The notes under the pieces were generated by a model. It was not told where the DNA came from. It did not search any database and saw nothing but the letters and a program-made list of their open reading frames with translations. A stretch of 63,930 nucleotides of DNA, counting the filler, from Hyphochytrium catenoides (taxonomy: Eukaryota > Protista > Hyphochytriomycota): the NCBI GenBank assembly GCA_900088475.1. It is 12 parts of 12 records of this genome, joined end to end, with 100 filler letters (N's around TTAATTAATTAA, not from the genome) between each part and the next. Parts side by side here need not be neighbours in the genome. Positions count along the whole stretch, not along the records: positions 24,699 to 50,309 come from FLMG01000114.1; 11 more parts are not named here. One strand, 5' to 3'. Position numbers and translations under genes: made by a program. The first letter of the stretch is position 1. The number at the start of each line of letters is the position of its first letter. Below, piece by piece: positions 1-63,930 of the stretch.

Positions 1-383
1 AACAGTCACGACCAACTGCGAGTGTGGGCCTAACATAACCTGATGATCTTTACAACAGAGCTGGGTGGCAATGCCTGAAGCTTCTGTATGAGCACAATCT
101 AGATGCAATGATAACAAAGGGACTTGGTATTGATCTGTGATGGAGATTTCTATGAATGATCACTCAGTCCTGAGAGCCTGGTCTGGACTCGAGATCTCTT
201 GCTCGGCCCAGCTTCCCTCATCATCTTTCTCTCCTCTGCTGCTCCTGTGTTCTTCTGGAAATTCTTCTCACATCCCTCTTTCCCATAACACAGGTGTACC
301 CGTAACGTCTATGTCCCTGAGAGCTAGGTGTGTATAGAGGGTGACTACTGTACTACTGACAACGAACATAGTAGCACTCAACA

Positions 384-814
384 GTATATATATCGGACCT
401 ATGAGTTTGTAGTCCTGGAAAAGCTGCCGGTTGCCGGTAATATGATCTGTGGCACCGCTATCAATGATCCACCGTGCTGCCTTGTTGCTCTCTGTGAAAG
501 CCACTTTGCTTGTGATGATTTTGGAGGTGCTTCTTTTTCGTTTTCGTCGGCACAAGGAGGAGACTTGGTATAAGCAACAATTCCAAGAGAGTTGATTAGC
601 TCCTCGCGCTGATTCGCGTCAAGGACATTAATAAAGGTCGCAAATGCAGCTGCAGGCTTTGCAGCTGGCTTACTATCTTTACCCTTAGTGCGCGATTTCC
701 AGCCCGCCGGACGACGATGAGCATCATTGGCCTCCAATTCCCAACATAGTTCTGGAGGATGAGTCCGTCCATTGCAATGATTCCGGTGTCTCCTTTCTGA
801 GGATCGGGCGTTCG
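384..814 (-). mobile_element. Copia zinc-knuckle remnant plus aspartic protease fragment (frameshifted)
   Basis: HRNHCNGRTHPPELCW (degenerate CCHC knuckle), then in another frame WIIDSGATDHITGNRQLF, the copia protease D-S-G-A motif. Confidence 0.85.
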
Positions 815-1003
815 GGTTGAAACTGCAAGAGGAGTTCGAGAGCCGCAATGTCGACAATATTGTGACAACCCTCATCTCTTCCCTTACCAACAAATATCGG
901 GATTGAGATAGATGATCTAAGAACCTTCCTGAATGAAAAAACGCAGACAAAGCGATTTGCTCAAAGAGATGATGACTAACGAAGACTTCAGTGACAAGCT
1001 CCT

Positions 1004-1674
1004 CTTTCACCACCAGTAGTATTCTCCTGCTGAGCAGCTACAGCTCTACGGCGATTAAGCTCATTGCTGCTGAGAAGCTCTTCCACTTGATCAGCAGTCA
1101 GAGTGCCAGTACCGCGGACCTGAATTGCTTCCACAGTGCCTCGGAATGATACTGGCAACCCCATTAGGATGGATGCAAGAAGGAGCTTGTCACTGACGTC
1201 TTCGTTAGTCATCGTCTCTTTGAGCAAATCGCTTTGTCTGGGTTGTTCTTTCAGGAAGGTTCTTAGATCATCTCCATCCCTATGTTTGTTAGTAAGGAAA
1301 GAGATTAGGGTGGTCGCAATATTGTGGACATTGCGGCTCTCGAACTCCTCTTGCAGTTTCAACCATGCCTCCCCGGCAGTTCCCTTCCTTGGTAAAAAGC
1401 GCACGAGGTTGTCGGACACGGCAAGGACAATCTTGTTGTAGGCTTTCTTGTCATCCCTGAGCCATTTTGAGTCCTGTTCACGTCCTGCTGTTTTCTTGTC
1501 CTCCTTTTTAGCGTCCGCCGCCGTAGAGGCTCCAGAGGGTTCTGGATCCGTAATGTGGTCCAGTAGACCTAGCTCGTCCAGATAGGCTTCCATTTTGACA
1601 CTCCAGATGGTGGGATAGTCATCTTGTCCTTGAAACTTGTTCATGGATAGAGTTCCTGAGGTTTGAGAGTCCAT
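1004..1674 (-). mobile_element. Ty1/copia LTR retrotransposon gag (degenerate element)
   Basis: ATG at 1674 gives MDSQTSG...FQGQDDYPTIWSVKMEAYLDELGLLDHI...WLRDDKKAYNKIVLAVSDNL...AGEAWLKLQEEFES...LLASILMGLPVSF, a copia gag (UBN2-type) pattern; disrupted at about 1003 by an inverted duplication. Confidence 0.9.
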
Positions 1675-2130
1675 TTTCTCTAGAAGTAGAAAGGGTACGC
1701 CAGTTTTAACTGCAGAATCGTAATCTCCGCGAAAAACTGGGTGTTCCGGTATTTTTGACAGTACTTTTGACAGAATGTCAAAAACCGTCCTCCAAATGGT
1801 GTCAAAAAAGGTATATTGCACACCGCAAACTGGTATAATTGATACGCTTTTGTGAATCAAGAGCTTTGACTGTCAATTCACAAAAGTGTCAAATATGGTC
1901 AATTACCGTCAAATATCCTGTCAAAGATGGGGACAATTGACAAAAATTGGCGATAATTGACCCAAAGCTGGTATTCACTCGTTGGGTGTGAATTGACAGC
2001 TGGGGATGGTAGTGCAATGGTCTTCGGTTGCCGATCCTGGAGGAGCGTTGGACACTCCAGGGGGAAGCTTGATCTTGATTCTTGGTTTGGTTGGTCCAGA
2101 GTGCTCGCTGAGGTCCTGGAGGGAGCGTGA

Positions 2131-2371
2131 GGCGATAACCTGTAATAATGTATGGGGTATGAAGACACTCCTATGTAGGTTACGTGGTCTACTGATATGG
2201 TCAGAGTGAGTATGAAGGGCTTATGGGACCCTGTTTCCTAGTTATCACGTTGTCTAGTTATCTGCAGAGTAACTGTCTCTCGTATAAACTACCTGACTCA
2301 GTTACTACTTCTTGAGGACACATGACTTCCTTACGGGATGATAATAACCGATTTATCATAACTCTGAAACA
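2131..2371 (-). mobile_element. Probable 5' LTR (2141-2371) and primer-binding site (2131-2140) of the copia element
   Basis: Minus strand reads TGTTTCAG...TATTACA followed directly by GGTTATCGCC, which resembles the copia GGTTATGGGCCC-type PBS; it lies upstream of gag in the same orientation. Confidence 0.55.
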
Positions 2372-2613
2372 CTTTGTTTTGTGCCTTCTTCTTCCTCTCG
2401 TCAGATAGAGTCTGGAACTGTGAGCCTTTTGGAGCTTTTGTCAGCTTCTGCTCTCAACAGTGCGTCATCTGCCCCGATATTGTCGCCTCCTACCTCTCAA
2501 CGAGCCCTCAAGATTCTGAGGCCCGTTCTTATCGACTGCCCCAAAACTGGGCATGACGCATTTGGGGCAGTCCAGATGGTGCCCCAAACGGGATTTGGGG
2601 CACTACGATAAGA

Positions 2614-2713
2614 NNNNNNNNNNNNNNNNNNNNNNNNNNNNNNNNNNNNNNNNNNNNTTAATTAATTAANNNNNNNNNNNNNNNNNNNNNNNNNNNNNNN
2701 NNNNNNNNNNNNN
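2614..2713. other. Artificial contig-joining spacer N44-TTAATTAATTAA-N44. Further copies at 8833-8932, 15918-16017, 24599-24698, 50310-50409, 52647-52746, 54471-54570, 56381-56480, 58548-58647, 59901-60000 and 62636-62735
   Basis: The same 12-mer with stop codons in all six frames, flanked by 44 N on each side, occurs 11 times; genes are cut abruptly at these points. Confidence 0.98.
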
Positions 2714-5700
2714 ATGAAGCGAAAACATATCTCTGCACTGTCCTCTTTCGCCCTTTCCTCTCCTTCTGTTGCCGTCGTAAGGGCTGCACTTCTGCTACGC
2801 TCTCTTTTGGCTGCCAGTAGACGCCTCCCGAAGGCCCAGCTCTCGGTGGTTCAGAAAGAGGTAGAAAGTAGAGCGCTTTCGCTCTTGGTTCCTCTCCTGG
2901 CAGAGGAAGACGCGGTACGGAGTTGTGCGATCGATTGCATCGCAGCCGCGAGAGAGCTGCTCGTTTCCTCGTCCTCTACCTCTGCTAAAAGCCTTGGTGA
3001 CTTTTTCATGTTCTTGGGAAATCACAGGGCAGAGCTCATGGCAAGTGAGAAATTTCTTCCCGATGCTCTCCGTCGTTTTGGAGGAGAGGGAGAAAGGAAG
3101 AAGCAAGAGAAGGCAGAGAATAAGGAGTTGATCGCCCTATACGCACTACTGTGGCGAGTAGTTGAGACGTTTGTCGAGGAGAAGAACTTCTCTGCAGCCA
3201 AGGTTATCTTGCAGCTTTTGCATGGGCACAGAGGAGAGAAAACGGAGGCCGCGAAGGGACAAGATGTGCCTCTTCGCCTGCTCCAGTCTCTGCTGGCACA
3301 ACAGGAGGAAGGCCAGAGGGTGCAGGCCAAAGAAAAGAGAGAAGAACTAGAAGAAGTGAGCAGTCTGGTGCGACTCCTCCTTGGCTGCTGTCTTGCAGGA
3401 GGTTCCAAAGACAGAGCACTATCTTCATCTTCCTCGTCCACAACTGCATTTTTCTCCCTCATTATTCGCATCTTGGCCCGGGGTAACGGGGAAGGTGAGC
3501 ACGGGAAAGAGAAGCCCCTCCGCTTCTCTCCATTGCGCCATCTAGTCCTGGACTCTCTGTCTGGGTACGGCGGGAGGCAATGGATTATGGGCCTTGCCAT
3601 GGAGAAGCAACAAGAACTCTTGGCAGCTCTTTTGGAGACTGTTAGAGCTGGAAAAGCAGGGGTAGAAGTTGAGAAAGCACAGAAGTGTCTTCTCTCTTTC
3701 CCGCTATCATCTTCTTTCCTCTCTCAACAGCTTTCTGCAGCCACCGCGTCATCACAGGAGCAGTGGGTTGAGAAGTGCACGGCCATGTTTGAGGTTCTTT
3801 CTCAGAAGATTGAGAGGGGTGACCGCGACACAGAGAGAGAAGATCTGAGAGAAGAGCTTGTAAAAGAGGCGTTCTCCTGCTTGAAGGCTGTCCTAAAATT
3901 CTACGGCCATGAAGAGTATGCCAAACAGCTTCTTCTCCATACAATCCAGCTCCTGGTCCAGAAGAATGAGGAAGAGAGCAGGTAAAGGGCGATTGATAAT
4001 GTTTCTCGCGTTGCTCTAACTCCTTTTGCTTACACTGATCTTGCCCTACCTGGTCTTCTGCCTTCACTCAGTAGTTGGCTATCAAGAAGTAGATCTATTC
4101 TCTCTTTGTCCGACTCTCTCGCTCTCTCCCGCTCTCCGTGTTTCTCTCTCAAGTACTTTTTCTCTCTGTCGCTTACTTGCTCTTTCCGTCTCTTGCGGTG
4201 GTGCGTTTCTCTCTTTCTTCTTTTCTCTCGACAGCGCTGCGGTGTGCTCTCACGTCTCTTCCAATGACGTGTCCGCTGTGGTGGAGCTGCTGGAAACGTC
4301 TGACACGCCACAGACCAGAAACGCTGCGCTTCTTCTCCTTGCTGCCCTGGCACCTCACAGGCAAAAGGAGGTGGGCAAATTTTTTGTTGCGTGAAGAAGC
4401 AGCCACACTCACAGCATTTGCTCTCTGCTCTGTCGGTGTCTCTTTACCACTATCTTCCTTGCCCTTTCCCTTCAACGTCCAGGTGCTCGAGGGTGTTCTG
4501 CCACTTCTGACAGGTTCGCAGTCCTCAGAGAGGGGAAGGCGGCTGCTTCCCACTCAGGATGATTCCTATTCTTTCCAAGTCATCAGGCAGGTCATCGCTC
4601 GTATTCTTCCCCTTCTTACGGGAGGTTCGGGTGTGGATGAGGCGGTCAAAGAGAAAGAGAGACACAAGCTCCTTGTCTCTCTCCTTTCGCAGGTGCGCGA
4701 CGTGCCTGCTCATCGTCGCCTTCCGCTTTTGGACTCGGTGGTTCGCACGCTTCAGCCCTCATCGTGCCTCCATGTCGCGGTGGCCGTACTCTTACAGGTA
4801 AGAAGAGTTACATCTCCCCTTGACGCTCTCCCTTCGCCTTTCTGAGGTGCTCTTCTCCTCTTCAGCCCTACGTCATCACTCATTTGCCGCACGTCACTTG
4901 AGTCATTGTCTATATCTGACACTCTGGGCCTTCATTCTATTTGCTTCTAAAGCTTGCAGGTTGGATGCTTTTTTGTCTCGCCGCATAACAAATAGTCCAT
5001 CCTTCCTTTCACAGCTAGGTCTATCTCTCGGTCCCTCTTCCTCTCTCTTCCGTTTGTGTGTGTCTCTACGGCGACGACTCCCTTGTCTCCTAATCACATA
5101 TTCGCTGTCTCTCGCACGTGCTAGGCTAAAATCCAAGATCCGGCCTCCTCTGAAAGTTCCTACCTCCAGTACGATGAGCTTGCTCATTCGCTCTGCTACC
5201 GCTTCGCTGCTCCTATACAAGTCTCTTCCGTAGTAGGCATTCTCACCATTTTCAAAAAGATCTGCATGCAACTGTCGCAGAAGCTAGGGGACGATGTCAC
5301 AGATATTGGAGAAGATGAAGAAGCGGCGCTAGCGGAGCAACTTCTTGGGAAAGAGCTCGATGTGCCAGAGAAGCAGAAGCTGGTTATGGACTTTGTGACG
5401 TGGTGTCAGAGCCATTTGGAGAGTAAAGCGCTACATCATCAGCTGCTGACACTGACTGAGAAGGGAGAGGAGGCAGACGCAGTGAGTCTTCAGCGCGAAT
5501 ACCTGCGTCTGGCCCAGACTCTGCTGCTTTCTATTCGCCTGTTGTCTCGCTGTGAAGCTGTAGAAAGCTCTACCGGGGCTACAGGCATTTGGAAATGCTT
5601 GACCGAGAGGGCTTTCCTCACTCTAGAGACGCTTCAGAGGCTTCTCTCGGTCCCGGCCTTCCTGGCCATGATCACGGACCTGTTACAGAGTGAAGATTCC

Positions 5701-8096
5701 CAGGTACCGGCTAGTGTGGTCGCTCTGTACATTGTTCGCCGTAGCCCCTTCCCCACAGCCAGCTTCTCCACAGCCTTTTTTCCCTCTCTCTCTCTCGCCG
5801 GCGTGTCGCTGCTTCTCTCGTCTCTCTTTTTGCTCTCTCTCTTCTTGTGTCGCGGTCTGTTTTTTCTCGTTTGCGTCTCCCTTGTCGCCCTCTATCTCTT
5901 TCTCTCTCTCTCTCTCACACACACACTCTCTAGATAGTACCAGTTGAGCATATGCTGTTCTCCTTCTCTAGTCCTGATTCAAAGCGGTTCTTGTTGAACG
6001 CTTTGTATACGCACACTCCGACGCTAACTCTGTTCTTATAGATACGGCGGAAGGCACTCACTCTTCTGAACGGCAAAGTGGAGTCTAGCAAGGATCATCT
6101 CTCAAAGGAAGAGGTGAAGCTCTTCCTTGATATGGTGCCTGGCTTGGAGGAGATTCTTCGAGAGAAAGACGAACAGTCCACCATCAATTTGCAGACGTCT
6201 CTTCTGTCTCTTGATGTTCTAGCCAGAGCTTTCGGGGAGAAGCATCCTGCAGCCTTTGTTAAGGTTCTTCCTGCAATAGTGGGCTGTGTGGATGTCGATT
6301 CTGTCTCCCTTCTTTCGCCTGCGGTGGCCGCTGAGAAGCGAGATAAGATAGGAAGGAGCAAGAAGGAGGTTGAAGAGGAGACAAAGGAGGAGAGGAAAGG
6401 ACAAGAAGAGAGGCTTCAGTTTGTGGGCACAGCCTATCTGTGTCTTTCCACCTTGAGTGCCAAGCTTGGGCCCAGACTGTTTCCTCATCTTCCAAAGTTC
6501 TTCCCTAAACTGATGGAACTCCTAGAGTTCGCCTCAGGATCCGTCCCCTTAGCATCTCCTCCGTCCGCTTCGATGGGAGGAAAGAGACAAAGGGAAGGGA
6601 GAGGAGAAGAGGTGAAATTCTCCGCGGTCTCTTCTTCGAGACTCGTGCTCTTGAGAAGCTTGCTCATGACAGTCGCAGAGGTCTCTCGGCACCTGCCACA
6701 GTTCCTACCTCCCTACCTCCGGAGGCTTTTAGCCTGTCTTCTCTCCCCAGAGCTTCTCTCTATCCCATCTCTCTCGCCACACATCACCGCTGCTCTTTCC
6801 TCACTAAGCCAGGGAATAGAAGTTCGCCACCTTATCCCCGCTCTCACTAACGTCTACGGCACTCTTACTCGCCGAAGAAGTGAGAAGCATGGAAATCAAG
6901 AGAACCACGAGCCGTCCAGCGAGAGAAGAACGAAACAGGGAGAAGAAGCCGCTTATGGACCCTCTTCTGCCCGTCTTTTCTCTCTCATGGGTTCTGTTAT
7001 CTCTGTTCTGACCAAGCCAGAGCTTCAGACTCACTTCAAGCCTTTGGTTGGCTTTTTCGTCGCTGCGTTTGATCATCGTCGGAGATCTGCGAACCTGCAG
7101 ATCTCTGCGGAACAGGTCCAGAGCAGTGAAGATGCCATGATTGAGGCGTTTTTGAGCTTTATTCTGAAGCTCAATGAGAGGCAGCTGAAGCCATTCTTTC
7201 TGAAGCTAATTGAGTGGATGCGAGCGCCCCTTAAGCAAGGAATGCTAACAGCGGAGACAGGAGGAGGAGATATACATCGGAGGATCACCTTCTTCCGGGC
7301 ACTTCTCTCCCTCGTGAAGCGACTGAAGTCTATCATTGTGCCCTATTTCGCCTTCATCATTGACGATATCGTCAGCTGTCTCACTTGCACCGTACGACCG
7401 CAAGCTGCGGAGAGAGGTCCAGAAGCGTCAGACAGCTCCGAGGCAGAGAATGGCAATGACTTCTTTCTGATGAACGGCAAAGAAGAAGGAGAGAGAGAGG
7501 AGCCGAAGTCCAAGAAGCGCCGCTACATGTCGACGGGTAAAGACCTGCAGAGAAAAGAAGGAAGCAAGAGAGAGGAGTTGGTACTTCTTCTTCAAAGTAC
7601 CATCCTTCGCTCATTGCAGGAGTGCTTCTTACATGACACCGGAGCCGCACAGGGCGGATTTATAGACAGAGAGCGCTTCCAGGTCCTCCTTTCTCCTCTT
7701 CTCTCTCAGCTTGACGTCGCTGCTCTTTGTGATACTCAGGATGGAGGAGAAGAAGAGAGAGAGAAAATTAGGACGCATGTGCAAGAGAATGTTGTTCCTT
7801 GCCTTGCACGTTTCGTGGCCTCTGTGGGAGAAGACGCAGCGTGGAAGCCGTTCCACTTTTCTCTCCTTGCTAAAGGAAGAGGAGAGAATGCAAGGATTCG
7901 ATGGGCCTCTCTTCTCTCTCTTCGTGAGTGTTACCGCGTCGTTGGTGAGGAGTTCCTCTCTCTTTTACCAGAGAGCATTCCTTTCCTGGCTGAGATGTTA
8001 GAGGATGACGATGACGAGGTGGAGAGATTAACAAGGAAGGTCATTGAGGAGATCGAAGAGCTCTCAGGGGAGAAGCTAGATCAGTACATGGAGTAG
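2714..8096 (+). CDS. HEATR1: HEAT repeat-containing protein 1 / U3 snoRNP protein UTP10, 5'-partial. Exons <2714-3981, 4235-4370, 4483-4797, 5125-5703, 6042-8096
   Basis: All introns are GT-AG and phase-compatible; IRRKALTLLNGKV; BP28CT-like segment (FILKLNERQLKPFFLKLIEW, RRITFFR, LKSIIVPYF); C-terminus GEEFLSLLPESIPFLAEMLEDDDDEVE...IEELSGEKLDQY. Confidence 0.93.
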
Positions 8097-8721
8097 AGAG
8101 AGTCAACTCCAGCCACACTGCAGAAGGCCACACAGAGAGAGAGAGAGAGGCATGCTACGCTATTGGAAGCACAAAGAGGAAAAGAGAGAGAGAGAGGTAC
8201 GAATAGGTGGCCACAGAACTGCTAGTGGCTCGACGAGGATCGATCGCGGCTTCATGTCCTATAAGACATTATCTATGCCTTGTACAATAGAAAAAAGCTT
8301 TGAAAGTGTAGACAAAGATTCTTCCTTCGTCGTTCATCAAGAGCAAGGCTAATTGCTGACAGAGCACGACAGACACCAGGAGAGGCTTAGTCTCTGCAAC
8401 TCCTCTTCGCTTGGCACACGGAGCCATCATGGTCGATGAAGGAGAGAAAGCGCGTGTGACGACACAACGGAAAGTCTATTGAGAAAGGGCTGTTATTTCA
8501 CCCTTGGCAGCCCCTGGGTCGTCATTTCTAATGAATAAATAGCTGAAGGATGGGCTCGCCTCAACCGTCACACGAGGCTACAGATAGAGGCGGGTGTGAC
8601 AAGATGAAGCCCTAGGAAAGGAGGCTCATAGAGGGCAAGAAGGAGAGAAGGAGATGAGGGAGAAAGAGCTTGACGGAAGTAGAAGGAAACGTTGAGAGAT
8701 AAAGCTCGAAAGTGGACCACG

Positions 8722-8832
8722 CTAGAGCTTCTCTAACTCTGCCAATATTCTCTTCTCTTCTTCTGTGTATCCCTGAGCTGGAGCCTTTGCTGCGGCTGGA
8801 ACTCTGTGAGACGGAACCGATGCGCCCGTCAT
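8722..8832 (-). CDS. Possible last coding segment of a convergent gene (Snf7/ESCRT-III-like tail?)
   Basis: Open from the contig edge: ...VPSHRVPAAAKAPAQGYTEEEKRILAELEKL*, a Pro/Ala linker plus acidic terminal helix; only 36 aa visible. Confidence 0.3.
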   Translation of the reverse strand: MTGASVPSHRVPAAAKAPAQGYTEEEKRILAELEKL

Positions 8833-10534
8833 NNNNNNNNNNNNNNNNNNNNNNNNNNNNNNNNNNNNNNNNNNNNTTAATTAATTAANNNNNNNNNNNN
8901 NNNNNNNNNNNNNNNNNNNNNNNNNNNNNNNNCTTTGCAAAGTAACCCGAACCAAAAAAAATCTCTGCAGAATAACCCGAAACACTTTGCATGGACTTAT
9001 TATTGCGGAATCGGACAAAATGTGATGGGTAACAATAAGAGGCCCAACATCTCATCATCAACTTGTTGTTGGGCGGGCCGCAGCAGCAGCAGGGCGCCTC
9101 CTTTGGTCGTCAAAAAGCTTCCTGCTGCCTCGGTAGCTTCATTCAACAGGACCTGTGTGCCATTGTTGGAGGAAGGGCGGCCTTACTACTGGGCTTTACC
9201 TCAGACAGCGCAAACTCCTCCTCCGGGTGACACACGATAACAAAAAATTGCCACAAACACGTATTGCAAAATAACCTTAACTAAATAGCCATCCTTTCAA
9301 CGACCGTTTCCGTGGACACCTCTACAAATGATTCCGACGCCAAGGGTCAAAGCCCATAGCCTTGATGTGCAATTCTTGGGACAAAAAGGGGCTGATGCCA
9401 TGGGCTGCTGGGTGGCAAATTCTGCATTTTTTGAGATTCACCCTCCACACTCTTACAGCATAGGAGAAGAAAAAGTAGATGCATGCGGTGGTGGTGGTGG
9501 TGCTAGCTAGACACCAGGTAGGCAAGTCCATTGTTGGACAGAAACTGGTCCCTTTGCACCCAGGTTATCTTTAGGCTGCTGTCAACAACAGCACGTGCAG
9601 AAGTGAAGGCAACAATAATCCTTATCATCTGTCATCTTCGTTGCTGGTCAGTGAATCTTGCAGAGAGTCAAAAATGTCTGCAGTGCCTTTCTTCTTCTCT
9701 TTCCGTACTACTCATCAAGAGTATCTCAGAGACCAGCTGGGCGCCAAAGAGGAAGAAGGGGATAACGCAACCAGAACATCCTTTGAACAAGACGGCTGGC
9801 ATGTAATATTTATTACTCTTCCTGTGACCCAAAGGCTGACAATGACCGTGTGGTCTTCTTGCAGGCTTTGGCTGGGGTTGACATGAAGGAAAAGTGACGA
9901 TGGCAGGCAGCACTTTGACATTGCTGAGAAGATATAATAGAACTATGGATCTGTGAAGCTATCTGTGATGATGATGAAGATTCATGTCTTCTGGAGATGA
10001 AGTACTATTCGTTTGGGGGGACAGCCGTTTCTTTAGGGTCATGTTGTAGGAGCTTGCTTTACATTTCGGAGAGCTATCGTCTGTAGTGGTGATATTCCTG
10101 ATGAAAGAGCATATGATTCCCAATATTGTGTGAATTGGAGGCTGTGACCTTTTGGAGAGTTCAAAGCCAAGCGGCAGACTCTGACGAAGCAGCACAGCAG
10201 CCAGCAGGACCCGACAGCATACTGAGGAGACCACCACACTATGGGCGGGCAAGCAGACGATCTTGACGGAGCTTGTTCTTGAAGATCTGAACGACTGCCT
10301 TTGGCTCTGATGATATTATTCTTAAGTGGAGCAGAAAAGACTATCCGATGCTGATAGGCCTTTGTAAGGAATTGAAGCTGATAGGCCTTTATAAGGAAAT
10401 GCTTGAAGTGGCATCGTATGAACTTGTGGCGCTGTAAGGCGGTGGGGAATGGGGAAGACCGAAGATGGCGCTGACATGAAGAAGGTCCTGTATCTCCTCC
10501 CTGCCCTCTGACTAGGCAGTTCAGCTCCAACGCC

Positions 10535-13500
10535 ATGTCACAGCATATCCAACAGCAGTTCACAGTTGTTAGAAGAACCCGTTGTTTGCTTCTCTTCTGC
10601 CTAGCTCTGTATGGGACAGTCTTAGTACCGCAGGTCATAGCTGATGGAGGTGGATGCGCAAATAGGTGCAGCGGACACGGAACCTGTGGCGGGGCCAAGT
10701 AAGTGTTCCCTCTCCCTTCATCACGGCTATTCAGCTTTTTCATGACCTCATATGATGCTGTTTGAACTCCGTGCTGCAGTAAGTGCATATGCGACCCGGG
10801 TTATCGGTACGCCCAAGACTGTTCACAAAGTAGGCTCAATCTTGATATTGCAACGATCCGCTACCTTGATACCACGTTTGCACACACTAACTCTTCTCTC
10901 ACATCAAACAACCACCATGTCACTCCTCTTTCTTGTAACAGGGGAGTGTCCTCGCGGGCCTGCCTGGTTTGATAAAGCTTATGATGTGGGCCGAGCGCAT
11001 TCTCTCCTTGAGTGCTCCAATGCAGGGATATGTGATCGTAAAACTGTAAGCGACTTAACACAAGTTTTCACAAATGTTGCGACATCCTTATCGTTGACTG
11101 TGTAGGGACTGTGTTCCTGCTTCCCTGGCTACACTGGGGCTGCCTGTCAGAGAAGTAAGGACTGCCATCGATACTTCAATTGGTGATGTCTCCAACGTCT
11201 AACAACTTTTTGAACGCCATCATCAGCGCATTGCCCCAATGACTGCTCCAATGCGGGATCTTGCCTTAGTATCAGCGCTGTTCAGGCCGCACTTAGTCCA
11301 GTGACAGCTCCTGCTTACAATCAGTGGGACGCTGATTCGTCCTTCATGTGTGTCTGTGACTATGGATATTCGGGACCAGATTGCTCCTTAAGTAAGTGTT
11401 CAATGAAACGCTGACCCATTTGTTGAGTTAGCTTGAGCAGATTTGTTTCTTTATACTCTCTCTTTCTGTCTGCCTTTCGCCCTGACATCCCGCGTGTAAT
11501 ACAAAATATCCTCTGTTTTATCGGCCTCTTATTTATATCTCCATGTCTTGACTCTTCCCCGTTCCATCTGTGTCTGTTCCACTTTGATCAATGTTACCAA
11601 GAGCTGTGCCCCAAGGGTGATGATCCCCTGACACTTGGCATAACGCATCGGGCGATAAGAATCATCACTGATGGAACACCCGGCCTAGAAGGCGAATATC
11701 GCTTCTACTTCAATGGATTCCAAGTCTCATTTTCAGCCGTCACGACCGGGACGACAGACGCGGGCTGCCGAAATCTTTTCGAGGGTCTCGATAGTATTGA
11801 AAGCCTTACCTGCGTAGTGGATGACTCTGACATGACGGCGGTCAAGTTCACCCTCACCTTACTGACATTCCCAGGATCATCGGTGGAGAACAACCTCTTC
11901 TTTCATGACGGCAACCCCCCGCTCTCCGCCTTCGCTTGTGACAGTTCTAATGTTACGGGAGGAAGCTGTACGATAGAAGATATAGCTCCTGCTGACGGTT
12001 ATGGTAGGAATTCATGCTTACAAGATAATTGAAGGACACAGCTTCCCTCCTTCGTCCAGTCCTTCGCAAAGGATCACTCACATATAACGCTTTATCTTCA
12101 TCTAGAGAATATGCTGTGCTCGGGAAGAGGTATCTGCGACTTCAATAGTGGCCAGTGCGGCTGCTACCCTATGTACTCAGGAAGCGATTGCACTTCCCAG
12201 ACAAATCTGGCAGAGACCTCTGATACTTCAGACGGGTTTGTTATCAACCCTCAAACGTTACTCTATGAGGGTAACGCGCTCAGGATCGCGACTACTAGAG
12301 GCATTTCCCCTGCCTTCAATTTTTTGTACATCGAGGCAGCGTCGTCACCCATCTTCACTATATCTGGGGAAGGGGACATAACCTCCTACACAGGTATAGT
12401 GGTCATGGCGATGGCCTATTGTTGCTGGGCCATTAGTTAACTAACCAGTTGCAACGACTACCATCCTCTTCTACCTGGTAGGGGACTTCGTAATACAATC
12501 AGGCAGCGGATACTTTGAGACGGGTCTCACCGTGAATACTGGAGGTTTCCGAGTTAACGAAGGCGGCGGGAAAATAGTCTCCCAAGAAATTCTGGAACCC
12601 TCTCTAGAGGTTCACACTTTGGATGCTGGGAGCTTGTTTGCAAGCTCAACGCTAAGGGTTAAGGCAACCACCTCCAACCCTGTGCCGTTCAAGCTCATCG
12701 AAGTAATTACAGAGCCCGCGGTCTTAACCCCACCGCCCCCTACCCCTATCTTTGACATTCTGACGGATGGAACAACCACTGTGCACATAGGACTGTTTCA
12801 AGTTTTGACTGGAGGCGGTTCGATTACAAGTAAGGGTTCTCGCTATATATAAGAGGAGTCGGGCACCACTACCACGGTGAGCGTTAATTCACGTCTGCGC
12901 TGTCGGGACAGGTACAAGAGCAAACCAACCGGCGTTGGCGGTTCAGGCGACGTCAACATTGTTTCAAGACTCTGTTTTGACAGTTTCATCAGTCAGAAGC
13001 ACGCTAGGGACGACGTCGGACTTCAGTCTCATCACAGCCTCTTCTGCAGCTGGCCAGACTGTTTTTGACGTGGGTGCCTCGGGCTCCACCACAATTGACC
13101 AGATAACTGACACACTAGATGGTCTTACTATCAATGCCCCGTCTGCCGCCTTTACGGGACACTTGATCCGGACGGTAGCGGTCCAATCGACATTGCCGTT
13201 TTACCATATGCGCTGCGAGAGCCGCTCCGGCGGTACACCATTTGATGCATTTTATGTTACTGGGACAGGCAGTGTCTACACTGACAGCTCGCTTCGAGTG
13301 GAAAGTGGAGGAGCTTCCATTGGCTCTGGAGGTAACAAGAGTGATATCTTCTTCGGGATTGGCAACTATTACGAGATGGAATTCTTAATATCTTGATGCG
13401 TCGTGTCCTCTTCTACTACTTTGATGCTTTTTTAGAGGTACTAAGTGATGTACTCATGTAGGCCTTTTAGTCGAGTCCGGCGGGGCGACTGTGGAAAGCG

Positions 13501-15917
13501 GAGGTGGCGTCATTTACGGTCACACAACAATCTACAGTGGTATACTTACCGCTACGGAGTCAGCCGTTGTACTAGATCCTGCAACTATGACACCAACACT
13601 CCATGTTGAAAACTCTGCAGCCGTCTTCACGTCGGATGTTATTTCCCTCGCTACGTCTAGCGCAGCACCTTCCAATAACTTCAACTTCATTAAGGCGGAA
13701 GCGCAAGGTTTGCTGCAATTCCAGGTAGGCTGTATATTAAATGGTATAAGAGAGCTCTTCAGGGTATTAACCTCATTGTATGTCTGGACTGGTGCCTGTA
13801 GGTTGACGGTGAAGGCAGTGTGGAGTCATTTTCGACAGTCCACTCCGTATCTACCACTACTGGCGGAATAGTTACTCATGGAGGACTTGGTGTCAGTATG
13901 AACGCTTACATTGGCGGCATTCTAACGGCTGACAATGGACAACAAAGTAGTTCTGTAACATCTGGGTCTGCAGTGGTGAAAGGCGGCCTTGCTGTTGCCA
14001 AAGATAGCTATCTTGGTGGTACTGTCTACGTCACACATACAGGCCAATCTGACAACTCCATGACGGGCGCACTAATCGTCCAAGGTGGTCTTGGAGTGTA
14101 CAAACAGACCTATGTCGGAGGCATTCTCACTGCAGCTAATCCAGCTCAGGCTTCCGCGACCAATGTTGGTGCTGCAGTTGTTTCTGGAGGTCTCGGGGTT
14201 GCTAAGGACACTTATTTGGGAGGAACAGTATATGCCATTCATCCAGGAGATTCAGGCGGTACCACCACTGGTTCGCTGATTGTAAGCGGAGGACTTGGAG
14301 TGGCTAAGAATACGTATGTTGGTGGTGTACTCACGGCTGCTAACCCCGTAGATGCAACTGCCACGGACTCGGCCTCCTTGGTCGTCTCTGGTGGTCTCGG
14401 CGTGGCAAAGGACACATACCTTGGTGGAACAGTGTATGCCACTCTTGGTGGTGACGCCACGGACACCACTACCGGATCCTTAATAGTCAGCGGCGGAGTT
14501 GGGGTATCTATGAATGCTTTTATTGGTGGTATTTTGACGGCAGCAAACACGGCACAAGCTATATCTACGACTAGTGGCTCCGCTGTTGTGTCCGGTGGCC
14601 TCGGGGTGGCGCTTGATACATACTTAGGTGGTACAGTGTACGCTACCCACGGGGGCGAAGCTACAAGTACGACGACTGGGTCACTGATCGTGAGTGGAGG
14701 AGTCGGAATTGCAAAGAATACATATGTAGGCGGTATTCTCAGAGCCACTAATGGCTTACAAGCGAGCGCAACAGACGTGGCGTCAGTGGTAGTTTCCGGG
14801 GGCCTCGGGGTGGCTAAGGACAGCTACCTGGGTGGTACAGTCTATGTTACCAACGCAGGCGACTCCTCGAACTCCATGACTGGAGCAGTAATCGTTAGTG
14901 GTGGACTCGGCGTCTATAAAAAGACCTATATCGGAGGGGTGCTGACGGCTGCCAACACGGCACAGTCTAGCGCTACCAATGTCGGCTCTGCTGTATTGTA
15001 TGGAGGTCTTGGGGTTGCCAAGGATAGCTACTTGGGTGGAACAGTCTATGCTATCCATACGGGTGAAGCCACGGATTCCATGAGCGGAGCGATCATCGTT
15101 CGCGGTGGGCTCGGTGTGTATAAGAACGCATTCATTGGGGGGATTCTGACTGCAACCAACACGGCACAAGCTACCTCTACTACTAGCGGCTCTGCAGTTG
15201 TCTCTGGTGGTCTTGGGGTGGCTCTAGATACCCGTCTGGGTGGCACTGTGTATGCTAGTCATACGGGAGACGCTACAAGTACAACGACTGGGTCACTGAT
15301 TGTAAGTGGCGGCGTTGGAATTGCGAAAGATACATATGTAGGGGGTGTCCTCGCAGCTGCTAACTCGTTGGATGCAAGTGCAACGAACGTGGCCTCGATG
15401 GTCGTCTCTGGTGGTCTCGGCGTGGCTAAAGACAGCTACTTGGGTGGTACAGTCTATGTTACCAACACAGGCGACTCCTCGAACTCAATGACTGGAGCAG
15501 TGATCATCCGCGGCGGAGTCGGCGTGTATAAAAAGGCCTATATCGGAGGGGTGCTGACGGCTGCCAACACGGCACAGTCTAGCGCTACCAATGTCGGTNN
15601 NNNNNNNNNNNNNNNNNNNNNNNNNNNNNNNNNNNNNNNNNNAACCAACACGGCACAAGCTACCTCTACTACTAGCGGCTCTGCAGTTGTCTCTGGTGGC
15701 CTTGGGGTGAAGTTAGATACGCGTCTGGGTGGCACTGTGTATGCTAGTCATACGGGAGACGCAACAAGCACGACGACTGGGTCACTGATTGTAAGTGGAG
15801 GAGTTGGGATTGCAAAGAGTGTGTTTATTGGTGGAGCCCTCACAACCTACAGTGTGCTAGATGCAAGCGCAACGAACGTGGCCTCGTTAGTCGTCTCTGG
15901 TGGCCTCGGGGTGGCTA
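10535..15917 (+). CDS. Secreted Sig1/tubular-mastigoneme-type EGF protein with C-terminal 34-aa fibre-like repeats, 3'-partial. Exons 10535-10698, 10780-10829, 10942-11045, 11106-11154, 11227-11391, 11602-12003, 12106-12393, 12482-12829, 12912-13331, 13462-13724, 13802->15917
   Basis: Ten GT-AG introns (60-210 nt) splice in one continuous frame. Signal-peptide-like RRTRCLLLFCLALYGTVLVPQVIA; motifs CANRCSGHGTC, CPRGPAWFD...AH...[51 protein letters not shown]. Confidence 0.85.
13850..15917 (+). repeat. Coding tandem repeat, 102 nt / 34 aa, alternating A/B units, about 20 or more copies
   Basis: Consensus GGLGVxKxxY(V/I)GG(I/V)LTA alternates with GGLGVAKDxYLGGTVY, each preceded by TTTGSLIVS/TSGSAVVS-type segments. 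Confidence 0.95.
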
Positions 15918-16018
15918 NNNNNNNNNNNNNNNNNNNNNNNNNNNNNNNNNNNNNNNNNNNNTTAATTAATTAANNNNNNNNNNNNNNNNNNNNNNNNNNN
16001 NNNNNNNNNNNNNNNNNA

Positions 16019-18918
16019 GGTCTCTCTTCTTCCTTCATCGGCTCTCTTTGGGCAGGCATTCCACTCCTCTTCAAGATGTTGGAGAGAGGGCTAAGAAAGG
16101 GAGACCACACAGGAGAGGGATCTTCTCGTTCTCTCTCTCCCCATCCTCTCTTTCGACTCGTTCTCTTTCTCTTGGGACAACTCTTCCCAGTGATAATGAC
16201 CATCCAGATGCTCACCGCCTTGGTTCACTTTCTCATTCCTCTGACGGGGAGAGGAGGGACAGTTCTCCCTGCAGATCTGGTTGTCTCCATTGTGGTTGCT
16301 TTCTCTCTCTCTTGCGTCTCTTCTTTTCTCCCTGTACTCGTCGCTAGATTGAGCCGTCGATCTCTCTCTCGCTGCATCAAGGCTGTAGCTCTTCTCTCTC
16401 TTCTCTCGTTTGGTGCCGCTCTCTCTTCTTTTCCCTATTCGGATGATTGTCCGAAGAGAGTGATCGCTGTGCATACCTCCAGATATTTTCCAGACGGGAA
16501 AGGTTCGCCCTCTCTCTTTCACTTACTCTTCCCTTCTTCTTCTCTTTCACTTTTTTCTCTCTCTCCCTCTCCACATTTCTCTCTTTGTCCCTTCCCCTTT
16601 TCCCGCATTTTTTGTCTCGTTTCTCTTCTTATTTTCTGGTTCCTTCGCCCCTTCCGGTCTCACTTGCCTGCCTGTGGCTGTCTCTTTTTCTTCCTTTCTA
16701 GCTCCCTCTCTTACTTTTCTAGTGCGTTTTCTCGCTCTTTCTCCATCTCTCGATTCTCCTTCTCCTTTCGCTCTGGATCTATTTCGACCTCTCTCTGGTC
16801 ATTTTCTTTCTGTCTCTTACCGCATCTCACTCTCACATCTTCGCCTCTCTCTCTCTGACTCTCTCTCTCTCCCTTCCGTCTCTCTCTCTTTCCATCTCAT
16901 CCTTTTACAAGCAGCGGATCACGGTGTCTGGATTATTCCTTTTGATCGGACGGGACTGAAGAGTTTGGATCCCTTTCTCTTCTCCTCCATCGCGGAGAAA
17001 GAGAGAGAACTTGTGGCGCCAGAGAGAGACTCAGAGGCGGTGTACGACGATCTCCCCTGGTTGCTTCCTGGTGAGTTGAGTCCAGATTTGAAGAGAGACG
17101 CAGGTGGAAAGGGAGCGAAGAAGAGAGCTAAAGACTGAGGAAGAGAGAGAGAGAGAACCCCAGCTAGAACGAGACAAATCAGAGACAAGAGAGGGTTCTT
17201 GAACGTGGAGCGATGGCGAACATAGAGAAGGGGAGGAAGAGGGGGGGAGAGAGAGAGAGAAAGACCAAGTGGCAGGGCACGGCAGAAGAGAAGAAGAAAG
17301 ACCCTTACGGGAAGGAGACTAGAACAGAGAAAGAAGAGTAGAGGCTGCACCAGGGAGACCTATGTCTCATTTCTGTTTGTCTCTCTTGCTCTGCTCCTTC
17401 CTCTCCCACCTGATCCCTCTACCGTGGTCCCTCCTCTTCACTCTCTCTCACAATCTTTCCCGCGGCCCTCTCTCTCTTTCCTTCCTCTCCCGGCGGCGCC
17501 CACCTCTTGCCCTTTTCCTCTCTTTGTCCTCTCCCTCTCTCCTGCCTTCTTTTTCTTCCCTCCCCCCCCNNNNNNNNNNNNNNNGTACCTTGAGCGATGT
17601 CTTCAACGAAGGAACAGGAACACGGAGATTGGAACTCTTTTTCCGCGGTCCGAGCCGCCTGACGCTCTTTGTCTCCGAGTCTGTGGCGTTGGTGGGCTGG
17701 TCTCTGAAGAGAGGAAGTATGGACCGCTCTCCCCTGAAAGGCGCGGGTGCATACTTTATTTTTATTGCGGGAGGAAACAATGTCACAGAGGTATGGTGCT
17801 CTCTCTCTCTCTCTCTCTCTCTATGTGTGTGTGTCTCTCTCGCTCTCGCTCTCTATGTGTGTGTGTGTCTCTCTCTCTCTTGCGCTCTCTCGCTCTTTCT
17901 CGCTCTCTCCTTCTTCAGATACTCTCTCTCTCTCTCATGCTTTCTGTCTTTCTCTTTTCTTGTCGTGTCTCTTCTTCTTTTTCCTCTTCTCTTGTCTTGT
18001 GCGTGTGTTTGTCGGTCTGTTAGAGGTGATCCTTTCTTCTCTGTTTATTGTATGATATATTGTTGGAAAGGCGCGTCTGTCACGCTCGCCAATGGTCTCC
18101 CTCTCTTTCTCTCTCCTCTCTCTCTTTCTCTCTCTCTCCCTCTTTCTCTTCTTTTGCTTCTGTCTCTCGCGCCAGCAGTAACACGGTCTCCTGTTCTTGC
18201 CTCTACCCTGTTCGTTTCGTCATTTTAGACGCTTCTCTCTCTGCCTTGGGTCCTCTCTTTGCCTCTTTCAACGGCTCTCTCCCTCTCTCTTTTCACTCAG
18301 AAGTGCCGTCACATCACTCTCTGTCTCTCTTTCTCTATGTGACCCTTTTCCATCTCTCTCCTTGTTCTCTCCTCTTTTTGCAAGGTACCCTTGTTCTCTC
18401 AAAGCGTTGTTTTTGCTGTCATCAAGTTTCCTCTGTCTCTCATCTCATCATGAAGGAGGATGAAAGCTCTTTCTCATGATTCGCGCCCCTCTCGCTGTTT
18501 TCTCTTTCTTTCTCTCTCTCATCTGCTCTCTCTTCTCTCTCTCTCTCTCTCTCTCTCTTTTCTCCTGTCTCAATCTTTCTCTCTATACTGTCTGACTCTT
18601 TTGTTTGACCCTCCTCTTTCTCCCGTCGCCTTCTCTCCCTTTTCCTCTCTTTTATTCTCTCTCCCTTCTCTCCCTCTGTCTCTTTGTCTGTCTGTCTCTC
18701 TCTCTCCCTCTCTCTCTCTCTCTCTTCTTTTTTTTTTATCTCCACAGGGCACGGTCTGGCTCGAGACAAGAGGGAGAGGAAAGGTTCCGATAGCTTACGC
18801 GGGTCATTATTTAGAAGTTTCCTCTCCTCTTTTAGAGAAACTGAAGGGGACTCTTCCCTCCTGGGCCCGAAGAGGAGCGATGAGCTGGGGCGCACAGTGG
18901 AGAAAAGATACGTTTTAG
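16019..18918 (+). CDS. ERMP1: Endoplasmic reticulum metallopeptidase 1 (M28 family), C-terminal part, 5'-partial. Exons <16019-16502, ~16912-17070, ~17584-17790 (start lies in a gap), 18748-18918
   Basis: GLSSSFIGSLWAGIPLL; FLIPLTGRGGTVLPADLVV; FPYSDDCPKRVIAVHTSR; DHGVWIIPFDRTG; FFRGPSRLTLFV; YFIFIAGG; AGHYLE...LPSWA. All match the ERMP1 C-terminal pattern. Confidence 0.82.
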
Positions 18919-19087
18919 TCAAATGAGAGAGAGAAGAAGATGAAGAAAAGAGAGAGAGAGAGAGAGAGAGAGAAAGTGCTGGGATGTCTGAAACAGACAA
19001 AGGAGAGAAGGGAGAAACGGAAAATTTATAAAAGAGAAGAAAGACAGGTTTTTATTTGTAAAAAAAAAAAGTTGAGAAAGAAAGGGC

Positions 19088-19118
<31 letters not shown>

Positions 19119-19415
19119 AGTGGAGGTTCCAGGGCCTAAGACAGAAGAGATAATGCTTGAGATGGAACAACTCCCTTTCTTTTTTCTTATATCAAATATA
19201 GGAAAGAGTACTAACCTACTGCGCAAGGAAAGAGAGATGTGAAAGTCCATCAGAATGTAGAAGAAGCTCCTTTATTTCTTGACTTTGCCCTTATCTTCTC
19301 TGTTTCTTCTTTTTTATTTCTCTCTCTTGCTGTCGCATGATCTCTCCCCCTTTTTGGAGGGATCATTGTTGCATCATGAGACTAGTTTCTCTCTCTCTCT
19401 CGTCTTTCATCACTT

Positions 19416-19450
<35 letters not shown>

Positions 19451-20944
19451 GTCCATCAGCCCTTCTCGCAGAATACTTTCCTAGTCTCCTGCTCCCTCCC
19501 AACAAGCCTCTCTTTTACTTTCTTCCTGGCTCTCTTTGTCTTCTCTCCTTCATCTAAAGGCGCTCTTCTCTCTGTCTCTCTCTCTCTCTTCTTCTCTCTC
19601 TCTCTCTTTTACATGCGGCCACTTCTTACTTCTTCCCTGCTCAGGCTGATGATGGCGCTTGTTGGTTCTGATGATGGATTGTGACCTCTCTTCTTCTCTT
19701 CTTTCGCCATTCTTACCTTCTTCTTCTATTCTACTGTTTTGGCATGAGGAGGAACGAGGAAGAGAGCCAGTTTCTCATCAGAGGAGAACGAGGGTTGATG
19801 GTGGCCAAGGATTCTTGGATGGGAGGAAGTTACCTGAATGTCAAACATTTTCTTCTCTCTCTCTCTCTCTCTCTTCTCTCATCTCTCTCTTACTTTCTCT
19901 CTCGCTATCTCTCTCTCTCACGCCCTCTCTCTCTCTCCCTCTCTTTCCCTCTCCCTCACTCTCTCTCCCTCACTCTCTCTCCCTCACTCTCTCACTCTCT
20001 CTCTCTCTCTCTCTCTCTCCCACTCTCTCTCTCTCTCTCTCTCTCTCTGCCCATTATCAGACGGGGCCTTAAAGGTGGCCCCTTAGTAACTGCCGTTTCT
20101 GGTGCTGCACAGCCCATAATAATACCCCCAGGGCAGCACAGCTCTCTAACTTATCCGGAAATATTAAAGGTAGTAATAATGCAAGAGGATTCTCTAGAAG
20201 AGCCAAAGATTCATATCTTACATTCAAATTTATTTCCTTCCTAAGTTTTACTATCAAGAGAATGAATACTTCAACTATGAATTTACATTGCAATTTACTC
20301 TAGGAGTGGACGGCTAACGGCTATGGAAGGTTTACGGTTCATAAAGTGTAATAACTCGTGCTGATGATGAGCAGAAAGCTGATTCTTCAGCAGAAAATTG
20401 CCTTGAACTCTTCCTAAAAATGAACCTTCTGCATATTTCTGGGGGACACTCTTGGGGATTGATGAGGTATCGGTCTCCTTAGATGTTGACCAAGATGCAG
20501 GCCTGGGTCGGGATCTCTCAAAAGTATATACTTACGGAAAACTGGAGACACATTTCTTGGAGGGTAGAACCCCACTTTATAAGGTTCTTTAGGACTTCAA
20601 GATTGCCTACCATCCATAAATGTGTCCACCACGACATTGTCTGGTGCCGAATATAGCTCGTTTTACTGCGTTGATTAGGAATAAATGATAGTCGTTTTTG
20701 AACGACATTACCCTTTTCGTGTTGTGGCTCTGATTACGGCAGTGGAATCTCTCTCTCTCTTTCTCTTTCTCTCTCTCTGTCTCTCTCTCTCTCTGTCTCC
20801 CCTATTCCTTATTAACACTGTCATAATAAACTTACCAGCGATATCTCTTTCTTTTGTCTATTCTTTTTCATTTTCCCTCCTTGAAGCGCAGGGTTTTTGT
20901 TTCTCTGTCTTATTACTTCAGGCAACACGATGTCATTGTTCTTT

Positions 20945-21008
<64 letters not shown>

Positions 21009-21105
21009 GAGAGAGAGAGGGAAAAAGAGAAACCTCACCCAAACCTTCGGCATGGTGCAGACTGCTAAAGGAAGATATTTACCTCCATCAGCGCATCCGC
21101 CTGTC

Positions 21106-21140
<35 letters not shown>

Positions 21141-22381
21141 AGGGAGAGAGAAGAGAGGAGAGCCGGATTGTAGATCAGTGAATCATTTCTCTTCTCTAGC
21201 TTTATAATAGCGCAGAGAGAGAGAGAGAGACATCGAAGAAGAGCCGCGACATTTATCTTCTTTCGCCCTCTCTTCTGGCTGATACCGCGGTCTCTGTTGG
21301 CGCCGGTGCGATAAAGAGAGAGAGCAAAAAAAGAGAGAGAGAAGAGTAGAAAGGGTGAAAGAGAGAGAGAGTGCACCTCTCCGGAAAGACAATGACGAAT
21401 CTCTCTTGTTGGGTCTGCTGCTGAGCTGCCAAGGACAGGAAAAGGTAACAAGAGAGACATTTCAGGGTCTTTTTCCTTCTTTCCTTCTATCTTTCTCCCC
21501 TTCTCTCTTTCTGCCTCTCTCGCTCGCTTCTCTATTCTTGCTCTCCGGGTAGTTCGCTGCTAACAGCTTTTCGTTTCTCTCTCTCTCTTTTTCTTCCTCT
21601 CTTTCTCTGCCGTCGTCTCCCGTCTCTCACTTATTCCTGGCATCTCATCTCTCTATTCTAGTTCCAGCGAGTGTCTAACGGAGACAAGAAGAGACCGGTC
21701 ATTTTCAAACGAAAACGAGAAGGAAGAGAGAGAGAAAGAGAGAGAGACCGTCCAACGGAAGTCTGTGTCCATCTAAAAACCAGAAAAATCCAGCAACAAG
21801 GGAAAAACCTGACACGGGCCGACAGACACAGTGAGAGAGAGAGAGAGATTCTCACATAGACCCAAGAGAGAAGAGAGAGAGAGAGAGAAAAGGAGAGAGA
21901 GAGAGAGAGAGAGAGAGATGGGCAGCAATCGCGACTCTTTCGGTGCTTTACTAGGAGATGTGGACTTCAACATCGATCCCGAGCATCGCTCCTCCATCTC
22001 AGACTTGGGGAAGATTCTCTTCGCCGAGGGTGCGAGCCAGAGTCAAGGAAATAGACAGGGAAATGGCGCACGAGGTGCGCAGGCGGGAGGGGCGTTGAAG
22101 AGAGGAAGAACAGAGAGTGGCGCCAATGTGCAGAATGTACCAGGAGCTAATGGGACGGCCGGTGAGACAATATGAAGAGTCTCTCTCTCTCTCCCTCTCT
22201 CTCTCTCTTTCTGTCTCTCTCTTTGTCGCGTACGTACTCTCTTTTCTTGGTACCTGCTCTCCTCTTGTTCTTTTTCTCTGGTTGTCTCTTTGTTCTCTCT
22301 TTCTTCCTTTCCCTTCCTTCAACTGCCATCCTTGCTCCTGTTTGGAGCATTCAGTTCTCTGCCCTTGCTTGGGCTCTTTGG

Positions 22382-22417
<36 letters not shown>

Positions 22418-23137
22418 TTCACTGTCTCTCTCTCTGTGAATTCTTGTCTCCTGCTCGTTCCTTCTTTACTCGTTCGCTGCTCAGTATAAATAGCCTCGTC
22501 GAGGATATTCCTCCTTGATTGTCCGCTATTAGATGTCCAACTTTCTCTCTCTCTCTCTCTCCGCGTCTCTCTCTCTCTCTCGCCCTCCTCTCTCTCCTAA
22601 TGAAGGTAAAGCGAAGGAGGCTGGAGGTTTAGCAGGAAAGGCAACCGACTCAAGAAAGAAAGCGACACCCAAGAAATGGACTCCAGAAGAGGATGAAAGT
22701 CTAAGAAGAGCCGTTGCTTTGCATGGAGAGAAAAACTGGAAGGTCCGCTCCCTTTCTCTTCATTTTTCTCAGTGACTCTCTCTCTCATCTCAATCATTTC
22801 TCTCAGATTATAGAGTGTCTCCTTACTTTTCACTCTTCTCTCTCTCGTGGGTACTCTCTCTTTTATACTTCGGATGTCTCTTTTTCTTCTTTTTCCCTTT
22901 TCTTCCTTTCTCTCTCCCGCTCTTTCCCTGTTTATCTGTTTCTCTCTCTCTCTTTTTTCTCTCTCTCTTTTTCTCTCTCTCTCTCTCTTTGCACTTGCTT
23001 CTGTCTGTGAGCCCTAACCTGTCAGCTGACAGGCAATTGCCGATGAGGTGAAAGATCGGAATCACACCCAATGCTTACAACGCTGGACCAAGGTCCTGGC
23101 GCCGGGGCTAGTCAAGGTAAGCAGCAAATGAAAGCTA

Positions 23138-23181
<44 letters not shown>

Positions 23182-23634
23182 AAGAGCATGGTGTGCTCTT
23201 TGAAAAAAGAGAGACAGAGAAGGAACGGATGGCCTTGGGGGACTTCTCTTTTCCTGCTTTTTGCTTTTCAAAAACGCACATGGTTACCATTTGAAAGCAC
23301 TAAACTCTATTTCTCTTTCTCTCCATTTCTCTCTCTCTCTCTCTCTCTCTTTCACTTGCTCTCTCTCCTTATATCTCTCTCTCTCTCTCTCTCCGTCTGG
23401 GTCATCAGGGTCACTGGCGGCCGGAGGAGGATGAGCTGTTGAAGCAGTTGGTGGCGGAAGGAAGAAAGAATTGGGGACAAGTTGCCGCCAGAATTCCAGG
23501 CAGGACGTCCAAGCAGTGCAGAGAACGGTGGTACAACCACCTGGACCCGAATATAGTCAGAGGGTAAGGAGAGAGAGAGAGAGACAAAGAGAGACAAAGA
23601 AGAGAGAGAAAAAACATGGTCAAAGGTTGGCAAA

Positions 23635-23665
<31 letters not shown>

Positions 23666-24097
23666 CACACACCAGACAGCAGAGAGAAAGAGCCCGGCAG
23701 ACAGAGTTTGTACTGAAGAGGGTAGGGATAAGCAGAGAAAGTCGGAGAGAGACAGAACAGTAGAGAATGATAACCGCAGGGAGAGCGGGAGAAAAAAGAG
23801 AAAGACGGACAGTAACAGAGAGAGACACACACACAAGGGGATGGAGATAGAGAGGATAAGTTGTGGGAGAAAGTAGAGGAGAGAAAGAAATCGACCTTGC
23901 CCAATGTGTAAAGCCCTTGTCTGTGGTAGAGGCGGAGAGAGAGAGAACGAGAGCAGTAAGTGCGGAAACAAAAAAAGAGAAATAGAACGTATGGAAGAGC
24001 ACAGAGGCAAACTGACCTGCTTCCATGTTTGCCTCTCTCTTTCTCTCTCTCTCTTTTCTTCGGTCTCTTGCTCCCTCCATCTCTTTCTCTCTCTCTC

Positions 24098-24132
<35 letters not shown>

Positions 24133-24598
24133 TTAGGGAGTATACACCAGAGGAGGATCGGATCATCCTGGAGCAGCAGCAGAAACTAGGAAACAAGTGG
24201 AGCCAGATTGCGGCGATGCTCCCTGGAAGAACAGAAGATGCAGTGAAGATTAGGTGGAAGAGTCTCAAGAGGCAAGAGAGGTGAGACTCTTGGAGAGAAA
24301 GACACGGCCATGGACGGCTAGACGAAGCTCTGAAGAGAGAGAGAGATACTGAGAGAGAGAGTAGTTGGTACTAAACGTCGAGAGCAGTTCGACATATTTC
24401 CTTCCACCTTTCTCCTCGATCCTTCCCTTTCTCTCTCTGTCTCTCTCCTCTTTCCATATTTGGCAAACTATGGACCTTAGCTATTCCCTATCTCTCCCAC
24501 CTTCCCCACACATTCTTTTCCTTCTCGCTCTTCTCCTCCTCACAATCTTCTTTCTTTCTCTCTCTCACTCTTCTCCTCTCTCTCTCTCTCTCTCTCTC
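16503..24598. repeat. Dense (CT)n/(AG)n microsatellite in introns and intergenic DNA (also at 25290-25690, 46119-46164, 47845-50309, 54571-56136; (CAGA)n at 62737-62770)
   Basis: Dinucleotide runs are directly visible, some over 40 nt. Confidence 0.97.
21918..24280 (+). CDS. R1R2R3 (3R)-Myb transcription factor, 3'-partial. Exons 21918-22161, 22606-22742, 23033-23116, 23409-23563, 24137-24280
   Basis: Spliced repeats: KWTPEEDESLRRAVALHGEKNWKAIADEVKDRNHTQCLQRWTKVLAPGLVK / GHWRPEEDELLKQLVAEGRKNWGQVAARIPGRTSKQCRERWYNHLDP / GEYTPEEDRIILEQQQKLGNKWSQIAAMLPGRTEDAVKIRWKSL. Confidence 0.95.
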
Positions 24599-25078
24599 NN
24601 NNNNNNNNNNNNNNNNNNNNNNNNNNNNNNNNNNNNNNNNNNTTAATTAATTAANNNNNNNNNNNNNNNNNNNNNNNNNNNNNNNNNNNNNNNNNNNNTG
24701 GCAGAGAGAGAGAGTGGGAGAAGAGAGAAAGAGACAGAGAAAAAGGGGGAAAGAGAGACATGGAAAAGAGAGAAAGAGAGAGAGACAGAGACAGAGATAG
24801 AAAGTGAACAGAAGGAAGAATAATGGCGAACAAACAGCCCTGGTTAGTCCTGAGCACGCTGATCTGGTGTGGGTAGAGGTTCAAAAGTCTTCCACCGCCG
24901 GCAATGCAATCGGCAAGAAGGCAACGTCAAGCGTTGAGAGGGGAGAAAAGGGAATAGAGGAGAAGTGCTGCTCTTTCTTTCTTCTCTCTCATAATCCCAT
25001 CCTGGTGGCTAGCTAACAATCCACATTTCTAATCTCCTAGCCTCCAGCTTCTTTTCATCCCATTCTAGCTCTTCTTAC

Positions 25079-28000
25079 CTTGAGAAGATCCACATCCACG
25101 TCCGGCTCTCCGCACACAAATCTCTGCAGCTCTGCCCAGGAGCAGAGGGAGAGAAGCTGAGACGGGATAACCTTCGAAATTCCTCTTAAAATAGCGTTCA
25201 GATGCTCGTCGCTCTCGTGAAGACGCGCTTCTTTCACAAGCTGGACGTACTCCTGACGGTTTTCCTAAGAAGAGAGAAAAAGCTCCTTGAGAACTCTCTC
25301 TCTCTCTCTCTGCCCACCCCCGTCTCTGTGTCACTTCTTGCTATCCAACCCAGAGTGAAGAGAGAGAGAGACAGAGAGAAAAAGAAACACCAGCAGAGAA
25401 TATGTCGAAAGACATCGCGAGAAAGAAGGCAGGACTGAAACAGAAAGGAACGAGATGCAAAAAAAAAGTCACGTTCAAGAGGGAGAGAGACATGCATAAG
25501 AAGAAAGAGAATGACAATGAGAGAGAGAGAGTGGGAGACAGAGAGACACAGAGAGAGACGACACGACGCGAAGAGAGAGAGAGAGAGAGGAGAGGAGAGG
25601 AGAGAGAGAGAGTAATAGAGAGCGATAGAGAGTGAGAGAGAGAGTAATAGAGAGAGAGAGCAATAGAGAGACAAAGAGAGAGAAAAGACAGGCAAGGTGC
25701 CCTTTGGTCTTACCTTAGTCACTGGGATTTGTGACCCGTTCGGGATCAAGTCTATCGTGGTGTTGTCACTGAGAAGTGTAGTGAAGGTCTCGAACATGCA
25801 CTCCTCGAACACCTGTGGCTCCACTCCCTCGATAAAGCGAAGAGAGTCACAAAGAGATTGATCAATGCCTTCTAGGTCACTCTCTGAGAAGGGCTGACCC
25901 ACCAGCGCCTTCCAGAAGAGCGGGGGAAGAGAGAGAGAGAGCTTTACGCCTGTCCGCAGACAGCAGCCAATGAGAACCCCGACAAACTCATAAACCTCTA
26001 GGAGATCTGTCCCCGCAGAACTTGGTCGAGGAAGAGAGCGGTCTCTATTCTCTCCAATATTAGCCTTATTATTAGGCGTAGGGATAAAGAGAGACGGGGT
26101 GCATCGGACCATCTCCTGTGAGACGTCGTGGAAAAATTGTCGATACGGTCCACCCTCTCCAACCACGTTCTCTCCTTGGAAGACGACCTCAAAAGCAATG
26201 AATGGATCGGCTGCTCCTTTAGGACGCGGGAGGCGCAGCCCAAGAGAGCTAACATTACGCAGCTGTTCAAAGGCTGCACCGAACATAGAGCTGTCCAGGA
26301 GAGAGCACTCCTCTGCAGCAAAAAGATAGCAAAGAGGAGAAGAGTCAGAGAAGGGGCTGCAGCGCGGCTTCGGGGTCGCGTAAAAGAGAAGTCTTCTTCT
26401 TTGCCTCATAGAATGCAGGCGCAGAAAGCGAGGGCGGTAGAGAGAGAGAGAGAGAGAGTGGGACAGAATGCTGACATGAACAGCAGAGCAACTTGAAAGA
26501 AGCGGAGGAGGACATGTTTCTATGGAGATGCTGTCACGGAGGAGCCAGAACTCACCGTCTTTGTCTCTTAGCGCAGCAATCTTGAGCCTGTCCAGGGTCA
26601 CGACAGGCCTCTTCTCTCCCTCCATGGAGGTCTTGTCAAGGATTTGGTTCCAGAACTTGAGCTTCACCGAGGTGAAGACCAAGGAGCGTACCTCCGCCAG
26701 CTGCCCAGACAAACTCCCAACACTCTCCACAGCCTTCATGTCAATAAGCGGCAGCGTAGATGAGAGAAGAGAGTTTAGACGCTGAATAGCCAGGAAGCGG
26801 AAGCGCAGGGAGGCAAGTGGGAAAGAAGGAAGCAGGGAGAATCTCCTCTCTTCTTCTCTCCCTCGAGGCCGTCGGATGTGCCCTGGAGTCAGCTCCATCG
26901 GTGAGATCATGCCCTCCTCTTGACAGATGAGAGACGCCAAGGCGACCAGCTACAGAGTACGACATAGGATAAAGATACGTCAGAAAGTGACACGGATGAG
27001 ATATGTATAGAGAGAGAGAGAAAAAGAGAGAGAGATGGGAGGCAACATGGCCATGCAAAGAAAGGAAAGACTATACTTCAGACTGTTCAACACCCAGCAA
27101 GCCCAACTCTATTAATGGTCATAGGCCACGCTCGGCACTATACCTGCTCGTCCATTCTTTTCGTCCACGCCATCTGCATCCTCGAGGCCTCTTCCCTAGA
27201 GGTAACGCTAACCCTCTCCATGCTCAGATCGTAGCCTTCACCTTGGATCCACTCATAGAAAGACATAGCGTCCTCCTTAAGCAGATCACGCTTCGTCCGA
27301 ATGAAAGCTTGCTCTCTCTCGCCAACAACTTCTTGGTCCTGGCTCCTCTTCTCCGTAGTAGGGGCAACCCGCCTCCAGTATATCTCTCTTAGTCCCTCGT
27401 CTATCTTCTCCACCTGTCTCTCTAGGATGCCTCGTAAGCAGCTAGAGAGTTTCTTATGCCGTGTACCACGACTTAATAGCTTCTCAAGTGGACGAATCCG
27501 CAAGGTACAAACCCTTGCAGTTGACGCACTGACCGTGGCGTCTGGCGCTTCCTTCGCCTCTACTGTCTCTAGCGACGAGGAGGCACTTGGAGTTACTTCT
27601 TCTTGCTGTCGTGGGGGCTCCTGAGGGCAAGGCGTCTCGCAGATGGCGCAGGCAGAGTCTGCCCAGGGGTTGAGAAAGGTGCAAGCTGGGCAGTTCCAGC
27701 CTTCCGCGGAAGTATCCACCTCTTCTGCTGTGACCACGTTCTCCTCTGCCCCTCCTTTCCCTTCTCCTTTCTGCTCCTCCGCTGCCGAAGCCTCTTGGAA
27801 GATGCCCTCTAACTCTTCGTCAAATGGCGCTGGACCCCCACTAGCATGGTCTTCCTCTTCCTCACCAACCTCCATGTCTATGTCTTTGCTTGACAGTATC
27901 TCTACTACGTCGGGCCTACCAGCATCAACCACTGCATATCCTAGAGCTCTTCCCTCTTCATCACATGGGAGGAATAACACGTTTGCCCGACAACCAAACT

Positions 28001-31000
28001 GCACTCTGTCCATCGCAAAGCCTGTATCAGGCTCAGAGGAGAGCTGAAGACCCTTTAAGGACTCCAGGATCAATCGCTGCGAGAGATGCGAGCGAAGGCG
28101 TTCTATGTCTCTTGTCCGCGGCAGCCCTTGAACCAAAAGAATCTTTTTGGCATACCAGTCCGAAGATAGAGATGAGAATATAGCCGCTACTTCCCACTCA
28201 GGCAGACGGCGAATGGGCGTCTCCCCCCTAGTCTGTCTCCCCGTAGTCTCTTCAATGAAGGCAGGCACAAGCCGAATCAAGCGACAAACCTCCTCAAACC
28301 AACCAGGCACAGGGATCGTCTCTTGTCCTGTTGCCGCCCCAAGGTGGTCCTTCTTCCTCAACGGGCTCAGCTCAAAGACCGGGCTCTGTAGGTTCTGTTG
28401 CATGTCTGATACCGATTCTTCTGCCGTCGCAATAACCTCAATGAGCTGGTGAAGATAGGACGAAAACTGTCCGTTCTCCTTCTCATAAATGGCAATCATC
28501 TCTTCCCCAAGCGAAAGAAGCCGTCCAGAGATGGTGCGGACGTCCAGCCTTGCTTCGTAGGCAAGGCGTAACGAGCGCACCAAAAGTTTGAAGACCTTTT
28601 CCTTGACAATCTTGGTCGTGTGAGGCGTGAGGACGTAGTCAATAAATGCAGAGATGACTCTTGGAATCACTATGTTCGGTTTCTCTACCCAGCCTGAGGG
28701 TAAGTGCGCCCCTACCACCTGGGAGAATAGGAGAACGTGAGGGTTGACCCAAGGTTAGAGACCAAACAGGAGACAGCGGAAAAGAAGCAGAGGAAAGAGA
28801 GACCCAAAAGCCCAAACAACGAGAGAAAGAGGGAAAAGAGGGACGTCCCAAGGCCAGATCTCCTTCGAAGAGACAGAAGCGGACCAAAAGAATCGAAGGC
28901 TAGAAGAGGATCAGAACGGAGGCAGAGGAGGCAAAAGAAAGAACTGGCAAAGAGCAGAAAGAAAAGCTGCGCGAGGGCGCACCAGATGTCCGTACCTGAG
29001 AGAGAGAGTGCTCTGATGAGGTCGAAATACTCTGATCAAAGCCATCTAACAGGTGCTCAGCGAGCCACAGCCCCAGTCCGAGCCGCGAGTCTACTGGTGT
29101 GACTGTTAGCTTGTACTGCACAGACTCTGCGTTCTCCACGCGGAGAAAGCACTCGTTCCCTGCTACTATCAGAGGCGGAAGCAGGGATAGTCCCTTCTTT
29201 CCACCATAATAGCCCCGAAGAAGCTCGGTACAAGTCTCATCTCTATAGAAGCACAGCGCAGCGCCGGGCCCTATCTCCATAAAGACCGGGTGCACGTGGA
29301 AGGATATGACTAAGGAACTGGCACCAGGGACGTGGATCCGAGAGAGAGAGAAAGGTGGCGTCTTACTCTTCTTCACAGCTGTGAAGGATGAAGTAAACTT
29401 CGCGCTCTCTCTAAGATGCTTCTCCAGCTCGCTGACAAAAAGGCCTGTCAGCTGAGAAGCGAAGCTAATCTGAGGCTCATGAAGAGACTGAGCGACGCGA
29501 GACAAGTCCTTTGGAGGGAGAGACGAACGGGAGACAGCGTCTTTCACTCCTCCAGCACCTGCCCCTCCTTGATGCCTGTGCTTTCTCTCTTTGCTAGCAG
29601 TCTTGCTTCTCTTCTTGGTTGCTAGTGATTGTTCTTCCTTCTTCCTCGCGTAGTCTTCGGAGCTGCTTTGGTACTGAAGCACGGGAGGAGAGCCACTTTC
29701 TCTCTCCTTGTGCACTAGCTGTTTGCTGATACTCCTCGCAATCGCATTCAGGAACGGCTGCTGACTCTTCCTATCTTTAGGATCTCCAGATATGAGAATG
29801 TGTTCCATGTCCAAGAGCACAGGATTCGGAAGCTCTGCAGCAGCGGCAACCTCTAAAAGTGGCCGCACACTTAGTGCCCCTTCCCCAGCAGAGACAGGCC
29901 CAAGAGAAGAAGAGACGCCCGCAGAAGAGGCGTGAATGCCGCTGTCAACAAGCGTAACCAGGAAAGGGTTCGCAGCGAGAAGTTTAAACAGCACTTCCCG
30001 GGCCAAAGCTCGTGTGAGGGCTATATGCCTGTCGACTGCCTGCAATGCAGCAATCTCCTTCCTGGGATTGGACGGTGGAGGTTGTGCCCGGATTCGCAGC
30101 GCCTGCAGGCTGTCTACTCTATACCAGAAGTGGCAGATGCGGCCGTCAAAGGGGTGGAGAAGCTGCAGCAGAACCGCGCCAAAATGCAGTTGCACTGCCC
30201 GGACAATCCCCACTCTGCCTACCGTCCAGTGGAGGGATGGCGGCCAAAGAGAGAGAGATGGCGGAGCTTTAACGAGGTAACGCTGTCCAACCTATTGCAA
30301 GAAACATATAGTAACGCAAGCACGGGTGGACGTTAGCGTCAGATGCTAGAACGAAGCCCGGAGCTACGCAGACTGACAGATCTTAGGCCAAATGTGTAAT
30401 GAGCGGAGAGCTGCGGTTTACACTTGCAGAGAAGAAGGAAATAAGGTCTCTGTGACGAACAGATAGGCAACAAAGCCCAGTCTTGCCGAGAGAAGAACTT
30501 TACATAGTGGCTTCTAATTCCTCACTTGGCTCTCACCTGTATATCATCAAGCCTCAGTGCTTTCCAGTCGGTATTCATGTCAGGGTAGACGCAGCCAGGA
30601 GGCACATGTCCATCACAGAGAGTGAAGGCAATCTTCATAGCCGCCGCCATATTCCCCTCTCGCAGAGGCTCTCTCAGCTGTGCAAAGAAATATTCCATCT
30701 CGTACGGCTTGAAGGAGCCTCTGACGTACTTCTGGATGGCCGGGATCACGTTCTTCTCCCAGTATTCTAGGAGCTTGTTCCGTCCAGGGTCCCGAGGTAG
30801 GTCTTCGATGGACGTGTAAGAGTAAAGAGAGTAAGTGTAGGAGTCTTCCTTCTCTTCTTGGGGCTCGTCAGTCTTGCAGTCGTGCATAGGGAGAGGAGAC
30901 CGGGCGGAATGGGGAGACAGAAGGTGCCAGAGCTGCTGAGAAGCAGAGAAAGTCCGCTCTTGCATCTGCACTGTATCTTCTCCTGGTCGACAACTCCTGC

Positions 31001-34000
31001 CAAGCTCTAATAGCTGCTGCAGGAGACGCGGCTGGCTCTGGAATGACACAATCACCCAAAAGAAAGAGGACAAGGTAACATGAGCCCCAAGGAAGACATC
31101 AAACAAGCTCAAGGATGTTAGATAAACATAGGAAAAGGAACAGCATAAGCCATAGCAAATGGGGTGAACAGAAGCCCTAAGAAGAGAAAGCGGGAAAGAG
31201 AACGGGCCGTACATGCAGTGTCTCGTTATTGCTAAATAATGAGTCTGCCCAACAGGGCAGAAAGTAGTCCAACGCCTTCATTCCTCGCCAGCTCAGCTCC
31301 GTCAGAGCTGCATGTGCCAGAGTAGAGAACACAGCGGAAGGTGGAGAGGTGATAGCGCCAGATTCGTGGCGGAAAGAGCTGCGAACCTCTTCGACGTAGC
31401 GCTCTGACGGTTTGATCCAGTCGCTCCGTAAAGCCAGTGTGAGAGCCTGGAGGGTCTCTGAGGTGAGGCGAGGGAAGGATAGATCTGGAGAAAATTCTGG
31501 AACGGGGAAGATCTGTTTCACGTCCACGATGACCACACAGCGCTGACTATCTTTCTCAGCGGCGCGACTTGCTGGCGGGCCAGCCTCTGCCGTCACTGCA
31601 ACTTGGGCACCCGAAGGAGAGGCAGAAGAAGAAGAAGAAAGAACGACGTGCGCCCTGTCGCTGAACTGTTGGAAGGCAATCACCTTCCCAGTCTTGCCCT
31701 TATTCGCAGGATCCATGAGCTTTACGCTTCCGCCTTCTCTAAGAGGCTCAATAAAGCCGCCTAGAACAGCAAGAGTACCTACCAAGCGGCAGTAAAGCGC
31801 GGGATCTCTCTCAACGACCGCAGCGACGGAGGAAGCGGAGCTTAACATACTGATCTCTCTCAGTCCCTTCATCACTGTTTCCCTTGTCAGCCTAGACCAA
31901 GCCTGGAGTTCTTTCTTCTCTCTCGGATCCTCCGAAGCCCCTCTCAGCAGCCAGCGCACAAGAGCTATCATCTCTGAAGCAAACGCTGCACTCGCTCCGA
32001 AGCTCTTTTCTCTCTCCTTTGGGAGCCTCTCCTCATACTCCTCGAGCATTTTATTCCTGAGCTGCACAACCTGGGGCTCTGCATCCAGTCCAGCCGTTGT
32101 AACCCCACTCGCAGGCTTCTCCCGCCTTCTTGGGTCTTCCTCCTGACCTGGCGGACGAGGAGACAGAGAGAGAAGGCACTGTAGATCCTCCCAATTCTCT
32201 TTGGGTACGACGGCAACACTCAAACCAACAGAGGCAAGCCTCTGCCCAAGAGAGAGGCATTCATCCTCAGCCCCAATGCGATAGACTATCGCCCCATCTG
32301 TGTACAGATGAGAGATAAGAACACCGACCTTCCACGCAGTCGAGCCCGGAGGCGCGGCCTCGGGGACAGGACCTCCTCCTTGTGCTCGCGAGAGAAGAGG
32401 AAGTCGTTGGCCGCTTGGCTCTTCTATCAGGAAGAAAGGGTGATCTCCGTCGTGCACCAAGCCTTCATAGCAGGTGAGACAGAGATCATAGTCTGGACAG
32501 CTTTGGCACTTATAGCGCGGTCCTTCTAAGGGACTAGCGTTGCACCCGTCACAGCGTACGCCCCTACAAGTACATGAGAGAGGGAAAGAAGACGTTGAGC
32601 ACCTTTTCAAGTAGAACCGCAGAGGAAAGTAAAAGGCTAGAAGGAGGGTGAGAGAGATGAGCGTCTAGTTGGCTAGTAGATGAGTCAGACGGAATGAGCC
32701 GAACAAAACCGAAAGCGGGCTCCCCAGTAAAGAGACAGAGCACAAGCAGAAGATATCCTTTGCCCCATAGAGATGTGTCTCTGTTACCTGTGGGCAACTT
32801 TCCCTGCTCCTGCACGGGGCTTCGGTTTCTCCTTCTCGGCCAACAGCTTGGGATCTGGAGTCAAGTCAGGGCGAAGTGGATCGCCCTCAGCCTCCAGAAG
32901 AGAGATCCATCGCTCGAGAGGGAGATCAACGCCGTTGTGAACAACAACTGCAAACGAACTGGCGCTCTCTGTCACGGTCTCCGCCTGCTCCTCAGCATCT
33001 CCTCTTCCTACACGCATAGCATTACATGCCTCTCCTATCGAAGAGAGCAATAACTCCAGCAGCATGCTAGGGGAGCTTGGGAATGAAGAACGGATAGGAG
33101 AAAGTGAAAAGAGCTGCAGGCTCTCCTCAGTGGCTGGACCTTGCCCTGCAAAAGCCTCTCTAGCCAGTCTCACAACTATTAGTTGCGTGTGGGACGCAAA
33201 GAGAGAATTGTGGACAAGAAGAGAGAGGAAGAACGTGCTCCACTTCTCTTTGCCCAGTGCCCTTTGCACCGCGTTAGCCTTGATATTCGCTAGAAGAAGC
33301 TCTAGATACCGGGCAAACGTCATCTCATCAAAGGTCGTTCCTCCGTCGCCTTTCTCAGCCTGCTGAGTGTTAAGAGCTGTGGAGAACAGAGAGGAAAGGA
33401 TGCTGAACATCGCGTCAAGAATGTTATCTTCCTGTTTCTCTCGGGAAGAGAGCTTCATTCTTTCCTCAATGGTCAATTCGGATGTCTCTCGCTCTCTCCC
33501 GTGTCGTCTCGAAGACGAGAGCCAGCAGATTTTCATGAATAACAGCCCCACAATAGTCCAGCGACTGTCTCTCAGCAGCAAATCCGTGTACTCCACGTGG
33601 TCTGCCATTGGAAACAACTTCAAACGGCTAACTCCCAGCGAACGAGAGGAAGGTTGAAGAGGAGGTGAGGAGGCGAAAGACACGAGAGAAGAGAGAAGGT
33701 CGCTGTCCCTCAAAAGTGCTAGATCTTGCACCCGGAAATCAATGGCAGCGACGTCCGATGCAGCTAAGACTCTTGAGAGCAGCGGAATGCGCTCGTCCAC
33801 CATAACAGAGCGTAGAGAGCTCAATAGCTGGCAGAAACTGCGACGGGAGAGACATGGGCAGAAGGAAGGTAAGGAGATCCCAAAGAAAGAGAGTGTGAGC
33901 GGCGAAGAAAGGGAGAGACCGAGCAAATCATCGCTTTCTCCGAAATGGTTGCACATTATGATGGAAAGAACGGAAGATGTATCTAGCGCAGCGATGTCCG

Positions 34001-37000
34001 TGTCTAGTTCTCTAATCTGTCTCACCTGCTGATGACTACCCTTGCTAGGTTCCTGCCGCAGAGGTTGATGAAGTTGCTAAAATGTACATCCATATCCGGC
34101 AGAGGAAGCGAAAGCACAAGCCCGTCCTCTCCTTCTGTCTTCTCTTTGCCCGTGCTCTCCCATATGGGGCCCGCCAAAGCTGCTCTGAGTCTCCCGAAAA
34201 GATGCTGGCGTATCGAGTGGAAGGAGACTGTGGAGGCCAGCCGGTTCAGAAGCCTGAAGCCACAGCTGCAGAGGTGAAGAAAAGATTAGGAACAAGACAG
34301 ATATGGGTGAGGAGGATAGACCGTTCTAGTTCTACACTATTTCTCTCTCTCTCTTTCTCCCCTAAATGCCCGTTGTCCCCTCCTCTTTCTCCCTTTCTAT
34401 TCTCAGCCTCTTCAAGCGAGTTCCCGTCACCGCATTGAACTCGCTGTCTTGTCTTCCCTTTCTCTCGTGCTATCTTTTTTACCATACCCTTACCTACTCC
34501 TCTCCTTCGTCATTTCCGTAATCACTTCGTACCTGCGATAGTAGCCCCGTTCCTTGTGATACTTCACGCTCTTCAAAATGTCTGAGGGATCCATCGAGTC
34601 TGCTCGGAGAAAGGCCGAGACAGAGAAGAGTGGAGAAGATGTCTGCGCCGTCTGACCCGATCCTTCACCGCTCTCCCACCTCTTCCAACGCTGATAGGAC
34701 TCCAGCCATACTCGCAGATTATCAACCCTCGTGCTGAGCTCCTTGTTCTGCTCTTCTTTGGGCTTGGATGGCGAGGACGGCTGCTGTGAGAGCGAGCGGG
34801 CCAGCGAAGGACGCTCGAGGGCAACGGAGAGACTGGGCCGAGCTACAGAAGAGTCTCTGGAAGACGGCCGGCGCGGCTCTCTGTGGGAGAGAGCGCGGGC
34901 TAGAGCTATGTGAGGGACAGCAGGCACCACCTCGCTTTCACCCGGGAGCGAGACAGAGGAAGCAAGCACGTTGCTGTCTTCTTCCCAGAAGGAGCTATCT
35001 CTGGCGTGAAAGAGCAGCAGCAGCTTTGCCCGACGGCCGACATCTAAAACAATGTCAAGTGGGATTTTATCCGCATCATCCACCTGCTGGCTCTCTCTCT
35101 CTCTTTCCCTTAGCTTCTCCGCTTCGCTCTCTATGTGCTTTTGCAAGCTACGCAGCGTCTCTCCGACATCTGAAGAATCATAATCTAGTTTCCTCAACTG
35201 GCAGATCTCCTTCAGAGCCTGAGGGTTCCCAGCATAACGGTCTGATAGCACTTCCAATGGCTCCAGGCCCGAGAGAGAGGAGGAGATCAGGTGCTTCCAC
35301 TCTCTCTCTAATTGTGACCTTCTCAGCATCCAGCGTGTTATGTCATCACTCTTCCTGGCCACCACTTGCAACCGAGCCAGCAGACTAGACAGTTTGCTGT
35401 CTTTGAGCTGAGAGGTTGGAAAGTGTCTCTCTTGGGATGGCTTCTTATCTTTCTCTCCATAACCTGACAGCTTCTCCAGCGAAGATAGATTGTCTGATAG
35501 TTCCTTAGCGAGGTCCGTGTGCTTGAGAAGAGCGGCAGAGCACTGACGGAGGGTGCGGAGCCACTGTTCTCGAAGGGAAGAAGAAAAGTTGCCCGGCAGC
35601 CGTACACGGGAAAAGCTCTGGAGGAGAGACGCGACAACCTCTCCTCTCTCTCCCCCTTCCACCATCTCCACCAGGACGCGGTCACTCTCTGTGGCGGAGG
35701 GAAAGGGGATCTCTTCCAAATTTAGTTGACGTTCCCCTGTCTCGTCCTTAAGCTCCTCTGCTAGCCCGGCCTCAAAGAGAGAAGAGGTGAGCCAGCCTCC
35801 ACACCGTGCCTCAAAAGGGGAGAGAGATGCTCCAGCGATGAGCTTGGACGTCATAACACAATGCACTTCCACTGCTATATTTTCTATTTCCAGCAACCAA
35901 GGAAGGCTCTCATAGCGGAGAGGAGAGACAGTACAACGTAAGCCCCACCTTGTTCTCTCTCTTTCGCCCCCTTCTCTCGCATGAGAAGTCGCCGTAAAGA
36001 CGATCGTCAGCTTATTTCCAGGAACAAACAATGGCCTGGTGGGCCAGAGATTCTCCTGCTCACTCTCTCCATGGCCCCAGAAGAAAGCCTCAGTAAACCT
36101 CTCTCTCTCTCCTCCCGCTGCCCCGCTTTCTCCGCAGAAAATCTGTACATTGTCCCCTTCCCCTGCGGTGGCACAACGAGGATCAAAGTCAATCCTCAAG
36201 CCCATCGCACCTGGGAAGTGCAGCGATTCTGAGAGAACAGGTTGTCCTCTGCCATACGGGTGAGCAGACTCGACGACGACCCTCTCCCACGAGAAAGAAG
36301 AAAGGTGTCTCTGCTGGTACTCTATGTCTGCTTGGCACACAGAAGAGAGAGGGGAAGAGGGGCAGTATAAGCGCCGATTGCAGAGATCAAGCGTCCGGAA
36401 GAAACCGAAGACTTCCTCGCTGAGTTCCTGACACCAGGACTGCGAAGCTCTGGGGATGATGGTCCGCCAGAAAGAGAAAAGAGATGGAAGAAGTGCAGCT
36501 ATGAAGCTCTGCTGCAGCAAGGACAGAGAAACAGTCCTGTTCTTCTCTAGGAGAGAAGAAGAGGCACTCAGAAGACTCTCCGCTCGATTGAGAACCATCA
36601 GGATATAACCCGCAAAGGCATCTAATGCTGCTTCCGGCGTGATATCTGCCTGTTCTCCTTGGGGTCTACGCTCTTCCGCATCTCCACCCTGTCTTGGACT
36701 CTCCAGCGGCTTCAGGGCATCTGATATGACATATTAGCTTGAGAGGGTCCGCAATGTAGACCAAAAGCAGAATGTGAAGAGAGAGCCAACCTAAAAAGAA
36801 ACACACAGGAAAGAGGAAGACAAGAGACACACACGACAGAGAATGGCACAAGGCAGAAGCGAGCCATGGCAGAGAGACACACACGTACTCGTAGGAGGCG
36901 AATCGCCTTAGCAATTGAATGACAGAATGCCAATGACGTGACTTGGGAGCAGAAGAAGATCCCAGAAGGCAGAAGGAAGGCGAGAGGGCAGCACTAAGAG

Positions 37001-40000
37001 AGATGAGAGGGTGAAAAGGCAATTGCACCTTCAACAATGCCAAAAACGCAGCTTTGGATGGAGCCGAGCAGCTTGACTAGAGGCGAAAGAAGGATTGGGA
37101 GGCTCTCCCCTTTCTCTGTATCGCCTTCTTGATCTCTGTCTCTCCCCTGGTCTGCAATATCAGGCCCAGACGGTCCCGCCAAAGAGTCCATCGCTTCCTC
37201 TTCTGCTCTTTCGAGCAATTGAGCAAAGAGGGCAAGGCCTCTATCCTCGAAGATCTCAGCACGGCTAAGGCCGAAGAGCTTACAAATCGTCTCTGGAGAG
37301 CCTGACAGCCAAGAAAAGTATCTACATAGAAATTTATGACGGGTCTCCCGCTTCTCCTGTCCCTCTTGAGAAGTGCTATCTAGGTGACGGGGAGAGGATG
37401 ACGACAGTAGCTCCTTCAGCAGCCTTAGCTGCTCATCTTGAGACCGACAGAACAAGCCAGCACTTAAGCCCCGGAGATATGCAGATTGTGACACATGAGT
37501 GGCCGGGCCGGGACTTAAAGCCAAAGACAGAAGTGGCCGCCCATCCAAGTCGAGTAGGCTCTCTAGCAGCTTCTCATGGCCCTGGGTCACTGCCAGCTCC
37601 TCCAGCTGAGCGTCCAGCAACTGCAACAGGACTTGAATGGCGTAAGATTCCAGAGTGGTTCCTTTGGCTCCCGTTTCTGGACTCTCGTGCAGATTCTTTT
37701 CTACCCGACTTGGTTCCTTTTCTTCCACTAACTGGGTTGATAGTCCTATCCTTCTCAGCATCTCTTCGTTGTCACTTACTCTTTGGGTGAGATTGCGCAA
37801 TGCCCTGAAGATGGCTTTGAAGCAGCCAACACTCAGCTCTACGGAGTAGCGCACCTGTAGCACTCCTACAGCTGACTCAGGGAGACGGAGAGCCTCCTCC
37901 AGTCTTCCCTGCATGCTGTTGATCTTTCTTCGGAGAGGGAGACTCTGCTTCTTGATCCCAACAGAGCTCTGCCAGCTCTCTTCAAGAATAAAGAGAAACC
38001 TCTCGATGCAGCGAGTAAGTGAAGGCTCTCTCTTCTGCAATGCTCTCTGATGCCTTAGTCGGTCTACCTCCGAGAAGAAAGAGAGTAGCAGACCGGTGAA
38101 AGGAATGGCAGAAGCAGGCTCTTCCTTTTCCAAAGTTGCCGAAAGGTCTGAGAGGATAGAGTTAACACTGAAGGCCCTGAAAGAAGATGGCGTGGGAGTG
38201 TACTCGACACCTTCGTGGGCGAGCCAGCAAGCTATCAGTTCCGTCGCCATCTCTTCAGAGAGCTGCTTACCGCCTTCGAGGCTGTCTTCCTCCCCTGCGG
38301 GCTCAGGAGAATCTGCGGTCTGGGCAGGAGACGCTTTGATTATGTCTTCAACTGTGCCCTTAGGGGTGGAACCGTGGGTTGAAAGGGAGAGGTCCTCAGG
38401 GTCTGCTTTCGTCTCTTCAATTTTCCCTTGCTTCTTCGCTTCGTTGGTAGCCTGGGTGGCCTTGTCTGGCTCTTCCTTTGGCTCCAAAAGCCGCTTTGCC
38501 TTCTGAAGGCCGAAGCCCCTTCGTATAAGGGAAATGCGCCTGTCGAGGATTTGTGGTGGAACCATCGTCACTCCCTTCGGAACAGTCTCTCCCCTGCCAG
38601 GGCCAGAGTTGCAGAAAGCCTGGAAGGTCCCGTCCATAAGGTTGTATGCCCAGAGAGAGTCGGTTTTATAAGAGTAGGCCATTGAAGTCCCAGCCACAAT
38701 GCCAAAAGAGGGAGACAGAGGGACATCCCCTAAAAATTGGCCACTTGGCAGACCGAAACACCGGGCATAGTGGGACGAGGTCGAGGAGGAAAGAGGAGGT
38801 GACGGAGATAAAGCTGAGAGAGATCCTGACGGCAGGAGAGCTATCAGCTGTGGGCCCGTGCAGTAGAAAGTTCCTGTGGCAAGCAGTCCGGGCTCTAGAA
38901 TGGGCTCTCCTCCCTCTGAATGGAGCTCGATGAAGGAGACGAGAGGAAGATAGCGGCGCGGAGACGCTGCTTTTAAAGCCTGAAGAAGCACCTCCGCCGC
39001 TCTATTTAACTCATAGTTTGAGAGCTTTAGCCCCTCTTTGCATCGCACAGAAGAGAGAGACGGAAGAGCCTCTTGAAGCCTCCTCTCTAAGGCCCTGATC
39101 TCAGTCTTCCCTAAGGTTGAACGTACTTGAGTGAGGAGGGATGAGAGGTGCTTTGAAGACTTGACAAGCGCTAGTGCGGTCGCTGCAAACTTATCTATTG
39201 TCTCCACCACAATCCACTTATTCTCCCCGTCCGCCTGCAAAGCCTCGAGAGAGATATTTTCTCCTATGGTCAAGAGTAAGAAAAAGAAGAAGGAAGAGAG
39301 AGGGAGAGAGAGAGAGTCTATTTCAGCGCTCATATTCATGAAGGGATCGACAAACAAAAGCTTTGCAAAAGAGGTAGATTAGAGAAGAGACACGTGAAGA
39401 AGGGCAATAGACCGGTGCATCTTACGAGCAAGGCACACCATAGAAAGGCGTTGGAGCAAAAGAGATGTGAGGCTGAGCTCTACCTGTTAGTGACTCTACA
39501 AAGGACTGAAGGGCCGCAGGAGACACAATCTCCTCGGTTATTGGACTGCCAGCCTCTCCTTGGCCGTCAAGGTTGCCCAGCACCTCAGCCNNNNNNNNNN
39601 NNNNNNNNNNNNCGTTCCCATCCTCATACACAGCGAGGATGGTAGCCTCCTCTCCGCTGTCCAAGATCGCTCTATCCCCTACATGCCATTCGCGTCTCTC
39701 TCCTACTGGCAAAACTGGACTCTGTGTTTGCCTTGAAAGCACAGGAACGTTCTCAAGTCTTCTTCTCGACGAGCTCTCCTCCTCACTCTCTTTCATCTTT
39801 TCCTGTTCTTTCTCAGAGCTAGCCTCTGTCTTGATAGTGCAGGTCTTAGAGAAGCAGTTCTGGCACAAGTCATAGTCACACGTATCACAGCGGAAGCGTC
39901 CCTCTTGCCATCCGCCCGAACATCCTGCCAGGCCTCCATCACAGCTCCAAGCAGTCTGAAGTGACGATGGGGCCAGAGGATGGGGATGGGAAGACGAGAA

Positions 40001-42790
40001 GAGCTGGGAGACTTTAGAGACAGCGATCTCCAGCTTCCCTTGAGATGGAGAAGATGAAGAACCTCCTCCTTCTGGGGCGTCGTCTAGGTCATCTTCTTCC
40101 TCAAATTCATCAGGAGGAAGCTGTGCTATTTGGGAAGGGTCATAGGTGTAAAGAAGGAAAGAATAACGCAGGATCTCCTTCTCCCTCTTGCTCTTCGCAG
40201 GGAGAGGGAAACGATTCGCAATCTTTCCTCCTTTCTCCTCTATAATGACCAGATCATAGCAGTCCTCGGCGCCCCATCTGTACGTGTTGGTCCTGTCGTT
40301 CTTGTCCCATCTTACCGTCACGCCTACCTTCTCTACTCCTCCCCATGAGCCAATCTTCTCCACCGTCCCGGGCGCCCCAGCTACACCATCCTGATCTCCC
40401 CACTTCCAGTCTGGGCCCCTAACCACCCGGCTTCCCACCTGCATGACAGCGCGAGGGTCTGTCGTGCTTTCTCTCTTCCCATCTCCCCCCGAGGCATGCG
40501 AGACAAAGGTTAGATCATAAAAAAGCCTTCCTCTCTTCCCTGGTACCCCCCAGCGGTACGTGTTGGACCCACTGGCGTCCCACTTAACGCTCACTCCCGT
40601 TCCCATCTTGCCTCCTGCCCCCCATCCTCCAACTTTCACCACTGTCCCAAGCTTGCCAGCACCTCCGTCCTGGTCTCCCCATTTCCAATCGGGCCCTCTC
40701 ATCACCCGCATCCCCACCTCCAAGGCAGGCATTGCAGAGCCCGTGCGCTGGCTTCTCCTCCTTCTCCGTCTATCTCCTGTATGTTGCGTGTCGCCGATTC
40801 TCCCTCCTGGCTTGTGCTCGTCTTTGTCTATGTAGGAGATAAGGTAGAGAAGATGCCCGTCGGAAAAGAGAGGGCAGATCGAGCCAGAATGGCTGACAGG
40901 GGCTGCAGAAAGTGTAGAACCCAGCTCTAACGTTTGAACCACAGTCAAATCCTCAGTGCAGATTTGGTCAAGCTGAGAGGCCACCATGGAAGAGCTTCGG
41001 CAGTAAAGAAAGCCCTGAGCATAGGCCAGCCATACTCTTTCCCCTCCACCTCTCTCTCTTTCGGACCGGTAGTCTTCATTGCTCGCATAGACAAGCCCCT
41101 GCACCGTGGAGAAAGCTCCAGTCCCCACCTTCAGCAGGCCCCTGCTATTGTGTATATAGAGGTACTTGCCATCAGTGGCTAAAGCGTCGCACGAGGAGGT
41201 GGATGAGGAAGACAGAGAGGATGGAGGTTGTTCAAAGCAAAATGAGGATTGTGCGCTGGCCTCTACAGGTACCGCATAGCCCTCTCCATAACCGGCCGAG
41301 TGAAACTTCCGGGCAAAGGAAAGAAGAGCATGAGCATGAGCTTTTACCGTCCCGGAGGAAAGAGAAAGATCGGTCGTGTAGGGAAGAATGCGAAGAAAGA
41401 GGTCAAGACCACATATAAGGAGATGAGGAGAGCCGGTCAGGACCCCTAGTCCAAAGAGTGCGGTCCCTATCCCAAAAATGAACTCCACGGCGTGCGGAGA
41501 GAGGGAGAAAGGCCGTGTCGCCTGCTCATCCTGTTCACTCTCGCCACGGTTCCCCCTGTTTATAAACATTGAGAACGTTAGGGGCCATCAAACGTCAGCC
41601 CAAGACGTGAGGGACAGAAAGACTGAGGGGTGGATGTAGGAAGAAAGACATATATGTAACGAGAGGAGAAAGGTGCAATCCTCAATAAACTCCAGGGGCG
41701 AAAGTGCTGGAGGTGTACGAAGAGCCACGTGGAATAGAGAGACGACAAGAGAAAAGCACAAACAAAATTGAAGAGGGACAGAGGGAGACACAGAGACACA
41801 CAGAGAATGAGAGAGAGAGAAATAGAAAACAAAGAAGAGAAAACTGGGGGGAAGAGAGAGAGGGAGAGTCAGGAGAGAAAAGTGGGGCTTGGTGTAAAGA
41901 GAAAAGTTGTGATTGAGGTCAGGTCATCCCACGACTTACCCCAATCCGAGCCGTGCCGCCAAATCCAGGCACTCCTGCACAAAGGCATCCAGGTTGATAG
42001 GATCATACCGAAGGGAGAGAGGCTCCAGCTCGCTAAGCCTTGCCAAAAACTTGTGCAGGTTCTCTGGCTCCTCTTCCCATTGCTGTGGGTTCCTCCCTAT
42101 TATCGACGGCCAAAGACGTGGACCGGGAATGTCGCTTTTGTCCAGCGAGTACGCGTCTGCAGTCCGCCAAGCGTGCTCATCCTAACCCAAAGAGAGATTC
42201 CAAGGGACAAGGAAAGAGAAGAAGAGTTAGACCAAGAAGGAGAAGCATTGACGTCCAAGACAAAGAAGAGAAGACTTGAAATGACGTACTTGATGCAGAT
42301 GCTCTTCCCCTCTTTGTGCCGGATCTACCATGTCAGCCACCAGTGAGTGAAGGACAGCGCTTCTTTTCGCTAGCAGAGTCGTCTGCTTCTCTCTTGCAGA
42401 TTTGGCAATGCGATCTATCGCCTCCAGGCAGCATCTACGAACCCTGTCTCTAACTTCGGAAGAAGGATCAAGGAGGAACTCCTTGAAGATATCGTCGAAA
42501 GGGGCTGGCAAGGAAACTTGAGATCCTTCTCCGGCATCTGTCTTCTTCTCGTCGTACAAGGAGCTTTTGATGCTTGCACTTTTCGAGCGATGGGAGAGAC
42601 TAGCATCGCTTTCCCCATTACCTTCTAATAATTGGCATGCCTTGGTAGAGTGAAAATACTCATGAAACATTACGCCGTCGTTGAACAAGACGACGTCAGA
42701 AAGGCGCCGCAGCTTCTCCCAGCTCTGCTGGTTGAAAGGCACTGCCTGGGCGTGCCCGCAAACCGTGGGCGGCGCCTTTGTCCGAGCCAT
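25079..42790 (-). CDS. Giant HECT E3 ubiquitin ligase (HECTD4/HERC2-like), 3'-partial, at least 4810 aa. Exons 42790-42290, 42181-41940, 41555-39484, 39263-37029, 36720-34533, 34265-34026, 33837-32788, 32563-31213, 31037-30537, 30291-28996, 28718-27144, 26949-26556, 26312-25714, 25264-25079
   Basis: 13 phase-compatible GT-AG introns. HECT N-lobe ([61 protein letters not shown]); 2x MIB/HERC2 ([15 protein letters not shown]...YRWG) at 40247-40723; ZZ at about 32430-32563; degenerate ZZ at 39851-39949; NZF at 27624-27698; VESAHPY module. The catalytic Cys lies beyond the contig end. Confidence 0.92.
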
Positions 42791-43694
42791 TCTCCTGGAA
42801 CCAGAAGTCTATGCTACGTAAGGGGTTCCGCCTGGATCCAAGAAGATCAAGCTCATGGGAGCGGTCCGCTCCACCCTATTTAGGGGCGGATTAAAGGGCA
42901 GCGAGAGTTCCGAAAGAGTTTTGCCAGCTGCTGAGAGTTCTACGCTACCCTCGTCGAAAGTCTCATACAATAGAAGGTCAGAGTGCAACCCCTAGAACGC
43001 TGCAAGTTCTCAAGCTTCCGAAACTAGGTCTAACGTCAGGGCCAGTCGGGCCTCACTCGAGGAGGCAGTTTAACGAGTGCCAATAATCTATAATATCTAA
43101 CTAACGGGGCACTAATAAGACGCGAGGCATCAAGATTCTGACCAGAATCCGCAGAGATTTGAGACGAAGCTTCCAGATGAGAAAAGATGAAAGATGAAGA
43201 CTGTGGCCCACAAAGACACAAGAGATACGAAGAGAGACAAGAACTTTGATACAGAGAAACCAAGAGGTAGGTTATCCTTAGGAATAATGCCTATCCTTGC
43301 AAAGGAAGAATGAAAAAGAGATATGATACGCTCAAGACAGATGACGGAGAGAATAGCTTATAATCTTCCAGTTTACGAAGTGGAATTTCTAATCCTCGAA
43401 CTGATGTGGTTATCAACAATATTGCTTATTGGTTACCAATACCTTTGATTCTTCCTCTGATTCTTTGTCGCTTCTGCCGCCAACCTTCCCGCAATTTTCT
43501 GCTGATTCTTGAGTGCCAATGAAGCTTCACTTGAGGCTCAACCTCCAGCTTCTGAAAGAAGCGGGTGAAGCACGAGCTTATTTGCAGCCTCTGAAGGTCA
43601 ATAGGAGGAATCGAGTGTCCACTGCCAGTTATCGAAGGAGTGCCAGGCAGAAGAGCAGGCCCATAGGTGGACTGTTTTGCCTTCTTGAATAAGA

Positions 43695-44931
43695 ATGGGA
43701 GATTCGAACACCACAGTAGTAGCGGAGGTCCGGAAGGACTTTTATAAAATCCTTGGCGTTGACAAGAAAGCTTCGGAGGCAGAAATAAAGACGGCGTATC
43801 GCAAGTTGGCCCTAGTCTACCATCCAGATAGAAACAAAGGCAGTCCGGAAGCAGGTAAATTAGTCCGCTACTACCTGTCTTTAGAGTCGCACGTAAGCTG
43901 ACGTGGCTCTGCCTCCCGTAGCTGAGAAGTTCAAGGAAGTCTCCACGGCCTACGCTGTCCTATCAGACCCCAACAAGCGCCGGCAGTTTGACCTCGCCGG
44001 CGAGTCTGGCGAAGCGTTTGAATTTGAGAGTGTGAATGTGGAGGAGGTGGGTAACCTTGGCCGAGTGTTTGGCGCATTGTTTAGCAAAATGGGCATCCCC
44101 ATTCCTACGGCGGTAGGCCAGTCGACACTGGATGCCGCGCGAGACATTGCTGAAGGACGGATGCCAAAAGTTCCGCCTCGCGACGTTGCGTTTGGGGAGG
44201 TGATCAAGGCTAAGGTGGACCGGCAGGACGCGCACTTTTACAAGCTGAAGGTATCGCCAGAGGATGCGGAGAAGGGTATTGTGGTTACCTGTCGCTCACC
44301 TGCAAAGAGCAAGTTCAAGCTCATACTCTTTGACGATCGAGGCGGAGTCAGACTTGTGCAGGAGAGCGCCTCCCGCAAGGCTTACACTTGGGCCGATATG
44401 TACTTCACAAAGTTCGAAACTCTCTCTCTCACCGAGACCCTTCTCAACCTCCAGCTTGATGACGAGGTCCCTCCTCTTTTCCATCAGCTAGACACTTTAG
44501 AGGCCAACAACGACAAGCTGGAAGCCGGTGAGCATCTCTTTGCGGTCTATGGCGATAACTGGATTCAGAAGGTCAGCTATACGTTGAAGATCATGGTGGT
44601 AGAGCCGAAGGCGCCATCAATAGATGAGATACAGAAGCTAGAAACGGAGCTGCTGAAAAAGAAGGAAGATCTTTCCAAGTTCCAGACGGAATTTATGGCA
44701 GCGAAGGCTGCTTTTGAGGCTGTAATCAAGAAGTTTGAGGAAGAGTCCAAGCAGACTGAAGACTTGCTCCTCAGTCGTGAGAAGGCTTACGATGAGTTCA
44801 TCGAGGCCTGTGCAGCCAAATATGAGGACCCAAATGCGGCAAAGACTGAGCAGCAAAGTAGAACCTTCTTCTCATCCTGGGGCTGGGGCGGCGGGAGCTC
44901 AACTAGCTCCGGAAAGGCAGTGAAGCAGTGA
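43695..44931 (+). CDS. J-domain co-chaperone, ARG1 (plant dnaJ15/16)-like. Exons 43695-43854, 43922-44931
   Basis: J domain with HPD ([13 protein letters not shown]...[21 protein letters not shown]); ARG1-type motifs [33 protein letters not shown]; C-terminal coiled coil; 67-nt intron. Confidence 0.9.
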
Positions 44932-45061
44932 ATGTACTGGCTGGGCATGAAGCCATAAAGTTGGAGGAAGCGGAGATATGTTAAATCGACTTAAGAATAG
45001 CTTGGCAGCTTCGGGCGATTGTAAATAGCTAAATAATATGAGCCCTGCTATCAGCGGCCGG

Positions 45062-45490
45062 TTACTGTTGCTGCTGCGAAGCCTGCTGGATGCCTTCCAA
45101 GAGCCGTTGTATGCGGTTCTTCATATTTCCTAAGTCTTTCTCGACGTGCTCCACAAACGCGGGATCAGCTTTCTTGTCTGAACTCTGCACTTCGGGTGCT
45201 TGCCTCTCTTGATTGTTGTTATGCCCGTCGGTCTCATCGTCGCTGACTTCTACATTGTAAGCCTTATTCGTCAGTACCGACGCAATCGGTAAGCTAACAA
45301 AAACATAGCATTTACCTTCAGCTTTGTCCTTCTCTTGGTTTTCCATCTTCACCTTGAAGCTATTGATCTTCTGAGCTAGCTCGTGCAGTTGTACGGATAC
45401 CTCTAACTCGTCCTCTTCTTCGACGATGTCTTCTTCATAAGAAACTGAGCGATCTTCCTCTTCCCCGCAGTCTTTACTTCGTACATCCAT
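45062..45490 (-). CDS. Small acidic coiled-coil hypothetical protein, about 120 aa. Exons 45490-45316, 45249-45062
   Basis: ATG at 45490; 66-nt phase-1 GT-AG intron with a CTGAC branch motif; heptad-like helices LHELAQKINSFKVKM and VEKDLGNMKNRIQRLLEGI. Confidence 0.55.
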   Translation of the reverse strand: MDVRSKDCGEEEDRSVSYEEDIVEEEDELEVSVQLHELAQKINSFKVKMENQEKDKAEGKCYVFVSLPIASVLTNKAYNVEVSDDETDGHNNNQERQAPEVQSSDKKADPAFVEHVEKDLGNMKNRIQRLLEGIQQASQQQQ

Positions 45491-46111
45491 GCTTGCTCGT
45501 GCTAAGAAGACCGCGACTAGAGTATAGAAGAGAGGTTCGGAGAAATGGTGCAAGAATCCTGTCCTTGGGTCCCTCGGTAGGCCTACTAACAGTAGTTCTG
45601 CCCCTTAGTCTGCTCCTGCGATGGCCTCGATCCCTAACTATCTCAACTTTGAGAGAGTTAGTGGCCCTTCCACCTTGCTGCTCAGTCGCTCAATCACTCA
45701 GTAAAGACAAAGTAGACGGACCTAGAAAGCCTAGGAAGAGTGTTGATCATCCGTCTTGCTATCTGAACATCCTGGGCAGCGTCAGCAGCCGCCCAGCAGG
45801 TGCCGAGAACACCAGGAACAGCCGCATAATCCTTGCTTCTGGCTGATCTGTCTGGGTCTTCCTAGGATGATGGTGGCGATTCATCATCAATGAAACCAAC
45901 TCCCATATCACCGATTACTTTTAAGAAGTGTTATGTGATAATCACAGCTAGGTGGTCGGTCGGTTGGGAAAGGGCTTGTCCACGATTTACGTGCTGTTTG
46001 GAGTGAACTCGGTTGGTTGGCACAAGGCAGCAATTTAGTTTTTGGTGATCTGATTTTGTCAGAAACACCATCAATAAGGACAGTTTGTGCAAGTTGATGG
46101 CAAGAGCAGAG

Positions 46112-46167
<56 letters not shown>

Positions 46168-46877
46168 CAAGATGTTGGAAGAGGAAGGAACCGGAAGAGG
46201 CCATGCGGTCTACTAACAGTACTTGTAGGAGGACCACCGTCTCAAAGGCTGGCCGTCTCATGATTCGCGGTCACTGATAGAGGCAAAGAGGGAGGCCCCA
46301 GGACCTGTCAGGGCGACAGGTTGCAGGGAAACAGGTTATGAGTGAGGAACTACACTCGGCGGTTCTTGATCGGCAATGGTCCTCTTATTTAGTAGGTACG
46401 ACTACTGCTCCAATACCGCTGAAGCAGAGGAGTTTGGCGCTGTGAGCCTCCAAACAGAACCGGGAGGAAAAGCTCGCAGGACAGTCGAGTGGCTCCTTAC
46501 CATTGGACCAACAATGGACCTCTGACTCGGACGCTAACAACGGACACGTTACGGGCTTAAGAATAGAGGTTAGAAGAAGTGCAACATCCTTGTCAGAAGT
46601 GGTGCCGCTCAACTACAACGGAGGATGATCCACCGTGTGCCCGGCGGCTGGATGGATCTCATCTAACCCTAAGCAAATCTTTCCTTAGACAAGTCCGTCC
46701 GCCATTGGACGAGCGATCACGAGGATATGCAAAGCTAGTTGAGTCACCATCAACCCCGCCTCGGAACAGTCTCTTACCTAGCCTTCGTGGAAAGGAGGGT
46801 TGTATCAATATCTCATCGCTACTCCATGCTTTGGATGCTTTCGGGTGGGGCGCTGCATATGGCTACCAATTGACTTC

Positions 46878-47648
46878 TTAGTCTTCATTCAAAGGCTCTG
46901 CGGCCGCCATCTCCAGCGCGCACTTGATCACAGTCATTACGTGGTCTGGGTAACTAATTTGTAGGGCAAGACTGTGGCCGGCATCGCTCATTTTCTTCCA
47001 GGTCTTCGCGAATATGTTGGCCAGTTTGTCTGCGTCGCCTTCTAATCCATCCACAAACTTAGCTGACTGCTCCTCCAGAAAGACTAGGCAGGCTGCATCC
47101 TCGAGGGTTTGCGCTTCCTCGTCTGTCTTCAGGTTCTTTTTGAGGACCAAGTCTCGGACTCGCGCCGCAAAAGGAGCGTCAAAGCCTGCACCCAAGATGA
47201 TCTCTTCTGCTCGCTTTCCTTGCCGAATCTTGGCGTCAGTCCGCCATCTAAGATAGCCTTCTCGGGTCTTGGGATACGAGTCTCTGGGCAACATCCAGCG
47301 CTCTAAGTGCTGGCATCTACCAGCGAGGCGTAGACCTATTGAAGGCTTGGGATTGAGGCGGTGAATCCACTTCATGATGCTTTGACTGTACACCACCTCC
47401 GCACCAACATCTGAGTTGTCTCCGGCCGAAACTCTGGTTGGGTCCTGGTTGTGTGCAGCATCGATCAGCTGATTCAGAGCTTCCTCTCGCTGCTGCTGCT
47501 GCTTCTTGTCATCAGTCTTCTGTCGTCGGCGTCTTCTCAGCATCACAATCCCACCAGCCACCAGCATCACAGAGCCAGTAACCAACAGGGGTCCCAATAG
47601 ACGATAAAAAGAGGAGACGCGGAAGTGATTCGTCCCATGGTTGGCCAT
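46878..47648 (-). CDS. DUF4202 family protein with an N-terminal transmembrane anchor, intronless
   Basis: IDAAHNQDP, LRLAGRCQHLERWMLPRDSYPKTREGYLRWR, KKNLKTDEEAQTLEDAACLVFLE, KTWKKMS match DUF4202 motifs; hydrophobic LLGPLLVTGSVMLVAGGIVML followed by RRRRR. Confidence 0.85.
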   Translation of the reverse strand: MANHGTNHFRVSSFYRLLGPLLVTGSVMLVAGGIVMLRRRRRQKTDDKKQQQQREEALNQLIDAAHNQDPTRVSAGDNSDVGAEVVYSQSIMKWIHRLNPKPSIGLRLAGRCQHLERWMLPRDSYPKTREGYLRWRTDAKIRQGKRAEEIILGAGFDAPFAARVRDLVLKKNLKTDEEAQTLEDAACLVFLEEQSAKFVDGLEGDADKLANIFAKTWKKMSDAGHSLALQISYPDHVMTVIKCALEMAAAEPLNED

Positions 47649-48036
47649 GATCTCACCTTTCACGCGACAGCTTCCTAAGCACTAGTAGTAGTACCACCAC
47701 CCTACCACCTCACGTAGCACTGAGCGCGCTTGCCTGGCCTAACTAATAACGAGGAAGAAAGGGCAAGCTAGTGAAGGCTGAGAGGCGTCTGTGAGTGAAT
47801 GAGAAGAGTGTTGCGCGGCAACCACCATCTGCAGATGAGCAGAGGAGAGAGAGAGGGAGAGAGAGCTGCAGAGAAGGGAGAGGGAGAGAGAGAGAATCAG
47901 CAGCAGCAGCACCAGGAAGAAGCTGAACCTCAAGGATTCTGATGCTTCCTTCCCCCTGTCGTCCCCCCGCCAATTCTAGCGGCTAACCGCTTTTTCTATT
48001 TAAGGCGCTAACGACTAGGCAGTCGCGGATGTGTGT

Positions 48037-48050
48037 TGAAGATACGAGGC

Positions 48051-48087
<37 letters not shown>

Positions 48088-48118
48088 TCTGAGAGAGAGA
48101 GAGAGAGAGAGAGAGAGT

Positions 48119-48150
<32 letters not shown>

Positions 48151-48228
48151 TCAAAGTGATCGAGGATATTCTGGTCTTCTGGTTCCGGCATCTCATCAGG
48201 GCCATGAAGATACGAAGAGTCAGAGACG

Positions 48229-48264
<36 letters not shown>

Positions 48265-48347
48265 CGGGAAGGGGGAGAAGAGAGATCGAAAGTGATCGAG
48301 TGATCGAGGATGTATTCTGATCTTGGTTCCAGCAGCTTACAGGGCCA
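48037..48347. repeat. Two-copy tandem duplication containing (AG)n (48037-48204 and 48205-48347)
   Basis: Both copies read TGAAGATACGA..GTCAGAG-(AG)n-GATC.AAAGTGATCGAG..TATTCTG.TCTT..GGTTCC..CAGGGCCA. Confidence 0.75.
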
Positions 48348-49086
48348 AGCCGGTCCAGGTACTAAGAGAGTAGCCATAGAGGAGCAGCGTCAGTCCAGAT
48401 ATTATAACTCTTCAGGGACCAAGACCAAGAGGACCTCACACCCTGCAGCCGCAGAGTTTGGTGCCAGACCCTGAGAGAGAGAGAGTGCAGGGAGAGAGAG
48501 AGAGACACCCGTCATTGAGCAGGTGAGAAGGGGCACGAAAGGAGGGCGAACATATTGAACAGGAAAACCCGACGACGTTCAAACTCCCTTCCTGAAGTTA
48601 ATCCGAACGGTGAAAGCGAGGAGAGAGAAAGGAGAGGCAACGAGACGCTGGGAGAGACATTGGGGGAGAGAGACAGAGAGATACAGAGAAAGTGAGAGAG
48701 AGAAAAGGCATCGAGACTCATCATCTGTCAGGGATGAGCTTCTCCCTTGCTCTTTGGAGTGGAAGACAGACCCAGAGCGTTTGCTGGACGGTCGGCCGGC
48801 TCTCCGGAAAGAAGGTTGTTTAACTGTCCGGGCTCTTAGTAGCCAAGCTCCGGCGTCACTTAGTCCAGATCTCTCTCCTTCCTCTTTTGGTTCTATATGC
48901 TCTGTCTCTCCATCTTCATTCTTACTCCACATTACTTGTCACCTCCTCTTCCTCTCTCTCCCTCTCTTCTCCATCTCTTTCGCACTCTCTCCTTCTCTCG
49001 GCCCCACTCTTCTGCCCCTCGCTTTCCCCTCCTCTCGGTCTCCGACTCACTCTCCTTCTTCTATTTCTCTCTCTCTCACTCTTCCT

Positions 49087-49117
<31 letters not shown>

Positions 49118-49154
49118 CCTCTCTCTCTTTCTCTCTCTTTTTCTCTCTCGCTCG

Positions 49155-49190
<36 letters not shown>

Positions 49191-49196
49191 GGCTAG

Positions 49197-49417
49197 CGGT
49201 TGATAGGGGGCTTCCTACCAGGGGGGCACCAGCGTCGGTCCTTTCACGTAGGTGCGGGACTCTCTCCTCCTCCAAAGTGCTCTCGAGTCTCTCTTCTAAC
49301 ACAGTCTCTTCCGTCTCCTTGTCGGTGTCCTAACAGAGTTGGTCCCGATATTCGAGGATAACTATGGTCAGTGAGTGGAAGTCTCCAAAGTCACAGCAGA
49401 GACATAGATCTACTTAT

Positions 49418-49471
<54 letters not shown>

Positions 49472-49507
49472 GCTTTCTCTCTCTCTCGTTTTTCCCTTCT
49501 CTCTCTG

Positions 49508-49548
<41 letters not shown>

Positions 49549-49877
49549 CTCTCTCCCGTTTTTCCCTTCTCTCTTTCTCTCTCTCCCACCCGGTCTATTC
49601 ACTTCCCTTCTTCTCGCTCCCTCTGAATCTTGCTTCGTTTTCTCTGTCTCCATCTCCTATTGACTCTTTTATCTTACTCGCTCTCCCTCTCTCGAATGCT
49701 TTGAATTCTTGATGCTTGTAAGCCTCTCTGTCTCTCTTCCTTCGCCCATATGCTTTTCCCTTTCTCCACTCTCTCGCTCGCACTCTCATTCCCACTCTAA
49801 ATCTTTCGATCAATTTAACTATATGTCTTTCTCTTTGCCTTCCTCTCTCTCTCTCTCTTCCCCTCTCTCTCTCTTTT

Positions 49878-49929
<52 letters not shown>

Positions 49930-50110
49930 CCCCTCTCTCTCTCTCTCTCTCTTCCACTCTCTTAGCCTACATCCTTCGCTCGGACTCTGGCCGCACGCTG
50001 CTGCTGGTGGACCCTGCGGACCCTGCTGCCGTCCTCTGGCGGGTGAGGTCCAGGAGAGAGAAAGTGCCAGGAGCTGCTGTTCGGGCCATCTTGACCACTC
50101 ACAAGCACGC
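49197..50110 (+). CDS. Hydroxyacylglutathione hydrolase (glyoxalase II)/PNKD-like metallo-beta-lactamase, partial. Exons 49197-49251, 49337-49366, 49966-50110
   Basis: Spliced product FHVELVPIFEDNYAYILRSDSGRTLLLVDPADPAAV...AILTTHKHA contains DNY, VDP and the start of THxHxDH; absent from the ORF track. Confidence 0.8.
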
Positions 50111-51767
50111 GTAAGCAAGGCAACCTCTTCTTCTCTCCTCTTCCGTCACTCGACTCTGTAGTCTCTCTCTCTCTCTCTCTCTTTCGCTCTCGCTCTCTTG
50201 ACCTCTCCCTTGTCTCCCTGCCCAGCTTCTCCATTAGCTCTTTACAACTCTCCTCTTCCCCCTCTCCTCTCCCCTCTCTCTCTCTCCCCCCCTCTCTCTC
50301 TCTCTCTCCNNNNNNNNNNNNNNNNNNNNNNNNNNNNNNNNNNNNNNNNNNNNTTAATTAATTAANNNNNNNNNNNNNNNNNNNNNNNNNNNNNNNNNNN
50401 NNNNNNNNNGAGGTTCTTTCCTTGTCGTGCTGCCACATGATACTCGTTGAAGAGGAAATATGTGCTCATCGTAGCACCCTCAGACAAGAGAGGGAGACGG
50501 AGAGAAAGGAAGACGCAGAGAGAGAGAGAGATAAGAAGATTGAAGAGGGGAGCGGACAAAACAGAGCAAAATACACGCAAACACACAGACACACAAAGAC
50601 AGCCAGAGAAGGGCGACAAATCTAAGCGGTGAACATATGGTGGCCAAATGGAGGGAGTGATGCTGGGTGATGAGAAGCAAAATGAGTGAGGAAGAGGGGT
50701 AAGAGAGAGAAAGGGCGCGGCTTGACGAAAACGAAAGAGCAGGAACAAGTAGAGAGAGGCTGCGGAGAAACAGTTCGGCTTGGTTGTAGAGACACAGAGA
50801 AGGAGAGAAGTTGTGCAAGCGATAGGAAGAAATGCTGCTGGGATAATAAACAGAACTAGAGCTTTCTTGTCGCCAGGCGCGTCCAAGGCGTTGGATGATC
50901 GGTAATGAAGCTTGTCTCTCCTCCTCTTCAGAAGTATTTCCACTCTCTTTTGTTTTGATAGAATAGCGACCGCCGCTGCCGACGGGACATTACCAAGAAA
51001 AACTTCACTGGAGAGTGCAAACCGCCAGGATAGTGGAAGAAACAAAGCAAGGCGACGACCGCAGGCGCAAAGAAGAGTGCGACAGAAAGAAGACGACGGC
51101 AAGAAGAAAGTAAGTGCAGCCCTGCACCGCTGATCAATCGTTGTCAGCTTCCGTAACGCCACGAGAAAAGTAGCACCTGGTCAATGATAGAGGGCAGCCG
51201 GGACGACGGGACGACGTCAGCCATCAAGCCAGCAGCAGGTCATCGTTATCATCTTTTTTTAAAGCTTGCGGACGGCGCCTTTCTTCATCGCGAGGGATAA
51301 CAGAAGAAAGACGGGCTTCTTCTGTGGGTCCGCGGCGAATCCGCAGGCACAGCTTGCAATGCTGGGGCACAGTGCTTTACAGTTACAAGTACTTCAAACT
51401 AATATTAAGTAGGCAAAGTGGTACAGTAACTGTATGTCACTGCTTGTGGAAGTACAGGTACAGCCAAAATGGCGGAGTTGCAAACTTGGATCCAGGAGAC
51501 TTACAGAACCCTTCTATAAGTAAGTACTTGGATAGCACAAGAATATAGCAATGCGTTTCTGGGGTTGTTGTACGCGTAGGCGGTGTAATGAGTTTGTAGG
51601 CGATGTATCCGCCTGCACGAGTACGTTGTACGCGTACATTACTGTACGGACAACCATCGACCTTTGGTCCCCTCTGCTGGCAGCTGCAACTGTTTTATTC
51701 TCGTCTTGAAGTAATTCTACAAGGCCTCTTTCTCTTCTATCAGTCAAGGTTGTTGCTTCCTCTCTAT

Positions 51768-51810
<43 letters not shown>

Positions 51811-52278
51811 NNNNNNNNNNNNNNNNNNNNNNNNNNTCTCTCTCTCTCTCTCTCTCTCTCTCCTTTCCCTCTTCTTCTTGTCCTCTTCTTCTATCCCTCC
51901 TCTTCTGTGATTGACTGATTGTTAGTAGCTCCCCTCAACGACCTCCAGGCTTGGCATCAACAATAGAATCCTCACAAGATTGCTTGGGCTCTGTTGGGCT
52001 CATCGGCGTCTGTCGTCTGTGCATCATCATCTTTGGCTGGAGGCTCCTCGTCAACTGGGAAGCTATATTCTTCCTCCAAATCACTGGTTGCTTAACTGCT
52101 TTGTCTCCTGTGCCATCACTCTTTCTTGTCTTCTTCTCCATCGATATTGCCTGCTGCTCGTTGTTGTGCCGTATTTTCCTCTCATCTCTTCTTCTCCTAG
52201 CTCTCTCCGTCACTCAAGAAGATCAGGTCAAGGACTAACTCCACGAAAAGAGGAGGCAATAGCAGGAATTGAGAAAAA

Positions 52279-52646
52279 ATGAGCTCAGCCATCACCACCA
52301 GTGATAACAGTGACCAAGGGCAACAAGGACAAGGACCAAAGAGGATAACACCTTCACGTATGGCCCCGATGCAGCGCAGGCAGCCGACCTCCATCTTCCC
52401 GCTGAGAATACACAGCCAGGCGTAGCCATTATGATTCATGGGGGCTTCTGGAAGGCAGGCTATGACCGTTCTCTACAGAATGCTGTCCTGGCTGATCTAT
52501 TGAAGGACGGTTGGCCAGTGTGGAACATTGATTATAGGGCCGTGGGAGCCGGTGGTGGCTGGCCGACCACTCTTCAGGACGTGGCAGATGCCATCGATCT
52601 CCTTGCTAAAGCGGCAAAGGAGTACCATCTCTCTCTCTACCAAGTT
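52279..52646 (+). CDS. Alpha/beta-hydrolase (HSL-type esterase), 3'-partial, with an apparent frameshift near 52347
   Basis: TYGPDAAQAADLHLP...IMIHGGFWKAGYD...VWNIDYRAVGAGGGWPTTLQDVADAID contains the HGG oxyanion motif; the upstream ATG at 52279 is in a different frame. Confidence 0.75.
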
Positions 52647-52746
52647 NNNNNNNNNNNNNNNNNNNNNNNNNNNNNNNNNNNNNNNNNNNNTTAATTAATT
52701 AANNNNNNNNNNNNNNNNNNNNNNNNNNNNNNNNNNNNNNNNNNNN

Positions 52747-54470
52747 TGGAGTTAATAAGGTCCTTCGGGACTACCCGCACGAGATCCCTCGCATTGATGA
52801 TCTATTCGACAACTTAGGGGGCGCCTCATGGTTCACGGCTATGGACCTAGTCGAAGGATTCCCTCAAGTGGCTATCTCTGAAGAAGCGGGTCAGATCTTC
52901 TCATTTGTTACCAAGGATGGAGTTTATAGATATGCACGATTACCTCAGGGAGCCAAGATAAGCCCTAACGTCTTCCAACGAGCCATGGATATGACCTTCA
53001 ATGGTATCCGGTTCCGGTTCGTTATGTGCTATATCGATGATGTCTTGACCTACTCCAAGGCCTATTCAAGTCACCTAGAACATTTGAAGGCGGTTCTGAG
53101 CAGACTGCGAGTAGCAAACCTTAAGATTAAGTTGGTTAAGTGCCATTTTGCACAGCAGGAGGTTAAGTACCTGGGACATATGATCTCGGCTGATGGAGCA
53201 CGACCTCTGGAGAACAAAGTTCAGGCCATTTTGGACTATGCAGCACCTAGGACAGTACGCCAGACGCGTGTTTTCTTAGGGATGGTGGGCTATTATCGAA
53301 GGTTTATACCTAGGTGTGGAGAGATCAGTAAGCCCTTAACCGAGCTATTGAGGAAGGAGCAGCGCTTTATTTGGACGGAAAAGTGTACAGAAGCATTTCA
53401 GACACTGAAGCGCAGTCTTGCCCAGGGCCCAGTACTTCGGGCCCCGGACTTCGACAAACCCTTCATTCTCCATACCGACGGTAGTAAGCATGCCATCGCT
53501 GCCATATTGTCACAAGAACATGCAGGCGAGGAACATCCAGTTGGCTATTACTCAAAGGCACTCAACACTCCAGGGGAGAGTAATCTAGACCCTCACCATT
53601 TCGAAGGCCTGGCTGTCTTCTGGGCGGTGAAGAAGTTACGACACTATCTGCTGGGACGCAGGTTTCTTCTGGTCACGGACCACTCATCCCTCACTCAGTT
53701 AATGAGTACGAAGGCGCCTACAGGAGTGAAGGCGAGGTGGATCAGTTATTTACAGGAGTTCACCTTCGACGTCGTACACAGAGAGGGAGAGAAGCATCTA
53801 AACGTCGATGCGTTGAGCAGAGATCCTCGGTACACCCCTCATCGTCGGAAAGTACTTGACGAAGACCCACCTCAAGTGGTGAAGAAGCTCATGGAGTCAC
53901 CACAAGGTCGCCTGGCATGGTTTGCAACGCAGCAGCTGGCGGATCCCTACATTCAAGATGTGAGACGCTGCCTTAGTCGTCGCTGCACTCATGTCGAGCC
54001 AAAAAGGTGCGAGCATAATCGAAAGAGTTACATAGAATATCAGGGGGTGCTCTACCGCATCGTGGACGAGGACAAGGGACAACCCAGATTGGCACAGCCT
54101 TTCAGCGATCAGAACGATGCCACGTCGAACTTAAATGAGGAAAACAGAGATAGAGGTATGGCTCTAACTAGTACAGGCCAGCGAACTCCTAAGACGGGGG
54201 TTGAATCCTCACCTGAGAGACAGCAGAACAGAACAGATGCCTCACTTTTGCACCCCAGCCCGGTCAAAAGTCACGGCGATACAGGCGAGCTGACGGTGGG
54301 AAGTCCGGACGACGCTCCTCCTGTAGCAGATTATGATGAGAAAAATGCAGTTGCGTTGACGGTGGGAAGCCCGGACGATGCGCAGACTGTACAGATGAAC
54401 AGACGAACGAACCTGAACGTGCCGATGGTGGGAAACCCAGACGACGCACGAAGAAAGAAAGTGACCATGC
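52747..54470 (+). mobile_element. Ty3/gypsy pol fragment: reverse transcriptase, RNase H and start of the integrase region
   Basis: IPRIDDLFD, LPQGAKISPNVFQR, YIDD, FLGMVGYYRRFI, FILHTDGS, VTDHSSL, ARWISYLQEF, NVDALSR in one open frame. Confidence 0.95.
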
Positions 54471-55370
54471 NNNNNNNNNNNNNNNNNNNNNNNNNNNNNN
54501 NNNNNNNNNNNNNNTTAATTAATTAANNNNNNNNNNNNNNNNNNNNNNNNNNNNNNNNNNNNNNNNNNNNAGAGAGAGAGAGAGACTGAGAGAGAGAGAC
54601 TGAGAGAGAGGGAAAGAACATATATACATATAGTGTGATCACCTTGAGTCTATTGTCTATGTCAGGTCCGTCTTCGGGCTTCTCTCCGCTTTCTTCCTCA
54701 GCTCTTTCAGTTGCTCTGTCTCTCCTTTCCTGAGGTTCTTCCTCCTCATGCTGGTTCCTGCTCGTCTCTCTCTTGCTCTCTCTCGTCTTTTCTCTCTTCT
54801 CTGTCTCTCCTGCTGTTTCTCTCTCTACTAAGAGCTGTGGCTGACTCTTCTGCTCTCTTCCTGAAAAAGAGGAAGATCGATCGATTGCTCTTTTCAGCGT
54901 CTCTCTCTCTCTTTCTTCCCTCTCCAATGTACCTCCTCCTTCCCTCTTCTTGGGTCCTCTCCCCTCCCTCTTCCCTTTCGCGGAGAGAGTCTTCTCTTCC
55001 TTTGGCTCAGAAGAGTCTTTCCCTGACGGAGGTGGAGCCCGAAGGGCGCCATGTGACAGAAAGAAGGCCATCTTCACGCCCCTCTGCTCTCTGTCTCTCT
55101 CTTCTCTCCTGCTCTCTCCCTCTCTCTCGGTTTCTCTTTATCGGGATAGCTCATTTGCCAGCGGAGCGGAGCCTATCGAACGCAGGCTGATGGTAGTGGA
55201 AAAGGAGAGAGGCGAAGACTTGAGAGAGAGAGAGAGGGTTGCCCATTCCTTTGCTTCTTCCTGGCGTTCTTATCAGGGCAAAGAGAGAGAGATTGGACTT
55301 TTCTTCGCTGGCGCCGCCGCGCTCCGCCAGCTCTTCCCTCGTCTCTGAAAAACGGCTTCGTCTTTTCCAT

Positions 55371-55408
<38 letters not shown>

Positions 55409-56102
55409 TCTCTCTCTCTCTCTCCCCTCTCTCTCTCTCTCTCACTTCTTCTTCAAGAGAGGCGGTGATGTATTGAAACATATCAGTAAATAACGCGGAT
55501 CAGAAACATTTCAAGTTCTTAATAATATAAGAGGTAAGAGAAACTTTATGGAATGTGATGCCTTGAAATAAATGAAAGCTTCACATCACTGCTCCATGAC
55601 CTTTCGTCGCTGGAGGGCGAGGAAGCGAGGGAAAACAGTGGCAGAGCGGAAGAACGAGGCTGAGAGCGGACCAGGAAGAGACAGAAGGAAGAGTGTCTCA
55701 CAGAGAGAGACGGAGAGAAAGAGAGAGAAACCAGGAAGGGAAGGACCAGGAAGAGACAGAAGGAAGAGTGTCTCTCAGAGAGAGAGAGAGAAAGAGAGAG
55801 AGAGAAAGAGAGTATTCTCGTTAGTGTAGGCCAGAAGCCTTCTTCCTTTCTAGATAGCGCAGCTAGAAGTCGCTGTCCTCCTCCTTCTACTGTATGTCCC
55901 ACCATCTCCCTTGACATCGGGGGAAAAGGAAGAACGAGGTCATAGACTCTCTCTCTCTCTTGTCACCAGCGGCGACCACCAGTTCATAGCTAGACCGCCG
56001 TCTTCTTCTGCCGTGATGCTCCCCAAAAGACAGATCGCCTTGTCTAGCTCACGCTTTTCGGCTCAAAGCATTGCGCTAAGAGAACGAGAGGACAAGAAAG
56101 AG

Positions 56103-56137
<35 letters not shown>

Positions 56138-56157
56138 NNNNNNNNNNNNNNNNNNNN

Positions 56158-56380
56158 CGTGTTTCTTCCCACAAAATCCAATGTATCCACCATAATCTTC
56201 TCTGGACACTTCTCTCTCAGATACTCGATAAACTCCTCGTAGGTCCGCACCTCTCTCTCTCCCTCTTTTTCTCCTCTCTTCAGCCTTCTTTCTTTGAATA
56301 TGCTGGGGAAGACACAGCAGGGAACAATGGCGAAAGGCTTTCCGGAAGAGAGAGAAAAGTCAACTATCGCCTCTGTGGCC
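56158..56380 (-). CDS. Exon of a conserved uncharacterised methyltransferase-like protein
   Basis: ATEAIVDFSLSSGKPFAIVPCCVFPSIF...VRTYEEFIEYL...LDFVGRNT; the KPFAxVPCCVF and F.GRN motifs are recalled from a widespread protist/fungal family. Confidence 0.6.
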
Positions 56381-56759
56381 NNNNNNNNNNNNNNNNNNNN
56401 NNNNNNNNNNNNNNNNNNNNNNNNTTAATTAATTAANNNNNNNNNNNNNNNNNNNNNNNNNNNNNNNNNNNNNNNNNNNNCCCCCCTCTTCTTCCCACCC
56501 ACCCCTTCGTGACTTGGGCTGCTCACAGAGCCAAAACAGCCTTCCGTCGCTGTTGCCGTCCGTGCAACACTGCTCAGGTAGAAGACAACAGTTGCTCCTC
56601 ACTCTCACATCAGCAATCACTCATTCATTTACTGTCAAGGGCACAAAGAGAGGTTTGCTTCTTTCCTCCAGAGTACTTCTCCACCAGCTGGATAGACGTC
56701 ACTGTTACTCACCATTGATCGTGAGTAACTGCCTCTCGGTAGATAGCGTAATCTGAAGG

Positions 56760-57692
56760 ATGGATATTGAAGGCGTTTCAAAGGTCGTCACCGATAGAGG
56801 AGGTTCTACCTCCGCGCGTCAGCGTCGCACTAGACGACCTCAGAAAGAGAAGCCCTCAGTGATAGACAAGCAGGAACCAGCATCAGTCCACAATCAAGAA
56901 GAAAAGCAAGTCATCCCTAACAAGCGAGTTTCCGGTATGGACGAAAGCAGCCCATTCTTGCAACCGAAGAAGAAGAAGAAGCAAGATGAGAATCAAACCT
57001 TCTACGACGAACCGAGAAACCGTACTCCAATGACAGCGACAACAGTCAAGAACGCTATGGAGAAAATCAAGAAGGCCAGAACCTACAAAGATGGCTCTTT
57101 CCTGTCGTGGAACATCACGGACCCTGTAGAGGATGCACTAATGTTCCCACCTTTTAACATGGAGTTCATCTTTGTCGGTAGGTGGTAGCAGAAGAAGGTG
57201 CCTCGCTTCTTGCACATACCATGGAACTTAGCTTCCGATGTTGTTTCAGGCCCTGTCACGGTGAAAGCCATATGGAATGAAACCGCTGATAACTCACAGC
57301 AGGAGGCACCTTTGAATGAAGTTCAATGGAATGCGATCGCTATTTCAAAGGAGGAGGCTGCGGCCTCCGACTTCAAGCTTGTGCTGCCAATTCACCGCAG
57401 CAACAAAAACCATTCAACCATTGACCTACCTACCGACCAGGACATCTCCGTGCGTGATCTCCTCACTATTATATACCGTCACTACCATGAAGTCCCTATA
57501 GGCTTAACCAACCTCCAACAATTGGACGATGATGACTTCGATGGCTATGTTACCGACGCCATAAAAAAGGTCAAGGGCGGTCATACAGCGCACTATATTG
57601 ATCTCATGGGCAGTGCAAAAGTGTATGAAGGAGTGGTGCCTTATCAGCTGGAGAACGGAAAGGAGCGTTTGCACTTACGGCTGGGGACTTAA
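56760..57692 (+). pseudogene. Intronless hypothetical gene interrupted by a single in-frame TAG (57186-57188); C-terminal domain DUF6699-like or giant-virus-like
   Basis: ORFs 56760-57188 and 57198-57692 share one frame; motifs ISVRDLLTIIY, DGYVTDA, YIDLMG...YEG, LHLRLGT*. Confidence 0.5.
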
Positions 57693-58649
57693 GTGGTAGA
57701 TCAAAACTGAAATCATTGGCGAATCCTCCAAGCAATGAAGTATGAGATAGGTGTATGAATGAACTTACTGCATTACAATCGTCGGGGATCTCCGTCGGAG
57801 TCAATCACCCTTCTTCATCGACCCTCAGGCCCGCTCTGTCGTGGTCCTATCACACTACTAATAAATACCATCTTACTAGCTAGCTATAGCTTCACCAAGA
57901 TAGAAGCCAGATTGAGTGTTTCCCAGCAGGACACAAACCTCTTTGAGCGCTGCACAAGCAGGCAGGTTAATGCATATCTTTACGAGCTTGGCTCCAGGAG
58001 GAGTAGTCAGTGCCCAGTTAATCTCTATTTGCGAGACTAACACCTCCTCGACCTCGGCGCCGGACCCAAAGCACCACCCACAACTCATGGCACAACCTAG
58101 GCATTTTTAGAGGAATCAGTCCCCGCGCCACGAGCCACTTCTTACCTGAGATGGCGGCCTCCATCGCGGGCAAAGTTATATAATAGGCATCAATCTGCCT
58201 TCCTCGATCTGCTTTATCGGCAACTTAGTTAGACAACATCCAGCACAAAATACCGGCGTTAAATAAAGTCTCTTGATGCCTTCTAGAACGCCAAAGCTCA
58301 TGCCACTCTTCAAAGTCTGAGACTCAGCAGTCTATGAATGACGAATCGAAGGAAGTAGATCAGATGAGGCATGCACCTAGAAGGACACATTAGGACAACA
58401 AGTGACAAGAAGCTTTAAGCTTCCTCTGACAAATCTCTCACTTCCGTCTGATGCGGCATAAGCTTATGAGCTACGCCAACCTTTCTAAATTATCCCCCTA
58501 CTCTACACACACACGCGCCGCCGCCTAAAAATCCTCTCTCTCTCTCTNNNNNNNNNNNNNNNNNNNNNNNNNNNNNNNNNNNNNNNNNNNNTTAATTAAT
58601 TAANNNNNNNNNNNNNNNNNNNNNNNNNNNNNNNNNNNNNNNNNNNNCT

Positions 58650-59900
58650 TTTCTCTCGACTTTTGAGTCTCTACAGCCCCATGCTGCGGCATCCTCACCT
58701 CGAAAGCCAAGGAGTCTTCTTTCGTTGAATGGTGTTCAGCTAAAGATTGTGGAGATTGAGGACTCAGAAACTTCAGCATCTCACACCAATCAAATATGCA
58801 GAGACATTCGAACAAGCGGAGAGAAAAGCTCCGGCTTTGACATAGAGTGGTCCATAAACCTGGATGGCTCCCGAGGCCCCGTCTCCCTTATCCAGCTTGC
58901 TAGCCGCGACCGGGCTACCAAAGTCGTGACCGTCTACCTCTTCCGAGTCCATAAGCTTGCCAAGAAGAAGGTACGCCTCCCCATAGAGCTAGAAGGGATA
59001 CTAGCCGATGGGACACTTGTCAAGGCCGGTAGATGCGTTTTTCAGGACGCGAAAAAGATTGCCGAGGACTTCGGGTTCGAGATGAATGGACTGGTTGAGC
59101 TGGCCGACCTTGCCTTTCGTAAGCTTGCGGTTCCGACCAGGAAAGTGTCCTTGGCAGCTCTGGCAAGGGAGATATTGGGAGCAGAGTTGGATAAGAGCCA
59201 GGCCGTCCGTTTGTCTAACTGGGATACGACCGGCGAGTTAGATTCTGCCCAGGTTGATTACGCAGCGAGGGATTCTCTTGCTTCTCTAATGCTCTATCAA
59301 GCTCTCTCTAAACGGCGGCAGATTCATGAGCTCACACGTCCCGTGAAGGGAAGTCTTAAAGTAGGGGCCACAGTGGCGCTCTTGTCCAGAACGGAGGACA
59401 GAATGGCCGGTACAGCAGTCGTCCTGGACGTGCCTCAGAGAGACTCCGCCGGCCGCCGGAATACTTTTGAGCATGACTACAAGGGAAGAAAACATAGAGT
59501 GACACACAAGCAACTGCTGGTCAGGATTATTAGCGCAGACGCTCCAAGCTTGGTTTTGCCATTGTATCAGATGGATGAGAGACAAGGACTGAAAGAGGTC
59601 TGCCTGAAGGATGCCTTGAATGATTGTGTAGTGTGGCCATTGCGCTGTTTACGCCCACTGGAGAATCCCGCGCAGAGCGATGGTGCTTCTCCAGCCATGT
59701 CAGCGTCTTCCTCCTCTCCAATATCTACATCTCCCACCACTGATGCTGCTGTACCAATGAAAGACAGCACCGCAGGGCCTAGGGAGGTTCAGGAGAGTTT
59801 TATACCTTCTACGACCCCAAACCACAAGAATACCACTTCGGCAAGGAACACAGTTACTGACCAGGCAGAGCCGGGGGAGGAGATGCCACACTTCAGCACT
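58650..59900 (+). CDS. WRN/EXD2-type DEDDy 3'-5' exonuclease domain within a long intronless ORF, open at both contig ends
   Basis: ExoI GFDIEW, SLIQLA, VKAG...FQDAKKI, SLAALA...LDK...RLSNW, ExoIII YAARD. Confidence 0.85.
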
Positions 59901-60777
59901 NNNNNNNNNNNNNNNNNNNNNNNNNNNNNNNNNNNNNNNNNNNNTTAATTAATTAANNNNNNNNNNNNNNNNNNNNNNNNNNNNNNNNNNNNNNNNNNNN
60001 GCCTGCTGTTCTGCCGCTGCATGCAAAGAGAGCTCCTCTATGGCGACCCCGCTGCTAAAATAATAAGAAGCATCAAACTTTCGCCGTCTGCCTTTCCACC
60101 CGAAACCAAGAAAGAGAGCCAAGAAGAAGATTGCAGCTGTCGCCAGTCTGCACCTTCCCGTCGTCTTCTCTTCTGTCCACTTTCAAGAAGTGGACACAAC
60201 AACAGCAAGCCAACAGGCTAACAACAAGGAAGCAGAAGAAGAATAGATAAGCCAGCTCTCTTTCTTCCCCTCATCATTCGGATGAATACTAATACGAATT
60301 ATGTATTAAATCTGCCGCCGCGCTCGAGATTCAAGTTACGCTGCTGCTGCCGGTAGTCTATCTTCTGCAGAAAACGATTCTTCTTCTGTGCTTCATTTGC
60401 TGCTTGCTGCGGCATCGTCATCCTACTAAGGCCTTATTATCTACTACTTTTATTATCCAGTTTTAAGAATTAAAGAAGTACTACAAATCTCTACTACTAT
60501 TGCAGCACAAGGTGTTTTACATCTATCTGCTGTTCGTTTCTGGTCTTGAAACATTTCTCATCTACTGTACATGTAGGTTTCAAAATTCCCCGTAACGCTG
60601 GAGGATTCGTAATAGAAGCTTGACATCCCTCCATCCGAGTACCAGCAGGTAAATTGGGAGTCTTATCGAAGCCTCCCATTTTGGTTGGATTGAGCCGCTA
60701 ACGACCTCGGTCCTACCACTCCGTCCTACCATCTCGTCCCACCGATAAGACGAACCTTCAGATGCTTAGAATATCTA

Positions 60778-61021
60778 AGGGGTTGTGCCACTATTTTGCC
60801 CAACCCTACTAATAAGCAAGGGCAATCGGCGTCTGTTCCCACGACACCCCATGGACAAACCGTCTTGAGTTCTGCTAGCCATTTTTTAGAGTTCAGGGGC
60901 AACATATTATTTCAAGGGCACACCTTCTAACTCCCAGCCCACCCAACACATACGTAGAGCAATATGTTAGGGGTGGGCATAATGTAGCAGGGCAAAATAG
61001 TGGCACAACGGCACAACCCTT
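60778..61021. mobile_element. MITE-like non-autonomous DNA transposon, about 244 bp
   Basis: TIRs AGGGGTTGTGCCACTATTTTGCCC (60778-60801) and GGGCAAAATAGTGGCACAAC[GGCACAAC]CCTT (60990-61021), with TA on both outer sides; no coding capacity. Confidence 0.7.
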
Positions 61022-62736
61022 TACCCTGCCCACAAGAACTACTTGCTTCGATTTCTGACTGCAAATGGCCTGTTCCTTCTTCCTCCTCCTTCCACCTGTT
61101 TAACAGGGAAACCATGCAGGAAGATAATAGTGGCAACATTCCGACTTTCAGCTCCTCCTAATACAAACAGCTCTACTCTAGCTTGTAACCTCTCAATGTA
61201 CGACCCTTGATGCAGATAGGAGGGGGTACATCCCATGGGAGAATCCCGTATTATTCCCGGGTGCCGTCGCCCAATTTTTTGTTGTACGCGTAGTTAAAAG
61301 TCAATTTGCCCGCACACAGAAAATGTTGCGTTGTGCGCGTATTGTGCACGGGAGCCGTCACAAAGACTTAGAAAAATCATACGAGTACAATTTGTGACGG
61401 GCAGGGTACTTCACACTTAAGTAGTAATAGCTCCCGCGTCGGTAAAATCTAAGATATTAAGGCTGAGGAAGAGTCCACAAATAGTAGTAATGGGCGTAGC
61501 TACCAGATCCGCCCTCTTCTTGCAAAACAGCTGGAATCTGCTTCATTGAAAAGGGATCTTCTCGACAACAATCTCCTCCTCCTCGATCGAGCAGCACGGA
61601 CGCCACAAGCACCAACAAAACAGCGACAACCTGCTATTATTGTTCGGCTGCAGCAGCTAGCAGCAGCGAGCAGCATCCCAATCACCACTGGGATCTTCTC
61701 AAGTGACGACGTAGGTGCTCGCTGCTGTTCAATAAGAACAAATGGACGAGGACACCAACAACAACATTATTGTTGATAAAACTTCAAACAAGCGTCCAAC
61801 ACAACAAGACTAAGCCACCACGACAGAGGAGGAACGGATTCTTTCCTTGGCAGCGGCAGCGCTAGTGATGGAGATCGAATCGATGTTGCTCCTGCTGCTG
61901 CTGTTGCGCCGCAGTCCTTGTCATCGGTAGTAGCAGCAACAGGATGGCCTGAGGAAATAAAGGATGACCCTGACATTCTACATTTTTTGGCTGAGGACGG
62001 CAGCTACATCGACTGCAAAAGATGCAAGGATTATAAGCATCGCGGAATACCAAGCGCTTTGGGGCAGTTCTGGATGTAAAGAAGCAGCAGGAGGGCCTCA
62101 GGACTCCAAGTCAGTTCTTTGAGCAGCTGCGCCTCTTCCTCGAGGAAATGGCGAAGAAGGAGGACGCCGGAGCTACCGACGGGCTTACGAAGTTTGAGAG
62201 TCTAGCATCACGGTGGTTGAGCAGCAAGAAAAGCAGCGGTATACGGGTGGTGGAGTCGATTGCAAGAGGCGATGTCTTCATATATGACGGCGTTCATTAT
62301 GCAGTCTGTTCTATATTCCAGAAGTCCTACAACAAGTGGCGACTAGAGCCGTTTGGGACCAGGGACACGAATACGATTGTATTCGTTGTTCAGGTAAAGG
62401 CAGTAAGCACCTTGGAGATGGTGGATGGCCTTCACACCCGTAGGACTAGCTTTGAGCCTGTTGCGGTCTCCGAATATGGAGCAACCGCTGCTGACGAAGT
62501 CTACCTCAAGCTGTATGGCTTCACAATCCAAGCAATTGCTGGTAGGAGGCCAACTATGTACAGCAATAGTGCTAGAGATCTTGTCCAGACTTCTTCTGAG
62601 GAAACTGCTATTGTCCTTCCTCGATCAAGTCCCAANNNNNNNNNNNNNNNNNNNNNNNNNNNNNNNNNNNNNNNNNNNNTTAATTAATTAANNNNNNNNN
62701 NNNNNNNNNNNNNNNNNNNNNNNNNNNNNNNNNNNA

Positions 62737-62770
<34 letters not shown>

Positions 62771-62824
62771 GCGGACGAACAAATCGGAAAAAAATTTTGC
62801 ACCGCCTGACGCAAAAACCTAAAC

Positions 62825-62939
62825 AAGAAAGCTTCGCCCTTCGGGCTCGCCAACGAAGATTTATTCAAGACCTCCTGAAGCGTTATGGCATGGAAGGTTG
62901 TAACCCAATCAGCACGCCTGTTACGCCTGGTGAAAGGCT
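62825..62939 (+). mobile_element. Ty1/copia reverse transcriptase fragment
   Basis: RQRRFIQDLLKRYGMEGCNPISTP matches the copia RT motif Q..YI..LL.RF.M..C.P..TP. Confidence 0.8.
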
Positions 62940-63930
62940 NNNNNNNNNNNNNNNNNNNNNNNNNNNNNNNNNNNNNNNNNNNNNNNNNNNNNNNNNNNNN
63001 NNNNNNNNNNNNNNNNNNNNNNNNNNNNNNNNTCTTGTCAGGTAGAGTCTGGAACTGTGAGCCTTTTAGAGCTCTTGTCAGCTTCTGCTCTCAACAGAGG
63101 GCAGGGGTGGGCCTCCACGCGCAAAGCTACCAAATGTAAGGAAGGGACTCTGTTTTAGGTGGACAATCTATTAAGGGCGAAGGGCTAAAATTCATTTCTA
63201 GGGAAAAGTCTCGAAAATGCAGTGATCTCACTCATCCTCCAGAAGTGAAAAAACTAGGCGCTTGCGGCTATATGAACGTGTCTCAGTCCACCTCCTGGAC
63301 CAGAACACCTCAAAAAACGCGGGAAAAAGTCATGGAAATGAGTAGAGAGGAAAAAAAGTCGTGCCGGCGGCTGTCAGAGCTCGACTCAAAGATGCTGCTT
63401 GCAAGCTATCTGTCATTCTCCAGAAGCAGTAGGGTCTTATTTGTCTCTTCTTATCACGGGAAAGAAGAGAAGAGACGACAAAGATGGTAAAGAAGAAGAA
63501 GACTGCCCCTACTAAACCGATTCGGCCAGCTGTCTTGGCGAAGCAGAAGGCCAACTTGGATCACATGAATACAAAGACGAAGGAGTGCTTAAGCGCAGTT
63601 GAGGCGAGGCCGCATTGGCTAAAAGAGCCTATTTTTGACTTCCTATCAGCTTTTCTTCTGCGGGTGAACTATCAACTGAAGCCCAGATAGCACACTTTAA
63701 ATCACGAACTGATGTTCTTCTGCAGCAACAAGGTCTCCCCACCTTCCAGAAGAAGGACAAGGAAAGAGTAAAGCAACCATCCTCCCTGACACCCGCTGGT
63801 AGTCATAGCGCATCGGCCTGCCTGGGTACTGTGAGGGAGGCTCCTTTGCCCGCAGCAACAGACGTCATGACACCCAAAGGAAAAAAAAACAGTTCAATGT
63901 TGCACCATAAGACACCGCCATTGACCAAGA

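Follow-up and report, generated by a model that had tools for sequence, protein, structure and literature searches.

A giant protist HECT ligase with a predicted ClpS-like fold and a nested ZZ finger as its candidate substrate-reading module

In a 63,930-nt stretch of the Hyphochytrium catenoides genome (GenBank assembly GCA_900088475.1; 12 parts of 12 records joined end to end, hereafter the window), we found a ZZ-type zinc finger lying between two flanking segments whose counterparts in relatives are modelled as the halves of a single ClpS-like fold. Judged by its sequence, the gene that carries them, in the part taken from FLMG01000114.1 (positions 24,699 to 50,309), has several exons, is present only in part and encodes a giant HECT E3 ligase. 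We give about an even chance to the reading that in this ligase the ClpS-like fold with its nested ZZ, a compact module of about 200 residues, serves to read substrates.

The ligase gene and its ZZ finger

The preliminary description had placed the finger in a giant HECT ligase, and this context was borne out by strong Pfam matches on the same strand to MIB/HERC2 domains and to the N-lobe of a HECT domain (Table 1). An additional HECT-like exon lies at 25055-25237, and the HECT domain is interrupted by more introns. Because the gene crosses the edge of its piece at 24699, the catalytic cysteine, in the C-lobe, falls outside the view; in full-length relatives the HECT match runs from profile positions 3-23 to 301-304 of 306. 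The RanBP2-type finger, weak in the window, occupies the same relative place in two relatives (P0032 and P0028). Pfam searches of the window exons and of full-length relatives gave no RCC1, DOC, CPH or cytochrome-b5-like domain, and those of the window exons no UBR domain.

Table 1. Features of the ligase gene, in order along the minus strand (positions in the window)
Feature	Position	Strand	Basis or remark
Two tandem MIB/HERC2 domains	40241..40723	-	PF06701 2.4e-38, two stretches
N-flank (strand beta1 and helix alpha1 of the ClpS-like fold; end of exon A)	32877..32954	-	Read from sequence; aligned to relatives
Linker 1, Pro/Lys-rich	32788..32876	-	Ends in conserved His codon and 2 bases of split Arg codon
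Predicted intron, GT-AG, 224 nt, phase 2	32564..32787	-	Sequence reading
ZZ-type zinc finger, HxxxH class	32425..32563	-	CDGCN and PDYD acidic motifs intact
Linker 2, conserved, LLxxRxxGGGxVPE ... GSxxWK	32329..32424	-	Family alignment
C-flank (alpha2-beta2-alpha3-beta3 of the ClpS-like fold)	32203..32328	-	Ends ...SVAVVP at 32203
Extra helix alpha4, after beta3	32164..32202	-	H191-201 and H176-182 in models; alignment
Conserved downstream block, LGGFxEPLRxGG ... G-x-T-G-x-V	31639..31773	-	Family alignment; no Pfam match
RanBP2-type zinc ribbon, weak in window	27624..27704	-	PF00641 E 0.0026, below cut-off
HECT domain, N-lobe part	25714..26124	-	PF00632 2e-19, 70.8 bits, profile positions 3-136 of 306

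Several other features of the locus were noted. After the MIB/HERC2 pair there is a degenerate second ZZ/C1-like finger (39851-39949, minus strand, with W-S-C-D-G-G) with Pfam matches under the cut-off to both ZZ (E 0.008) and C1_2 (E 0.0078); the resulting order MIB-MIB-ZZ-like is reminiscent of the MZM module of MIB1. The large MIB/HERC2 exon contains a run of 22 N at 39591-39612, probably left by a gap in the assembly or by masking, and as 22 is not a multiple of three the reading frame beyond it is uncertain. Upstream of the ligase gene is a gene for a DUF4202 protein (46881-47663, minus strand; Pfam 1.4e-63). Long (CT)n/(GA)n microsatellites occupy introns and intergenic DNA (24703-24801, 25519-25683, 48054-48150, 49066-49190, 49419-49585 and others) and appear in ORF translations as S-L-S-L and E-R-E-R runs.

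Direct reading of the minus strand confirmed all of the peptide strings reported earlier, and the proposed intron (32787-32564) and the order N-flank, linker, ZZ, linker, C-flank proved correct to the base. The last full codon of exon A, which ends in ...KVAH, is that of the His at 32792-32790; two bases of a split Arg codon follow, up to 32788, and exon B starts with GVRCDGCN. The unspliced reading runs into an immediate in-frame stop (TAA, 32786-32784); the predicted junction is in frame and restores the family motif H-x-x-V-R-C-D-G-C, whose near-invariant His is encoded by the final codon of exon A and lies three residues ahead of V-R-C-D-G-C. Since the junction recreates this near-invariant motif of the family alignment, the predicted splice site is supported. 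A look-up of RNA data returned one run with 7% of the words, which yielded no more than 31-mers and a 179-nt unspliced contig at 32649-32827, probably DNA of a relative.

The ZZ finger is genuine by its sequence and far above chance, with a match to Pfam PF00569 at E 2e-11 (43.9 bits against a cut-off of 21.4) and all eight zinc ligands in place (C-DG-C, C-QS-C, C-LT-C and H-DGD-H, that is, three CxxC pairs and an HxxxH). It had been described as p62-type, of which the ZZ assignment stands and the type does not. Against PDB sequences it scored best with the ZZ of HERC2 (6ww3, E 4.6e-12), then MIB1 (4.7e-11) and p62 (4e-9), and in a published classification the HxxxH pattern is that of HERC2, MIB1, ZZZ3 and dystrobrevin, whereas p62 has HxxH and a short L3 loop (PMC12370974). 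We therefore group the window ZZ, on this pattern, with the HERC2/MIB1 fingers. The CDGCN and PDYD motifs, which had been reported as intact, are indeed both present and identical to those of p62/SQSTM1 (PDB 5yp7 and others), and the residues for alpha-amino capture (the Asp of CDGC, the next Asn and D-x-D) are all in place, most relatives having N-Y-D where the window has D-Y-D. The ZZ fingers of p62, HERC2, KCMF1, PRT1 and BIG all have structures with N-terminal peptides. Matches of the UBR box profile (PF02207, zf-UBR) to ZZ fingers of the family overlapped the ZZ and were sub-threshold only (0.02-0.18), and a UBR-box identity for the protein was rejected for this reason.

A conserved protist family

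An exhaustive HMMER search (phmmer) of 1.84 billion representatives, with exon B as query, matched many multi-ZZ proteins, and in 10 proteins a single long match took in the ZZ and ~300 further residues at 30-36% identity; none of the 1.84 billion representatives was more than 50% identical to exon B. Full-length relatives have the same domain order as the window gene (MIB/HERC2, ZZ, RanBP2 finger, HECT), and the named members are oomycete proteins, from Phytophthora, Nothophytophthora, Aphanomyces and Achlya. We conclude that this is a conserved protist family with the architecture MIB/HERC2, ClpS-like fold with nested ZZ, RanBP2 finger and HECT. When the HECT domain of the family (P0032:4282-4616) was compared with solved structures, HECTD3 was nearest (1.4e-39; others ~1e-27). 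The DOC domain of HECTD3 is absent from the family, and we also discarded the idea of a DOC domain following the ZZ, as there was no Pfam match and the modelled fold is alpha/beta. The gene of one relative, P0076, is a 9.4-kb ORF without introns on a scaffold from a metagenome (ENA ERZ23491423, scaffold_605, 2001-11357); its contig is very compact and eukaryotic, with a gene for a UCH deubiquitinase and an LRR/F-box-like gene as near neighbors.

Conservation was read from alignments of ~20 members (21 alignment rows). Upstream, 35-55 residues before the ZZ, the family conserves a short hydrophobic strand and an amphipathic helix ending in G-E/D-P; linker 1 is variable and has low pLDDT in the models. 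The linker that follows the ZZ carries the pattern LLxPRSKGGGxVPE ... GSKxWK with near-invariant R, P, G, S and W columns, and after it come a conserved helix, Gly, strand, helix and strand. Linker 2 is among the best-conserved stretches of the family, yet its model pLDDT is only 52-68. The alignment with MIB1 extends through this linker, part of which resembles the post-ZZ extension of MIB1, and we conclude that part of it forms an additional beta-strand on the ZZ, as in MIB1. The conserved block at the downstream end (Table 1) lies ~130 residues past the ClpS-like module and is common to all relatives. Because the whole arrangement around the ZZ is conserved in the family, the ZZ is not a lineage-specific insertion in H. 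catenoides, and this arrangement as a whole is ancestral to the family.

A predicted ClpS-like fold around the ZZ finger

The preliminary description took the flanks for the two halves of a ClpS fold around the ZZ, and this found support in structure models of relatives and none in sequence comparison. We modelled the corresponding continuous segments of two relatives with AlphaFold, using the family alignment (the MSAs were shallow). The model of P0017:217-423 has E11-16, H21-32, the ZZ, H145-159, E161-167, H169-181, E185-190 and H191-201, with pLDDT 82-94 in the flanks, and that of P0076:1333-1523 has the same order of elements, with flanks at pLDDT 82-97 and an N-flank of E8-13/H20-30; the residues homologous to the window C-flank have pLDDT 84-97 in these models. 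The topology, a two-layer alpha/beta build of the order beta-alpha-insert-alpha-beta-alpha-beta, is that of the ClpS fold, and in both models the ZZ emerges from the alpha1-alpha2 loop. An exhaustive structure aligner run over 48,161 PDB representatives placed ClpS structures above all other folds by ~4 Z units for both models, with matches that span the whole ClpS core at 13-19% identity in the superpositions. The closest known domains, the ClpS adaptors and the ClpS-homology domain, are represented by PDB 9ayn, 7d34, 4yjm, 3o2o and 2w9r, and by yeast Ubr1 residues ~305-400 in 7mey. The models thus support the view that in relatives the flanks fold together as a ClpS-like domain with the ZZ nested in it.

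Among the searches for similarity to known domains, only the exhaustive aligner returned ClpS. Foldseek against the PDB, run on a relative's model, gave ZZ matches only, and the ESM Atlas gave no usable match to the C-flank by features and only ZZ proteins to the model by shape (TM 0.40 or less). Pfam PF02617 (ClpS) matched neither the window pieces nor any of the 21 alignment rows at E<=10. With hhalign, the comparison with E. coli ClpS gave P 0.64 and that of a flanks-only profile with a profile of 120 ClpS sequences gave P 0.29, and neither local nor global alignment found any similarity; the ClpS set was narrow (Neff 1.8; Enterobacterales only, 75-99% identical), which makes this a weak test.

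The best-surviving alternative accepts this resemblance and denies it any N-degron meaning: the flanks would be a generic alpha/beta platform sharing the topology of ClpS and L7/L12, and the ZZ an ordinary protein-protein finger, as in the MIB1 MZM or dystrophin, that binds internal motifs or partners. We consider this somewhat unlikely, though a serious contender. A generic platform does not lead one to expect the lead of ClpS over other folds, seen in two independent models and over the whole core, nor a ZZ that retains the alpha-amino-capture residues of p62 and HERC2, and UBR1 too combines a ClpS fold with a binuclear treble-clef finger.

In E. coli ClpS the N-degron pocket is built from Asn34, Asp35, Asp36 and His66. 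We located the corresponding positions in the family by secondary structure and the alpha2-beta2 Gly, a mapping that is inferred and involves no superposition. By this mapping an equivalent of His66, three residues before the alpha2-beta2 Gly, is present in no family member. Most members have x-(N/S/T)-(D/E) in the loop that follows beta1, where P0076 has E-R-D-E-L-T-P and the window N-G-V-D-L-P. With no His66 equivalent and an altered post-beta1 loop, the canonical ClpS pocket is at best remodelled, and in the protein of the window it has probably been lost, in agreement with the earlier description of a degenerate NDD pocket.

These residues also bear on the second alternative, a true dual reader in which a remodelled and working ClpS-like pocket would take hydrophobic N-termini and the ZZ would take basic or small ones, so that the two-site logic of UBR1 would have been rebuilt in a HECT ligase. 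In ClpS the alpha1-alpha2 loop and the pocket are at opposite ends of the domain, so insertion of the ZZ in that loop need not block a ClpS-like pocket, and this leaves room for such a model. Against it stand the absence of a His66 equivalent throughout the family, the window's N-G-V-D without an acidic pair, and the failure to find ClpS profile similarity, and we rate it as quite improbable.

For the window's own protein the two flanks are unequal in evidence. The C-flank is clearly homologous, being 39-41% identical to family members within the single long phmmer stretches, and the N-flank shows much weaker similarity. A profile of the family region before the ZZ ranked the exon A ORF first among the 526 ORFs of the piece, by ~200-fold, at a marginal E of 0.027 (hmmsearch --max, filters off), and hhalign of the window N-flank with the family gave P 0.021 (0.25 when the sequence was reversed); restricted to the N-flank, the profile failed (E 14). 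Three methods produced the same collinear N-flank alignment, with E-G-D-P at its end, immediately before the ZZ exon, and against beta1-alpha1 of P0076 the window N-flank aligns without gaps, both having a loop one residue longer after the strand. That the window's flanks form no ClpS-like fold, either because the N-flank similarity arose by chance or because the relatives' AlphaFold models are wrong, draws on the marginal N-flank scores, the failure of the N-flank-only HMM, the shallow MSAs and the derivation of the folds from relatives' sequences rather than from the joined window sequence, but is very improbable given the agreement of the three alignments, the rank of the exon A ORF, the clear homology of the C-flank and the same fold reached at high pLDDT from two different targets.

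Discussion

In the reading that we prefer, the nested module would be the substrate-reading part of the ligase. Its ZZ would use the Asp of CDGC, the next Asn and the D-Y-D acidic patch (N-Y-D in most relatives) to capture a substrate by its free alpha-amino terminus, as do the ZZ fingers of p62, HERC2, KCMF1, PRT1 and BIG. The ClpS-like half would position the ZZ, as a rigid cradle or a secondary contact surface, and the HECT domain would then ubiquitylate the bound protein. As the N-degron pocket residues of ClpS are not conserved, a cradle or secondary surface is the most likely role for that half. An N-recognin function of the nested module is plausible. That the ZZ and a remodelled ClpS-like pocket jointly read substrate N-termini and feed the HECT domain, making a working N-recognin of a new build, we hold to be unlikely.

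The module differs in some respect from each system that it resembles. The closest sequence match of the window ZZ is that of HERC2 (PDB 6ww3, 6ww4), a finger that recognizes the histone H3 and SUMO1 N-termini, and the likeness includes the HxxxH class, the acidic residues and a giant HECT ligase with a MIB/HERC2 domain. HERC2 differs in its RCC1-like, DOC, CPH and cytochrome-b5 domains, which we found in neither the window nor the family, and we rejected a HERC2 identity for a gene without RCC1, DOC and CPH. The HERC2 proteins matched have no Pfam record of a ClpS domain, and we know of no ClpS-like fold around the HERC2 ZZ. In the MZM of MIB1 (PDB 4xi6), a RING ligase, the ZZ lies between two MIB/HERC2 domains, whereas in the window gene it lies between ClpS-like halves with the MIB/HERC2 domains ~2,000 residues upstream; as its flanks are not MIB/HERC2 domains, we also rejected a MIB1-type MZM or MIB RING ligase. 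UBR1 and UBR2 likewise combine in one E3 a binuclear treble-clef finger able to read N-termini and a ClpS-fold domain, and in this combination UBR1 is the nearest functional parallel, but in UBR1 the two are in tandem rather than nested, the finger is a UBR box rather than a ZZ, and the ligase is of the RING type. The UBR box is related to ZZ-like fingers (PMC4506424). With ClpS and the ClpS-homology domain (PF02617) the family shares the fold, from which it departs by a ~130-residue insertion (two linkers and the ZZ) in the alpha1-alpha2 loop; here the fold is part of a HECT ligase rather than of a Clp adaptor or a RING N-recognin, and the pocket residues are not conserved.

In searches of the literature we found no description of a ClpS or ClpS-like domain arranged with HECT and a ZZ. 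The nesting of a ZZ in a ClpS-like fold, a fold that is invisible to sequence profiles, appears to be new, as does the family that carries it. A HECT E3 with a reader of N-termini is not new in itself, given the HERC2 ZZ and UBR5, which joins a UBR box, and thus an N-degron reader, to a HECT domain. The earlier claim of an undescribed build accordingly holds for the nesting and not for the coupling of such a reader to a HECT ligase.

[quoted passage not shown] According to PMC12370974, no plant E3 has a ClpS-homology domain. A ClpS fold that profiles do not detect, hosting a ZZ within a HECT ligase, would broaden the view of how this fold is distributed, and would provide the oomycetes, among them major crop pathogens, with their own candidate N-recognin. 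If the ClpS-like half is a scaffold only, the family would still clearly exemplify domain nesting and a fold recognizable only by structure prediction. If the module is a working N-recognin, it would be a third independently assembled coupling of the ClpS fold to proteolysis, after the UBR1-type RING ligases and ClpS-ClpAP, this time in oomycetes and other protists.
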